Source: Salisapilia sapeloensis CBS 127946 (lineage: Eukaryota > Protista > Oomycota). From it: 64,000 nt of DNA. Within the stretch, counting starts at the first letter, position 1. Each line of letters opens with the position of its first letter. The position numbers and the translations under genes are program-made. The DNA lies in NCBI GenBank assembly GCA_023334545.1, contig JAADVB010000006.1, positions 62,001 to 126,000 on the forward strand, written 5' to 3'. Shown here in pieces: positions 1 through 64,000 of this stretch. The notes under the pieces were generated by a model. That model was not told where the DNA came from and did no database searches. It worked only from the letters and a program-made list of their open reading frames with translations.

Positions 1-523
1 GAGTAGTTATCGTGAAATAAATTATGACAACGTGTGACGACTGCCCAATGCAAGAATGACCTAGTATGTGCCCAGACACTGACGACTGTCTTCCATGTAG
101 ATGCAGGTGGGTGCTTCCGCCTACATCATGCTCGATAAAAAGAAAATGTATGGCAGAACGTATGGGAAGCAAACGATCGTAAAATACCAAAATCGGCACT
201 GGTAACTTGGACAGAGCATGCCCATAGATGCCACGGATATCCCACCCGGCTCCTGCACGCTCCTCTACCTACCCAACGCTTCACTATACTGCCAACATGC
301 ATCTCAACCTCACGATCCAAGCCACCCACAACCATCCTATAAACATGCTGAGCCAGGTAAGAGGCTTATCCCATACCCGATGGTGAACACGCCATGCTTC
401 CACTATGGCATTCTGTGGAGACACACGTGTAAATTATCTTCCGCTCCACTTTTAATTCCAAGCGGACGTGCTCGGTACCAGTGCTCCCTGGCTCTCGAGG
501 AGGTTATACGTGTCTTACCAGTC

Positions 524-2041
524 ATGAATTCATCCACAGGCATTCGTGTGAAGCTCGCAATGAGTCAACGACGATCGTTACCATACATTCTGTTCGGCGC
601 GATCTTCTCCCTTGTCGCCGTGCTGTACCTCATGGGCAGCACGAACGAGACGACGACGTACGAATCGCTCTCACCAGAAGAAGCGAACCGTTTTGCTGAC
701 GCAGAGCTCCAGGATATGTACCCTGACAAGTGCAAAATCAAGAACTTTGACGAGTTACGTCGCATGAGCATCGTGTACACGTGGGTGAACGGCTCGCAAC
801 CGTGTTATCGTAAGATGCGTGAGGAAGTCGGTGGTAAGAAATCGATCGGTGGTTCTCGTGACCGAGAGATTGGTGAACTCAAGTATTCGATCCGATCTTT
901 AACCAAGTTTCTACCGTGGCACGTGGTAAGCTCTTTTCTTGGGTACATGTACTCGCTACAAGTATCTAAAGCATCTTGATAGGGACAAATCTACATTGTA
1001 TCTCCTGGACACATTCCTGACTGGGTCGATCTAGACAACCCTCGTATCAAGGTGATTAATCAGGACGATCTCTTCCCAGAGTACGCGAAAGAGTATCTTC
1101 CGACGTTCAATACGCATGCCATCGAGCAGTTCCTGTACTTGATTCCAGGTCTCTCAGACATTTACATGCAAGTGAACGACGACTATATCTTCACAAAGCC
1201 CATTGCTCCCCATGAATTCTTCACTTGTGATGGTGGCATTCGTCTGCTCCATGAAAAGAGTTTGATTTCCCACACGCCTCCGACGCCTAAAAAAGGTATT
1301 TGGATCGCATCTGTCTTGAATACACAGCAGGAGATGGATCTACGTTGGGGACAGCAGGATCGGTACTTTATCAAGCACGCACCGTTCATCTACTCTCGTC
1401 GCGCGTTCGAACGCATCCACCAGATCTTCGATCGACCGCTATACGCGACGCTCAAGTCCAAGTTCCGAGGCAAACCAGACATGAACATGCCGTTGCTGCA
1501 CTACTACTATATGACGGCACAAGGTCATAAAGAGCTCGGTATCCCGATTGAAGTGCCGCCAACGAGTGAGATGGATAACTACAAGCTCGTGCTATTGCAG
1601 GACAATAAGGAGGAAGAGCTACGACAGACGTTTGGTGCGATCCTCGACTACTCTTCTCCGTACCGCATCATCGCGATTAATGACGAGTACCACGACATGA
1701 AGATCGCTCAGCTGACGCTCGATTTCCTCAACAAGTTCCTACCAGATCCGACGGAATACGAACGTAAACCGACGTCCCCTTCACATGCCCTCAGTGTACG
1801 TGATCCAGAGACATGTGAAGTAGACCACTCGATCCTGTCCCCATTCCCACCTCGTATGTCTCCATCACAAAAGTACGAAGTCGTGGCATATCGTGAGATT
1901 CGATGGGTTGCCTTCGCGAACTCTTTCTTGCGTGGTCTGGCACTAGCACTAGGTATGATGACCGTCTACGTCTTCTACCTACTTGTCCTTCGTCAGCCAA
2001 AAACGCATGGTAGCTCCAAGGTCGCGTATGACAAAGTGTAA
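524..2041 (+). CDS. Stealth-family sugar-1-phosphate transferase (paralog A), 2 exons, N- and C-terminal TM helices
   Basis: Stealth motifs IVYTWVNGS (CR1), ELKYSIRSL...NTHAIEQFLYLIPGL..VNDDY (CR2), KHAPFIY (CR3), AINDEY (CR4). GT-AG intron 926-982 restores PWHVGQIYIVSPG, matching the paralog's PWLEGPIYIVTPG. Start ATG is 524 or 560. Confidence 0.88.
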
Positions 2042-2086
2042 GGACAAGATAAAAAAGCAAACAGTCGTTTCTTTCCATTCCATCCT

Positions 2087-3514
2087 TTATCTCTTCTTGC
2101 TTCGCGTATGTGCCATCATGTCTCCATTCACGAGACGGAAGATGTAGATCGAACAAGCGACGCCAGCGACCATACCGAGTACTACTGCAAATGGACTTAG
2201 GAGTGCTTGTGCTTGGATCGAGCGATTGAAGTACTCTTCATAGAGCGAATGGAACTGCTTGCGAGGGTTCTGGATGGATGCTGGTAGTGCCATGGTCCGA
2301 CGGAATATGGGCGACTTCTCTTCCGGTAGAGGAAGCAACGACGAGTCGTACGTGCAGTACTCGCCATGGTAGTTGCTCAAGTGAGGAGCTTGCTGCCCAG
2401 CAGGGAGTTCGTAGAACTGAGGCTCTGGGAGGAGCTGCTGGTAGAACTGAGCGACTAGCCGAGCTGTCTCATCCTTGGAGTACTCGTCGTTGAGAGCGAG
2501 CAAGACTTCGGTGCCTTCTCCTTTAAGCGTTTTATCGAACTGTTCCTGGAGCTGCGCATGCTCCTCGTCTTTCACACGTACGAGCAACCAGTCGGGAGAC
2601 TCGTGGAGAGGCTGGAAGGCGACTGGGATGTTGAGCTTATACGATCCCTCTTCGTTCATGTAGATATGATGCAACAAGGGTACATTCAAATCTTCAAAGT
2701 GTCGGATCTGGTGACCGAGTGTCTTGTCCAGGGCCTCCCCAAACTTATCGTGGATGGCCTCAAAGGCGAGACGAGAGTAGACGAATGGTGCGTGCTTGAT
2801 AAAGTTGTAAACGTGCTCTCCACCGTACGTTTGATCCATCAACTTGACTGTATTCCGTACGGATGCGAGCCATGCGTTTGATTTCTGAGCGTCGACGTGT
2901 CGAATGTGATTGATCTCGGTGAGGAAACGAAGCCCACCGTCACAAGTGAAGAGACGACTCGGTGGAATGGGTTTGACGAATAAGTAGTCATCGTTCATGT
3001 GGATAAACGTGTCCGTGAGTCCAGGGATCTTGTACAGATACTGCTCAATGACGTTCGTGTCAAAGTTGGGAAGAGCTGCTTTATCCTTAGGTAGAAGGTC
3101 GTCCTGATCGATCACTCGGATCCGTGGGTTATTCAGATCTAGCCAACTGGGTATCTGTCCCGGCGTGACGATGTAGATCGGTCCTTCGAGCCATGGTGCA
3201 AACTTTAGGAGCGAACGAATGGAGTACTTGAGCTCACCCATCTCCTTGTCTCGAGAGGATCCCCCAGGTGGGAGACCAGCACGTTTACGACGGTCATTGT
3301 AGCACCGTTCCGTGCCGTTCACCCACGTGTACACGATCGCACTGTGGCGAAGCTGCTCTAGATTAGCGACTTCACACGAGCCATCGTCGTCCCACCCGCC
3401 AGAATAGAGTAGGTCCGCTACGGCAGAAGGTGGGTCTGGTCTGCCAGCAAAGAGGACGAGCGTCAATAACGCTGCAAAGGTGAGGAGTGCCGCGACACCC
3501 TGCAGACCGCGCAT
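2087..3514 (-). CDS. Stealth-family sugar-1-phosphate transferase (paralog B), intronless
   Basis: IVYTWVNGT, ELKYSIRSLLKFAPW, NVIEQYLYKIPGLTDTFIHMNDDY, KHAPFVY, ALNDEY. Hydrophobic signal-anchor follows ATG 3514 (MRGLQGVAALL) and there is a C-terminal TM. The ORF extends upstream to 3712 from a less likely start. Confidence 0.88.
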   Translation of the reverse strand: MRGLQGVAALLTFAALLTLVLFAGRPDPPSAVADLLYSGGWDDDGSCEVANLEQLRHSAIVYTWVNGTERCYNDRRKRAGLPPGGSSRDKEMGELKYSIRSLLKFAPWLEGPIYIVTPGQIPSWLDLNNPRIRVIDQDDLLPKDKAALPNFDTNVIEQYLYKIPGLTDTFIHMNDDYLFVKPIPPSRLFTCDGGLRFLTEINHIRHVDAQKSNAWLASVRNTVKLMDQTYGGEHVYNFIKHAPFVYSRLAFEAIHDKFGEALDKTLGHQIRHFEDLNVPLLHHIYMNEEGSYKLNIPVAFQPLHESPDWLLVRVKDEEHAQLQEQFDKTLKGEGTEVLLALNDEYSKDETARLVAQFYQQLLPEPQFYELPAGQQAPHLSNYHGEYCTYDSSLLPLPEEKSPIFRRTMALPASIQNPRKQFHSLYEEYFNRSIQAQALLSPFAVVLGMVAGVACSIYIFRLVNGDMMAHTRSKKR

Positions 3515-3688
3515 GGTTAATGGAGGATTATTCGATTCGGGAGTATTGGGGTGTATATTTAGCATACGTGCAGAATCGTTACGTCGGTTTAGCATAAGTA
3601 ATAAATTACGGTTCATTTCGTGTAGATGAGGAGGTGGATACACTTTATAAGGAACGTCCGAGGTGGAGTCACGGACGAGAGTGGACGC

Positions 3689-4924
3689 ATGCCGACGAAT
3701 AAAACGGAGCATACGAGTGGGATGAGCACACTGGAGGATCTAGAGGTAGGACATGACATAAAGTTTATCATGCTACTTTATATGGCAGACTTGGTAGCCA
3801 GTGGGTTCGCTGGTTCACGAGCTGCCAGCATCGCAATTCCATTCTCATGGTCTTATGACTGTAGCATTGCGCAACGGCAAGTGAAGATGATCAGGAGAGT
3901 CCGAATGCTAGCTTGGATGCATCACCACTGGAATGGATGACACAAGGTCTACGCTTGCGCTGGATTTATCATCGACCGTTGTGGTTGACATGTATTTTCG
4001 CGCCGTAGGTGGTGAATCGCCGAAACAGATCGCACAGTTCCTTTACTCGCAGCGTTATGACAACCCGATACTGGTACATATACATTTACTATCCTACGAA
4101 AAGACACAATTGACAGCAAGTAGGTTGGACGGGCGTTGGGCGAACCCGACCTCCGATCTCTCGCGGCACTGCAGGAATACGCCAATTGTATTCTTTAGCT
4201 ATTACTCGTTTGCGAAAGCTTACTAACATGATCATGTCTAGCCTACTTTACGTTTAAAGGGTACTCGTTCGACATCTGTCTCCGCGTCTTCCTTGGCCGC
4301 TTTGTCCTGCCAGGCGAAGCGCAGAAGATCGATCGTATCCTACAAGCGTTCGGGAAAGCCTTTTTCGTCGCGAACGCCATGAGCGACGTCTTTGCGTCCG
4401 CGGACACGGCCTACACGCTGGCTTTTTCCCTCGTCATGCTGAACACAGATGCTCATAATCCGCACCTGCCTCGTCGTTTCAAGATGCGTCGACATGAATT
4501 CATCCGGAACTATCAAGGCCTCGGATGTGACGAGGAGCAGCTGCTGTCATCAGAATTCCTCGGCCAGTGCTACGACACATTTGTAGACGAGCCGCTTGGA
4601 CTTATTCCGAAAAGGAATGGTGAGGAGCTTGGAGTTGGCGACATCGAACTACTTTTCGAATCCGAGACACTCGGGATGCTCATCGAGACCGGACCGGACG
4701 GACGCAGCTGTACCGTGAAACACTATAGTGGCAACAAGCACGTACGTTGCCGACCGTGGAGCAAACCGCCTTCGCTCGATGGGTACGTTATCGTTTCCGT
4801 TGGATCGGATGACACTTCGGAATTATCGTACGACATGATCCGATATCTTTTACGTACATCAGACAGACCATTGTCCCTGACGCTGCGCGAACCATCTGCC
4901 TACTTTGCCCGCCAGAAACTCTAA
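3689..4924 (+). CDS. Small Sec7-domain ARF-GEF with C-terminal PDZ-like region (multi-exon; 5' exons uncertain)
   Basis: Sec7 catalytic motif FLGRFVLPGEAQKIDRIL at about 4290-4340 and AYTLAFSLVMLNTDAHNP. Upstream fragments PKQIAQFL and LGEPDLRSLAALQEY. The C-terminus LGMLIETGPDG...YVIVSVG...IRYLLRTSDRPLSLTLR looks PDZ-like. Confidence 0.8.
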
Positions 4925-5116
4925 TGTCATGAATACACGTATCTTAATGTGAAACGGCAATTGCGACAACATTATTTTCTCTTCCATATACGCATCATAC
5001 GATACGCGACGGAGAGAGGTGAATCTTAAAGCGTCACCTAGTCAGATGAGCCATCGCGGTAGCTTACAGAGAGCAGCTTCACTTTGCGATCTGGCCGACG
5101 CCGACCGAACACAAGT

Positions 5117-6016
5117 ATGGGAGCGCTTTTGTGTGTGCATGCAGGTACATACGCACGGTGTTTGTGCGTTCAATACAAGAACTGATCTTTAAGTTATAGA
5201 TGTCGAGCACGACACGAGCAAGAGTATTCGTCGGTCACCGTTCATTAAGCATCGGAGGTACATTTCGGGCGAATATGAGCTCCTGGACAAGACAGAGTAG
5301 GTTCAAACGCATCTTGTTGTATATGCAAGTCGCTCACGAGCTTATTCATGTAGCATTGCTCCACTGCGTACGACAAAAGACTTGCAAGCCACGACTGGCG
5401 GTCGTATGCTCTGCAACTTTTACAGTCTCTTTGTCGAATCAGAGCACAATACGTGCTTCTTGGATGACCGGGGGCAGATCATCTCAGGGTATGCACCTCT
5501 TGCGTCTATCGCTAGTGACCAGACGAGATACTTACCACATTTTATATGCACAGAGAGGAGTACTGGAGACACCATGATTTGATCGAGGACTATTGTGGGA
5601 ACGCCGGCGAATGTGAACCAGACGAAGGTGCATGGGATCAAGACGTGACGGATGGGGAAGAGACGCCGTCTTTGTATCCATCCTGCAACCTGTTTTCCTC
5701 CACATCCACTTCCTCCACACTCATCAGTGAACACGACTACTGGTCCAGGGACATCATGGATCCGACACCGGAACACGATACGCTCGAACGGTCGCATTCA
5801 TTCGACAAGTGCCTCTACCAACGGGCTGATAAAAAGAGCCTCTTATCACCATTCTCGGCATCCAAAACGGTCGGTTCCGCACGGTCAGCTACCGTCTCTC
5901 TCACCCGCTCATCGTCTCATCTGCCGCGTCTGCATCGCGTCTCCTTCTCACCACATCCATCCCACTCTCGACGGTCCAAATACGAATCCATGCGTCCTGC
6001 CGTCGATTTGACCTAG
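5117..6016 (+). CDS. Hypothetical protein, 4 exons, N-terminal MGALLC (possible myristoylation/palmitoylation)
   Basis: GT-AG introns 5145-5199, 5258-5353 and 5489-5553 join into one continuous frame ending in ORF 5546-6016. No family recognised. Confidence 0.62.
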
Positions 6017-6148
6017 CAAGTAGATTTAGATACCATTCCTTTATTACCATGTCCACGTAGCGTCCAAAGTGAATACAAACAAAGTCCGACGACGGTAGAA
6101 AAAAAAACTTGTAGTTGAGATTCGTTTTTAGTTACAGATACGCACGTG

Positions 6149-9100
6149 CTAGTCCATTTCCTCCTTGTTCCAGGTGCTGACGCCCCGCTTCGGGTTGCTA
6201 TAGTAGAACTTGCCAGGCACGCTGCGACTCTCGCGCTTTACCCATCCAGGGGGAAGCTTCTCGTACTTTTCCGGATGCCGTTCCTGATGCTGCGCTCGTT
6301 TCGTCATCTCCTCCGGATGGAAGTGACAGATCTCCTTGAACATGAGTTCCTTGAGGTCCGACTCGTCAAGATCGTCGAGGTCGAACGCATGATACGGCTC
6401 CACCGGTCGAGATTCACGCTCTTCATCATAGTAGTCTGCCAGGTACGGATGTCGCAGCGCTTCTTCGACGGTAATCCGCTTCTCGGCGTCAAAGACGAGC
6501 ATCTTCCACAGCAAATCGAGACCTTCCGGGTTGGCATTCGGGAACATCGTGCTCACGTCCATGCCTGCGACTGCCTGCGTACGACTGAGTAACTGTCTTC
6601 CCTTAAGCTTGTTTGCCATCGGGTTCTCCTTGAAAGAGTGCTCTTCCGGGACACCCAAGACGTTCATGATCAACTGAAGCTGATGTACGTACGTCTCGCC
6701 AGGGAACAAGGGTTTCCGACCGAGCATTTCAGCAAAGATGCAGCCAGCAGCCCACAAGTCTACTCCTTCGCCGTAGGCACTACCGAGCAACAGCTCCGGG
6801 GCACGGTACCATCGCGTGACAACGTACTCTGTCATGCCAGCATCATGTCCGTCCATAGATCGCGCAAGTCCAAAGTCACAGATCTTGAGCTTACAGTCCG
6901 AGTTAATGAGTAGATTGCTCGGCTTTAGGTCTCGATGGAGGACTCCAGCTTGGTGCATGTGGTGGAGTCCACTTAGGAGTTGGTACAAAAAGTATCGCAC
7001 GTGGTCATCCACGAGCATTTCTCTAGAGTAAATGATCCGATGGAGGTCCATCTCCATCAAGTCGATCGTCATGTACACGTCTCGAAAGTCTGCGTACGAA
7101 GGCGGTGGGATGAGGTCCATGAGACTAAGAATATTCTCGTGCGCCATGTGACGTAGTAGACGTACTTCCCGCAAGATCTGCTTGAGCTGATGTGGATGCC
7201 AGACACAGTCAATGACCTTTTTGATCGCGACGTTACCACCCGTCAAGGTATCCGTCGCGGCAATTACAATACCATACGCGCCACGGCCGCACACTTTAAT
7301 CAGTTGGTAGTGCTTGGGGATCGTGAACGGCGCCCCACATACCATGAAGCTATGCATACTATCATTGTCTTTACACGCGACGGCATCGCTGTTCCCAGAG
7401 ATGGACGACGCGGATCCAGACGACTGGACGCCGAGGTCACTGCCGCTACGAGGTGCCTCAGGAGACAGCTTGACGTTCGACCATCCATGCTGCCTCCTGT
7501 CGCTAATGAACTCTTCGCTCTTGACAGAGCTCGTGGATCGGCTTAGATTGCTATCACTATGGATCGGCATCGCTGGTGTCGCCAAGCTCGGCGTCTGCGA
7601 CCAGTCTTCTAAACCTGCAGGTGAACGGTACTCTCCAATGTTCATGCTCACGCTCTTTCGTAGCACTTGTGTGCTCCCAACGTCATCTGCGGCATCATCA
7701 CGACGACAAGAGATGCCGAGTAGAACCTTTCCACAGTACTCTCCCTTGTCATTCCGAAGCGAATACCACTGTGAATCCGCATTCGACGCGTTATTATCAT
7801 CATCATGACCGAAAGGATCACTTGCCATGAGGATATTCGCAACATTCACGCTCGTGTATCCAATCGTAGCTTCATTTCCACTTCGTGATTGGTCTTCTAC
7901 CATCACTTGGAGGCTACAGGTACCGATGACGTCTTGGAATGGTACGATGAGCACTTCATTCCAGACGGGATTCGCTGGCGAGTTCGGAGACTCGGCCATG
8001 TTCCTAGGCACACCAGTCGACTTGGTGTTTGAATTCGACTTGCTACTTAAAGAGAGAGATGAGTTTCGTGTGGCATTCGCGAGGATACTAAGGCCAGAGT
8101 TTAGACGCTTCGGAAGCGATGGCATGGAGATGCCTCCGAATGCAGAGAGAGAAGAAGAGGTCTTTGGTTTGGCATCCGTTGCTTCGCCATGAACGATCGA
8201 GATAGAGACGCTCGGTCTCTTGACTGTCTTCTTGACAGCTGTTCCCATCTTCAAGCCTTTCGCTTGCATGATACGTACATGCAAAGAGCCGTCGAGACCG
8301 TGCTCGGCGTCGACTTCATTGTAGTCCTGTGGGAGCTTGAGTGTCGTGGCTGCACCTGGTACTTTAAAGACTGCACTTGCCGCGACGACGTCACCATTGA
8401 TCTCGAAACGAGCTAGTCGTCCGTCCGTGTAAAAGGAGAACTTGTGGACCCAGTTCTGTAGGAACTTGCGTCCATCTCGTTTGTTCTCGAGCTCTTCTTT
8501 ACCAGAGGCTACGGCGATGGATCCTTCGACACTCATACCACCGATCTGAAGGCCGCTCCAGATCGTGCTTTTCGAGAACTCGTGCATGTACGACACGACC
8601 CCTGCGTGTCCACGATAGGATCCGTGGAAAGGAACAGACGGAGCGTAGTTGGAGCAGAAGATGACATCTTTATCGAGCAGACGGAAGAAGCGAGTAAAGA
8701 CTTGTTCAGACGGAGGAGGAAGTGTGACTGCCATGTCGCCTTCTGTCTTCCAATTCCCACGGTATGAAGTGTACAGGACGACGAGCATGGCGTAGAACTC
8801 TTCCATGTCTAAAGGAGGAAGAGCGAGTGTCGGGATCGCTACGATTGCTTCTAGACCCAGTCGCATCCATATGATCTTCTCCACAGCGTTCGGAGCATTT
8901 AGCTGCAGCGTCTTCTTGTCTTCCGTTATGAATGTGAAGCCGTTGACGCGACTAGACGAATCTTTCACACCAGCTAGCACGTACAAGTGACTGACAGTGC
9001 CTGTGGTTGTAGCAGGAGTACTCTTTGTAGGTGGAGGCGTCGTGGTAGAGCCTGTAGATGCAGAACGCTTGCGATCTCGCTCAGCGTCGTCGACAAACGG

Positions 9101-10051
9101 CTCGTCACGAGAAGCCAAGTACGCGCGCTTGGACGGAAAGCGACGTAGGTATTTGCCTTCTAAAACGTAATAATGCTTTTCAATACGACGCAACCATTCG
9201 CTACGTCGACTTAGCACGCCTTCCCATCGAACGGGGTCATGTGCGAGCGGAGGACGCGGCGAACTGTCGTCCGGACGCTCTTCTGGCGTCGAGTCCAGCG
9301 TCGCGTCGGATACGGATTCTCGACTATCCCTCGGTGTCAACTCTGGAGACTGCTGGTCTTTATCTAGAGATGTGCTTTCTATCTGTTCTGCTTCCACTTG
9401 CTGCGTCACCATCTTCTCCCCGAGTGAATGGAGAATAGGATCGTCTGAATGGGAAAGGCGTTGTGCCGAGGACTGGTACAAGTTGGTCTCATGGCCGTGC
9501 ATGGATAGTCGAGCATCTTCCAGTATCTCAGATGCTTTGGTCGATATCTCTCCCTGTTCTCTCCACATGGAGATGGCTCCTTCCCGACTTAGCCCTCGAA
9601 TGAACTGATGTCCGACCTTTGGAGGCGTTCGACGACCACGTAAGATTCCTGCATCCATCTCGCTTTCATCTTCATCCTCTAGACCTTCCAAAAGATCCGT
9701 CGGGAGCATCGGGAGAGAGAATCGTCCTGTGACCTCGAGAAAGCTTTCGCTTAGCTCATTATCACTAGGTTCACCAAAGTCAGACACTTCACTAATAACG
9801 CTCGGGTTCATCTTCCGACGCTCATCATCCGGCACGAGATTCGGCGATCTCCCAGGCGTATTTCCACCCGACGTTTCGTTCATTCGGAATGTCGCTCTCG
9901 TCCAAGCCGCGCTTTCAGATTGCGTCCGTGATCGACGAGTACGGAAGGACTTGCTGCGTGGCATGCTTGGTAGCTGTGCCACGTCTGCATTCCGTTCAGA
10001 CGGGGTCGTGCTCCCGGACGACGCATACTCCCCGTCAGATCCGTCTTCCAT
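6149..10051 (-). CDS. MAP kinase with PH, SnoaL/NTF2-like, C2, MAPK (TEY) and WW domains; intronless
   Basis: Kinase motifs GRGAYG, VAIKK, HRDLKPSN, DFG, TEYVVTRWYRAPE. C-terminal WW LPPGWVKRESRSVPGKFYYSNPKRGVSTW. PH at about 8845-9235, SnoaL-like at about 8385-8700, C2 at about 7730-8290. First ATG is 10051 (MEDGSD). Confidence 0.93.
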   Translation of the reverse strand: MEDGSDGEYASSGSTTPSERNADVAQLPSMPRSKSFRTRRSRTQSESAAWTRATFRMNETSGGNTPGRSPNLVPDDERRKMNPSVISEVSDFGEPSDNELSESFLEVTGRFSLPMLPTDLLEGLEDEDESEMDAGILRGRRTPPKVGHQFIRGLSREGAISMWREQGEISTKASEILEDARLSMHGHETNLYQSSAQRLSHSDDPILHSLGEKMVTQQVEAEQIESTSLDKDQQSPELTPRDSRESVSDATLDSTPEERPDDSSPRPPLAHDPVRWEGVLSRRSEWLRRIEKHYYVLEGKYLRRFPSKRAYLASRDEPFVDDAERDRKRSASTGSTTTPPPTKSTPATTTGTVSHLYVLAGVKDSSSRVNGFTFITEDKKTLQLNAPNAVEKIIWMRLGLEAIVAIPTLALPPLDMEEFYAMLVVLYTSYRGNWKTEGDMAVTLPPPSEQVFTRFFRLLDKDVIFCSNYAPSVPFHGSYRGHAGVVSYMHEFSKSTIWSGLQIGGMSVEGSIAVASGKEELENKRDGRKFLQNWVHKFSFYTDGRLARFEINGDVVAASAVFKVPGAATTLKLPQDYNEVDAEHGLDGSLHVRIMQAKGLKMGTAVKKTVKRPSVSISIVHGEATDAKPKTSSSLSAFGGISMPSLPKRLNSGLSILANATRNSSLSLSSKSNSNTKSTGVPRNMAESPNSPANPVWNEVLIVPFQDVIGTCSLQVMVEDQSRSGNEATIGYTSVNVANILMASDPFGHDDDNNASNADSQWYSLRNDKGEYCGKVLLGISCRRDDAADDVGSTQVLRKSVSMNIGEYRSPAGLEDWSQTPSLATPAMPIHSDSNLSRSTSSVKSEEFISDRRQHGWSNVKLSPEAPRSGSDLGVQSSGSASSISGNSDAVACKDNDSMHSFMVCGAPFTIPKHYQLIKVCGRGAYGIVIAATDTLTGGNVAIKKVIDCVWHPHQLKQILREVRLLRHMAHENILSLMDLIPPPSYADFRDVYMTIDLMEMDLHRIIYSREMLVDDHVRYFLYQLLSGLHHMHQAGVLHRDLKPSNLLINSDCKLKICDFGLARSMDGHDAGMTEYVVTRWYRAPELLLGSAYGEGVDLWAAGCIFAEMLGRKPLFPGETYVHQLQLIMNVLGVPEEHSFKENPMANKLKGRQLLSRTQAVAGMDVSTMFPNANPEGLDLLWKMLVFDAEKRITVEEALRHPYLADYYDEERESRPVEPYHAFDLDDLDESDLKELMFKEICHFHPEEMTKRAQHQERHPEKYEKLPPGWVKRESRSVPGKFYYSNPKRGVSTWNKEEMD

Positions 10052-10337
10052 GTCAATTCTACGATAATGTGGAAGAATACAAAGTAGGACAGCCAAGACG
10101 AAAGATAAGTGGCAAGAGGGGGGATGCTCGTCGTATCAAGGGGAAGCGCTTCTACTTGGAGCTACAGTACCGAGGATCGAGCGAGACCAGATCTGGCCGA
10201 CACGTTTTTGTATGCCGCTTGGACCATCGGGGATGTCTCTTACAAGATATAGTTATACTTGGAAAATGTATGTCGTGTAAGAGATATATGTCGCGTAGAA
10301 CAAAGAGCACCGCATAAGAGGAGACCACGGAGCGACG

Positions 10338-12461
10338 ATGCGTGTGGAGCTAGCGACGTCTGCCCAAGTACATGCTTCTCTTACTTATGGTCAAAGCTTG
10401 TATTCTTACTTGGATTTGGTTTGTATAGTCTGCGTTAGAAGGATTTTATCGAAAGGAGGATGCTGTAGACCAGTTTGAGAGCTTGTATGACACGACTCGT
10501 ACCAAGTTAATCCAGTCGTTGCCACACTTGAACGAGACGGAGGTCAAGAAGGATGTGCAAGGTGTCTTGGAATTAGCTATTGATAGACTCGTGTCCAAGT
10601 TCTCTAGTGAATTACTCGAGTCGACGGACGTGACGCTCGCGACGGTCGGTGTGCCATCCCTCTTGGATCTGTCCATCCAAGGTGTAAAGGATGGACAGAT
10701 TCATGCTAGCGTCCCGTACAAGTTACTGGATAATCTGATGGAAGGACAGACATTGAGTACATGCGAAAAGCTATGGGAGTTACTTGAAAGCCGAAAGAAC
10801 CAATTGCCAACGGTACATCTACCTCCTCTTGTAGGACGATCGTAGGCTGATGGTGTGGATGTAGAGTGATACGAGGGCTTCATTACGTGTACTTACGATG
10901 TGCAATGCACTCCTAAGGCGGCTATCCAAGACCCAGAACAGCTTCTTTTGTGGACGCATTCTTCTCTTTCTCTCATTCATGTTCCCCTTGTCGGAGAAAT
11001 CGGCCGTGAATCTCATGGGAAAGGTTCGATCCTACTAGCTAGATATTGTCGTAGTACATGTACGATACGAATGATCGATTTTATAGGCGAATTTGGCCAA
11101 TATCACGGACTTTGAGGATGAGCAGACATTTGATTCAGGAGAAACGGATGCTAGCTCTCAGGATACATCCATGGAGGTAGCGATACAAGTATAAAAGTCA
11201 AAAGAAGTATCGAGATTTATCCTGTACGATCAGATTGATGACAACAAGGATGCTGGTGATGCTGGTCCGATCGACTACAACCTGTACAAGACGTTCTGGA
11301 ATGTCCAACGCTACTTTCGAGACTACTCACTTGCTTCCAAGACGCCATCGACTTGGGATCAATTCGTATGTCTGTAGTTTCTCCTGTCAACGACTACGAT
11401 TAAGTATACAAGTACATAGATGGAAGAAACGAAGGTCGTCTTGTCAGCATTTGAAGGCAATTCATTCTCTCCGGATGATTTAGAAAGATCCAAGGAAGCC
11501 ATGACAGGTGCTTCGAAAGAGCTTGATGGAGACACGTCCATGGACAGTGCCACAGACCATTTTTTCCAGCCAAAGTACCTCACAAGCAGTCGTCTCTTCC
11601 GTCTCCAACTCCGTGATCCGATCCTTCGACAAGACGTCCTCACGCAGTTTCTCATTCTTTTCAACCACTTGTCATCCTCTGTCTCCACGAGCGTCGCCAA
11701 AGACAAGTTGTCTGCTGTGCAACAGCGAGCAGTAAGTCTGTTGGAGCAGACGCCGGCTGGAGGCAAGCGATTCAGTGAGATGTTGCAAGCGGTGCTAGAG
11801 CGCGAGGCGAACTGGATCGAGTGGAAGGCGAATAAGTGCAAGCCGTTTGAGAGGTTTCCAGAGGAAACGAGTGAAGAGGCTGGTGGGAAGAAGAGGAAGA
11901 GACTTGGCGAGATGGGATCTCTTGGTGCTAGCAAGTCGCGTAAGAAGACACAAGGTGGCGCCTCTGCATTGTTTGAACAGATCTTAACGGCGAGTTCGGA
12001 TCCGAGTGAGATCTTGGAAAGCATCAAAGGACAGGATCGAGGTGCGTGGACTTGTATACGAGTATTAATTTGGTGCTGATGATCTTATTGACAATGTGGC
12101 AGTGAGTCAAGTGCCGTTGGAGACGTATGTAGAGAAGTTTAAGGAAGCGTGGGATCCGGAGAATGGTATTGAAGAGGCGTATTGGCCGGACAAGGATCCG
12201 ATGCAGTGCTGGAGGACGCTCCGTATGACCATGCGATCGAAGATCGAGTACATGAACTTTGCAGTTGATGGCGCTGGAGCTGTCGTCAAGGAGCTTCTAG
12301 GAAAAGGTGGGAAAGAGGAAGATAGTGGAGATAAGGCTGATGTGCAGATGAAGGAGGATCCAGAGCCAGTGAAAAAGTCGTCGCCTGAAGATATTAGTGG
12401 AGAGGGCTCATTGCCGAGCGAAAAACGTTTGGAGAAAGAGGTAGACATGGCATGTGGCTGA
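10338..12461 (+). CDS. THOC1: THO complex subunit 1 (Hpr1/p84), multi-exon
   Basis: [30 protein letters not shown] matches the THOC1 signature, as do [30 protein letters not shown] and [23 protein letters not shown]. Exon limits approximate. Confidence 0.88.
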
Positions 12462-12705
12462 TAGCGGATGGAGTGGAGGTACTGATGTGATGATCTATTA
12501 GGAGCCGAGCAGCGTGTAGAGATTGTGGACGGATAAAGGATGCAGCGTTGAAGCGAGGCTTGGGCGTCCATGGCGTAGCTAGTGTACCATGGAGACTTAT
12601 TTTTAGGTTCAAATGAGAAAGAAACAAGGCAGTTAGCTCTGGACATTTATGAGTACTTGTTCTAGTGATCACGAATCGTTTGACTATGAGTTGCATCTAC
12701 TAGCG

Positions 12706-13859
12706 ATGCAGATGCAGTATTATCAGCATCGAAAGCTGTCGTTTGGAGAGTTCTGGACGATATGGTAGGATACGTTTGGTCAATGATAAAGCGTTGGGTG
12801 TGAGACTGCCTCTTCTGTGTAACAGGACACTGCTTGATGCAGATTGCTATGATGTCAATGCCAAGGATGATCTGGTCTTTTTAATACCGTGATACGTTTG
12901 GTGCCCTACTGATGGTACTGTACATAGGGAGTACCTCCATTGGTCTACGCTGCCAAGGTAGTTACCACGTTCTATCGCTCTAGCTTGCCTGCATTAAGTG
13001 TTGTATCTAGCGAGGGAGTATCGTTTTGCTTTGGTTACTGCTACGATATCATGCTGATATTAATGTTCTCTCAAAGGTCTTTCTAGCCTGTACTTTATTA
13101 TCTTTGTGGGTCTCATGACGGCATGCTTGCTTTCTAGTTCCAGGAAACAGCACTCATGGCAGCATGCAGAAGACGTCGTCGGAAAGCAATTGTCTTTCTA
13201 CTCAAGCGAGGAGCTTGTCCCGATGGAGTCGATCGATCTGGGTACTCGACTTTACGATGGGCAGTAGAGTTTGCGGATATAAAGTTACTAGAGCTCTTGC
13301 TTGCCCATGGTGCTTCCGTCACCAAGGTACGTACTCAGTATTGATCATACGCGGTGGCTGGTAAGAAGTAACGATAGGACTGTGCTTCTCCTGATTCTGC
13401 GCTGGAAAGAGCAGAGAAGAGTCCCGTAGAGACGCATTTGGCTATTTTGGTACTACTGCAGCAGAAACTAGGTAGAGTACGATCAAGTTATACGTATATC
13501 ACATCTCATGAAGTTTCCAAGTCGAGGAACGTAGGCGATTCCTCCAGGATATCGTCAGCCGGCAAGACCAAGTCGACACCCAAGCCAAAGAGACAACTCC
13601 CCGAAGCAAACAGGAAGCCAGATTGATGCAGCGTATGATAAGATTAAAGGAACGTCGAAATGTCAAATGGAGGAAGACACTGTTTGAAGCTTCACAACTA
13701 CAAGACCAGGAACCAGTCGTTTCCACTATCATCCGTACCGAAAGTGAAGATGCCACATTACCATGGATACGTGTCGGCGATGGACGATGGAGGCAGCCGA
13801 GTAAAGTCAGTCCTCGTCCAAAGCCGCAGGACGTGGAGTGGACACTGGAGGACCTATAA
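12706..13859 (+). CDS. Ankyrin-repeat protein split into several micro-exons (ends uncertain)
   Basis: Spliced fragments give three ankyrin repeats: DVNAKDD/GVPPLVYAAK/RGSIVLLWLLLRYHADIN, FQETALMAAC..IVFLLKRGA, GYSTLRWAVEFADIKLLELLLAHGA. Confidence 0.65.
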
Positions 13860-14149
13860 CTTACCTACAATATAGCTTGAATGCGCAAGTATAGCTTTAC
13901 AAGTGGCAGTGGATGGTTTTCGTGTGACTTGAGTTGGGTATGGTCCATTTCGATCTGAATCGCTGAACGACCTTGGAGCAGACGCTGCATCGGCATTCGC
14001 ATCACGAGTACTAGGGCACCTCTCCCTCTTCGAGTACTTATAAAAGCATTTCCTATCCGTCTATTTCATCCGTCGGACAAGACGTGAAGACAATAAAAAC
14101 ACGCGACAGCACAAGCTCGTAAACATTCCGAAGTTCGGAGCAAGACAGA

Positions 14150-16756
14150 ATGACAGACAACGGGAACTGGACGGTTGAAATCAAGTTTCATGGTCGAACA
14201 CACTCTTTCGTAGGCCGTATGCCAGCGGAGAAACGTAAGGTAGCGCTTGACTTTCCTCGCAAACTCTCGGTCGGCACAAAAGTCAAATTGTCTGCTGTGC
14301 CCCATCGCGGGTTTTTCTGTAAGTTTTTCGCCAAGAAATGCGAAGACATGAAGTTATACATGAAAAAGAACGAGTGTGCTCTTTGTGAACAATTCACGGC
14401 CAATACTTCCACCTTTACGCTCTTCCTTATAGCTCCAGTGACACTCAAGAAGCTCAAGTGTCTCGACCGATTACGCAAAAGTGGTACGTACCTATCTACA
14501 TGCAGCTCATGCATCTATACTGACAATGCAATCGTTATGCAACGGATAGGTGTACCTTCCAAATCGATTGATTCATTGTGCAATGATAAGGAAGGTGTTG
14601 TCATTGGATTCATTGTGACAGAAGTGAATACAGAGTTAGAACGCAAGGCACTTGAGCGTCAGCGTACAAAGGAAGAGCTAGAGAAAGCTGCCAAGACCAT
14701 GGCCGAGACATTCAATGACCCGATGATCGAGTTCGACCTATTGCTCGATCAATTGGACACGACGCCATCGGCCATCCAACTATGCTCTCAATTCATGATC
14801 AAGCACGAGAATCTGCATGACTCTTTACGACAAAAGCTATGCGATACAATGGACAAGTACGAGTCTGCGAAAGCCAGGTCCAACGTCATTTTCGTAGTCC
14901 ATGACGCCGTCAAGATCGTACGTTCGGCCCTTCCACCAGACGAACGCAACGCCAAGATGCGGCAGTCGGATCTAGTTGTCTCGCTTGAAAAAGTGCTCTA
15001 TCGACTCGTAAAAGCACTGCCGCGAGAGTGTAGGCACAATGAGAGCATCAAGTCGGTCTTTAGCTACTGGGTGAAATGGGGTCTCCAGTTCTCCAGGCCA
15101 GTAGAAGACGATAGTAGACGAGACGACGCCTTTAATCACGTAGACGAGTCCTTCTACGCGTTGGAAGAGACGACGTCGAGCTTACAATCGGACTCTCCTA
15201 GCTCGCCTGTGAAGCCACAGGTGTCTCCGGAAGTACAGACGTTTATGAAGACGCATAAGATCAATCCTGGACCGTGGGAGGTATATCTAGAGCGAGCGTC
15301 TGCGCAAGAGATGGAGGAATTAGATACCGCCGCTGGTTTAAATGCATACTACTTGTCTGTTAATCGCGATGAGAAGCCAAAGACGAGTGGGCGACGGACA
15401 GGAGAGTATTTCTTGTATCAGTACGTGAAAAAGTATATGCCATTGCTCCTAGACGCTACGCCGTCACGTGGACAGCAGAAGCGACGAAGAGCAAAGGAGT
15501 CGATTGATATCTTACGAGATGCATTGACGTGTACGTGGGACCTAGGAGACGTCGCGAGTCAGTCTTTACATGAAGTCGATAAGCCAGTGATCGATGATGT
15601 CTGGCGGAAGATAGAGACAGAAGCGATTAACAACGTCTCTGGCTTCGTCTTTGGGAACGTCCGTCGCGCGAAGACGAATAAGCTTGCGAAGAGTCCGGAA
15701 GTCGAAGCTATTTTGCGTGACGCAGCGGATGATTCGCGCGTGAATCAAGTGTCACTTGTATCGGACCTCGTTCGTGTCTTTAAGCTCGATTCGATGGCAA
15801 AAGAAGCACTGGAGAAAGTAGGATGTAAGAAAGAGTTGTGTCGTCTCGCGATCGATTTGTGTGAACGCATTCGATCTCGGAATGCACCCAATCCGTCTGT
15901 GTGTGTCGTACGTATGTGTCAACAAGCGAATGCTGCGTATGCACCGAAGCGAGCGTACTCGACTGGTATGAAGAGTATGATGGCCAAGCAGCTCCAATTG
16001 TCTTCCTTTAATACCACCGAGACGCAGAAGAAGCGCAAGGTGGATGGCTCTACATCTATCACGGATGCCGAGTCACCTGATGCACAGTATGCGGAGCTGA
16101 CGGATGCTGAATTAGCAGCGCTGAAACGTCAGATCCCGAAGCCACCGAAGCTATTGTTTAAGCAAGTGGACTTGGGTACGATTGAAAAGACAGAGACGAA
16201 TGATAATGGGACGGTTGGCGTCGCCAAGTCGGGTATTCCAGATGCAGGTAGAGGTCTGTTTAATCTGTCAGATCATGCATGGCCAGCGTTCTCCGTCGTG
16301 TGCATCTTTGGTGTCCGACGATTAAGTAAAGAAGCACATCATGACGGTTTGAACAAAGTTGCGAGGTGTGGGGAACTAGGAGAGACGTTTGTCGTTGTCA
16401 ACGGTGTCGTTCGAAAGGTCGACAAGTTCCAGACGCAATATGGACATCGCCTCCAGCCGTTTGATGGACTTGTCGACGCAGAAGGATCTGTCGGAGGCTT
16501 CCCGAACGACCGCGTGTATGAGTTTAAAGAAGACGTGTATTGGGATGCATCAGCCTTCTACAATAACTGCATCCTAGTTCCTGGGTGTGTGCTAGAGAAC
16601 CCGAACGACACGACGAGTGACATTTACTTGGATCAGCTCTACATTGTAACGTGGAAGGAGGTGCCTGTGCGAGAAGAGTTCTTCTTGGCGTATGGCACGT
16701 CGTATTATGAAGACACGGATAAACCGTCTCGAGGTAGTGGGAAGCAAAAGGCTTGA
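14150..16756 (+). CDS. Protein with CID (Pol II CTD-interacting)-like domain and C-terminal SET domain
   Basis: CID-like LDQLDTTPSAIQLCSQFMIKH...NVIFVVHDAVK...YWVKWG at about 14730-15080. SET motifs VAKSGIPDAGRGLF ... GGFPND ... VPVREEFFLAYGTSYY at about 16210-16710. The 5' part probably contains introns. Confidence 0.72.
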   Translation: MTDNGNWTVEIKFHGRTHSFVGRMPAEKRKVALDFPRKLSVGTKVKLSAVPHRGFFCKFFAKKCEDMKLYMKKNECALCEQFTANTSTFTLFLIAPVTLKKLKCLDRLRKSGTYLSTCSSCIYTDNAIVMQRIGVPSKSIDSLCNDKEGVVIGFIVTEVNTELERKALERQRTKEELEKAAKTMAETFNDPMIEFDLLLDQLDTTPSAIQLCSQFMIKHENLHDSLRQKLCDTMDKYESAKARSNVIFVVHDAVKIVRSALPPDERNAKMRQSDLVVSLEKVLYRLVKALPRECRHNESIKSVFSYWVKWGLQFSRPVEDDSRRDDAFNHVDESFYALEETTSSLQSDSPSSPVKPQVSPEVQTFMKTHKINPGPWEVYLERASAQEMEELDTAAGLNAYYLSVNRDEKPKTSGRRTGEYFLYQYVKKYMPLLLDATPSRGQQKRRRAKESIDILRDALTCTWDLGDVASQSLHEVDKPVIDDVWRKIETEAINNVSGFVFGNVRRAKTNKLAKSPEVEAILRDAADDSRVNQVSLVSDLVRVFKLDSMAKEALEKVGCKKELCRLAIDLCERIRSRNAPNPSVCVVRMCQQANAAYAPKRAYSTGMKSMMAKQLQLSSFNTTETQKKRKVDGSTSITDAESPDAQYAELTDAELAALKRQIPKPPKLLFKQVDLGTIEKTETNDNGTVGVAKSGIPDAGRGLFNLSDHAWPAFSVVCIFGVRRLSKEAHHDGLNKVARCGELGETFVVVNGVVRKVDKFQTQYGHRLQPFDGLVDAEGSVGGFPNDRVYEFKEDVYWDASAFYNNCILVPGCVLENPNDTTSDIYLDQLYIVTWKEVPVREEFFLAYGTSYYEDTDKPSRGSGKQKA

Positions 16757-16830
16757 GACTTGTAGCAAAGCGAATGTAAGCGCAATACATCGGCGTACTC
16801 TGTTCAAAAAAGCACATTGGTATTCCAGTT

Positions 16831-17586
16831 TTACTTGCTTTGTAGTGGTGCACGGCATGTTGGGCAGCATGCTTTTAGATCTAGCCAAAGACGGAGACAG
16901 TCGTGATGATAGCCGTGACCGCAGACCAGTAACTCATGGTCACCATTGATTTCTTGACAGCAGATACTGCATTCCACGTTCTGGTCGATCATCTGATCGT
17001 CCACGCCTTCCTTTACCACTGGAAACCGGTCTTGGTTCTCATCTAACGCCAGGAAGGATCGGAGACGAGCCTCAGCTGCTGTAAGAGCAGAGCATTTGTG
17101 AGAAGTACCAACGAGCGTCGCTGTCATTCGGGTGAGGAGCTGGCTGAGTTGGCGGCATCGATCATACTGTTCGGCCAGCATTGTCGAGTGGTCTTTCGAT
17201 GACATCCGACGAAAGATCTTGGGCTTGGTAGTTTGCATATCGCCAAGTTGCGCTTCCACCTGAAGCTCAAGGTTTCTGCAGCATTTGGTACCACTGGAAC
17301 ACTTGGCAAAAGTAGTTTGGAAATTTCGTAGCAATTCGTGAATCGTGCCAAGAGAGACCGGTAAAGCCCATTGGCGATTTAACTGTGCGTGTGCGATGAA
17401 CACAACGTACTGGGTCGACTGGACCTCGGCGTCTCGATTGCGAATGAACTTCCGACGCAAGAGGTTACGACGACGTGGACACTTGGAGGTGCTGCATGGA
17501 GTCACGACTATTGTCACGTTGCTGTGGAGCTGCTTCGACGGAGCTGGTGCATACTCGACGACATTTTCCAAAGAGACAAAGACCAT
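16831..17586 (-). CDS. RING-H2 E3 ubiquitin ligase (possible PX-like N-terminal region)
   Basis: C-terminal CSIC-x12-CGHGYHHDC-x10-CPTC is a C3H2C3 RING-H2 pattern. Confidence 0.85.
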   Translation of the reverse strand: MVFVSLENVVEYAPAPSKQLHSNVTIVVTPCSTSKCPRRRNLLRRKFIRNRDAEVQSTQYVVFIAHAQLNRQWALPVSLGTIHELLRNFQTTFAKCSSGTKCCRNLELQVEAQLGDMQTTKPKIFRRMSSKDHSTMLAEQYDRCRQLSQLLTRMTATLVGTSHKCSALTAAEARLRSFLALDENQDRFPVVKEGVDDQMIDQNVECSICCQEINGDHELLVCGHGYHHDCLRLWLDLKACCPTCRAPLQSK

Positions 17587-17749
17587 GGTATCAAGTTCGC
17601 TGGCAAAAAGGAAACTGGCGTTGTCGACTCGTGCATTACGTCAAGTATGCTTTCCAATCTTGAAGGGTTTTGCGACGTTACGCTCGTGGCTACTTTCGTG
17701 AGCTAATTAAAGCGTACCGGAACAAGTAGATACTATACATGTGTTTATT

Positions 17750-20700
17750 CTAAGTCTTATGTAGAAACTTAGTGGCGGCTTCTACGAGAGACCCGCGTCG
17801 TTCATTCATCCATGATCCTCGTCTACGGTCACTAGTACTTTCATTCGCCGCTGCTGCCTCTTCCTGTTCTTTCGCTTTTCTTGCTTCTGCTTCTGTAATC
17901 GCTACTTGCTTCCGCTCCTGAATAGCCACGATCGAGCGCCGACCGGACACATTGAGCATATTCCACTGCATTGGTAGCAAGTCAGGTGACCATTCACTAC
18001 TGCGGCGTGACATATTCTTCGCCATTCGTACAACACTGCCTAATGAATTCATCCGTGTTTGCTTTGTGTGTTTCTCCGCGATCGATCTGAACGCTTGACC
18101 CTTGCGTAGAGCTATCTCTGCATTGATGGTTTGAGTTTGATTTAACGGAAACAGCTCGTCTTCAATCAGCACCGCCGCGACTTGACTCAAAAAGTAGCTG
18201 CTCATAGCAGGAGATACGTCTTGTAGCATCCTAGAAGATACAAAACTTAGTTCATGTGCATACTACAATGGAGCAGCGATGCATGCCAACGTACTTGAAA
18301 TCCTTTACAGACAATGAATATAAGATGCATTTTGTTGAGACCGCTGTGCCATTGCAAACGGTGCGGTAGAGCTCGCCTGGAGAAGCGATGAGACTGTACT
18401 GTTCGAAAACAGCATTCGATCTAATGACCCGACCTTGTCCTGTGCTCGTATTTACCACGTCACATTCACCTTCGACAACAAAGAACATTTCGACACCTGG
18501 ACTCTCACTTTCACAAACCTTTTCTGCTCTGCTGACGCACATTGGTTGGAAGAGAAAGAGTGCATAGGATACAAAACCTTTAAAAGAGTCCTCCATGACC
18601 GTGATCAAGGGTATTTGAAACAAAGTTTCTGCTGCAACGATCCGGGCGATGTCGAAGCGTAAACTTGGGCACATCTTATCAAAGATCTGTCATTGCAAGA
18701 TGAGTTGAATGTTTGGCTGTATAAAGCTTTTAGTGACAAACCTTTTGCTCCGGGAAGAGGCTCATGCAGGAAATGTTGTGTTTGTAGTGCTATAAAGAAC
18801 AAAGGTAAGCACAAATCCTGGTCAACTATTTAGAATACTTGTTACCGATTTCACGTTGGAACACAGCCTCGTGTTTACGCTCGAATCCCTCATGTAGTCT
18901 TTCATTTCTGTCATGAGCAATCTGTACTCGCGATCGGCAGGGTCCAGGTTCCTCATTAGTGTGACGACAGAAGAGATGACATAACCAAAGACAGTTGCAT
19001 GGACCACAGTGAGCAAGATCACGATGGATAATTCATAGACCGAGTACATGTGTGGCCGAATGTCACCATATCCGACCGTAGTCAGTGTTGTAAACGCCCA
19101 GTAAATCGCCGCAATGTATCGATCAGTTACCGATATATTGCTTGAGCAATAGATTAGATTCCCTGTACCGTTCTTCGGATCGTGATTAAATGCGTCATCG
19201 CACCAAGAAGGCAAATCGGCGGTTTCACTTGCAAGCATAACAGCATGGAAGATGCATGCACTCCAGTGACAAAAGAAATACATCATACCGAGCAATCGGA
19301 GCAAACGCTCTGTTGAAGGACTTACCTATGTGATTGTTAGAAAATATATCCAAAACGCATGGCCAAGTGACCTAGCTATCAGCAAACGGTAGATACCTGA
19401 ACGTATTCGCGTATGCGAAGAAAGACTCGACTAAGTTTCATCAAACGCGTCAGCTTCAGTAGCCGTACAATACGGACGAGACGTAAAAGCTTCGTAGGAA
19501 AAAACGTCATCTCCGATCCGTTTGCAAAGAACCTGGCATCAAGGATTTGTTAAGGTAATGCATGTAGCCGAAAGAGAGATACAAGTACCGGACTATATCG
19601 TCAAATGGGAGGGTAGAGATAAGGTCAAGGACAAACCATCCTCTGACATACCGCCAAAAAATCGCTTTTCTGCTGATCTTTAGATTCTTTTCTTCATCAA
19701 AGTAAGCTGTTCGGAAGTGGATAATAATGTCCATCATGAATAGTGCATCTATGCATAACTCCATGGTTAGCCACGGTCCAACTGCATCCTGGTCAAAGCC
19801 GAGACGGAAGGGCACCATGACAATGGAATATAGGATTGCCAAGCCAACCAACATTTGCCACCAAACGATAAAGGAGTCATGCGGGTGGAACAGGTAAGTT
19901 CCTTTCAAAAGATTCCGCTCCACATGCATGTTGGCCTTCGATTTGTTCATCGTAGAGTGGCGGATGTTTGCAAGCATCTTATCTAGTCTAGCTTTTTCAT
20001 CTTCAGCTGATGTCGTGACCGAAGAAGCGTCTGATGTCTTCAATGAAGCTCTCGGGGGTGAGATTGCTCGAGTAGCTAGAGTCATATCTGGATGTAATGT
20101 CTGTAGTTGATACTCACTGTCTGCTTTACTTTCGTTTTTACTGTTGTCGTGTGTAGGCGTAGTTGCAGCATCATTCGCAACACCTTGGACTCTATGACTA
20201 TCGTCATAGTTAACATGACCTGTTTCTTCTTTGTAACTCCTAGCAATCGGCGCAAGAAGGAGACGATTGCTGTGATCATTTTTTAAAGTTAGCTCTTCAT
20301 CGCCGTGGTCTCCATCGCTCTCACTTCCACTTGACCCATCGTAATCCTTTTTGTCGACTTCACTTCCATTCATCTCATCATCTTCTTGTATATTTTCCAA
20401 ACTTTCCATGTTCATCCCATTTATAGGACAAGTATCATTGTACTCGAGATTCTGCTCCATTACATTTGTGCCGACACGCTCTGCATCAGGTGCTGGCTTG
20501 GATTCGACATCGGGCATAGGCGCTATACGATTTTTGTGCGTGGAAGTTGGGCGATTGTTTGCAAGCATTGTCTTGGTGACAATAGTAACAGATTCCTGTC
20601 GAGCTTGTTCCTTCTGTAGGTCGATATATCGCCCACTCTTAGTACTTGTTAAGCTAATACTCATAAGTGGCCCAATGCGCCGACGCATAATGCTTGCAGT

Positions 20701-22472
20701 CTGCTTCGCAGACTTCTTGAAGTGAACCAGAAGCTCTGGCCACGTATTGCCTACCACAGTACGTCATGCATAATGATGAGATAGTGTTCTAGTGCCTGTA
20801 AGAAATGCAGACTCACTGATACGTAAAATTGCGTCCCGTGAGAGAAAATTAAGTTCAGAATACGACTTAGCCAAAGCGGAACAAACACGCACTCCATTAC
20901 CATGGTCTTCGTCGTAAATTTCCAGCTATTCAAAGTATATTCTAGTAAATGTCTAGCATTGTATGCAATATAAGCTAGTCGTACCTCACCAAAGTGCTCG
21001 CCCACACCAATTGAAGATACTTGCATCTCTTCATGTGTCGTTGGATTCACCTTAATCAGTTTTATTTTTCCCTTCATGAGGAAAAAGACATGGGCAGCAA
21101 TTTCGTGCTGGCCGAAGACATACTCGTCCTTCATGACTTCGAATGGATGTAATTCAATCACAATATCACTGATCAAACTTTCATGACATTCTGTAAAGTA
21201 GCGTATTATCGGTAATGCTTTCGAGTGAACGTGGTGGATCTGTGAATTGGCATGAAATCAATTAGACTAAAAGTACTTAATAACTGTGTATTATTTGCAT
21301 ACCATTTCATTACGAAGAGCAGTTGGCAGTCGCTTGAGTATCTGACGCTCCTTAAAGACAGATCGGTTTTGATAGTAGTATTCAAAATGCGTTCTTATTC
21401 GCTTCGCTGCTAATGAAGGGATTTGGCGAGAAATGATGTACTCTTTGATGATTGTCATTCGTTCGTCATATAGAGATGCGGACACGTTTAAGTTGGCCAC
21501 AAGCGATGAGATTGTCCCAATGATATAACCGAAAAAGGTTACCCCAATGGCCATTATGAAGATGTTTAGCAAGCGCTCGATGTTTGTTGTGGCCACAACA
21601 TCACCATATCCGATAGTTGCCTAAGACAGAAACGATGTAAGCTACCCACTCTGCATGCATTCGTGTACGAAATGTACCATGGTTACGATCGCCCAGTACA
21701 TTGATACAATGTATTGTAGCTCTTGCGCATTCGCGCGGGACATGTCTGTAAATTCATACTTTTTAATCCACGATTCTCCTTCTTCACTCATTGCAACACC
21801 AAACCAAATGCAAGCAACAAGGTGCGCGATAAATAACATTGTTAGAGCGAGACGCACGAGCGAGACGACACTTTGGTTAATGTACACTGCGTCCTCAAGG
21901 CTCGAAAACACCTTGCCTAACCTCCGAATGCGTGTGAGTTTAACAAGCCGGATAGCTTTAAGAGTTCGAAACACCATGGTCGACAATGGATTAGCATTTT
22001 CACTCATGCCCGCAAGCGCAGCAATGCCCTCGACAGGTAATGTCGATAACAAATCGACGACAAACCATCCACGAAGGTAGCTTCTAGTGATGACTCTGTG
22101 ATCGTAAGATAGATCACCTCCAGATAGCTGGACGCCAGTGATAAAATTGATCATTATGTCCAAAGCGAAGCTTATATCAATTGCCCCTTCAACGATAGCA
22201 AAACCACCGGCAGCTTCTTGGCTGAAGCAGACTCGGTACGGAACAAGACATGATATATAAATAACGCACACGATGAGTAGGAGATCCCACCTCGACTTCC
22301 AGCGACTACTAGGATCAATCATATACCACGGCTTTTGACTTCGAATAGTGGTTGTTCGAATCCCGCGCAAAACACCGGGAACCTTACGCCGAAGTACTTG
22401 CCATAGCGCACGTGGATGTCTGTGCTCTGCCGGATGGTATTGAGCTCGATATGACTTCAGACCAAGTCTCAT
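17750..22472 (-). CDS. Two-repeat cyclic nucleotide-binding K+ channel (2 x [S1-S6 pore + C-linker + cNBD]), multi-exon
   Basis: Two S1 starts (WDLLLIVCVIY..LVPYRVCF; WQMLVGLAILY..MVPFRLGF) and two GYG filters (WAIVTM|ATIGYGD across intron 21621-21677; WAFTTLTTVGYGD at about 19060-19100). Two cNBDs (EYVFGQHEIAAHVFFLMKG..HFGE; VCESESPGVEMFFVVEG..VFEQ). Confidence 0.88.
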
Positions 22473-24412
22473 CCTGAAAAAGGATTCTAACTAATGACTA
22501 GGCAAGTATTAGTTACTCAGTATGGTGAGAAAGAATGCCATATATGTACCGTAACGATCTACTTAAACTGTATTACAACTCGGAGTGGAAGGCTAATGCT
22601 TGGTATGTTGAACGTTCAGTAGCTTGATGTTTGAATAGCATAAACGCCACCGTTTCCAAAAGACCTGGTTGAAATCGCTGCATGACCGATCAAAACAAAT
22701 GGCAATGTATTTTTGGATGTTGAAACCCCCGACTAGAAAGGTGCACACGTAGGCAGTTAAATTTGCATGGCATCCGCTATGTAGTCATTCAACGACGCCT
22801 AGAGGAATTCAAAGCCTGAATTGGATTTGGCTTTTAGCCCAAGGAAAGAAGTCTATAAGTGTGAGAGAAGATGTATATAGGTAGGACTGTAGCAACGAGT
22901 CTCAACATAATAAGCAAGCATCTCATTGTTATTGACAAACTACGAGAATTGATGGATGATATGAAGTAAAAAGACAACGATCACAAGTCTTAAAGAGTCT
23001 TAGCATTATGCATCGGCATTATTTGCCGATCTAGAGGCGTCAAACGTAGCATTCTGTAAAGTTCAAGGCACTCTTGATGGACAACGTCGAAGTGAAGATG
23101 GTAGTCGGAGGCTATATTATCACAACAAACTTGTCACGGTACATGGTCTCGAGTATTCACGATTTATAATAAGATGGAAGCCAATTTTGTCTGTTAAACA
23201 ATGCAACACAGCTCGACGGTCATGAGATGAAAATGAGCAAGCAGGAAAAAAAGAGCGATCGTATTATGCAAGAACGATAGTGTTGCTTTTAATGGTAGTG
23301 TATCATATTAGATATATGTAGCCGAGTAAAAGCAGTGCTAGGTGGTCTATAAAAGAAGCAAAATGGTCATTGCGATCAATGTCAGACGTTGAATAGAACG
23401 TGATGGCGAAGTTAGGAACCGTGCTCATCCCGAGAGTGGTATTTGGGGCTATTATAAATTGCATGGTTCCAAGTTACCACTAGATTGCCTCAATGCCGTT
23501 GTAAGATACAAGCATGATGGTGCTGACAATGAAGGGTTTAAAGTATAATAGAACCATCAGGAGATGAATGATGATTCAGCTTGAGACCTGAGCGTTTATG
23601 GATTCACTTTATTTAGCAAAGCGGCTTTTAAAAGCTCTCATATAATGGATTTTTACGATGAGGCAGAGTACTCACTTGGGTAGCCGACTCTATGCGCTCG
23701 TAGTATGCGTATTGAAGACAGCTTAAAATAGAAATTATCACACCACGTAAGCTGTGGCTAAATCCTTCTTATACCTTAATTCCATGGCATCATGAATTCA
23801 TGCTTTTCTTGGGACAATCCAGTACTCTAGACTGGATTAACGAGAAAAATTTCTTATCTATAAATTCTAAATCCTATCGCCTCAAAGTATGTGGGCCTGC
23901 AAATCACTATGAGATCTACGATTCGCGCTTAAAACCTGACCCCTCTGGATGTTGCTAGCAGTCATGAAGGTGGCAAGTAGTTGCGATTGATTTTATCTTG
24001 TGAGGATGATAGAGAAAACTTCGTGTGTACAACGGAGTTAACCAAAATTCATTGTCGTACTGGTCAGTAGCTAGCGTTGGACTCGTATGCTTGTCCACTC
24101 TTTTCGGTTCAGTGATGGATGTTGTACCCACGGACAATGTACCAATCTGTTACGATTCGCGAAAACTTTGCATTTCTATATCCGCAATATCACGCCGAAT
24201 GAAGAAAGCTGCTGGAAACACAGAGTCTAACACTAAAAAAATCTACCTTGCCATTCATTTAATAGAAGAATAGCCTTATGACTTGACTATTAATGTCTTA
24301 TCTATCCCGCGAGCTTTGGCGAGGATTCTTTTAAAAGTCATACGGGTGTGACGAGACACTCTGCTTAAGTAGGAAATCCAAGGTAGACCGCTACGTTGGT
24401 ATCATTTGGATG

Positions 24413-24426
24413 CCATTCCTCAATTT
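24413..24426 (+). promoter_or_regulatory. Oomycete INR+FPR core promoter element
   Basis: CCATTCCTCAATTT fits the oomycete consensus YCATTYY-N-CAWTTY and lies about 65 nt upstream of ATG 24490. Confidence 0.6.
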
Positions 24427-24489
24427 GCTTCTTCCATCACAAGTGGTAACGCAAAGAGCCGCGTAGACATCAACTCTCTACTCTATCAA

Positions 24490-25299
24490 ATGAAGACACA
24501 ACTCCAACAAACTTTGCTCGCGCTTATCGTCTGCATCATGAGCACGACGCTGACTGCCGCAGATGACGATGTCAAGACGATTCTTAGCTCGGCAGGTGAC
24601 ATTCAGATCGCGCCTGCCATTGCTGCAGGTCTTGCAATCGGCATCGGTGCAATCGTAGCAGTCGCCGGATACAAGCTACTACGACCAACAATTTTCGTGT
24701 GCGGATTCCTCGCTGGAGGTATTATCACGGCTTTGGCGGTCCAAGAGGTTTTGGACTCGTACTCATGGGAGGATATTGCCTCCTGGATCGGATTTGCCGT
24801 TGGCGGTCTTGTCTGTGGTGCGATTGCGGTTGGAATTTACGCCGTTGGTGTCTTCCTCATCGGTGCCGCCGGCGGAGTCATCCTTGGCTTCATGCTCAAC
24901 TCATCATTTGGATACCTCATCTACCCTTCGCACCCGGGCGTCATTCTCGTCATATTCCTCATTGTGTTTGGAATCCTTGGCGGCATCCTGACGACAATGC
25001 TGGAGAGAACGATCATCATCGTGGCGACCAGTTTCATCGGATCATCCGCACTTGTGTGGGGCATTGGATACTATGCTGGAGACTACCCCAGTGGATCTGA
25101 CATCAAGCACTACTATGATGAAGCTGCTGATGGTAATTTCAACTACCATATCCCGGATGCTTGGTGGGCTTATTTGGTTGCCACGATCGTCATGTTCGTG
25201 CTAGGCATGTTCATCCAATTCCGCAAGACCGGCCGTAATGTCCATCATCAGCATGTACGTGGTAAACGCACGTACAACCAGGCTCTGACGCCGGTATAA
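24490..25299 (+). CDS. TM7S3/TM198-like (DUF4203) multi-pass membrane protein with signal peptide
   Basis: Signal peptide MKTQLQQTLLALIVCIMSTTLTA, then about 7 Gly-rich TM helices (AGYKLLRPTIFVCGFLAGG; IIVATSFIGS...WGIGYYAG). Intronless. Confidence 0.8.
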   Translation: MKTQLQQTLLALIVCIMSTTLTAADDDVKTILSSAGDIQIAPAIAAGLAIGIGAIVAVAGYKLLRPTIFVCGFLAGGIITALAVQEVLDSYSWEDIASWIGFAVGGLVCGAIAVGIYAVGVFLIGAAGGVILGFMLNSSFGYLIYPSHPGVILVIFLIVFGILGGILTTMLERTIIIVATSFIGSSALVWGIGYYAGDYPSGSDIKHYYDEAADGNFNYHIPDAWWAYLVATIVMFVLGMFIQFRKTGRNVHHQHVRGKRTYNQALTPV

Positions 25300-28160
25300 A
25301 GCCCGACAAGAAGGACTTTACGATTCATTTCAAGCACGCAACATACGCCGAAACTGTCAGGCAAGACAGTAGAATATATATGACATTAATGAACAATAAT
25401 ACAGACGGAGATATTTTGTTCACGAATTTGCTTGCCATCTTGTAGCATGTTTTGTACATCTACTGCCTAAACGTTTTTGATTTCAAAGACGACAATGTGG
25501 TAAGATTGAATAAGAAAGTAGAGTATGATGTATATACTCCCTGATTCATCGACAAAGCCGAGAGCATCGGTGTTAGAGGACTTCACTTTTTGTTTGCTAT
25601 CTTTCGCAAAGCAAAGATACTAACATGGAACCTTGGGTCCTAGGAAGGTCGTACATTGTATGACCTTTGAGCGAGGTCAGATAAATCGCAACTTTATTCA
25701 AAAATTTAGGCCTTCTTCGCACTGAATACCGATCCGGCGTTATTGGGATTCATCTTTTGTAACTCCCTTTATGATAACCGAAGCGGGCAATTCCGTGTTC
25801 ATTGAGAATAGCCGATTTTGTTTTGCCACTCGACATTGGAAACCTAAGGCAATACTTCAATATAACTTTTCCCACTATATCGAATGCACAAGCGAGTGCT
25901 TTGTACTATCAATGCAAATGCGAATCCATATTCTTGGTTTATCTCTGTCTTCGCCTTTGATGCAATCGGGAGGAAGCTATCTTCGAGAAGACTTCAAGCC
26001 ATGGCCTGTGCTCGAAATGTGCAAATTTGAAAAAACGCGTGAAAGACTCAGTGAGCTCTTCGATTTACTTGCGCTACTGCGCTCTTCGCTATTATTTCGG
26101 AACAGGCGCATTACCGTGGTGAACGAAATAATTGAGCGCCATTTGTAACTCATACTGTACTATGTCCCACTGAAATGGCGAAGAGCTCAATAGCGCAAGT
26201 AAATCGAAAGAAACTTCAACCTGGATGACTTCCGACGAGAAACCACAATACACTCGATACTAGGCCCGCCAAGACACGACAGAGGAATTGACGATAGACG
26301 TGGATAGGAATGGAAAGGTGGATAGCGATGTAAGAGCAGGATGAACCGACAGAGACTTAGTCATTGATTCCTATTACAGTGTTTGCGTCTTTGGTCGCAT
26401 ATACCTTAAATGCATTGGTGCATACCAGATTATCCGTTCAACGAGCACGACCATAAATCTTTACTTTATAAAACCAAAGCAAAGAATGAACGAGCTTGTT
26501 GAAGTGTCTTACAACCAACTTACTGGTACGAGACACAACTTACTCGCCAAGACTACACGATCAAATGAATTTATCTAAGCAATCTTCGCAATGTGCAATT
26601 GGTTTATCTTCATCTCGCCAAACAAAGTATAGGAAAGAGGACATGCCTGGATCCAGTTTGAGTATCATGTCCGTAAGTCATACACTTGGAGACTATGCAA
26701 CTTTGATTCTATGGATCCAGACATTTTCCCTTAAACGAGGTGTCCGGATAAAGTATGGTGCGTAGAAAAATTCGCGAACGCGACAAGAAGCCGGCATTGA
26801 ATCTTTATTAAAAATCTACTTGATTTTTCCTATCAGCTTTTTGATCGCCAATCTAAATCAACATCAGTGCCAACGTTCCTCGCTTTTTGCTCGCTATCAT
26901 GCAGCGTTTATAAATACCTCTGGCTACGTTCTGGTGTACCGACAATCATATAGCTAGAAAAGTAAGTTCTTTCGATGCTTCATGGGAATTGCTATCATTC
27001 AAGGAACGAAAGCTGTGAGCATTCAGTCAATCGCATTCGAGCGCTGTCATATGCGCAGTGTATCTTGGAGAGCAGGAGAATGTCTGCGATGATGACAGTT
27101 ACAAAGGTTTCCCGCTCTTCAGGTGCAAAATTTGCGACGAACAAAAGAAGCACACGAGCATGATGTTTCGACTATATCCAAATATCTATCTAGAAACAAC
27201 TGATGAGTACGCTTACATGTACTTATAAAAACTGGAATATCTGCTGATCTACTAAAACAATGAACGCTTCAGTTGGGATTGAAATTGTGGACACAGTCCA
27301 ACGGCTGTGTAAAGGCATCCGAGTTTGGACGACAGACATCAAGTCGTGTACCCAGAAACCTATACGTTTCGTCCTACAAGCATAATTCCTCTTAATCTTC
27401 TACCAACATCCATTGTCGTCCGTTTTATGTCACAGAGGAATGTACCTACCAAAGTCCTTTTATCTCTTGTATCAATATGACCTCCAGTTTATACAGGCTC
27501 TAGGCAGATGGAAGAGAAGGCAAGTCTGCGACGCTTTTTATAGAAAAGCGTGGAACCTGGTTTTCGATTCCCTCCGTCAAAAGCTAGAGAGTACCCGCAT
27601 GTGACTAAACAGGAATGGGGGATTGTAATCGCAACATCTTGCCTCAGTTGATGCCATCACCTCCATCTTGGCACCATCCTTTGCTTTATCGACCTCATAC
27701 CACTATTTACACTACAATTGCTATCATCTTCTCTTGCGTATCGAAACCGTTTGCACGCGTTCTTGCGTCGACCGACCCGTCAGCTAGCCTCGCGTACCCA
27801 CGTCGTAGGTACAATTCCACTCGAGCGGGACGATTTAGTTCTGAACCCAACGAATAGTCTTTTAAAACGTAAGGATTAGGAGAAAATTAAAGGCGACAGC
27901 GACGTTTTACCATTTTGACTTGCAGACTTCTTTGGTTAGGGCGAGCTCCTTTCCGACCGGCAAAGTGCTTCCAGCCGCGAAAGGCCTCTCGAACGCATTC
28001 ACCCATATCGGCGTTTACGACACACGACCTCTACCGCTTGTCTATCTAATTCTACCTCTATTCTCTTGCCGTTTCGTGCTCTTTCATCGATCGGTACACA
28101 TACCGCTTGCGACGAATCCTACCTCCCTCCTCACACACACTCGCTCCTTTGGTTGAAAGC

Positions 28161-31100
28161 ATGACGTTTAGCTTCAGTGGTAACGGTAGCATCATGTCTG
28201 AACGCGTTCGTACGTCGTCTCTGCAAGCGTACAACTTGTACGAGACGCGTAGGAGCATCGCGAATGACGGGGCCGACCCGACGCAAATTCCGAGCTTTGA
28301 AGAGCTCAATCCGTATAATTCGCACTCGACGCGGAAGGATAAACGGTGGCAACCCGTCCAGGGCTTGTCCCATTCGCATGAATCCATGCGGCTGCGTCAG
28401 TCCGTCGGACAACTATTGTACGAGACACATCAACAGATCTCGGCTGAGGAGCTAGAAGTGCGCGCGAATACGCCCGAGTTCAAGGTCCTCGAGAGCGACT
28501 GGGTTGCTCATAATGCGAACAATCAACTAGCGCTTATTAAACCTCTCAAGACCGTCGCGAGGCTGCCCGTGTCCTTGCTCGTGCTGGACGAACGGCAGTC
28601 GAGTACATCGACCGGTCCGACTCTCTCTGGCTTCCTACGTAAGCGAGGCGAGACGAACAAGGCCTTTAAGAAGCGATACATGGAATTAAACGGTTCAGTC
28701 CTATCCTATTATCGCAAAGTGCCGGAAAAGAACGGCGTGCCGTTATCTCGAGATGATAAAAAGGCACGTGAAAGCGGTAGTATCGACCTCGATAGTGTCT
28801 CATCGTTACAACCGCTCGAGTCGTCCGTCAAGGGTGAACAATTTGGCGTTCAGCTCGTGACGACAAGTCGGACGTGGATCTTGGCAGCAGACTCGCAAGG
28901 TGACTTTGAGCGATGGGTCAAAGCCATGTGTGAAGTGGTCAAGTTCACTGCGATCCACATCAAGTTCAAACGCATGTTCCAGCTACAGGAAGTCAGTTCT
29001 CGCGCTGTCACGGACGTTCGAATGGTCATTCCTGTTGGTGATACAGTCGGAGAAGTCGTGGAGCATATCTTTAACTGCTACCAACAAGCATTGGATGCTG
29101 CACCGTTGAAACCGTATGATCCGAGCAAGTACTTGCTCAAAGTAACTGGATTCCGAGACTATATGATCGATCGTTATCGTGTCGTGAACGAGTACATGCA
29201 CGTCCGTGAGTGTCTGCTCACGAACAAGACGCTACGTCTCACTGTCGTCCACGAGTCGGTCATCCAAGAGACAGCGAATCGCAGTCTGAGCATCCGTCCG
29301 AACATGCCGATCGTCGGGAATGCTATTCGCAATGAACTCGCTGGTTTTGCCGATAACGAACGTCCTGGTCCGGTGTCCATGACGACGCTTGGTGACGCGG
29401 ATTTGGACAGCTTCTCTTCAGCAGATCAAGTCGATGCCATTCCCAGTGGCAACGTCGATGAACCAGTGCGTGTACGTGTGAAGCGTATTCTCAACATTCC
29501 GCGTGAAGTCTACAGTGACACAGGCGAGCTGCGTCCGATCAAGAGCACTGCCGTCGTCGTCCGTGTCCAGCTCTTTGACGGCGGACAACTCATCGACGAA
29601 GGGTCTCTCGACACGAAAGACGTGCGTCTCGTCGGTCAGAGCAAAACATCGCTCTATGCTATCTGGTCTGAACCGGCATGGCATGAGTTCCCGATCACTG
29701 TCGGTGAAATAACAAAGTCCATGCGCATGCAATTCACAGTCCTCGGGACGAAGAAGAGTCCTGGTAGCAGTACTTCATTATCTGCGAGTTCCTCCTCTGG
29801 CATGTCCATGTCATCGATGATGATCGCAGCGGAAGAAAAGATTTTAATCAGTGGCATCAACCTCTTTGACGTCTCAGGACACCTGACACAAGGTGAGCAA
29901 TACATTCGCATGCTGGACAATCGACACAACTGTACCACTGGTCCAGTCCCGCACGTCGTGTATACCAAGAAGCCGATGATTAACATCGATCTGAGCAAAT
30001 TCGACGTCCCGATCGAGTTCAATTGGGACAGTCTTGACAATTCCAACGGCACGCGCTATAAGCGTCGATCTCTTGTGCGTGGCAGTCGATCTACGATGCT
30101 CCATAAGGAAGGCTGGTTGCGGAAAGTTGGGCAGTTCAAGTCGCTCACCAAGTGGCGTCCGAGGTGGTTTGTCTGTGACCAAGAGACGTGCTCTCTTAGC
30201 TACGCTGCAGATGAGAGTGCACCGCGAAAGGTAGTGCCGCTGAAACACTGCTCTGTCAATCGTGCTGATGACATGAACAACAAGTTCACGACGGGTACCA
30301 AGGGTACGCGTAAGGAACGTCAGACGTGGTGCTTCAAAGTGCGTCCGCAGAACTCATCGAGAGATTACATCATGTCTGCTGCGACGAAACAAGAGCGAGA
30401 GGAGTGGATGATGGCGATTCTGACGGTGTCCAAGGGTGAAGGCGCGAATCAGGATCTAGCTGAGACGATTCCGATCGAAGCGCGGCCGGTGTATGGCTTG
30501 GAAGAGAAGCTGTCGCCTGTGAACAGCAACGAGTTGGCGACGGAAGGCTCTGACACGGAGATTCGGCAGTCCATCGGTCGACAACGTGCTGGCTCGAGCT
30601 CAAGTTCGCAGCGTGATGGCGACAGCGACATCTCGGAGCTACGCAAGGTCATTCTAGAAGATCCGTTGTATCCGCTGAGTCCGTACCAGAAGGCTCGTAT
30701 GTGGAAACATCGAGATGAGTTTATTGATCTGCCGGAAGCTCTGCCACGCATCCTGTCGTGTGTCCATTGGGGAGACAAGGCAGAGATGGATGAAGCGCTG
30801 CAGCTCCTGCCGAAATGGCCAGTCCCTGCGAACCACGCGTCGTACTTGGAGCTCTTGAAAGGCGAGTTTGCGAATGAAGAGATTCGTCAGTTTGCCGTCC
30901 ATCGTCTGGCACAGATGGCTGATACGACGTTTAGTTACTTTTTACCACAACTGGTGCAAGCACTCAAGTATGAGAACCACCATCGCTCTCCTCTAGCTCT
31001 GCATTTGATCGAACGAGCGATTAAGAATCCGAATCAGATCGGATTCGATCTTTTCTGGAGCATGAAAGTCGAGTCGCATCATGATCAGTACTTTGAACGC

Positions 31101-32228
31101 TATGGAACGCTCTTGAATGCCTACTTGGATGTATGCAGTAGTAAGATGCGTGATATTCTCAAGCTTCAGGACAAGTTGTTTAGTAAAGACGGTATGTTCG
31201 ATCGTATCTGTCAAGAAGTCAAGGGAAAGGATAGTGATAAATTCGCTATGCATCAGACGATGGAGGAGGGATTGGAAGCGTTGAATGAAATCCTTCCGTC
31301 GTCGTTCCAACTACCGATTGATCCGCGTATCGAAGTCGGGAAGATTGTTGTGAGTAAATGTCGTGTCATGGATTCGGCCAAGAAACCGCTATGGCTTGTC
31401 TTTGAGAATGCAGAGGATGGAGGAGAGGAGATTACGGTTATGTACAAGGCTGGAGATGACGTTCGACAGGACTGTTTGACACTCCAGCTCGTTCGTCTTA
31501 TGGATGAAATGTGGCGCGACGAAGGTCTTGATCTTGCCATGGAGCCCTACAAGTGTGTCGCGACGTCGCCCATGACCGGTATCGTGCAGATCGTCCCGAA
31601 CTCGGTGACGACGGCGCAGATCCAGAAGCGTGTGGGTATCCTCGGAGCCTTCAAAGACCCAAGCTTCTCCGATTGGATTAAGGCGAATAACCCGGATAAG
31701 AAGAGCCACAAGGCTGCTGTGGACCTGTACTCTCGATCAGTAGCTGGCTACTGTGTCGCGACGTTCGTGCTGGGTATCGGCGATCGACACAATGACAACA
31801 TCATGATGCAGTCCAATGGTCGCTACTTCCATATCGACTTTGGTCATTTCTTAGGGCACTTAAAGTACTTCCAAGGCGCCGTGAAACGTGAGCGGACGCC
31901 GTTTGTCTTCACAAAAGAGATGGCACATGTCTTTGGTGGCATGGATACAGAAGAGTATAACAAGTTCGCCCAGACAGCGTGCACGGCGTACAATATTGTG
32001 CGCAAGCACATGCACTTGCTAGCAGCATTGCTGGAGTTGATGGTACCTGCGGACATGCCAGAGCTGTCTGGTCGTGATGACATTAACCACTTGATCATGA
32101 TGTTGAATCCGGAAGCGAGCGATGAAGAAGCTGCTCGGAATCTTGAGATCCTGCTCCACATTTGCGTCGGTGACAAATTCAAGCGACTGGATAATATGAT
32201 TCACATCGTCACGCACCTCCTTGGCTAA
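28161..32228 (+). CDS. Class I-like phosphoinositide 3-kinase with two PH domains (PH-RBD-C2-PH-helical-kinase), intronless
   Basis: Kinase motifs MDSAKKPLWL, YKAGDDVRQD, LGIGDRHNDN, HIDFGHFLG. Helical domain FLPQLVQALKYE. RBD-like YLLKVTGFRDY..YMHVRECL. PH domains at about 28615-28940 and 30093-30425. Confidence 0.93.
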   Translation: MTFSFSGNGSIMSERVRTSSLQAYNLYETRRSIANDGADPTQIPSFEELNPYNSHSTRKDKRWQPVQGLSHSHESMRLRQSVGQLLYETHQQISAEELEVRANTPEFKVLESDWVAHNANNQLALIKPLKTVARLPVSLLVLDERQSSTSTGPTLSGFLRKRGETNKAFKKRYMELNGSVLSYYRKVPEKNGVPLSRDDKKARESGSIDLDSVSSLQPLESSVKGEQFGVQLVTTSRTWILAADSQGDFERWVKAMCEVVKFTAIHIKFKRMFQLQEVSSRAVTDVRMVIPVGDTVGEVVEHIFNCYQQALDAAPLKPYDPSKYLLKVTGFRDYMIDRYRVVNEYMHVRECLLTNKTLRLTVVHESVIQETANRSLSIRPNMPIVGNAIRNELAGFADNERPGPVSMTTLGDADLDSFSSADQVDAIPSGNVDEPVRVRVKRILNIPREVYSDTGELRPIKSTAVVVRVQLFDGGQLIDEGSLDTKDVRLVGQSKTSLYAIWSEPAWHEFPITVGEITKSMRMQFTVLGTKKSPGSSTSLSASSSSGMSMSSMMIAAEEKILISGINLFDVSGHLTQGEQYIRMLDNRHNCTTGPVPHVVYTKKPMINIDLSKFDVPIEFNWDSLDNSNGTRYKRRSLVRGSRSTMLHKEGWLRKVGQFKSLTKWRPRWFVCDQETCSLSYAADESAPRKVVPLKHCSVNRADDMNNKFTTGTKGTRKERQTWCFKVRPQNSSRDYIMSAATKQEREEWMMAILTVSKGEGANQDLAETIPIEARPVYGLEEKLSPVNSNELATEGSDTEIRQSIGRQRAGSSSSSQRDGDSDISELRKVILEDPLYPLSPYQKARMWKHRDEFIDLPEALPRILSCVHWGDKAEMDEALQLLPKWPVPANHASYLELLKGEFANEEIRQFAVHRLAQMADTTFSYFLPQLVQALKYENHHRSPLALHLIERAIKNPNQIGFDLFWSMKVESHHDQYFERYGTLLNAYLDVCSSKMRDILKLQDKLFSKDGMFDRICQEVKGKDSDKFAMHQTMEEGLEALNEILPSSFQLPIDPRIEVGKIVVSKCRVMDSAKKPLWLVFENAEDGGEEITVMYKAGDDVRQDCLTLQLVRLMDEMWRDEGLDLAMEPYKCVATSPMTGIVQIVPNSVTTAQIQKRVGILGAFKDPSFSDWIKANNPDKKSHKAAVDLYSRSVAGYCVATFVLGIGDRHNDNIMMQSNGRYFHIDFGHFLGHLKYFQGAVKRERTPFVFTKEMAHVFGGMDTEEYNKFAQTACTAYNIVRKHMHLLAALLELMVPADMPELSGRDDINHLIMMLNPEASDEEAARNLEILLHICVGDKFKRLDNMIHIVTHLLG

Positions 32229-32561
32229 TAGCGGATTGGAATGGACGCGCAGGAACTCTACTATGTTTACTTCTTTTTTTCTTATCGGAAAATGCCTTTT
32301 AAACTCATGCAAAACACGACGTAGGCTTTTGTTTGAATACTTGCTTATCTATTCTCACGACGTTCAAAGGTAGGTGGACCCTCTGCTATTCTTCGTAAAT
32401 GCTATGATACTTTTGATATTGATAAGATTTCTTCATCAAATCCTCATAAGATTATACGTTAGCATATATGAAAGAAAGGGTAGTCGATAAAGGCTATACT
32501 TGTGATAAACACTGGAGAGGATGGGATTGAATATACAGGAAGAGTTGTATTGTCTATCTAG

Positions 32562-34672
32562 TTACTTTCGGAAACGTCGACTCTTTCCCTGCTTCTTCAG
32601 ACCGAGTTCACCAACACCGCGTTTCTTTCGACGCTGAGAATTATCCTGTCCGTCCTGCTTTTGCCTGTCACTTTTCGGGATGAAAGACATTTCGCGAACG
32701 TAACCTTCCGCATTATCCTTCCGGAACGAACTGGTTTCATGACCGCCTTGTTCACGTTCCATGCGTACTCGTTCCGCGAGTGGAATTTTGGCCAGTTTCT
32801 TCTTTTCTTTCTGCTCCGCACGATCACGTGCCGTGCCGAACTCTGTCAGGTCATCCACCTGTTCACCCTTGGCTAGTTCATAGAATTTCGGCTTCTTGTG
32901 CTCAGGAGCTTCATCTTCCGATGAAGACACGTCTTCTTCCTCTGCATCTGAAACCAGATCGAATCGACCTGCCTCCTCTTCCTCCTCTTCCTCCTCGTCG
33001 TCCTCTGCACCATCACTATCCATATCTTCATTTTGCTTCTTCTCCTTGCCTGCATTCGGATGCAGACGCCTGTACTCGGCACTATCCTCATCCACTTCAA
33101 ACTCTTTGCTCGTGAACATTCGCGAGAAACGGTCATCGCCAAGTGGATTCGCCAACGTATCGTCTTCCGGCACTTGTTCCTCATCCTTCTTGTTCTTCGA
33201 CTTGATCAGTCGTTCCGCCGTCGCACGATTAACCTTTGGCAATCTGCGCTGGATAGTAATACGGTTCGCATGCTTCGCTTCGAGTTTCTCCTGCATCTTC
33301 TTCTTTCGATAGTCTTCGTACGCAAACGGATTCGCTATCGCCTTCACCTTATTGTACAATCGAGCATCCATGAAGAACCCATGCATGTACGCTCGAAGCA
33401 AGGCAGTGCCAATAAGATGTTCGAGACCAAAGGACGCCAGCTCTTGTCTCGTGACGAACTTATAGTCGTCGTACACTGTCGCCTGGGCTTCTTCCTCCAG
33501 CTCTTCCGTGATGGAATCGAGGAAGGAACACCACTTGGGTGCGACGCCGAGTTCAGGAACGTAATAAGACATGACACGCTCTTGTTCTCCAGCTACAAGC
33601 ACGACACCAGACTGTTCTTGAGACTGTGTGCCAGCGCCGACAACACACACGTCCCGGACTTCAGCTGGTGTCTCGACATTCGTGAAGATGTCACCAGTGT
33701 CTCGATCCCACATCTTGAGTACTTTCGAGTCGGAAGAGATGACGTTGTTCGAGGTGGAGTGGAACTTAATATCGACGATCGGCAGGCCGTACTGGTGCGA
33801 CTTGTGCAGTAACGGCTTGGAGGACCGCAAATCGTACAGGAGGCAATTGCCATCAGATGTGCCGACGCCAAAAGTGAGTCCATCGCGATCGAATTCCATC
33901 GCTGTGATCTCAAAGTTTGACGGAGGTCCGTTTGGATGCACGGCGTCTGCGATTGAGTCGAGCAATCCCACTCGCTCCTGACTGCGTGTATCCCAGCACT
34001 CTACTATGCCGTCTTCACATCCGAGTCCTAGTAGCTGGTGCACGGGGTTTAGTTTAACTGTATTCACGCCGGTGGAAGAGGTGGCTAGTGGAGCTAGGAA
34101 GCGTCCTTGGTCCAAGTTGAGACGATAGACTTCGGGGCCAGATGCACCAATGTACATATCGCAATTCTCGCGTTGATAGCACATGTCTCGACCGAATTTC
34201 GGCACACGAAGACTGTAATGAGAACCGTATGGAGCATGGAAGACGATAGATCTATCCGTCTGAAGGAAGGCGAGCTTCCCAAAGTCTTGCGACAGGATTT
34301 CGAATTGCACGACTTCCGCATCCAGTCGTCGCTCGAACTTGAGACTCAAGTCTCGGACGTCAAAGACTTTGACGACTGGAGGGTACATACCCGTGCCTAC
34401 GATATAGTTTCCATCTCCAGACATCTTAAGACGCTGGGACCCGGATGGAAAATGGAAGTCCTGCAGCAATTCAACGCGTTTACGGTAGTCTATAGCCCAA
34501 TACATCTCAGGTCATGCTTCCAGTTACTCTACTTTGCACATAGAATAAAATTACCTTCATCTTTCGACAGCGCTCTCTTGGTCTTCTCTGCCTGCCATTG
34601 TGGCAATGTTTTTCCAGACGCCAAGTTGTAGATCTTGACGCCATTAAGCGTCGAAGCAGCCAGCGATGCCAT
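32562..34672 (-). CDS. NOL10: Nucleolar protein 10 (Enp2), WD40 + NUC153, 2 exons
   Basis: Exon 1 MASLAASTLNGVKIYNLASGKTLPQW, intron 34490-34554, then DYRKRVELLQDFHFP, LGVAPKWCSFLDSITEELEE, LLRAYMHGFFMD, DDRFSRMFTSKEFEVD. Confidence 0.95.
32955..33010 (-). repeat. GAG/GAA-rich low-complexity tract encoding an acidic run in NOL10
   Basis: cctcctcttcctcctcttcctcctcgtcgtcc encodes EDDEEEEEEEE. Confidence 0.6.
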
Positions 34673-34795
34673 GCCCAATGTCTTATTCGCTTTGATGTCC
34701 ATCCAAGCATTCTTCTGTGATTGGCTAAAAATTATATTTTATACCAATCATCTGTCGGACATGGGATACCGGTCATATCGAGCGACCTGTAGGAC

Positions 34796-36884
34796 ATGCC
34801 TCTCTATCGCGACGAGTTGGACGCTATTGCCGAGGGCGAAGGGTTCCCAGTCAAGGGGTTCCGCCTCATTGTCACCCTACTATGCTGCTCTTTCGTAGCC
34901 CCAATGCTGCACTTGATGCCAACACCGACAGCACGTAGGTTTCGTCGTGACCTATGATACATGTGCCCACGATGTGATCCAATGCTTTCTTCTGTCAGGT
35001 CATTACTTTAACATTGCCGTCGGTGTGTATGCTGGATGGTTTGTCTTCGACTATGCAATTCTGCATACGTTCGGCACGGCACTCTTTGTCTACAGTCTTA
35101 TGAAATGGGCTCCTCGGTACGTTCATAACGCTTGCATTCGATCCGAGTTCGCTAGTATCATTATGCTCATAATTATTGATGGTATGTATAGACAACACGT
35201 TGGCAAGACCTCTCTTGTCGTCTTGATGTCCTACCTCGTTTGCTGGTAAGTAGCCGAATATGCAATCCTTTTCATCTTGTCTTCTTACGTCTGATAATGA
35301 TAGCCACGCATATCGCGAGTACATTGAGCCTGGCATCGTATGGGATGCTACTCAGATGATCGCTGTGCTTAAGCTAACTAGCATCGCCTACAACTACACG
35401 GATGGAGCGTTGCCGAAAGAATCCAAGTCGGCTTCCATGCTTCGCAATGAACTGACTGAACGCCCTGATCTCCTCACCTACTTTGGTATCCTCATGTCAT
35501 GTACTAGTAGATCTCTTTACATTATACTAATTTAATGTGATAGGCTTCATCTTCTTTTTCCCGACCTACTTGGCTGGTCCTGCCTATGAATACAGGGACT
35601 ACCTCAAGTGGATGAGTGTACAGAGCACCTTTCAAATCCGTAGACAAAGCAACGTTGAGACTTATTCATATGCAAATTCAATAGGAACGCCGAGTCGCAC
35701 CACTATCAGCCCATGTATCCAACGTCGCCATCGTCCTGGTACGTTTGTGCACGTCGATACAAGTAGTACTCTTAATCTCATCTTCTGCTTCTCTACTAGA
35801 TTTCTGCTGCAGGGTTCTTTGGGTCGGTGGCGATGCCAGTGACGGAGATCGAGTCCGCAGACTTTTATCCGAAACTTAGTCAGCCACTACGTTGTCTGCT
35901 CATGTGCTTCCCAGTCATGTTCTATCGCTTCCGTTATGTACGTCCACTACATTTAAGTGTTATCTACTGCTGGCATAACATCTCTCTGCTTGTAGTACCT
36001 TGCGTGGTCGCTAGCTGAGACGGCTGGTACGATTGCAGGTGCAGGATACGTCGAAGAGACGGATAAATGGTACACCTTGCCACATCTAACAGAGCAGCAT
36101 CATGTCGTGTACTAACGAGCGCTAACCCAGGAACGGACTCACCAACTGTGACATTCTGTGTGTCGAAGTACCGACCAACTTCCGCGTCGGTATCAACAAT
36201 TGGAACATCGGTGTCGCTCGCTGGCTCAACACTTGTAACCTCACATCCATCCTCCTGTCAAGTTCTACTTTCTCAAGCTCTAAATGTCCACTAGATGTCT
36301 ACCAACGAGTCGCATTGTCCAAGTCTGGTAAGCCGACCGTCATGTCTACGATGAGCTCCTTCCTAGTCAGTGCCTTGTGGCATGTACGCATCTACCATTG
36401 GTCTCTATCGTTTGTATCGTGGCTTATGCATGTTGATACAGGGCATCTCCCCAGGTTACTACCTCTTCTTCGTCCTCGGTGGACTGTACATTGAAGTCGG
36501 CAAGCGTAAGTCTTGTTACTCGTAGAAATACTTTCATCTGGTGTTTATAGTTCGAGTATAGAGCTCCGCCGTCGTCTTCGTGGGTACTTCCACTACACGG
36601 AGGATCGCAAGGCGTATCCGCATGCGATCTGGTTGCACTACTTTGACGGTACTTCTCACCCGCTAGCGTTTGTTTACGACGCTGTTGGTGTGATCTTCAC
36701 GTGGGTCTTTATGCAATACGCCGGTATTGCGTTTGAACTCTTGAGTTTCTGGCGTACGATGCACGTCTGGAGTCAATGGTACTTTTTCCCACACATCGTG
36801 TCCATTGGACTGCTGATGCTCTTCCAACTCATCCCTCAGCGTCGTCAGCCATCGAATGACGTTGCCAAGCCCAAGAAGCAATAG
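34796..36884 (+). CDS. MBOAT-family lysophospholipid acyltransferase (LPCAT3/Ale1-like), about 9 exons
   Basis: WDATQMIAVLKLTSIAYNYTDG, FFFPTYLAGPAYEYRDY, NWNIGVARWLN, SALWH|G.SPGYYLFF (catalytic His). Start approximate. Confidence 0.88.
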
Positions 36885-37744
36885 TCTTCGCGGTCGGATT
36901 TACATTCGTAGGATCGCAGACCGTAGCAACGTGTTAAAGAACAACCATATCACGCTTTAGCAGATATATGATCTTTGTTTCTTCCCATTCGTAGTGTGTA
37001 TGATAAATCAATGCTGAGTATGATGCAAGATATGGGAGCAAGTGTGGATAGTAGCCTAGTTTTAAACAGAAGATGTATCGTATGCCATGCAAGCACATCT
37101 TCGAGCTTTAGTTGTATAATAGATGATGCTTCATGGTGGAAGAGGGAGGAGGGAGCTCTACCGTAGTGCATTCCCATCGCTTTATCGTACTCTAGTTAGA
37201 CTCTGCAACTCTACAGACGTGGTATTTCACCCATCAATGTAAACCGAACAGGAATCCAGTTTCCATCAGTTCCACTTCGTACCGACCAAGATCGACCAGG
37301 TACACGTGGAGAAGGAAGGTTTATAAATGCCAATTCATGGTGGATGTACATTTATAAATCAAGTAGGTCTATCGCTCTTTTGCATCTTTACATGTACCCA
37401 AAGTATCAAAAATACCCATCGACATGTCGAAAGCACAAAACAATGCGAACGATTTGGTTCGATCGCGGATATGGTAATCTGGCTTTCGTACCTTTCCATC
37501 CTCAACATCAAAGCGGACATACTCGATCCAAGTATTTATAGCGTCCAATGAAAATGCCGGCATAGAGTACCATCTTTTATGGGCACGACATAGCGAAAGC
37601 AAGTGCTTTTTCTCGGAAAGCGTTACCCATATGCCGTAGTCGGCTGAAAAGTTATTGTGAGAGCATGTGGGCCCTTCCGTTCTCAGTGGAGAGTAATGGA
37701 AAAATATTTTCACTCCGCTCAGAAATTGAAACAGCGACGCAAAC

Positions 37745-38110
37745 ATGGCAGACAAAACCGTACGTTGGGGATGTATCACCGTCTACGAGTTCCCCATCGC
37801 CCCGGGCTACAGCTCTGTGCCCAAGCACGGCGGCGCTGCGATCGGTCTAGCTAGCCACCACACCCACGCATATACAGTGCCGATCGAAGACGCGACGGAG
37901 AACCCGCCGATCGGCCGAACGAAAAAACGGAAAGCGAGTGCCGACACGACTGGCCTCCGGAAGCGACGCAAGCGAGTTCGGTGGATTAAACCACACGTAC
38001 GTGTGGACATGCTGACGAAAGCCGGCGAGAGCGATGACTCGATCTATACCATGCTACTAGAGACGTCAGACATTGCTATGTCTCGCCGACTGACCTTGCG
38101 GTGTCCATAG
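37745..38110 (+). CDS. Small protein with CSRNP N-terminal-like motif, NLS and RVxF-like motifs
   Basis: VRWGCITVYEFPIAPGYSSVPKHGGAAIGL resembles CSRNP VRFDQVTVYYF..QGFTSVPSQGGSSLGM. Basic runs RTKKRK and RKRRKR. Confidence 0.6.
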   Translation: MADKTVRWGCITVYEFPIAPGYSSVPKHGGAAIGLASHHTHAYTVPIEDATENPPIGRTKKRKASADTTGLRKRRKRVRWIKPHVRVDMLTKAGESDDSIYTMLLETSDIAMSRRLTLRCP

Positions 38111-38215
38111 ATAACACGAGCAATATAAAGCGTAAATTATACATTCTAAGTCTTGGTGCCCTGAGCCGACCTAAGAATAGATGCAGAGTGCACTACTCGC
38201 TCATTTTTCAAAGTC

Positions 38216-39767
38216 ATGTCGTTGTACACGCTACAGCAATTGCTCCAGGAATGCAGTATGAAATTCAGTCGAACGCGTACGGCTGCTGACAAGAAGCGAG
38301 AGACATTGGATGCTGTATGGAAAGCCTTTAGCGATTGGATCGAAGACCGATTTCACCGTGGCAAAGTACGTTGTATGACGTTCTACTTGTCCTACATTGT
38401 ATCGATTAACTTGTATGCAGGGTGTCCATATCTCAACGTTTGCCTCGATATCGTGGGAACTCAATACGACATCAAAGAACGTGCCAAATCTACGGCCTGC
38501 TTTCGTCTTATCGGAAACCTTCGTGAAGACGTACGGCCTAAAGTCGACAGCATCTCGGACACCGAATGTGAACAACCTGGCAGCTTTAGAGGACATTAAT
38601 TTCACCAAGATCGCTATCAAATATTCCCGGACGTTAACCAAGGACCTCGTGTTCTGTGGTATCCGAGATCTACTGCAGCGTCTGGGTGAAGTCGCAGCCA
38701 CTGGCAGTATGATGTCGATCTCTTTGGGTATTGGCAAAATCATCGCGAAGAATCGTGTTATGTCGATGGAATTTAACTCGACTAAACTTCCACGTTCAGT
38801 GCGCGTGGAAACCGCACAGTCGACTGTCGGATGCCCACCTCTGGAGCTGGGTGACTTGGCGAATATCAATCTATCCAATGAAGACGACTGGAAGAACAAA
38901 TATGTTAGTCCGCTAAAGAAAGGAATTCCGATTAATATGTCTTCAGAGGACCAAGTCCAACTACCTACTCTACACAACGACCAGCGTTTGATCCAGGTCG
39001 AGTCTCCTTTCAAGCAGACTGAGTCGAGTCTCGAAGACGAGTTATGCCAATACGATTCGTCTTTACGGACACCTCGGGGTCAGCAAAAGAAGGATATGGT
39101 ACTAGAGTTAGCTATGAGACGTTATATATCGCAGGCAGCATCCAATGTCGAGATGGATGCGACGTATGTCTATCAGGAACAGTTCCAGCAGAAACAGGAT
39201 TTAGAGCGAATAGCCAAGGAGAAATCCAATCGACGACGACAAGCTCGGAACTTGCAGCAGCATTTGAGGGAGCAAATGAGTGAAAAGAGTGATGGGAAGA
39301 GAGAGGAACAGGCTGCTCAGAAAGCTATGAGTCCAACTGTAAACTCTTTCTATGTGGATGGAGAGATGGAGATGAAAGGATTTGAGGATCGAAGTTACAA
39401 GACCAGAGTGAAGCAAAAGCTAAAGACACAGCTAGAAGATCAGATCGTACATCGACAGCAGCATCGTTCTGAAGTGGAGCAGCGGAATCTGGAAGAGGAT
39501 AAAGCGTTCCTTCGAGAGCTGGAAAGTGAGATGCAACGAGTCACGCGAGAAGAACGCGAACGGCGAGAACGAGTGCGTCAGTCGCTGACCGAGTCGTGGG
39601 CAAGAGATAGTGGGATCAAGAAGTTGGTCGAAGTGAAGCGACGGCAAAAGATTCAGGAGCTAGTCGCTGGAGATGGACTCGGGGCATCACCTCGACGACG
39701 GATCTATACTTCACCAGAAGTAGGAACTGACTACTCGGTTGGCTTCGATCCACGTAGCGTTACATAA
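38216..39767 (+). CDS. CCDC81: CCDC81-like protein (two HU-like domains + coiled coil), 2 exons
   Basis: VWKAFSDWIEDRFHRGK|GVHISTFASISW across intron 38366-38420. Second HU-like unit INFTKIA...SISLGIGKIIAKNRVMSMEF and a long C-terminal coiled coil. Confidence 0.75.
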
Positions 39768-39855
39768 AGATTCAAATGAACATGTAAATATCCGGCATGC
39801 TTGATTGTCAAATCCGATATTAAAGAAAATGTGACGTAGAAAGATGTGCGTCCTC

Positions 39856-40725
39856 TTACTCCATGAGCGAGTTGATCACCACTTCAATGTTGCCGTTCGA
39901 TTGTTCGAGGCATTCAATACAGCGTGTCTTCTCGACTTCGGGCAAGATGTCACGGATCATTGCCACTTCGTTCGCCCATTTCTTCTCTTCTTCGCTCATC
40001 TCGACGATCTCCGGCTCTTCCGTGACGCTGTTCTGGACGCTGACGTCTTCCCAGTCGCTCTCCTTGGACGCCTCAAACGAGTCCGAGGAGCTCACTGTAG
40101 CTTTCTCAGAGGGTTCCGTCGTTTCCTCGGCGGTCTCCGTCGCAGGCACAGCGTTGTAGTTTTTTCGAACGTCCTCCACGATATCATGCGCAAACCCATT
40201 GAAGGTGTCTGCCACCGATCGCAAGTGTTCTGCCGCGTCCTTGAGTACTTGATCCAATGGAATCTCGTTAAAGCTTTGGCGCGCATTGTTGAACGATTCA
40301 CGCACGTCCGACGCGGCACGTTGCGCTTGGCTCAGTCCCGCTTCCGCGTGCTGCTTCCATGGTTCGTCCTTAGCACGCTCAACGACGCCCGTGAGCGAGT
40401 CGACAAGGCGCTCCAGTGCCACGACAATCGGGTCGGCCACAGTAGTCTGCAGCTGCGTCTGCGAGCGCGGGACCGCTTCAAAGCGAATCGCCTTCATCGA
40501 TCCATCTCCCGAGCTCAGCTGTACGGCGCACGCTTCATGTAGCTCTTCATTCGACGCGACGTTGACCTTTTCTCCTTCCGCGTCCTCGTACTGGATGCTG
40601 TAGTGGCCGGTTTCGAGGCCATAGCATTCGTGGAAGAGAGTCGTCAAGTCCGACATGGTAAAAGCGCCCATATTCACACGAATGCGGTGTATCTCTCCAT
40701 TGTACACGACCTTAATTGGCTCCAT
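39856..40725 (-). CDS. PB1 + UBA-like domain protein with candidate LIR motif (p62/NBR1-like autophagy receptor)
   Basis: PB1 motifs IKVVYNGEIHRIRV and IQYEDAEGEKVNVASNEEL. Acidic-flanked ESDWEDV (W-x-x-V). C-terminal EVAMIRDIL...CLEQSNGNIEVVINSL. Confidence 0.8.
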   Translation of the reverse strand: MEPIKVVYNGEIHRIRVNMGAFTMSDLTTLFHECYGLETGHYSIQYEDAEGEKVNVASNEELHEACAVQLSSGDGSMKAIRFEAVPRSQTQLQTTVADPIVVALERLVDSLTGVVERAKDEPWKQHAEAGLSQAQRAASDVRESFNNARQSFNEIPLDQVLKDAAEHLRSVADTFNGFAHDIVEDVRKNYNAVPATETAEETTEPSEKATVSSSDSFEASKESDWEDVSVQNSVTEEPEIVEMSEEEKKWANEVAMIRDILPEVEKTRCIECLEQSNGNIEVVINSLME

Positions 40726-42237
40726 TCTTCCTGCACTTGCGTTCATCTCAGAATCGACTTGTCTTCTCGACGGCTTTTCGGGAAATGCGGGAAGAAATTG
40801 GCAATGACTGGTCTTTTGTATGTCCAACGGTTGCCTTCAACATGTCCAGATACTTTCGACAGAATAGAAAGAAGAAATTTTCGCGATATAGCTGGAAACT
40901 CGGATGGGTATCTACTTGTTTCGTGAACGTTTTTGGAGTAGGGTGTAGTGTAGTATTTTGTATATGGTTCTAGGGGGCGGATGTAGTAGTGGGAGCTCAT
41001 GTTAGGTATGTGATATTAGGGTATGACTGAAGTGAGTGTGAGCTGGAATTGAGGTGGGTGACCTGTCTTGTGCAGTACTCGCACGTCTATGCTAGAAAGG
41101 ATACAGTTTGCAGATCGATGTAGGCAACTCTGCCTTCGATCCAATTAGTCGTGTCTGATCACGACTGGAAATGTACACAGTTTACATACGTAATAAGCTA
41201 GATAACAAGGATGGCGCTACTCGACGGCATCGAGCTTTACGGCTGCAAGGCTAATCTCAAGTGGAATTTGTGCACGTGGTAGCGTTTGCGAAGACTACGT
41301 TTTTCATACTCGAGACAGAGAGATAGAAATAAAATTCATTCAGGAGCTTCATCAATATTTGAATAACAGACGTGTATGCTTTCAAGATTGGCGGATCGAG
41401 CTGTCCGTACGATTTGGGGTCGTCGTGTTATTTATCATAAGCTCATAGCGAATGGAGCGAGTTACTGCGTATTCGCTGATTAAAGTGCCATCGACCGGCC
41501 GTTTGTATCAATGTGGCACTTCAAGGTCCGACGCGACCATTTTGACTCTTCTCATGCAGTTCAGCCATGTCCATTCTGCTAACATGACGCTCCACAGACT
41601 ATCTTTAGAGGAAAATAGCTCATGAAAAATCAAGATTGTACAACACGATATTTAAAAGATGCCATTACATTTTGAAAAGAAGTGTATAAGGTCCAAACGG
41701 TGAATGACTTCTTCTTGTGGATGCGATTGGCTTCGTGTTACTACTCACAGTAATGAGACAGATACTTGGCATCTATCGTTGGAATCAGCCACCTAGAGTC
41801 AGATATATTCAAGTGCATGCAAAGAGGTACTCAGCGTGCGACATCTTCTAGACATGTCTGCCTTGGAATTGGTCAGCCATGTCTGGATGGCAAAGGTTAC
41901 TTCAGCAGAGATCATACGCATATCAAGCGTCTATGTACTCGATACGCTAGCTAACAGAGATCGATAAGGTCGGACGAGTACTGTACACATCGAGAAAGAC
42001 ACAGTTTCATCAAGTACTCGACTTCCGGTTTCTACTTCACCCATTACCAAGCCATGTCCAGAAAACTTCCACACACAAGAGGTGTCCTAGATCTCAAATG
42101 AAAAAGTCTATTGTTAGCATCCAAATCCAAAATATAGTCAGCACAAATGGCATACAAACTCATTTTTAAATAGACACAATAATATGCGACTTTGAGCAAG
42201 ATCGATCAACGACGCGATAGCAAAACGCTACAGCATC

Positions 42238-44790
42238 ATGGCGTCTTTGGAAGACAGCTTTCATGGCGCTTCGAATCGCCGGAGCAAGTCCACAACTAGT
42301 CTGAGCGAACCTAGATCGAACAGGAGCTCAGTATCCATGCCGGATTTCCGCACCGTATCACTTCCAGGCCTCCTACCGAGCGTGCATTTAGGCATTCTCG
42401 CCTCTGGCTATGTAGACAAGCTGCGGGATGGCGCCGTGCGTGGCGGATGGGCGAAACGCCTATTCATCGTATCTACACGAGGTGTGCACTACTTTCGCAA
42501 GGTGGAAGATGGCGAGCTCTTCGGTCGCGAGCGTGGTCAGGTACCACCTCTCGAGCAGCTAAAAATAGTCTGAGATCTGATTATACGTGTGATACTTGAT
42601 AGTCTTCACTCGCAGACATCGGCTTTGCCAAGCTTGTGTCTCCAGAGGATGCACCGTATGGAGCTGTCGAAGCTGGTGCACCTAGTGCTTTTTTCGCCGT
42701 CTTATCGGTATGTGCCGGAATGATCGATCTATTCCCATGGTGCATGGACTAAAGAAAGGATATGATAGAAAAAGAAGACGCTTCTCATGTTCCTACGTAC
42801 GGATACTCGAGATGTTGCACTCAAGTGGGTTAATGTGATCAATGGTGCTGTCCAAACGGCTACTGCCTTTCAATTCGCACCAAGATGGCCAGCCGAGACG
42901 GTGCAAAACTTTATTGACTCTGCCTCCACGTACGAAGACTAGTCACTTGTCATTTTGCACTTCATTTGCTTATGCTTTTTATACTAGAGACTTTACAACA
43001 CCCATGCCGGAAACTCCAGTCGATCCTCCAAAAGATGCTGAGCCTGTACGAAAGGTACATGCTTCATACCGTCGTACACCAACCTTCAAATATATTGAAA
43101 CTTGCAACTAGAAGCCACCTCCACCGACGATCTTGGCAGTGACAATGACGAGCACAGTGGACTTTTCGAAGAATACGACGTCGGAACGACTTATTCAGCG
43201 GAAAGTGAGCATCGGACAGGAACTAGAGCTAGGTGCATTTGGTAGTAAAGACTTTTGTGTATTCTTACTGAGTGATGGAGAGGAAATCCACGTTCCTTTG
43301 CATCAGCTCGGTCGAGACGCATCCCAACTCGTCTACTCACCGAAAGAACTGGATCTCACTACGCCACCACGCAGTGACGTCGTCAGTCCGAACATTGTCA
43401 CTACGTCCAAAGTAAAAGGTAGATACGTCTCTCTTATATCACTCACTTGTAGCTCACTTTCCTTGCAGCAAAGTTCAGGTGTACTCGCCATTCGACTTTA
43501 TCCCGATCGCCGTCATTTCCACCTCCAACGAAGTCGTTGGAACACAAGAGTGATTCGTCGATGCAATTAGCTTTCCCAGGAGCTCTCAGTGGACTCTTCC
43601 TCGTCTTCTGTCTCTTGTCTCTGCTATTTGCACCAGGTGTCCAAGGCTTGACGAAACTGACGTTGATGCTTGGCATCGCGCTGTCCATTTCCCAGCTCCT
43701 CCAGACGCATCAACGGTAGCTGATTCGATCATTAGATAGACTGTAGATGACGTTGAGTAAATTGCTTTATGTGTTTGCAGAGATGAAGAAGAGGCAGCTA
43801 CATCCAAGACGGCGGTTGTATCTCGTCCTCCTGGTCCATCCAGTAGCCATAACTTTTATGTCTGTGTCGAATCCATTGAAGTGGTGGAAGTAGACCAGGA
43901 CATGGATCCCTTGCCTTCACCTTCGTCTTCAGATGCTGTTGATGCCGCGTCAGACGCGACGCCGAGGGAAGATCAGGAGGAATTGAAAGCCATTAGTGGA
44001 GGTCCGATGGCCTTTTCCGGGCGTTTTATCGCGGCGGAGAAGGGAGATGAGGAAAAGGGACGAGAGCGCTTTGAAGCGACGCTCCAATGGCGTGCGGAGA
44101 ATGGCATCGACGACATTCTCATCCGGCCACACCCGCACTTTGAAGCGATTAAGGAGTACTATCCGCAGTACTTTCACGGTAGATCGAAGAATGGGGAGCC
44201 TGTGTACTATGAGCAGCCGGGGAAGATTAACCTTAAGGCTTTGAAGAGTCAAGGACTGACGATTGATGATTTACTGAGGCACTACATGTATGTGACGGAA
44301 TACCTGTGGCGAGTGATTGAACCATCGGATACAGGTCGATCGATCACGGTGTTGGATGTGACTGGTATTGGCATGTCGGACTTGGGCGGAGATGTTCTTG
44401 ACTTTATCAAACGAGCTTCCAAGTTTACGGGCGACTATTATCCCGAACGCAGTGCTCATATCTTCATCATTAACATTCCTGGCTGGTTTAACATGATTTG
44501 GCGAGTGATTAAACCGATGATCGACCCCGTGACGCGTGAGAAGGTACGATATGATTCTAGTAGTATGGTGGATGGATGTCGTGACGTGTGGCATGTAGGT
44601 ACACATGCTACGAGGAAGTGCTATTTTACGGGAGCTCGAGATGTTGATATCGAATGATAATATCCCGTCTGACTTGGGTGGCTCCGGTCCACCGCTAGGT
44701 CACTCGGAAGAAGAAGAGCGGCTGTATGCACACGTACGCAAGTACCAAGACGGCCATGCGGATGCACCTTCGATTCACAATAGCAAATAG
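42238..44790 (+). CDS. PH domain - TM hairpin - CRAL-TRIO (Sec14) lipid-transfer protein, multi-exon
   Basis: PH SGYVDKLRDGAVRGGWAKRLFIVS. Hydrophobic hairpin at about 43570-43700 joins in frame by GT-AG splicing. CRAL-TRIO FEATLQWR..YPQYFHGRSKNGEPVYYE..DYYPERSAHIFIINIPGWFNMIWRVIKPMIDPVTREKV. Confidence 0.85.
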
Positions 44791-45067
44791 CTCAATACAG
44801 ATTGCATACTCAGTTTCTCTAGACATTTCATCCTCCAAGTCGTACATGCATAGTCTTGGACTCTATACAAGAGACTGCAACCAAGCTGTTCTGCAGATAC
44901 GATCTGTCGAGTTAGTGCACTACTTTTATTTATACTTTTACGACATGTGATTGGCTAGATAGAACAAAAGACATTGATTTGTGTGCTTTCGAACCCATCT
45001 TGGCAAACATACGGAGCTACTCGCACCTTCAAGCTATGCGTCTAATCGGCACCACACATAAAGAAGA

Positions 45068-46810
45068 ATGCTACGACGTGTACGAGCTTCCGCTGCTACC
45101 CGAGCATGGCGCAAGATGTTCCTTTCCCCACGGCAATTCTCGTCCGGTGAGTTTCCAATGGTAACTTGGCTGGTAGATGAAAGGATGCTAACATGGATGA
45201 CGCGTGAATTCATGACGTTGGTACAGCGAGTGGAATGTCCGAATCACCCGTCACGTTTGAGGATATCAGTACCGCGAGCTTTCGTATTCGACAGGGTACA
45301 TATGCATTGCTATTCCATTAAGCAAGGACAGTAGTAAAGATATAAAATGCAGGGATCCAAGAAACGTCTTGCTTGCACTCAGCGAGTCTGTCACGAAAGC
45401 TGGGCTACGACATCTACCTAAAGAAGGACTACCGTCAGGTTACGGGCAGGTGCGTATACTAGACGCATGCTCGTTAAAATAATGACTGATGCCGATGTAG
45501 TTTCAAAGAACGAGGAGCACGCAATGCACTACTTCGACTGTCAAAGGAGCAGCAAGAGCGTGGCGTCATCGCTGCCTCTGCCGGTACGACACACCTATTA
45601 GACGCTCACAAATTAATATACAAACTTCATTGAATGCACAGGAAACCACGCGTTGGCGTTGGCAGAGCATGGGAAGCAGTTGGGAATCCCGGTGACATGC
45701 GTGATGCCGCGGATCGCACCATTGACCAAGATCTCGAGCTGTCGTGACCTCGGCGCTCGCGTTATCCTCCACGGTTCCCACATCCTAGAAGCAAGAGAGA
45801 AGGCGGAAGAGTTTGTACAGGACGAAGTACATTTTACCTCTGTCTTTATCTACGAATCCGTCTAACAAGTGTCCTCTAGGGACTTCAATACATCAATGGC
45901 TTTGACGATGCAGACATCATCGCTGGGGCAGGTACCATGGGTATTGAAATTCTGAATCAGGTACTTTTACACTCCTAACATCTCTCATGTATCCCATAAT
46001 AACGCAAGTGTGTAGGTTCCAGACGTCGACGCTATCCTCGTTCCAGTTGGTGGCGGCGGACTCATCGCTGGTATCGCCGTCGCGGCCAAGACACTCGCTC
46101 CAAACGTCCAGATCATTGTACGTAATCCTACATCTTCGTCATCCTTCAAGTACTAAAAGAGCCGGTAGGGAGTGGAGCCAGAGTTGTGCGCGAGCTTCAC
46201 AGCCGCCTTGGAGGCAGACAAGCCAGTCCACGTAGAGTCGTCGCCAACGCTAGCGGACGGATTGGCTGTGCCATGCATCGGCAGCAGGTCTTTCCAAGTT
46301 GCTAAACCACTTGTGGATAGAGTGGTCACCGTGTCGGAGAGATCCATCGCTCTCAGTGTCCTTCGTCTCGTAGAGCAGGAGAAGATCATTGTCGAAGGAG
46401 GAGGTGCATGTGCCTTGGCTGCGCTCTTGGACGATAAGCTACCAGACCTTAAGCATAAGCGTCTGGTGCTGCCGTTGTGTGGTGGTAACATCGACACACC
46501 AGTGCTCGGTCGCGTTATCGAGCGGGGCTTGGCGGCGGATGGTCGACTCGTCCGCTTCGTCGCAACAGTGAGCGACTGGCCTGGCGGCATCGCTCAGTTG
46601 GCAAACTTGATGTGGGAGACTGGTGTGAGCGTGAAGGACATATATCATGAACGTGCGTGGGTGCATGCGAGTGTGTCGAATGTCGCGGTCAAGTGCGTCG
46701 TGGAAACCCAGTCTTACGATCATGGGATGGAACTCAAGAAGCATTTGGAGAAGGCAGGATATCCGATCCAATGGGACGACTGCCATGACACGCAGCCAGT
46801 GGACATTTAG
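45068..46810 (+). CDS. L-threonine/serine dehydratase (PALP + ACT-like), likely mitochondrial presequence, multi-exon
   Basis: VTG|[10 protein letters not shown] (PLP lysine), ASAG|[35 protein letters not shown] and a C-terminal ACT-like segment. Arg-rich N-terminus [16 protein letters not shown]. Confidence 0.92.
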
Positions 46811-47148
46811 GATATAGCAAGACACGGTCGGTGCGTGAATATCCTTTCGTTTCTATGACAAGTTTCTTTCTTTGCGTTGCAACGGTACAAGATCCAACGG
46901 ACCGACGAAAGGAATAGTAGATAGGAATGACGAACACGAACGACAAGCGAAACATTGGCAAGGAGGATTTGCTGTATTAAAAAGGGGGGGTCAAGAAGAG
47001 AATTGGACTTGGATCTTGATATACATAAAGGAAAAGAAGAGCTTGTAACTCGAGAGCGGGTGGCGTGGACTCAATAAATAGACGAGAGGAATCCTCACGT
47101 CACCTAGACGAGCGCCCGAGGCTGCTGACATGTGACATCTGGAGACAA

Positions 47149-47817
47149 TTACACATTCAGCTCATCCATCTCCGCGCTCTCTTCAGACGCCTCTGCAGAG
47201 GTAGAAAAGTTGACAATGTCCGCATCTTGCGAGGTCGAGTAGTCGTCCTGTAGGTCGTCCGAGACCAAATCCAACGTAATCGACGGAGATAAGTCGACCG
47301 ATCGTTCTGGAAGGCCTTGGAAGTGCTTCAACTCGTGCTCGTCGTCAATGGGTGTCGAGGCAGCCGAGTGGGTATCATGGCCGTCTTCGTCGTCGCCTTC
47401 TTCCCCCGAACTTGGGGAGGCAGCGAAACTCGGAGGTGACTGTAGTAATGCGTCCTGGTCGACGGACTGGAGAATGCTATCGACGAGTGAGTGTCCGTCG
47501 ACGTGCTCCTCCGGAGCAGCAAACATGACCGAGTTCATGACAGCGGCTTCGTCCTCTGCATCGGCCTGTTTAGCCATGAGTCGCTGGATCTCGCGCTGGA
47601 TTTGTTCTCGTTCGACGGCAGCGTCGGCGTCGGACGGCGCACAGAACTTTTTGACACGCCCGGGGAGCAAGTGATCGACAAAGCTCGGGTCGACCGGGTC
47701 GTAGTAATAGCCGTCGCCAACTTTCCGTTTCCGACTTTCAAGCTTTTCATCGAGGAAGGGCTGACGCCATTGCCACGGGCACTTCATGATGGACTGGTGA
47801 CTCGACCTGGCTTGCAT
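47149..47817 (-). CDS. Hypothetical acidic, largely disordered protein
   Basis: Continuous ORF with protein-like composition (RKRK NLS, short coiled coil, D/E/S-rich tail). ATG is 47817 or 47787. No family recognised. Confidence 0.6.
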   Translation of the reverse strand: MQARSSHQSIMKCPWQWRQPFLDEKLESRKRKVGDGYYYDPVDPSFVDHLLPGRVKKFCAPSDADAAVEREQIQREIQRLMAKQADAEDEAAVMNSVMFAAPEEHVDGHSLVDSILQSVDQDALLQSPPSFAASPSSGEEGDDEDGHDTHSAASTPIDDEHELKHFQGLPERSVDLSPSITLDLVSDDLQDDYSTSQDADIVNFSTSAEASEESAEMDELNV

Positions 47818-48226
47818 CTTGAGGGAGAAGTTCGAGAAGTGAGGTCTGTCCGTCCGTCTTTTGGCGGGTTGGCATCCCACTTCTCAGAAAAAAAAGCTCG
47901 CGGTATACAAAAATCGATATAAAACACCAGATGGGACCTTTCGCAGCCATTCAAAGGCTTGGTAGTCTCCACCAGTCAAACTGGCCTTCGGGGACGGGGA
48001 GAAAACATTGGGCAATAGATATGTAACGTCACACCGTTTGTGCTGACTTGTTGCTGTATGATAGCGGATAGAGGTGGGTGGAAAGGTGCATGCGCTACGT
48101 GGGTAGAGGAGCTTATAAAGATACGAGACTGCATGAAACGACTTTCAGAAGCGTTGGGACACATGTAGTAGAGATGCACTCGGAAATGTCCTGTTCAAGA
48201 GATCTTGAAACGTCCTTGTAACTTGG

Positions 48227-51200
48227 ATGGCCGATCGGATCACGCGACATTGGGACATGGATCTACAGGCGTTTGTGGATGCCAAGCTCGACGAGCACTT
48301 CCGGACCTTTGACTCGGACATCGTTGCGCAGTATGGACTCACCAGGAACAGACATGGCGAATCAGATGAAACAGTGGTGGAAGAAATTGGTGCAGTGCGA
48401 GAGCAGACAGATACGATCCACCAGACATCGCTCATGATGGACCGCATTCACCGTAGTCTGCAAGTGGAAATGGACGCCCGATCCGTGTTGGCGGAAAGAC
48501 AAATCGCAGCATTATTGCAGCTGAGTAAAAGCACATCGGAAGATCTTGATCAAACGCGAGCGGATCTGAACGCGAGCGACCGGCAGCTCCAAACTTTCTT
48601 CCACAATCAGAGTAACTTGGAACAAGAACTGCTGTCTCAACGACAGTTATTCCAGCATCTGCAAGCGTCTATAGAGACCGAGAAGATATGGCGAATGCAG
48701 GCTGAAAATCAAATGAATGAAATGAAACAAATGATCGCGTCATGGAAAGATGCAGAGTCGTATCAATCTCAAATAGACGAGCTTGCACGAGAGAGACAAT
48801 TGACAAAACGACAAGTAGAGGCATCTGTGGAACAAATAAATGACACTTTACGTAAAGAGATTGCAAATGTGTATGAACAAGTCAACGCTATGAAAAACAT
48901 GGTTCACGAGGCTACTGTCCATGACGCGACACAAACGGTATCTTCGTCAGTATACCAGAGAGATGAGCAGGAAGCCGCAATGCATGAGCAATTAGATCTC
49001 TTCCGGGAAAACATGAAAAGCTCTATAGAAGAATTGATCACAAATAAAACGCAATGTCTTCGTCTGGAACTCCAGACGCTGTCCTCTGACACTAGCAAAA
49101 GTATATATGAGCTTGAAGGCAAGCTACGGGCTGAAGTAGCATCAGCTTCCACTGAAAATGGTGCCCGTATCCGAGCAATTGAGACCAACATCGAAACCAA
49201 GATAGAGAAGCAATTGGAAATGCAAAAGACTCAAGTAAACAACAAGCTTCTAGAGATGCAGAAATCATTGTTGTTAGAACTAGAAGAGAAAGCGACAGAA
49301 TGGAAAGCCAAGTATAGTGGACTGCTGGAGACGCAGAAGTCGATATCATCGGCTGTAGAAGAGAAAGCGATGGAATTAAAAGCTAAGTACAGTGGACTGC
49401 AAGAGTTACTGGAAACTGAGAAATTGGATCGAAAACGTAACGTGGATACTTGCCTTGATACGATTCAGGAAAATCGACGCTCGCTAGAGACTCAACTCGA
49501 AACGAAATGGAGAGAGGAGAAGGAAGGACGAATAGAGTCTATTGATAAGGTAATGAATGAGATAAATTCTCGTATCAGAGACATTCTCACTTCACTTCTC
49601 CATAATCACAAATCCGAGATGGAGACATTGGTAACCTTCTCGAAGCAACAAGTTGATGGTCATTTAGACTCAGTGTTTAGCAAGCTGAAATCGATATCAA
49701 ACACTGTTCAGGAGATTAGCGAGGTTGTTGACACAGGAAAAATGAGTAGCACCACTGCAGAGATACAAGAGAGTGGCAACACAGCGAAGATCGAAGAGAT
49801 GTTCGCGAATATCTTGTCTCAAATGCAGTCTCAATGGTCGACTCAGCTACAGATGCAAACCCAGATGACTGGGCATTCTGAAGCTAGCAGAGCTATGTTA
49901 AGTTCTGATCGTCATATCCCTCAACTCCCGCCACCAGATCCTACCGCTATCAATGGCACAGAGAAGGATAAGTCGATCAAAGAAATCAATCAAGTGAAGC
50001 CCCTTGCAGGGAACGAGGAACAAGGAAGTTTGCCGAGCAATCGTGTACATATTAAAGTTGATCCTGTCTTGACACCTCTTTCTACAACAGCGAGTAGGAC
50101 CGATAGATCGAGTAATAATCATACCTGGAAACAGGAAGATCTCTTAACCAAAGCTATTAACGGCATACCAGCGCATCACAACGAGGTCGTAAAGAACAAG
50201 TCCGAAACAAGTGAGGCACCAAATAAAACAGTAGTATCAAGACCGATGAGTGTAACCAGTGACATATCGCACCCTGACTTAAAGGCACATGTCAAAACTT
50301 CAAGTGAATCACCACAATCAGCTCTCCAGCGTATCCTAGGCCAAAATGTAGAAAACGAAAGCAAACATGCTCAAGAGAAGCATGAGGAGGCTCCAATTAA
50401 TAGAGAAGCCGAGGATACAGAAATTCTTGTATCAAGTGGTACAAAAGCAGATATTGAAAGCTCCGATGAAGAGCCTGATGCTAGTTCAAGTGTAGATGAA
50501 AACGAAGTGACTACTGAACCAACCTTGAAATGTACGTATTGCGACTTTGATATGCCGAGAAGTGAGCACGCAGCACATGAACACATGTGCGGAAGTACAC
50601 TAAAGCAATGTCCTCATTGCTTACGACGGCAAAAGGTATATAGAGATCTATGTTCGTCACATGCGCCTCAATTAACGCTTAAAGTGGTTTTGCATAGATG
50701 GCAGATCTCCAAGCGCATATTGATGAGTGCGATTGTCGTCTGGTTTCTTGTCCAAGTGGATGTGGTGGCAAGTTCTTAAAACGAGGGATTCCAGCCCATT
50801 TGACTCGGTGTCCAAAGAAGCAGCATGTAGAAACAGATACATTCCAAAGACGATCTTCAGCACCGTCATCAGCGCCGGTATACCAATCGTCAAGTAACTC
50901 CACGAATCAAGGAGCAAAGCCGTTGATGGAGCCAAAAACTGATGATAAACCAACGATGATTGAATGCAAGTTCTGTGATGAAGAAATTCCAGGTTCCCAA
51001 ATCCTTTCGCATGAGAAAACTTGCGATTGGAAACCTAGTCGTTGCCAGCATTGCTCGATGGTAATCATTACAAGAGATCTATTGCGCCACGAAGCGATGT
51101 GTCAGTCGACTGTAAAGAAGTGCAGCCATTGCCATGAGCAATTTACACCAAAGGAATTGACTTTGCACATGCCAAGCTGTCCAAAAAGACCCATTAAGTG

Positions 51201-51854
51201 CATTCGATGTCTTCAGCAGTTTCCTGCGGATGGGATTGTCGATCACGCCAAGACATGCGCTTATGCAGCATCAAGCACTACTCAACCAAGCAGGACAAGC
51301 GATACAGCTGTCTCTTTTAACTCACTTCAGCCTGCCAGAAGCCCACCACCCCCGCCTGCTTACCCTCCACCATCAAATGCAATGTCAGCATCTCAGAAAA
51401 AGGAGGAACATGAAGACGAGGACCACCTTCCACCAGACCAAGGTATATAGATGTAGGCTACAAGCTCATGGCTCCTTAATTCTTGTATACTATCAACTTG
51501 TAGTTATCTCCGAATGGACTGTTGGCAACGTCTTATCGTGGTTAAAAGACGATGTTGGTCTGCCTCAGGTCGCGGTAAGCTGCACCCATCCTAACCACCT
51601 CATCGAAAACGCATTAAAACATAATGATCATATTGCTGTAGGAAGCATTCGAGCGTATGAGATGTACAGGCGACATGCTTCTGCAGCTTACTGAGGCTGA
51701 TCTCATGCGCACCTATGGAATATCCAACGCAGCGTACCGACAGCACATTCTAAGCGCAATTGAAGCAATCAAGAGCGACGACGAACTCGTTAGTGAAGAC
51801 AATTCGGACGAAGAGCACAATGATAAAGACGAATCACGTAAGAGTCTCACATGA
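48227..51854 (+). CDS. Coiled-coil protein with TRAF-type zinc-finger array and C-terminal SAM domain, multi-exon (3' end uncertain)
   Basis: Long heptad region 48.3-49.9 kb and repeated Cx2C-x11/12-Hx3C fingers (50520-51270). SAM WTVGNVLSWLKDDVGL...TGDMLLQLTEADL..YGISNAAYRQHILSAI. Confidence 0.8.
49283..49420 (+). repeat. Internal tandem duplication (about 75-nt period) within coiled-coil exon
   Basis: EEKATEWKAKYSGLLETQK and EEKAMELKAKYSGLQELLETEK, with similar nucleotide sequences starting at 49283 and 49358. Confidence 0.75.
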
Positions 51855-52202
51855 ACCCAGCATCTCCAAAGTCTCATTCTATAGTAACCAGCCGATACAC
51901 CCCTCACTCCACGACCAGCGAAACCTCTCGGTAACCTTCCACCGTCAAGTGCCCTCGTACTACCTCTTCCTTGACCAAGCATACAATTCCACCATCTAAC
52001 AAGACACTTAGCTCCGGCGAATGAACAGTGCACTCTCGGTAGAAGGCAGTGCAAGTACCTGGCGCTAGACCTATATATACATAGACCTTCCTATAGGCCA
52101 GCTACAAATTAAAATCGTACTTAATAGAGAGTCTTGGCTTTTGTAAGTCTTCTCTTCCAACCCGAAAAACGGCTCGATTAGATCTTCCGTGTCACGAACG
52201 CC

Positions 52203-55200
52203 ATGGAGGAACCCAACCAGCTAGAGCAAGATGCGAGTTTCATGGACAAGTACAGTCGGCAAATTGGTGCCTTTGGTATGGAAACCATGGCCAAGGTACA
52301 TTTCATCTTTCTTACTTTTATTCTTTTATCCGAATGGATAAAATCATTTGTATGGAATTATATCGATGCTCATGTCCGACCTCTTGTCTCTGTAGCTCGT
52401 AAAGCTGCGTGTACTCATCGTTGGTATGCGTGGTGTCGGTGTTGAATGTGCTAAGAACCTCATTCTCGCTGGTCCTGGAGCTATCACACTCTACGATGGT
52501 GAGTCGTTTGCTTCTAAGTGTTTGAATGGTCCTTTTGACGCTGTACACTTGTAGACGGCTTAACCGAAATGAAGGATCTTGGAACCAACTTTTTCCTGAC
52601 GGAACAAGACGTTGGTCGACCTCGTGCGGATGCTGTCGCCCACAAGGTTCGTCTACTTGGCTAAAATTATTATTAGACAGTTTTTACTTCTTCTTTCTAT
52701 TTAGTTGGCCGAACTGAACAAGATGGTGTCGCTATCGACACACCAGGGTGAATTGACGGAAGACGTGGTAAAGTCTCATAATGTCGTCGTGTTCACAAAC
52801 ACGTCTCGACAGGAATTGCTGCGTTGGAACCGCTTCTGTCGACAGCAGAGTCCTCAGATCGGGTTCATCATGTGTGATGTTCGTGGTGCCATGGGCTCTG
52901 CCTTCACGGACTTTGGCGACAAGTTCATGTGCCACGACGCAACGGGTGAAGCACCGATCACACGCATCATCACGGACATTACGAACGATTCTGACGGAGT
53001 CGTCACGCTCCTCGGTCCAGACGAGAATGGTCGAATGCACGAAATGCCAGACTCGGACCACGACGGATGGGTTGAAATCAGTGATGTCGACGGTATGCGT
53101 CTCGAATCGGACTCTTCCCAGTCGATCAACTCGAGCGGTCCTCGACGCATTCAATTCGCGACTAAGAAGATGTTCCGGAATGGAAAGCAAGTCGATGTCT
53201 TCGATCCGTATCGACTGAAGATCGGAGACACATCGGCATTTACACCTTATGAAGGTGGTGGTGTCTTGACACAATACAAGAAACCGTTCGCGATGGAATT
53301 CCAGTCGCTAGAGCAGATGCTCGCGAATCCCGTGCCACCAGGTGACTTTGGTCTCATGTTCACGGATGGCGCCAAGTTCGGACGAGCAGAGCAGCTGCAT
53401 GTCGCTGTGTGGAGTATCATGGAGTTTGAAAACCGATACGGGTATCTCCCTGAGCCGCATAACGAACAACACGCGTCCGAAGTGCTAGACATTGCCAAGG
53501 GCGGCATCCAGCACTTGTCAGACACGACGCGATCCACCGGCCAGGAGCCTTTCCGTGTAGAAGAACTTGATGAAGGTGTGGTGAAGAACGCTGCCTTGTA
53601 CTGCGCTATCGAGCTACAGCCGCTCGCAGCCTTCTACGGCGGCATCGTCGCGCAGGAAGTGGTTAAGTTCACGGGTAAGTTCACGCCGATGAAGCAATGG
53701 CTTCACTTGGATGCTTTCGAAGTGCTTCCGGAGAAACCTCCGACGGATGCACAGCCGATGCAGTCTCGTTATGACCATACGATTACCATGTTCGGTCGTG
53801 ATTTCCAGCAAAAGATGGGAGACGTTCATACGTTCCTCGTCGGATGTGGAGCCCTCGGTTGTGAATACCTTAAGAACTTTGCCATGCTCGGTCTTGCGTG
53901 TGGTCCGAATGGGCTCGTGACGGTCACTGATAACGATCGTATTGAAGTGAGTAACTTGAACCGTCAATTCCTCTTCCGAGAGCATAATGTCGGGCAACCT
54001 AAATCCGTTGCTGCGACGAATGCCGTGAAGCAGATGAACGCTGGGCTACGTGTTAAGGCACTGGAACAGCTCGTGGCGACGCATACTGAGTCGACTTTCA
54101 ATGATGATTTCTGGACGAGCTTGGATGTCGTGACGAATGCACTGGATAATGTCAAAGCACGCAAGTACGTCGATGGCAAGTGTGTCTTCTACAAGCTGCC
54201 GTTGCTAGAGAGCGGGACGTTAGGAACGAAATGTAACGTCCAAGTGGTGATCCCGTACAAGACGCAGAGCTACTCGGACGGCCCGGCAGATGCAGATGAT
54301 GATAACATTCCTATGTGCACGCTCCGAAACTTTCCGTCATTGATCGAACACTGCATCGAGTGGGCTCGAGCGCAGTTCACGGACTGGTTCACGGCGCCTA
54401 TTGCCGATGCGCAGAACTTTGTTCAGGATCGACAGGGGTACTTGGACAAGGTGCGCAAGTCAACGGTTGAAAATAAGGATCCGAGGACGGCGATGCAGGC
54501 GACGGTCATGGAGTTGGATCGGTTGCGACAGCTAAAGAAGACGTTGCATATCGCCAAGGGCATTACGTTTGATACGTGCATGCAAATGGCGGTTGACTTG
54601 TTGCGTTCGAATTTCCGTGATCGTATCTTGCAGTTGATTCATAACTTTCCTGAAGATCACATGACGGATGCTGGCGAGAGGTTCTGGTCCGGTGCCAAGC
54701 GTTTCCCGACTGCGATTGATAAATTCGATCCGGAAGATCCGCTGCATCTCGAGTTCGTTCGATCTGTTGCGAATATCTTGGCTGTATGCTACGGTCTGTA
54801 TCCGCCACCGGAAGACAAGTTGGTACCAGAAGACTCTGAGTGGCGACAGCCGACGACGTACGAGAAGTTTGCCGACGTGGCGTCGTTCCCAGAGTGGACA
54901 CCTTCGGATGAGAAGATTGCAGCGGATACAGAAGAGCTGAAGAAGATGGAAGAGGAGAAATTAAGCAGCTCTTCGGATTCCGAGAAGAGAGAGTTGGAGA
55001 AATTGCTCAAGGAACTCGAAGCAGTCGATCTACAGGACGTCGCGTTCGAGCCAGCTGACTTTGAGAAGGATCAGGACATGAACTTCCACATTGACTTTGT
55101 CTACGCTGCTGCCAATTTACGCGCGAGTAACTACAAGATCCGTCAAGCGTCTCGCCATAAGTGCAAGATGATCGCTGGTAAGATCATCCCGGCGATTGCT

Positions 55201-55788
55201 ACCACGACGGCGAGTGTCACTGGTCTCGCGATGCTCGAGATGCTCAAGCTGCTGCAGAAGAAGGACTTAGATGCGTTTAAGGATTCTAGTAATTCGTTGG
55301 CGTTAAATATGTACTTGATGCAGGAACCAGCGGAGGCGGAGAAGGCCAAGGATGAGTACGACTTTGTCGAAATGTCCGAAGTCAAGTGCAAGCCGCCGGG
55401 ATTTACCAAGTGGGACTCGACGTACCTCGAATTGTCGTCGGAAGCGACGCTGTCGGACTTTTTGAATGCTTTTAAAGATAAGACAGGTTTGAACTGCACG
55501 CTTCTCTTCCATGATGTGGCGGAAGCGAGCGCGGATGAAGAAGCGTCGACGTCGGATCCGAGGTACAAGGCTGTGAGCGGGCAGATGTTGTACGACCGAT
55601 CGGCGTTCTCAGAAAAGTTGAAAACTCTGTTTAATGCGAAACTGCATGAACCGTTGCGTGCGTGGGTCGAGACGCGTTACGAGGGTCTAGTCGATACGAG
55701 TCGACCGTACATTGAGCTCCAGTCGTCGTGTGAAGATGATGACGGACAGGCCTACAAGGTTCCGGTCGTCGTCTGCAAATTCATCTAG
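52203..55788 (+). CDS. UBA1: Ubiquitin-activating enzyme E1
   Basis: YSRQIGAFG, VGCGALGCE, DRIEVSNLNRQFLFR, catalytic IPMCTLRNFP, KIIPAIATTTA and C-terminal UFD. Short 5' exons precede the large exon that starts near 52705. Confidence 0.96.
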
Positions 55789-55971
55789 ATCTACTGACGA
55801 TACCAAGCACGAGGCTAAAGGCTGAAGGCTAAAGGCTTTGAGAATACAAACACGTATCGATTGAAAAAGTGCTTGAAAGTTATCTTGATTGTAGGTTGAC
55901 TATAGGTTGTGTGTGACGGTACCAAATGCAGACTATGGATACAGTCAAAAGGTGAGTGGCCAATAGACAGG

Positions 55972-57845
55972 ATGGATGACATCGAGGACATAATTAATGA
56001 AGAGGAGTTGCAGCGGTCGGCTGTGGAGCTTTCCAGGACACCGATGGTACCTCCAAAAGCGGCTGCCAAGGTGGAGGTAGAAGAAGATGCCTCTGAGGTC
56101 GGTAAGAGTGTTCCTGGCACGGAAGCGATTTGGTACAGTCTGATGGATATGCCGTGTATTATCTTTTACTGATAAGCACATAGGCTCAAGACGTTTGGCT
56201 GCTCGCATAACGTCAGTGATAGCGAGTATATGCAAGGGGTTTTAGCGAGCTATGGTTATCGTTTTACAACGAACCCATCGGATGCCCAATTATGGTATAA
56301 TACCATTTTCTATACGAAGCGTACATGCATCTAATACGTTATATGGACAGGCTTTTAAATAGCTGCACGGTCAAAGATCCATCTGAAGCAGCGTTCATGC
56401 ATCTCGTGACCAAAGCCAAGAATCAGGGCAAAGGCATTGTTGTCGCAGGCTGTGTACCGCAGGCAGATCGACAAATTAAAGGATTGGAAGGCGTTAGTAT
56501 CGTCGGTATCCAGCAAGTGGACCGTGTCGTGGAAGTGGTGGAAGAGACTTTAAAAGGACATACAGTTCGCTTATTGTCTCGATCTGGACTACCAAAGCTA
56601 GATTTGCCTAAAATTCGGAAAAACCCGAGTGTAGAAATCATTCCGCTAAGCACTGGATGTCTAGGTGCCTGCACCTACTGTCGAACACGCCATGCTCGTG
56701 GGAAATTAGGTAGCTACGCACCGGAAGCCATTGTCCAGAGAGCGCAAAGTGTCATTGACGAAGGTGTGACGGAGATTTGGTTGTCTAGTGAAGACACTGG
56801 AGCGTACGGCTTGGACATTGGGACCACTCTCCCGGAGCTCTTGTGGAAGATCATTGACGTTCTGCCGGATGGAGTCATGCTACGCGTGGGTATGACGAAT
56901 CCTCCGTACATTCTAGACCACTTGGACGCCATTGCGCAGGTGCTTAACCATCCAAGTGTGTACGCTTTCCTCCATGTCCCGGTACAATCCGGAAGCAATG
57001 AAGTGTTGACGAACATGTATCGAGAGTACACGGTAGAAGAGTTTAGTCAAGTAGCAGACTACCTTTTAGCTCATGTTCCGAAGATGACACTTGCGACGGA
57101 TATCATCTGTGGATTCCCAGGTGAGACGGAAGAGCAGTTTGAAGAGACGATGCAACTCGTGGAAAAGTATCGTTTCCATATTATGAACATCTCGCAATTC
57201 TACCCTCGACCAGGCACACCTGCTGCCAAGATGAAGCGCGTACCGACGCAAGTCGTGAAGAATCGTAGTCGTCGATTGACAAAGCTTTTTGAAACGTTCG
57301 ATCCGTATCCTTACTTTGTCAGTACGACGCAGAAAGTGTGGGTGAATACAGAGACGTCGGACGATGGGAAGTACACGGTCGGACATACAAAAAACTTTAC
57401 AAAGGTCTTGATGCAGAGAGATGACTCGCTCATCGGGTGCTCAGCTCAAGTGAAAATCACGAGCGCTTCGAGGTTCCACATCAGTGGTGAAGTTGTCTCC
57501 CGATCGGAACCACCAACGAGGGCTGCGTGTGTCGTCCGAGATGAAATCCGGACGCATGGTCGAGACTCTCAAAAGAACAAAGTTCCAGTGAAAGTCGAGT
57601 CCAAGTCGACGGATGAGCTTTCGAATGACTGTTGTGGAGATGATTGTTGTGGAAGTTGCGATAGTCAACCAGCACAAGAGGATGTGAAGAAGCCTTCGAC
57701 TGCGTCTAGTTGGATACAAAAGGCAAGTATCAAATGTCAGGAAGTTTGGAACGACAAGGTGGCTTTAGCTGCTTTCGCGACAGTCGTGGCATCTACTACG
57801 CTAGTGACTATTCGAATGTTCCAACTAAGTCGTTCGAGCAGTTAA
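55972..57845 (+). CDS. CDKAL1: tRNA t6A37 methylthiotransferase (radical SAM + TRAM + C-terminal TM)
   Basis: MDDIEDI, KTFGCSHNVSDSEYMQG, NSCTVK, CLGACTYC (CxxxCxxC), SEDTGAYG, QFYPRPGTPA and a C-terminal TM anchor. Confidence 0.95.
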
Positions 57846-58117
57846 GATGGAAAGAGATCTAATGAAGACATTTTGACTGGCAGCATGGCGTATATTCCAT
57901 TCTAGCTAGAGCTTCCTAGGGCTTAACAAAGTGCAGTCATCATGTGATTCGTGGTAATTACTTAAAAGACACGTAATTCGTCACTAAAACCTATCGCTGT
58001 ATCGTACTAATCTCGACGTCCCACACCGTCGTGCTTGGAAGTGAGCTTTTAAGAGCGCGTTGGAGGAAGAGAGTAGGCATTGGTACAAGTGAGAAAGAGG
58101 TGCCTGTAGTAGCAGCG

Positions 58118-59242
58118 ATGGGGACTGCCGTGTCGATGCTGCTCTTCCAGCCACCACCGCCGTCGTACGGTTTCAAACGTCACTATATGTGCCTCAGTAC
58201 ACCGGTCTACAGCCGCATCTCGGCCTTTTACATCTCCAACCCGTAATACCTTATTGACATTCTTTATGACGATTTGACGTCTCAATGACATTACCATGTC
58301 ATCGATACATCGTGCAGATCCGCGCAGTACACCATCCTCTTCTCACATGGCAATGCTGAAGGTAGAAGCTCTTACAATTCCCTTTTACTTCTACTCATGT
58401 ACTACGAACAGATCTTGGCATGATTTACGACTGGTTTCGGATCATTAGTCGACGATTAGAAGTAGATCATCTATATGTCTATATAATATCTAGTAGTTAC
58501 AACTAATCTTCGACTGGAATGACGCAGGTGAATGTCATGGCATACGACTATCCAGGCTACGGCACGAGTGAAGGTGAACCGAGTGAAGAGAGCTGCTATG
58601 CTGCCGCTGATGCAGCGCTCAATTACCTCGTTTCGAATAAGAAGACGCCTCCGTCACGCATTATTCTGTACTCTATTCCTATACGACGTATCATGCCTTT
58701 GCTAATCACATACATAGGTACGGTCGATCACTTGGATCTGGACCAACGACGTACATCGCGTCTAATCAGTCCGTGAAAGAGGATCCGGTGGCTGGTGTCA
58801 TCCTCCAGAGTCCACTACTCTCTGTCTTTCGAGTCGCGTTCAACTTTAGGTTCACGCTGCCAGGCGACATGTTCTGCAACATCGATCGGATTGACCAGAT
58901 CACATCGCCTGTTACGATCATCCACGGGACTCGAGATGAAGTCGTTCCGTTTTGGCATGGAGAAGAACTCTTTGAAGCGTCTCGACAAGAGTGGAGGTCG
59001 AAACCAATGTGGGTTGTCGATGCCGGACATAACAATATCGAGGCGCATTTGAGGTACTTGCATACGTATCAACTTTTTATGCGAAGGTGTAAGTAGATGG
59101 ATATAGTGAGCTTGGAGATGAGTTCTTTTTGCATTTGAAGGACTTTGTCCGGATCTGTGATGAGACGGCCAAGATACGGAAACAAGATGCTTTGGATTGG
59201 GCACAAGAGTGCGCACAAGTCAAGATAAATGGTAGTAACTAG
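58118..59242 (+). CDS. ABHD17-like alpha/beta hydrolase (protein depalmitoylase family), multi-exon
   Basis: LFQPPPPSY, ILFSHGNAE|DLG, YDYPGYGTSEG, YGRSLGSGP (nucleophile), IHGTRDEVVPFWHG, AGHNNIE. Last intron 59055-59108, stop at 59240-59242. Confidence 0.9.
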
Positions 59243-59374
59243 TGCTATCATATGAATGTCATTTAAACCCATTGCAGTTCTCCTTACCAAGCAGATTGTT
59301 CTCTACATCACGCGTTAGATTTCTATGGAGTAAGCGCTATCAGGTAGATGCCAAACATGCAGTTTATCATACGA

Positions 59375-60748
59375 TTAATTCTTTTCTCTGGCTCGATGTC
59401 TCTTTGTCAGCCGAACATTTACTTTATCTATCGCATCGGTTTTCATCGACGGACTGTTCTCTGGGCCGCTGGTGTTCGTATCCATTGTAGCGAGCGCTTT
59501 TCGCTTCTTCGGGCTGCTATTCGCATGAGCTTTCTCCTCAAGAGCTTTGATCTGGGACTGCATCATCGCTTCTTTAGCTCGGAAGGCCGCCTTGAGATCG
59601 GCAAGCTCCTGTTCAAGATCAGATACCTTGTTTTCCTTTTCCTCCAGTTTTTCGCTGAAAGCTTCTGCTAAGGTCTGTGTGACAGCTGATCGAAGGTTTC
59701 CCTCCGAAAGACTCTTGTGGATGTACTGCTCTGTTGCATTGTGCAGAGCACTTAACGCAACGGAACTAACGCCCAATGAGAATTGCAATACATTGCGGAA
59801 GAGCTCGAGGAAAGCTGGTCGAGAAATCAAGTACTCGTTTCGTCTGTCCTCTTTGGATAGCAAGTCTTGGACTGCATCTTCATCATTAAGTTGGAAAAGA
59901 CCTTGGAATTCAGTCCAAAGGTCTTCTTCTTCCATATCGGCTGCTGATTGTTCCTGGACAATATCAGTCGGTTCTTCCGGCTCATCACAGTCCGACAGAT
60001 CGCCTTGGCCTGGAAGGGAGTCCATGAAGTCATCTTCAGTGCTTTCAGTAGAAACGGATAAGAGTTGCTCGTCCACCACATCTTGAGCAGATGATAATGA
60101 GTGGAGTAAAGCATCCCTAGATTCCTCGACTGCATCCTCCATCTTGTCATCTTGTCCATCGTCGTCACTAAAGTCACTGTCATTCGACTCGTCGTCACTG
60201 TCTCCGAACCAAGACCACTCGCTTTCTTCATCTTGAACGTTTTCAACTTCTCCAGTTCTAGCTTGCCAGTTCTCGTAATTGCGGACGAAATCTGTCTTGG
60301 CGTACCGAGAAGCAGGCTCATTATCCGGCTCACCATTACTCTCTTGCCACTGGTTATATATCAACGGAAGCTCCACCATCTCCGTCACATGATACAGTGT
60401 CTCTCGTCCACCACGTTGAATGGCACACATATCGTCGAAGCCATAGAGTTGAATGCCTTGAAGTCGACAAGCGCGAATAACATCATCAAGCGTAATGTGT
60501 GTCCTACTTCCATGTTGTGCCAGGACCAGCAGCGCCTGCACCAACTCCTGAATAAACGCCACAAGATGCTTTCTCGTACAAGTTGCCGTTGCTGCACAAC
60601 TTTGGCGGAATCCAGCTCGGAGGTGGAATTTACGCATGAGCATATCAGGAAGTACCTTTTCGACCTCTCTCTGTCCATATTCACTTTCCTCTGCTACTTT
60701 CCGATTCGCATACACATCTCGTTGTCGCACGACATACCTCTCCATCAT
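59375..60748 (-). CDS. Histone H4-like + H3-like double histone-fold protein with acidic linker and C-terminal coiled coil
   Basis: 60437-60655 aligns gap-free to H4 residues 29-100 (19/72 identities by hand, ending QGIQLYGF vs QGRTLYGF). 59693-59840 aligns to H3 residues 58-109 (about 18/52; EYLISRPAF..ALHNATEQY..EGNL vs ELLIRKLPF..ALQEACEAY..DTNL). Confidence 0.78.
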   Translation of the reverse strand: MMERYVVRQRDVYANRKVAEESEYGQREVEKVLPDMLMRKFHLRAGFRQSCAATATCTRKHLVAFIQELVQALLVLAQHGSRTHITLDDVIRACRLQGIQLYGFDDMCAIQRGGRETLYHVTEMVELPLIYNQWQESNGEPDNEPASRYAKTDFVRNYENWQARTGEVENVQDEESEWSWFGDSDDESNDSDFSDDDGQDDKMEDAVEESRDALLHSLSSAQDVVDEQLLSVSTESTEDDFMDSLPGQGDLSDCDEPEEPTDIVQEQSAADMEEEDLWTEFQGLFQLNDEDAVQDLLSKEDRRNEYLISRPAFLELFRNVLQFSLGVSSVALSALHNATEQYIHKSLSEGNLRSAVTQTLAEAFSEKLEEKENKVSDLEQELADLKAAFRAKEAMMQSQIKALEEKAHANSSPKKRKALATMDTNTSGPENSPSMKTDAIDKVNVRLTKRHRAREKN

Positions 60749-60907
60749 CTTCCAAGCAAAAGTCAAACTGAAGGCTTTCAAACTTTTTGGCGCGATATGT
60801 CCATTTTAATTATGTGCCATCTATCTTGTAAGAAGTATATAGTAGGTATATTTTTATGATACAGCTTTAAGCGGGAAACTTATCGACCGGAACGGACCAG
60901 TAGGAAA

Positions 60908-62369
60908 ATGGAGGATGACGATTTAGACCAGCGAATTACGTTCTTGCTACAGGAGATCGATGGTAACTTGTCTGCTGCACATCAAGCGGCGACACAGGTC
61001 TTTAGTAGCGTCCGACGGCATCACCAAGTGCTACGACAGATCCACTCGGCGACGCAGATCTGGCAGCCTCTTTTCGATGCCTGCAGAGGTCGTCAGCCCC
61101 CTCTACGTAGGCCTACGATGACACCGAGCAAGTATCCACACAGGACGTCTGCCGTCCATGTGAATAGCAATGCCGTGGAAGACGCGACGCCGGATGATTT
61201 AGACGGCACGTCTTTCGTACCGAATGCCGATGGCTTTAAAACCACCAAATTACGCACGAGTGTGAATCAGAGCAATAGCGAGAGTGCAAATTCAAGTGCT
61301 GAGAGTGCAAAACTACCCAAGACGATGACACCGATCTTGCCAAAGAGTCCTGCTGGTAGACGTGCAAGACAGCAGCAGAACGAGTCCTCGACTTCGAACA
61401 TTTTACATCATAATTGGGGCTCATTCTTGCGCACGGACGTTATTGATGTACTTTTACCTACTACATTTCGTTATGTATGGAACTAATACGCTGCGGTAGG
61501 CTCAAGCAGCTACGCATACGGTCGGATCAGAGATTAGTAGTGTCGAGCAAGCGAGTCCTGGCGTCAATGTGAATCTGTCGGAAGTCGGAGCGTTTGAGCT
61601 GACACCGCATGACAAGTCTCGTCGTGCTGGTTCCCAGCCTGTTGCTTCGAATGCAGACACGTCCAAGTCACCGAATAGGCAGAGTATGTCGCCACGAGTA
61701 CGAATGGACGGATCGCATCGAAAGCGACAGAGACGCCTATCGGACGATCCTTCGACGCCGAAGAAGCGACATACGATGGGCAGAACAGCTTCACCGAATT
61801 TACGTCGAAAGTATGGCGCCGCACAGCAGGCGACGCCACCGAGATTCCATAAAGCGAGGATGTCTGCACCAGAGCAGAATTCGACCAGTACAGACGCGAA
61901 TGTCGAGATGACGTCACCTCTGCTTCGAACGACATTGAAAGGGATGGGGAGGAATACGCCATTGTCGAACCGAATCGCCGGTGCGACGTATGACGCCGGG
62001 TCTGCGTCGCAAGAGAGTAGGCTACAAGAGTACGACTCTTCCTTTTCTACAGGCATGCCGCCTCCAGAGTTTACCTTGTCTCAATTCCCACCTTCGTTCC
62101 AGGTACATTGATGCATTATCTTAAAGAGATCTAGTAGCTCATGCATGACATAGCAAGGGAAGAGTGCAGTGGCCTTGTCGACGTTGTATAGCAAGTTCCA
62201 GGGCAATGACGATGCATCTCGACCTGCTTTGTCCGTTCCGGAACTGATCGAGTCGATGCCGGATGAAGGAGAAGAGAAGATTGAGATCATGCTTGACTTG
62301 CTCGTCTCGCGGCGCTTCTTGCGTGCTTTTACGGTCGAAGGACGAATGTACTGGCAAGCGTCTGTATGA
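60908..62369 (+). CDS. ASK1: DASH/Dam1 complex subunit Ask1, 3 exons, with C-terminal winged-helix-like extension
   Basis: LDQRITFLLQEIDGNL..AH....V...V....QIW...F matches the Ask1 N-terminal signature LEQxITLxLQEIDxNF. Introns 61448-61499 and 62103-62153 keep the frame. Several S/T-P-x-K/R CDK sites are present. Confidence 0.8.
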
Positions 62370-64000
62370 CAGTTGCAAAGTTAATAAACCGGTTTAAGTT
62401 TCCTCCTCTAGTATTTTCCTTTGGTGGTGACTGGTAGAGGTACATGGCTTTGGAAGCCGACGGACGTGAACTTTCTACATCAAGGATGATTTAGGCATGT
62501 AGTGTCCAATAAATAACGTAGATGGATCTGCTGTAGACTAGTGGTAGAGTCTAGGAATGCAAGCAGATACAGACTAGAACGCAAAGGTAGATAAATTACT
62601 CGCTACTGAAAGTACCAAGTGCTGTATTCATTGCCGAGAAGGCATATCGGAGGCAGTATTGAAAGTTCGTTAACAATCCGATGCCATGTCGCATCCTACT
62701 TGCGGTCCCATTGTTGCAATGGGACATTGGAGAGCAGTTGCTGGGGCTCATTTGGTGAGAACAAAGTATCGTTTAACAAGTTGCAATGGGCAGGTATCTG
62801 GTACACTTGACAGCTGGGATGCAACGATAACAAGTATCCCACAGCTGATCCTTTGGATCCCAATTGGAAGTTGAATTATATCTTTACGCAAAGAAGAGAG
62901 AGTATCGCACATTCCGACCATAAGCCAGAGTGTGGCTTTCAGTCATTTGAGGATCGTGGAAATACATCGAGATTACTACAAGTTGATGAAGGTGCGCTAA
63001 TAGAAGAAGATCGAGTTATAATCACTGATGTTCAGTTTAGTTTTGATGTGTCAAAGCCTTGCTCTCTCGGGGTGATTCATTTGCATCGTCAAAGTTAGAG
63101 GCAGTGCAAACCAAGAGGATTTGATACACCACCTGGTTACGTGCATCCCGAAGTCGGCAGTTTCCACACCTTCGACACCACGTGAAGCATCCTTAGTGGA
63201 AGCTGTTATAAAGCTCCTTGATAGCAGCAGAACCCTTTACAACAGCACTAGTTCTGCATCATGATGCCTGCATTAGAGGTAAGGATTACCAGTAGAGAAG
63301 GAATTCAGAGCATCCTTCTATAGTTGCATGAATTGATGTATGTCATCAATTCCATCCTTGTTAAAGAATCAGACAACAACAGTGAAGAGCTGGAAGTTCA
63401 GCGATGAATAGAGAGCAGCGGCTGATCGGAGTGGGTCCGATGTCTTCGACGATGCGGATCATCTGCAGGCTGTCAACTATAATCCAAATCAATATCGCAC
63501 GCTTTGCATCTCTTAGTGACTTTTCAGTTTTATAAAAGTGCATACGGGCGACTCAACTACAGCTCTCGCTGCCTATCTCAAGCTTCCATCATGGAGGAAA
63601 ATGAGGAATTGTCTTGTCTAGTAACTCGGATATTGCATGACTTGGTCGTCATTTGGCGTCCACTGCAACAGCAGACATCACGTACTGGTAGAGAGTACGC
63701 AATCAGGATACTTTCGCACACGCTTGGAAGGAAGGTAAACTTATCAAGCCACATTCACGACGCATATGCCTAGATATCTAGAGGCTGGTGCATCGACCTT
63801 TCGCTGAGTACGTCATCAAATCAGCAATGAGAGACGATTGAATGGAAACTTGGCGCCAGTCTATTGATTCCCGGTCTCTCTCTCTGTTGTCAAACGTTCA
63901 CAAGCGTTTGAAAATGAGACAAAGAGCACCATGAAATATATGGGATGAACATACGTCTGTAGCATTAGTTGAAGTGACGAATGGAAAGTTGATCGAAGAA

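What the first reader, a model, noticed from the sequence alone, without database searches (positions are those of the whole stretch)
59375..60748. Single-chain H4-H3 histone doublet with a long acidic linker
Seen: an N-terminal H4-like fold aligns with no gaps to H4 29-100, keeping R-G, TR..L..F, H..R..IT..DV..A...QG..LYGF. About 200 aa of D/E-rich linker follow, then an H3-like alpha1-L1-alpha2 (YLISRPAFLELFRNVLQ..SSVALSALHNATEQY..EGNL). H3 alpha3 appears replaced by a coiled coil, and a basic NLS-like tail ends the protein. Known: canonical H3 and H4 are separate genes in eukaryotes, and covalent H4-H3 doublets in this order are known from giant viruses such as Marseilleviridae. Inference: this is a divergent cellular histone doublet, possibly a nucleosome variant, histone mimic or self-chaperoning H3/H4 module in which the acidic linker shields the DNA-binding surface. 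Loop 1 is shorter than in canonical H3, the opposite of CenH3.
Basis: partly seen in the sequence, partly recalled or inferred. Interest (0 to 1): 0.85.

Follow-up and report, generated by a model that had tools for sequence, protein, structure and literature searches.

The report
Cellular single-chain H4–H3 histone-fold protein
This oomycete gene encodes one acidic nuclear-type protein that joins a histone H4-like fold to a truncated histone H3-like fold, an arrangement so far described only in giant viruses; it belongs to a conserved, unnamed stramenopile family that probably does not wrap DNA as a normal histone does.

Summary
Window 59375-60748 (minus strand) is a single 457-aa ORF. Residues 37-105 match histone H4 without gaps (E 2e-5 alone; family profile E 5e-9, with only H4 chains among the best hits). 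Residues about 305-352 match H3 alpha1-L1-alpha2 specifically (hhalign P 2e-10 against H3 halves of H4-H3 doublets, nothing against their H4 halves). H3 L2-alpha3 is replaced by a ~60-residue amphipathic helix, followed by a KKRK-containing basic tail.

AlphaFold models of this protein and of an Aphanomyces homologue superpose best on giant-virus histone doublets (TM 0.56-0.60 per target). This indicates an intramolecular histone handshake.

The gene belongs to a conserved, unannotated family found across oomycetes and in unplaced marine stramenopile-like contigs. The two halves are always fused. No member was found in viral contigs, and no paper on the family was found.

It is not a normal histone. 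Net charge is -42. Both L1 'sprocket' arginines (H4 R45, H3 R83) are lost family-wide. The 'linker' is partly folded and carries invariant acidic-aromatic motifs.

My best reading is a nuclear, non-nucleosomal histone-fold scaffold or histone mimic that dimerises through its coiled coil. The function itself is inferred, not shown.

The parts
59375..60748 (-). Complete single-exon CDS, 457 aa plus stop, of the H4-H3 histone-fold protein
   Evidence: ORF list. Aligns end to end with 450-530 aa oomycete homologues.
60647..60748 (-). N-terminal segment, residues 1-34. Net charge 0, with no H4-type GKGGK tail. Conserved start MEYRVRKR in relatives.
   Evidence: Low to medium pLDDT.
60434..60646 (-). 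H4-like histone fold, residues 35-105: alpha1 35-44, L1 strand 49-51, alpha2 52-79, L2, alpha3 87-96, LYGF strand 101-104
   Evidence: PDB phmmer E 2e-5. Family profile E 5e-9. hhalign P 5e-19. Foldseek H4 chains with TM 0.74-0.88 per target. pLDDT 90-96.
59846..60433 (-). Acidic middle region, residues 106-301, net charge -51. Modelled folded segments at 107-126, 147-165, 199-229 and 261-301. Disordered acidic segments at 135-144, 170-196 and 234-260.
   Evidence: Charge. Conservation. AF2 secondary structure and pLDDT.
60209..60223 (-). Conserved acidic-aromatic motif SEWSW, residues 176-180, in a low-confidence (probably disordered) stretch. E177 and S184 are invariant and W178 is nearly invariant among the 18 sequences of alignment A1.
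59981..60013 (-). Conserved motif PGQGxxSDxDE, residues 246-256, in a disordered stretch. G247, G249 and S252 are invariant in alignment A1. It looks like an acidic, CK2-type serine site or a short binding motif (inference).
59699..59845 (-). H3-like alpha1-L1-alpha2, residues 302-350: alpha1 310-321, L1 bridge 326-327, alpha2 329-349. The invariant ALSALHN..E motif corresponds to H3 A88-E97.
   Evidence: PDB profile hits are all H3 or CENP-A. hhalign P 2e-10 against H3 halves and P 0.3 against H4 halves. Residue map. pLDDT 81-96.
59522..59698 (-). Long amphipathic helix, residues 351-409, that takes the place of H3 L2-alpha3. It has a 7-residue hydrophobic stripe and is a putative coiled coil.
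   Evidence: AF2 shows a single helix with pLDDT 92-95. Heptad count. Conserved in the family.
59378..59521 (-). Basic, disordered C-terminal tail, residues 410-457, net charge +7. KKRK at 414-417 is NLS-like. This copy lacks the terminal KKxR(I/V)NP motif that most relatives have.
60749..60907 (.). 159-bp intergenic region shared head-to-head with the DASH Ask1 gene; a putative bidirectional promoter
   Evidence: Sequence. The arrangement is conserved in Globisporangium, P. sojae and L007.

Best explanation
The gene encodes a genuine cellular member of an unnamed stramenopile family that is oomycete-wide. In it, an H4-derived histone fold and an H3-derived alpha1-L1-alpha2 sit in one chain and pair with each other in the classical head-to-tail handshake.

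Shown or modelled:
- Each half is specifically H4-like or H3-like (shown).
- The order is always H4 then H3, always fused, with conserved synteny in cellular genomes (shown).
- The two halves are modelled as one histone pair.
- H3 L2-alpha3 is absent and is replaced by a long amphipathic helix.
- The protein is strongly acidic (net -42).
- The two L1 arginines that canonical H3-H4 insert into DNA minor grooves are lost throughout the family.

Inferred:
- The protein is nuclear (KKRK tail).
- It dimerises through the C-terminal helix as a coiled coil, in place of the H3-H3' four-helix bundle.
- It acts not as a DNA-wrapping histone but as a histone-fold scaffold or histone mimic. Its folded acidic insert packs on the fold in cis. 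Its two invariant disordered acidic-aromatic motifs engage basic partners in trans, most plausibly histones or other chromatin or kinetochore proteins.
For: Fold identity:
- H4: E 2e-5, E 5e-9 and P 5e-19.
- H3: all 60 top PDB hits, and P 2e-10 with a clean negative control.

Intramolecular pair:
- AF2 gives pTM 0.66 (window protein) and 0.69 (Aphanomyces homologue).
- The best BFVD hits are histone doublets aligned across both halves, TM 0.56 and 0.48 per target.
- The best PDB hit for the homologue is the Melbournevirus doublet chain 7n8n_A, TM 0.60, followed by single-chain H2B-H2A chimeras.

Family:
- 20 oomycete hits at 32-39% identity, all 'hypothetical'.
- 15 library representatives at E<1e-30, plus distant full-length relatives.
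- The halves are fused in all 35 aligned members.
- The abhydrolase and Ask1 neighbours are conserved.
- No relatives in IMG/VR.

Not a DNA wrapper:
- pI 4.6; the H4-like fold is only +4 and the H3-like part +1.
- The H4 R45 and H3 R83 positions are never Arg.
- No H3 alpha3 or four-helix-bundle residues.

Coiled coil: single 59-residue helix with a heptad hydrophobic stripe.
Against: - No experimental or expression data for any member were found.
- The function is inferred from composition and lost residues only.
- Several basic residues that touch DNA in H4 and H3 (H4 R35, R36, R40, R78; H3 K64, R72) are retained as Arg in oomycetes, so some DNA contact cannot be excluded.
- The handshake rests on AlphaFold models and Foldseek scores with weak E-values (0.006-0.34). 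I could not inspect coordinates or contacts.
- Dimerisation and nuclear import are untested.
- Foldseek RMSDs over the full-length alignments are large (14-17 A), because of the insert.
Confidence: 0.55

Rival explanations
1. It is a specialised nucleosomal (or tetrasome-forming) H3-H4 variant. Two copies, bridged by the coiled coil instead of the H3-H3' bundle, would bind DNA at particular loci. The acidic insert would act as a built-in chaperone that is displaced on deposition.
For: The fold pair is truly H4/H3-derived. Several DNA-contacting arginines are kept in oomycetes (H4 R35/R36/R40/R78, H3 K64/R72). The protein has an NLS-like tail. Viral H4-H3 doublets with the same order do build nucleosome-like particles (PMC8357426, listed).
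Against: Net charge is -42 and pI 4.6. Both L1 sprocket arginines are lost family-wide, and the retained arginines are lost in the distant relatives. There are no histone tails and no H3 alphaN or alpha3.
Confidence: 0.12
2. It is a kinetochore or centromere histone-fold component, functionally analogous to CENP-T/W/S/X. It would be co-expressed with the DASH subunit Ask1 from a shared bidirectional promoter.
For: The gene lies head-to-head with a DASH_Ask1 gene (Pfam E 1.6e-10), 159 bp away. The same arrangement occurs in Globisporangium, P. sojae and contig L007. There are sub-threshold Pfam hits to CENP-S (E 0.013) and CENP-T_C (E 0.07).
Against: The Ask1 adjacency is absent in Aphanomyces and in the distant relatives, and oomycete genomes are broadly syntenic anyway. 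The CENP-S/T hits are below threshold. From my own knowledge (not tested here), they are expected for any H4-like fold, since Pfam's CENP-T_C model also covers H4. Domain order and architecture differ from CENP-T.
Confidence: 0.15
3. It is a domesticated giant-virus H4-H3 doublet that was acquired by an early stramenopile and then elaborated. Alternatively, the viral doublets and this family share one ancient fusion.
For: The H4-then-H3 order is the same, and viral doublets are the best structural matches. The family profile hits metagenomic ~200-aa H4-H3 doublets in two collinear stretches.
Against: In the H4-domain tree the family forms its own clade, not nested in or sister to the doublets, though support is weak (71) over 79 columns. 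No relatives in IMG/VR. The locus is conserved and cellular. Similarity to canonical H4 and H3 is as good as to the doublets. An independent fusion explains the data equally well.
Confidence: 0.12
4. The resemblance is to the generic histone fold only, and the protein is a divergent member of a known non-histone family (SPT3, TAF11/13, TAF6/9, NF-Y, CHRAC).
For: From my own knowledge, SPT3 is a cellular single-chain H4-like/H3-like pair with a long linker, so such architectures exist.
Against: No Pfam TAF, SPT3 or NF-Y model is hit by any of 18 members, even at E<=1. PDB hits are exclusively H4 for the N-terminal half and H3 or CENP-A for the C-terminal half. The H4-specific C-terminal LYG(F/Y) strand is invariant.
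Confidence: 0.04

Closest known systems
Marseilleviridae H4-H3 histone doublets (e.g. the Melbournevirus nucleosome-like particle, PDB 7n8n)
   Same: One polypeptide with the H4 fold first and the H3 fold second, paired in cis. These are the best structural matches for both models. The family profile matches doublet-type proteins in two collinear stretches.
   Different: The doublet-type proteins compared here (from metagenomes; viral origin likely but not shown) are about 200-260 aa with a short connector, a complete H3 (L2, alpha3) and the H3 L1 arginine retained. From the literature, viral doublets wrap DNA.

This protein is 457 aa and has a net charge of -42. It carries a 100-200-aa partly folded acidic insert and lacks H3 L2-alpha3. 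It adds a coiled coil and is encoded at a conserved cellular locus, with no viral relatives found.
Canonical eukaryotic H3-H4 heterodimer
   Same: The sequence-level parentage of both folds. H4 33-100 and H3 62-109 are alignable. The H4 Y98-G99 strand, H4 D85, and H3 A88/L92/E97 are conserved.
   Different: Canonical H3 and H4 are separate genes. Here there are no basic tails, no H3 alphaN, L2 or alpha3, and no H3-H3' bundle residues. H4 R45 and H3 R83 are lost, and the overall charge is acidic.
SPT3 / SUPT3H (intramolecular TAF13-like plus TAF11-like histone-fold pair; from my own knowledge)
   Same: A cellular, non-nucleosomal protein in which an H4-type and an H3-type fold, separated by a long linker, pair within one chain. 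It is the best functional analogy for a scaffold role.
   Different: No Pfam match to the TAF13/SPT3 or TAF11 models. The similarity here is to H4 and H3 proper. SPT3 has no acidic insert or coiled coil of this kind.
CENP-T/W and CENP-S/X kinetochore histone-fold proteins
   Same: Non-nucleosomal histone folds. Weak Pfam hits to CENP-S (E 0.013) and CENP-T_C (E 0.07). The gene neighbours a kinetochore gene (Ask1) in part of the family.
   Different: The hits are below the curated cut-offs. CENP-T carries its fold at the C-terminus and pairs in trans with CENP-W. There is no fused partner, no acidic insert and no such coiled coil.

Membership tests
Histone H4 | Histone fold (alpha1-L1-alpha2-L2-alpha3) that matches H4 better than other histone-fold families | tested here: met
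   Only H4 chains appear among the best 60 PDB hits, at E 2e-5 (single sequence) and E 5e-9 (profile). hhalign P 5e-19 against H4 halves, versus 2e-4 against H3 halves. Foldseek TM 0.74-0.88.
Histone H4 | C-terminal LYGFGG strand | tested here: met
   LYGF at residues 101-104. Y and G are invariant in oomycetes, and present in 6 of the 7 distant relatives.
Histone H4 | Basic N-terminal tail (GKGGKGLGKGGAKRHRK) and the L1 arginine R45 that enters the minor groove | tested here: not met
   The N-terminal 34 residues have net charge 0 and no such motif. The R45 position is Q here and T/S/L/V elsewhere, never R.
Histone H3 / CenH3 | alpha1-L1-alpha2 matching H3 | tested here: met
   All 60 best PDB hits of the domain profile are H3 or CENP-A residues 62-112. 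hhalign Prob 96.8, P 2e-10, with the control at P 0.3.
Histone H3 / CenH3 | L2-alpha3 and the H3-H3' four-helix-bundle residues (C110, H113, and alpha3) | tested here: not met
   alpha2 runs on into a 59-residue helix with no L2 or alpha3. The H113 position is L/I/V and the C110 position is variable.
Histone H3 / CenH3 | N-terminal tail plus alphaN, and the L1 arginine R83 | tested here: not met
   No ARTK-type tail. The R83 position is G here and Q/E/K/P elsewhere.
Giant-virus H4-H3 histone doublets | H4 fold followed by H3 fold in one chain, paired in cis | tested here: met
   Order shown. Pairing is modelled: doublets are the best fold matches across both halves.
Giant-virus H4-H3 histone doublets | Two complete histone folds with a short connector, basic and DNA-wrapping; encoded by a virus | tested here: not met
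   The H3 half is truncated. The insert is 196 aa and net charge is -42. The locus is a conserved cellular one, and there are no relatives in IMG/VR. DNA wrapping itself is not testable here.
SPT3 / TAF11-TAF13 type intramolecular pair | Match to the Pfam TAF13/SPT3 and TAF11 models | tested here: not met
   No such family is listed for any of the 18 members, even at E<=1.
CENP-T / CENP-S | Score above the Pfam gathering cut-off for CENP-T_C or CENP-S | tested here: not met
   CENP-S scores 16.3 bits against a cut-off of 28. CENP-T_C scores 13.6 bits against 28.1.

The most novel reading that the evidence does not exclude
This is an ancient cellular H4-H3 fusion that shares a single origin with the giant-virus doublets, as either their source or a domesticated copy. 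It would still assemble on DNA as a coiled-coil-bridged, non-canonical tetrasome-like particle at special chromatin, such as centromeres, in line with its shared promoter with the DASH subunit Ask1. That would make it the first cellular single-chain nucleosome-type histone.
Probability: 0.1. Interest if true: 0.9.

Novelty: new variant of a known kind. Interest (0 to 1): 0.66.

Why it matters
Fused histone pairs have been treated as a viral peculiarity. One survey states that H4+H3 doublets appear exclusive to Marseilleviridae (10.1101/2021.11.30.470311). [quoted passage not shown]

A conserved cellular family with the same H4-then-H3 order bears on two questions. One is whether viral doublets arose by fusion of eukaryotic histones. 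The other is how easily an H3-H4 pair can be re-purposed. In this family the H3 tetramerisation module is swapped for a coiled coil and the DNA-inserting arginines are removed.

The family also gives oomycetes, which include major crop pathogens, and unplaced marine stramenopiles a lineage-specific chromatin-type protein with no annotation. This protein can be tested directly by tagging, knock-out and reconstitution.

Tried and rejected
- **Pfam scans.** Scans of the whole protein, of both ends and of all 18 family members gave nothing above threshold, only weak CENP-S/CENP-T_C hits and coiled-coil noise.
- **Wider word-based search.** A second search with an alignment of the distant relatives, meant to recover named members outside oomycetes, returned only two sequences already in hand.
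- **Viral contigs.** A scan of IMG/VR with the family alignment found no relatives.
- **Origin by phylogeny.** The H4-domain tree has 79 columns. It shows the family as its own weakly supported clade and cannot resolve viral against eukaryotic ancestry.
- **Ask1 link.** The adjacency holds in four peronosporalean genomes but is absent in Aphanomyces and in the distant contigs. I therefore demoted it to a hint.
- **Frameshift at the C-terminus.** I checked whether the missing terminal KKxRINP motif was hidden by a frameshift. Another frame reads EKRINRM across the stop codon. It then runs on without a stop and is not convincing.
- **Literature.** Searches for histone doublets in oomycetes or stramenopiles, and for six locus tags of family members, found nothing on this family.
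- **Contacts in the models.** These could not be examined, because model coordinates are not exposed.
Full report
**1. What is there**

The minus strand of the window carries an uninterrupted ORF at 59375-60781. The first ATG, at 60748, gives a 457-aa protein. Its start and end align with homologues of 450-530 aa, so it is a complete single-exon gene. The surrounding window is a gene-dense eukaryotic region of about 48% GC. It contains UBA1, a PI3-kinase, NOL10, a radical-SAM enzyme and protein kinases. All named homologues of the finding are oomycete proteins.

**2. The H4-like half**

- phmmer against all PDB chains aligns residues 37-104, ungapped, to H4 33-100. The best E-value is 2.2e-5, and every listed hit is H4.
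- A profile of 18 family members raises this to about 5e-9, again with only H4 chains.
- Profile-profile comparison with the H4 halves of seven H4-H3 doublet proteins gives Prob 99.1, P 5e-19. Against their H3 halves it gives only P 2e-4.
- In the AlphaFold model this segment has pLDDT 90-96. It superposes on nucleosomal H4 with TM 0.74-0.88 per target.
- Pfam gives only sub-threshold CENP-S and CENP-T_C hits. From my own knowledge (not tested here), the CENP-T_C model also covers H4.

**3. The H3-like half**

- A profile of residues 302-362 from 16 members was searched against PDB. All 60 best hits are H3 or CENP-A, always over H3 residues about 62-112. Individual E-values are marginal (0.09-1).
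- The decisive test is hhalign. Against the H3 halves of the doublets it gives Prob 96.8, P 2.3e-10 over 52 columns (pre-alpha1, alpha1, L1, alpha2). Against the H4 halves of the same proteins it finds nothing (P 0.3).
- The invariant family motif ALSALHN..E corresponds to H3 A88-E97.
- Beyond H3 position about 109 the similarity stops. In the model alpha2 (329-349) kinks at the near-invariant G350 and continues as a single helix, 351-409 (pLDDT 92-95). There is no L2 or alpha3.
- That helix has a hydrophobic residue every seventh position. It is followed by a disordered basic tail (net +7) containing KKRK.

**4. Do the halves pair?**

- For the window protein (mean pLDDT 72.9, pTM 0.66), the two best BFVD matches are 'histone-like' doublet proteins of Pithovirus LCPAC304 and Marseillevirus LCMAC101. 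They align over about 345 columns with TM 0.56 and 0.48 normalised to the 223-234-aa targets. A match confined to the ~80-residue H4 half could not reach TM 0.56 on a 223-aa target, so both halves appear to superpose at once.
- An independent model was made of the shorter Aphanomyces homologue P0020 (32-sequence alignment, pLDDT 79.4, pTM 0.69). Its best PDB match is the Melbournevirus doublet chain 7n8n_A (TM 0.60 per target). Single-chain H2B-H2A chimeras follow.
- DSSP also shows the short L1/L2 bridge residues expected of a handshake: 84-85 with 326-327 in the window model.

I regard the intramolecular pair as well supported but still a model.

**5. The 'linker'**

It is not, however, a featureless tether.

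- The family alignment shows conserved blocks: HVTEMVE, EPDxEPGxxxKTDFVxNY, SLxxAQxxVDEQL and EDxxW.
- AlphaFold models several segments with confidence. These are a hairpin at 107-120 directly after the LYGF strand, helices at 154-165 and 199-229, and a hairpin plus helix at 279-301 just before the H3-like alpha1.
- A matching hairpin is present in the Aphanomyces model. It may supply the strand that H3 L2 normally gives to H4 L1 (inference).
- Two highly conserved motifs lie in low-confidence stretches and look like short linear motifs: SEWSW (176-180) and PGQGxxSDxD (246-256).

**6. Family and distribution**

- The word-based search found 20 proteins, all oomycete or unnamed metagenomic and all 'hypothetical'. 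They include Phytophthora, Peronospora, Hyaloperonospora, Nothophytophthora, Globisporangium and Aphanomyces. Identity is 32-39% for the 19 full-length family hits. The Aphanomyces hit is weak (E 2.5e-5, 26% coverage).
- The exhaustive representative search found 15 clusters at E<1e-30. These include Pythium oligandrum and P. insidiosum and short Saprolegniales-type forms of 310-385 aa.
- It also found distant full-length relatives with the same architecture: P0036, P0045, P0050, P0052, P0057, P0073 and P0105.
- These distant relatives come from unnamed contigs, some from Tara Oceans samples.
- The contig carrying P0073 belongs to a stramenopile not close to any named genome. Its thiolase is 66% identical to oomycete and 61-64% to diatom proteins.
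- One contig of mRNA-like size ends in an A-run and holds the whole fused ORF. This is compatible with a single transcript but does not prove one.
- Aphanomyces has two paralogues.
- In all 35 aligned members the two halves are fused in the same order.
- No relative was found in IMG/VR viral contigs.
- In an H4-domain tree the family is one clade apart from both ordinary H4s and the doublets. Support is weak.

**7. Why it is probably not a DNA-wrapping histone**

- Whole-protein net charge is -42 and pI is 4.6. The H4-like fold is only +4 and the H3-like part +1.
- I mapped family residues onto canonical numbering. H4 R45 and H3 R83, the L1 arginines that insert into the minor groove (from my own knowledge of the nucleosome structure), are never arginine in any subgroup.
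- The H3 residues of the H3-H3' bundle are gone, and there are no histone tails.
- On the other side, H4 R35/R36/R40/R78 and H3 K64/R72 equivalents remain Arg in oomycetes, though not in the distant relatives. Residual nucleic-acid or acidic-partner contacts are therefore possible.

**8. Context**

- The gene lies head-to-head, 159 bp apart, with a DASH-complex Ask1 gene (Pfam E 1.6e-10). It lies tail-to-tail with an alpha/beta-hydrolase gene.
- The Ask1 pairing recurs in Globisporangium polare, P. sojae and contig L007. It does not recur in Aphanomyces or the distant contigs.
- The hydrolase neighbour is conserved more widely, including in Aphanomyces and weakly in L006.
- This shows an old cellular locus. 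It is only a hint of mitotic or kinetochore co-regulation.

**9. Mechanism, committed**

The most likely reading is a nuclear, non-nucleosomal histone-fold module. A cis-paired H4/H3-type dimer would be stabilised by its own folded acidic insert. It would be dimerised by the C-terminal coiled coil in place of the H3-H3' bundle. Two disordered acidic-aromatic motifs would be presented to basic partners. In short, it would act as a scaffold, histone mimic or chaperone-like factor (confidence about 0.55).

- Shown: fold identities, order, fusion, conservation, charge and lost residues.
- Modelled: the handshake and the helix.
- Inferred: localisation, dimerisation and partners.

Rivals are a variant tetrasome former (0.12), a kinetochore component (0.15, partly overlapping with the best reading), a viral-derived doublet (0.12; this concerns origin, not function) and a generic TAF/SPT3-type fold (0.04).

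**10. Comparison and novelty**

- The closest known objects are the Marseilleviridae H4-H3 doublets. They share the order and the cis pairing, but they are short, basic, complete and DNA-wrapping.
- As a functional analogy, the closest is SPT3 (from my own knowledge). No Pfam match supports membership.
- Full-text searches found no paper on this family.
- Published surveys describe H4+H3 doublets as exclusive to Marseilleviridae and histone repeats as rare in eukaryotes.

I classify it as a new variant of a known kind: a cellular, acidic, H3-truncated, coiled-coil-bearing H4-H3 single chain. Interest is 0.66. The object is real, conserved and unexpected for histone biology, but its function is still entirely inferential.

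Noticed in passing
window 60908-61486 (+), probably continuing to about 62111: This is a DASH complex subunit Ask1 gene (Pfam E 1.6e-10), head-to-head with the finding. A second ORF, 61569-62111 (+), matches by eye the C-terminal part of the P. sojae neighbour gene. The gene therefore seems to be split by an intron or a frame change. The adjacency is conserved in four peronosporalean genomes but not in Aphanomyces.
   Followed up: partly
window 58519-59096 (+): An alpha/beta-hydrolase (Hydrolase_4 / Peptidase_S9-like) gene lies convergent with the finding and is split over at least two ORFs. The same neighbour is conserved in Globisporangium, P. sojae and Aphanomyces, and weakly in the distant stramenopile contig L006.
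   Followed up: partly
window 59375-59420 (-), C-terminus of the protein: This copy ends ...TKRHRAREKN. It lacks the terminal KKxR(I/V)NP motif present in nearly all relatives, including the most distant ones. Another reading frame across the stop codon reads EKRINRM. That could be a remnant of a frameshift, an assembly error or chance.
   Followed up: partly
proteins P0060, P0067, P0160 (hits; sequences): These proteins of 209-269 aa have an H4-like fold at the N-terminus followed by an unrelated C-terminal domain. Two of them (P0060, P0160) end in ...Y(F/L)I. They are a different, apparently unannotated H4-fusion architecture.
   Followed up: no
proteins P0035, P0038, P0040-P0043: These database entries string canonical H4-H2B-H4, H4-H3-H4 or H4-H4 together. 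They look like run-through gene models over histone gene clusters rather than real fusions. They inflate the 'multi-stretch' hits of the profile search.
   Followed up: no
L011 and L012 (Aphanomyces euteiches / A. cochlioides): Aphanomyces carries two diverged paralogues of the family (P0020, and P0046/P0171/P0172) at different loci. The Saprolegniales-type forms lack about 100 residues of the middle region.
   Followed up: partly
metagenomic doublets P0068, P0078, P0090, P0099, P0100, P0141, P0142: In most of the ~200-aa H4-H3 doublets, a cysteine follows the H4 C-terminal strand. A second cysteine (DC) precedes the H3 alpha1 in six of the seven. The oomycete family also has a near-invariant Cys shortly after LYGYDD (C108). 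Whether these are related is unknown.
   Followed up: no
window 6149-10096, 28107-32228, 32562-34505, 52705-55788, 56325-57845: Ordinary eukaryotic housekeeping genes: a C2/WW protein kinase, a PH-domain PI3-kinase, NOL10, the ubiquitin-activating enzyme E1, and a radical-SAM/UPF0004 enzyme. These fit a gene-dense, intron-poor oomycete-type genome.
   Followed up: no
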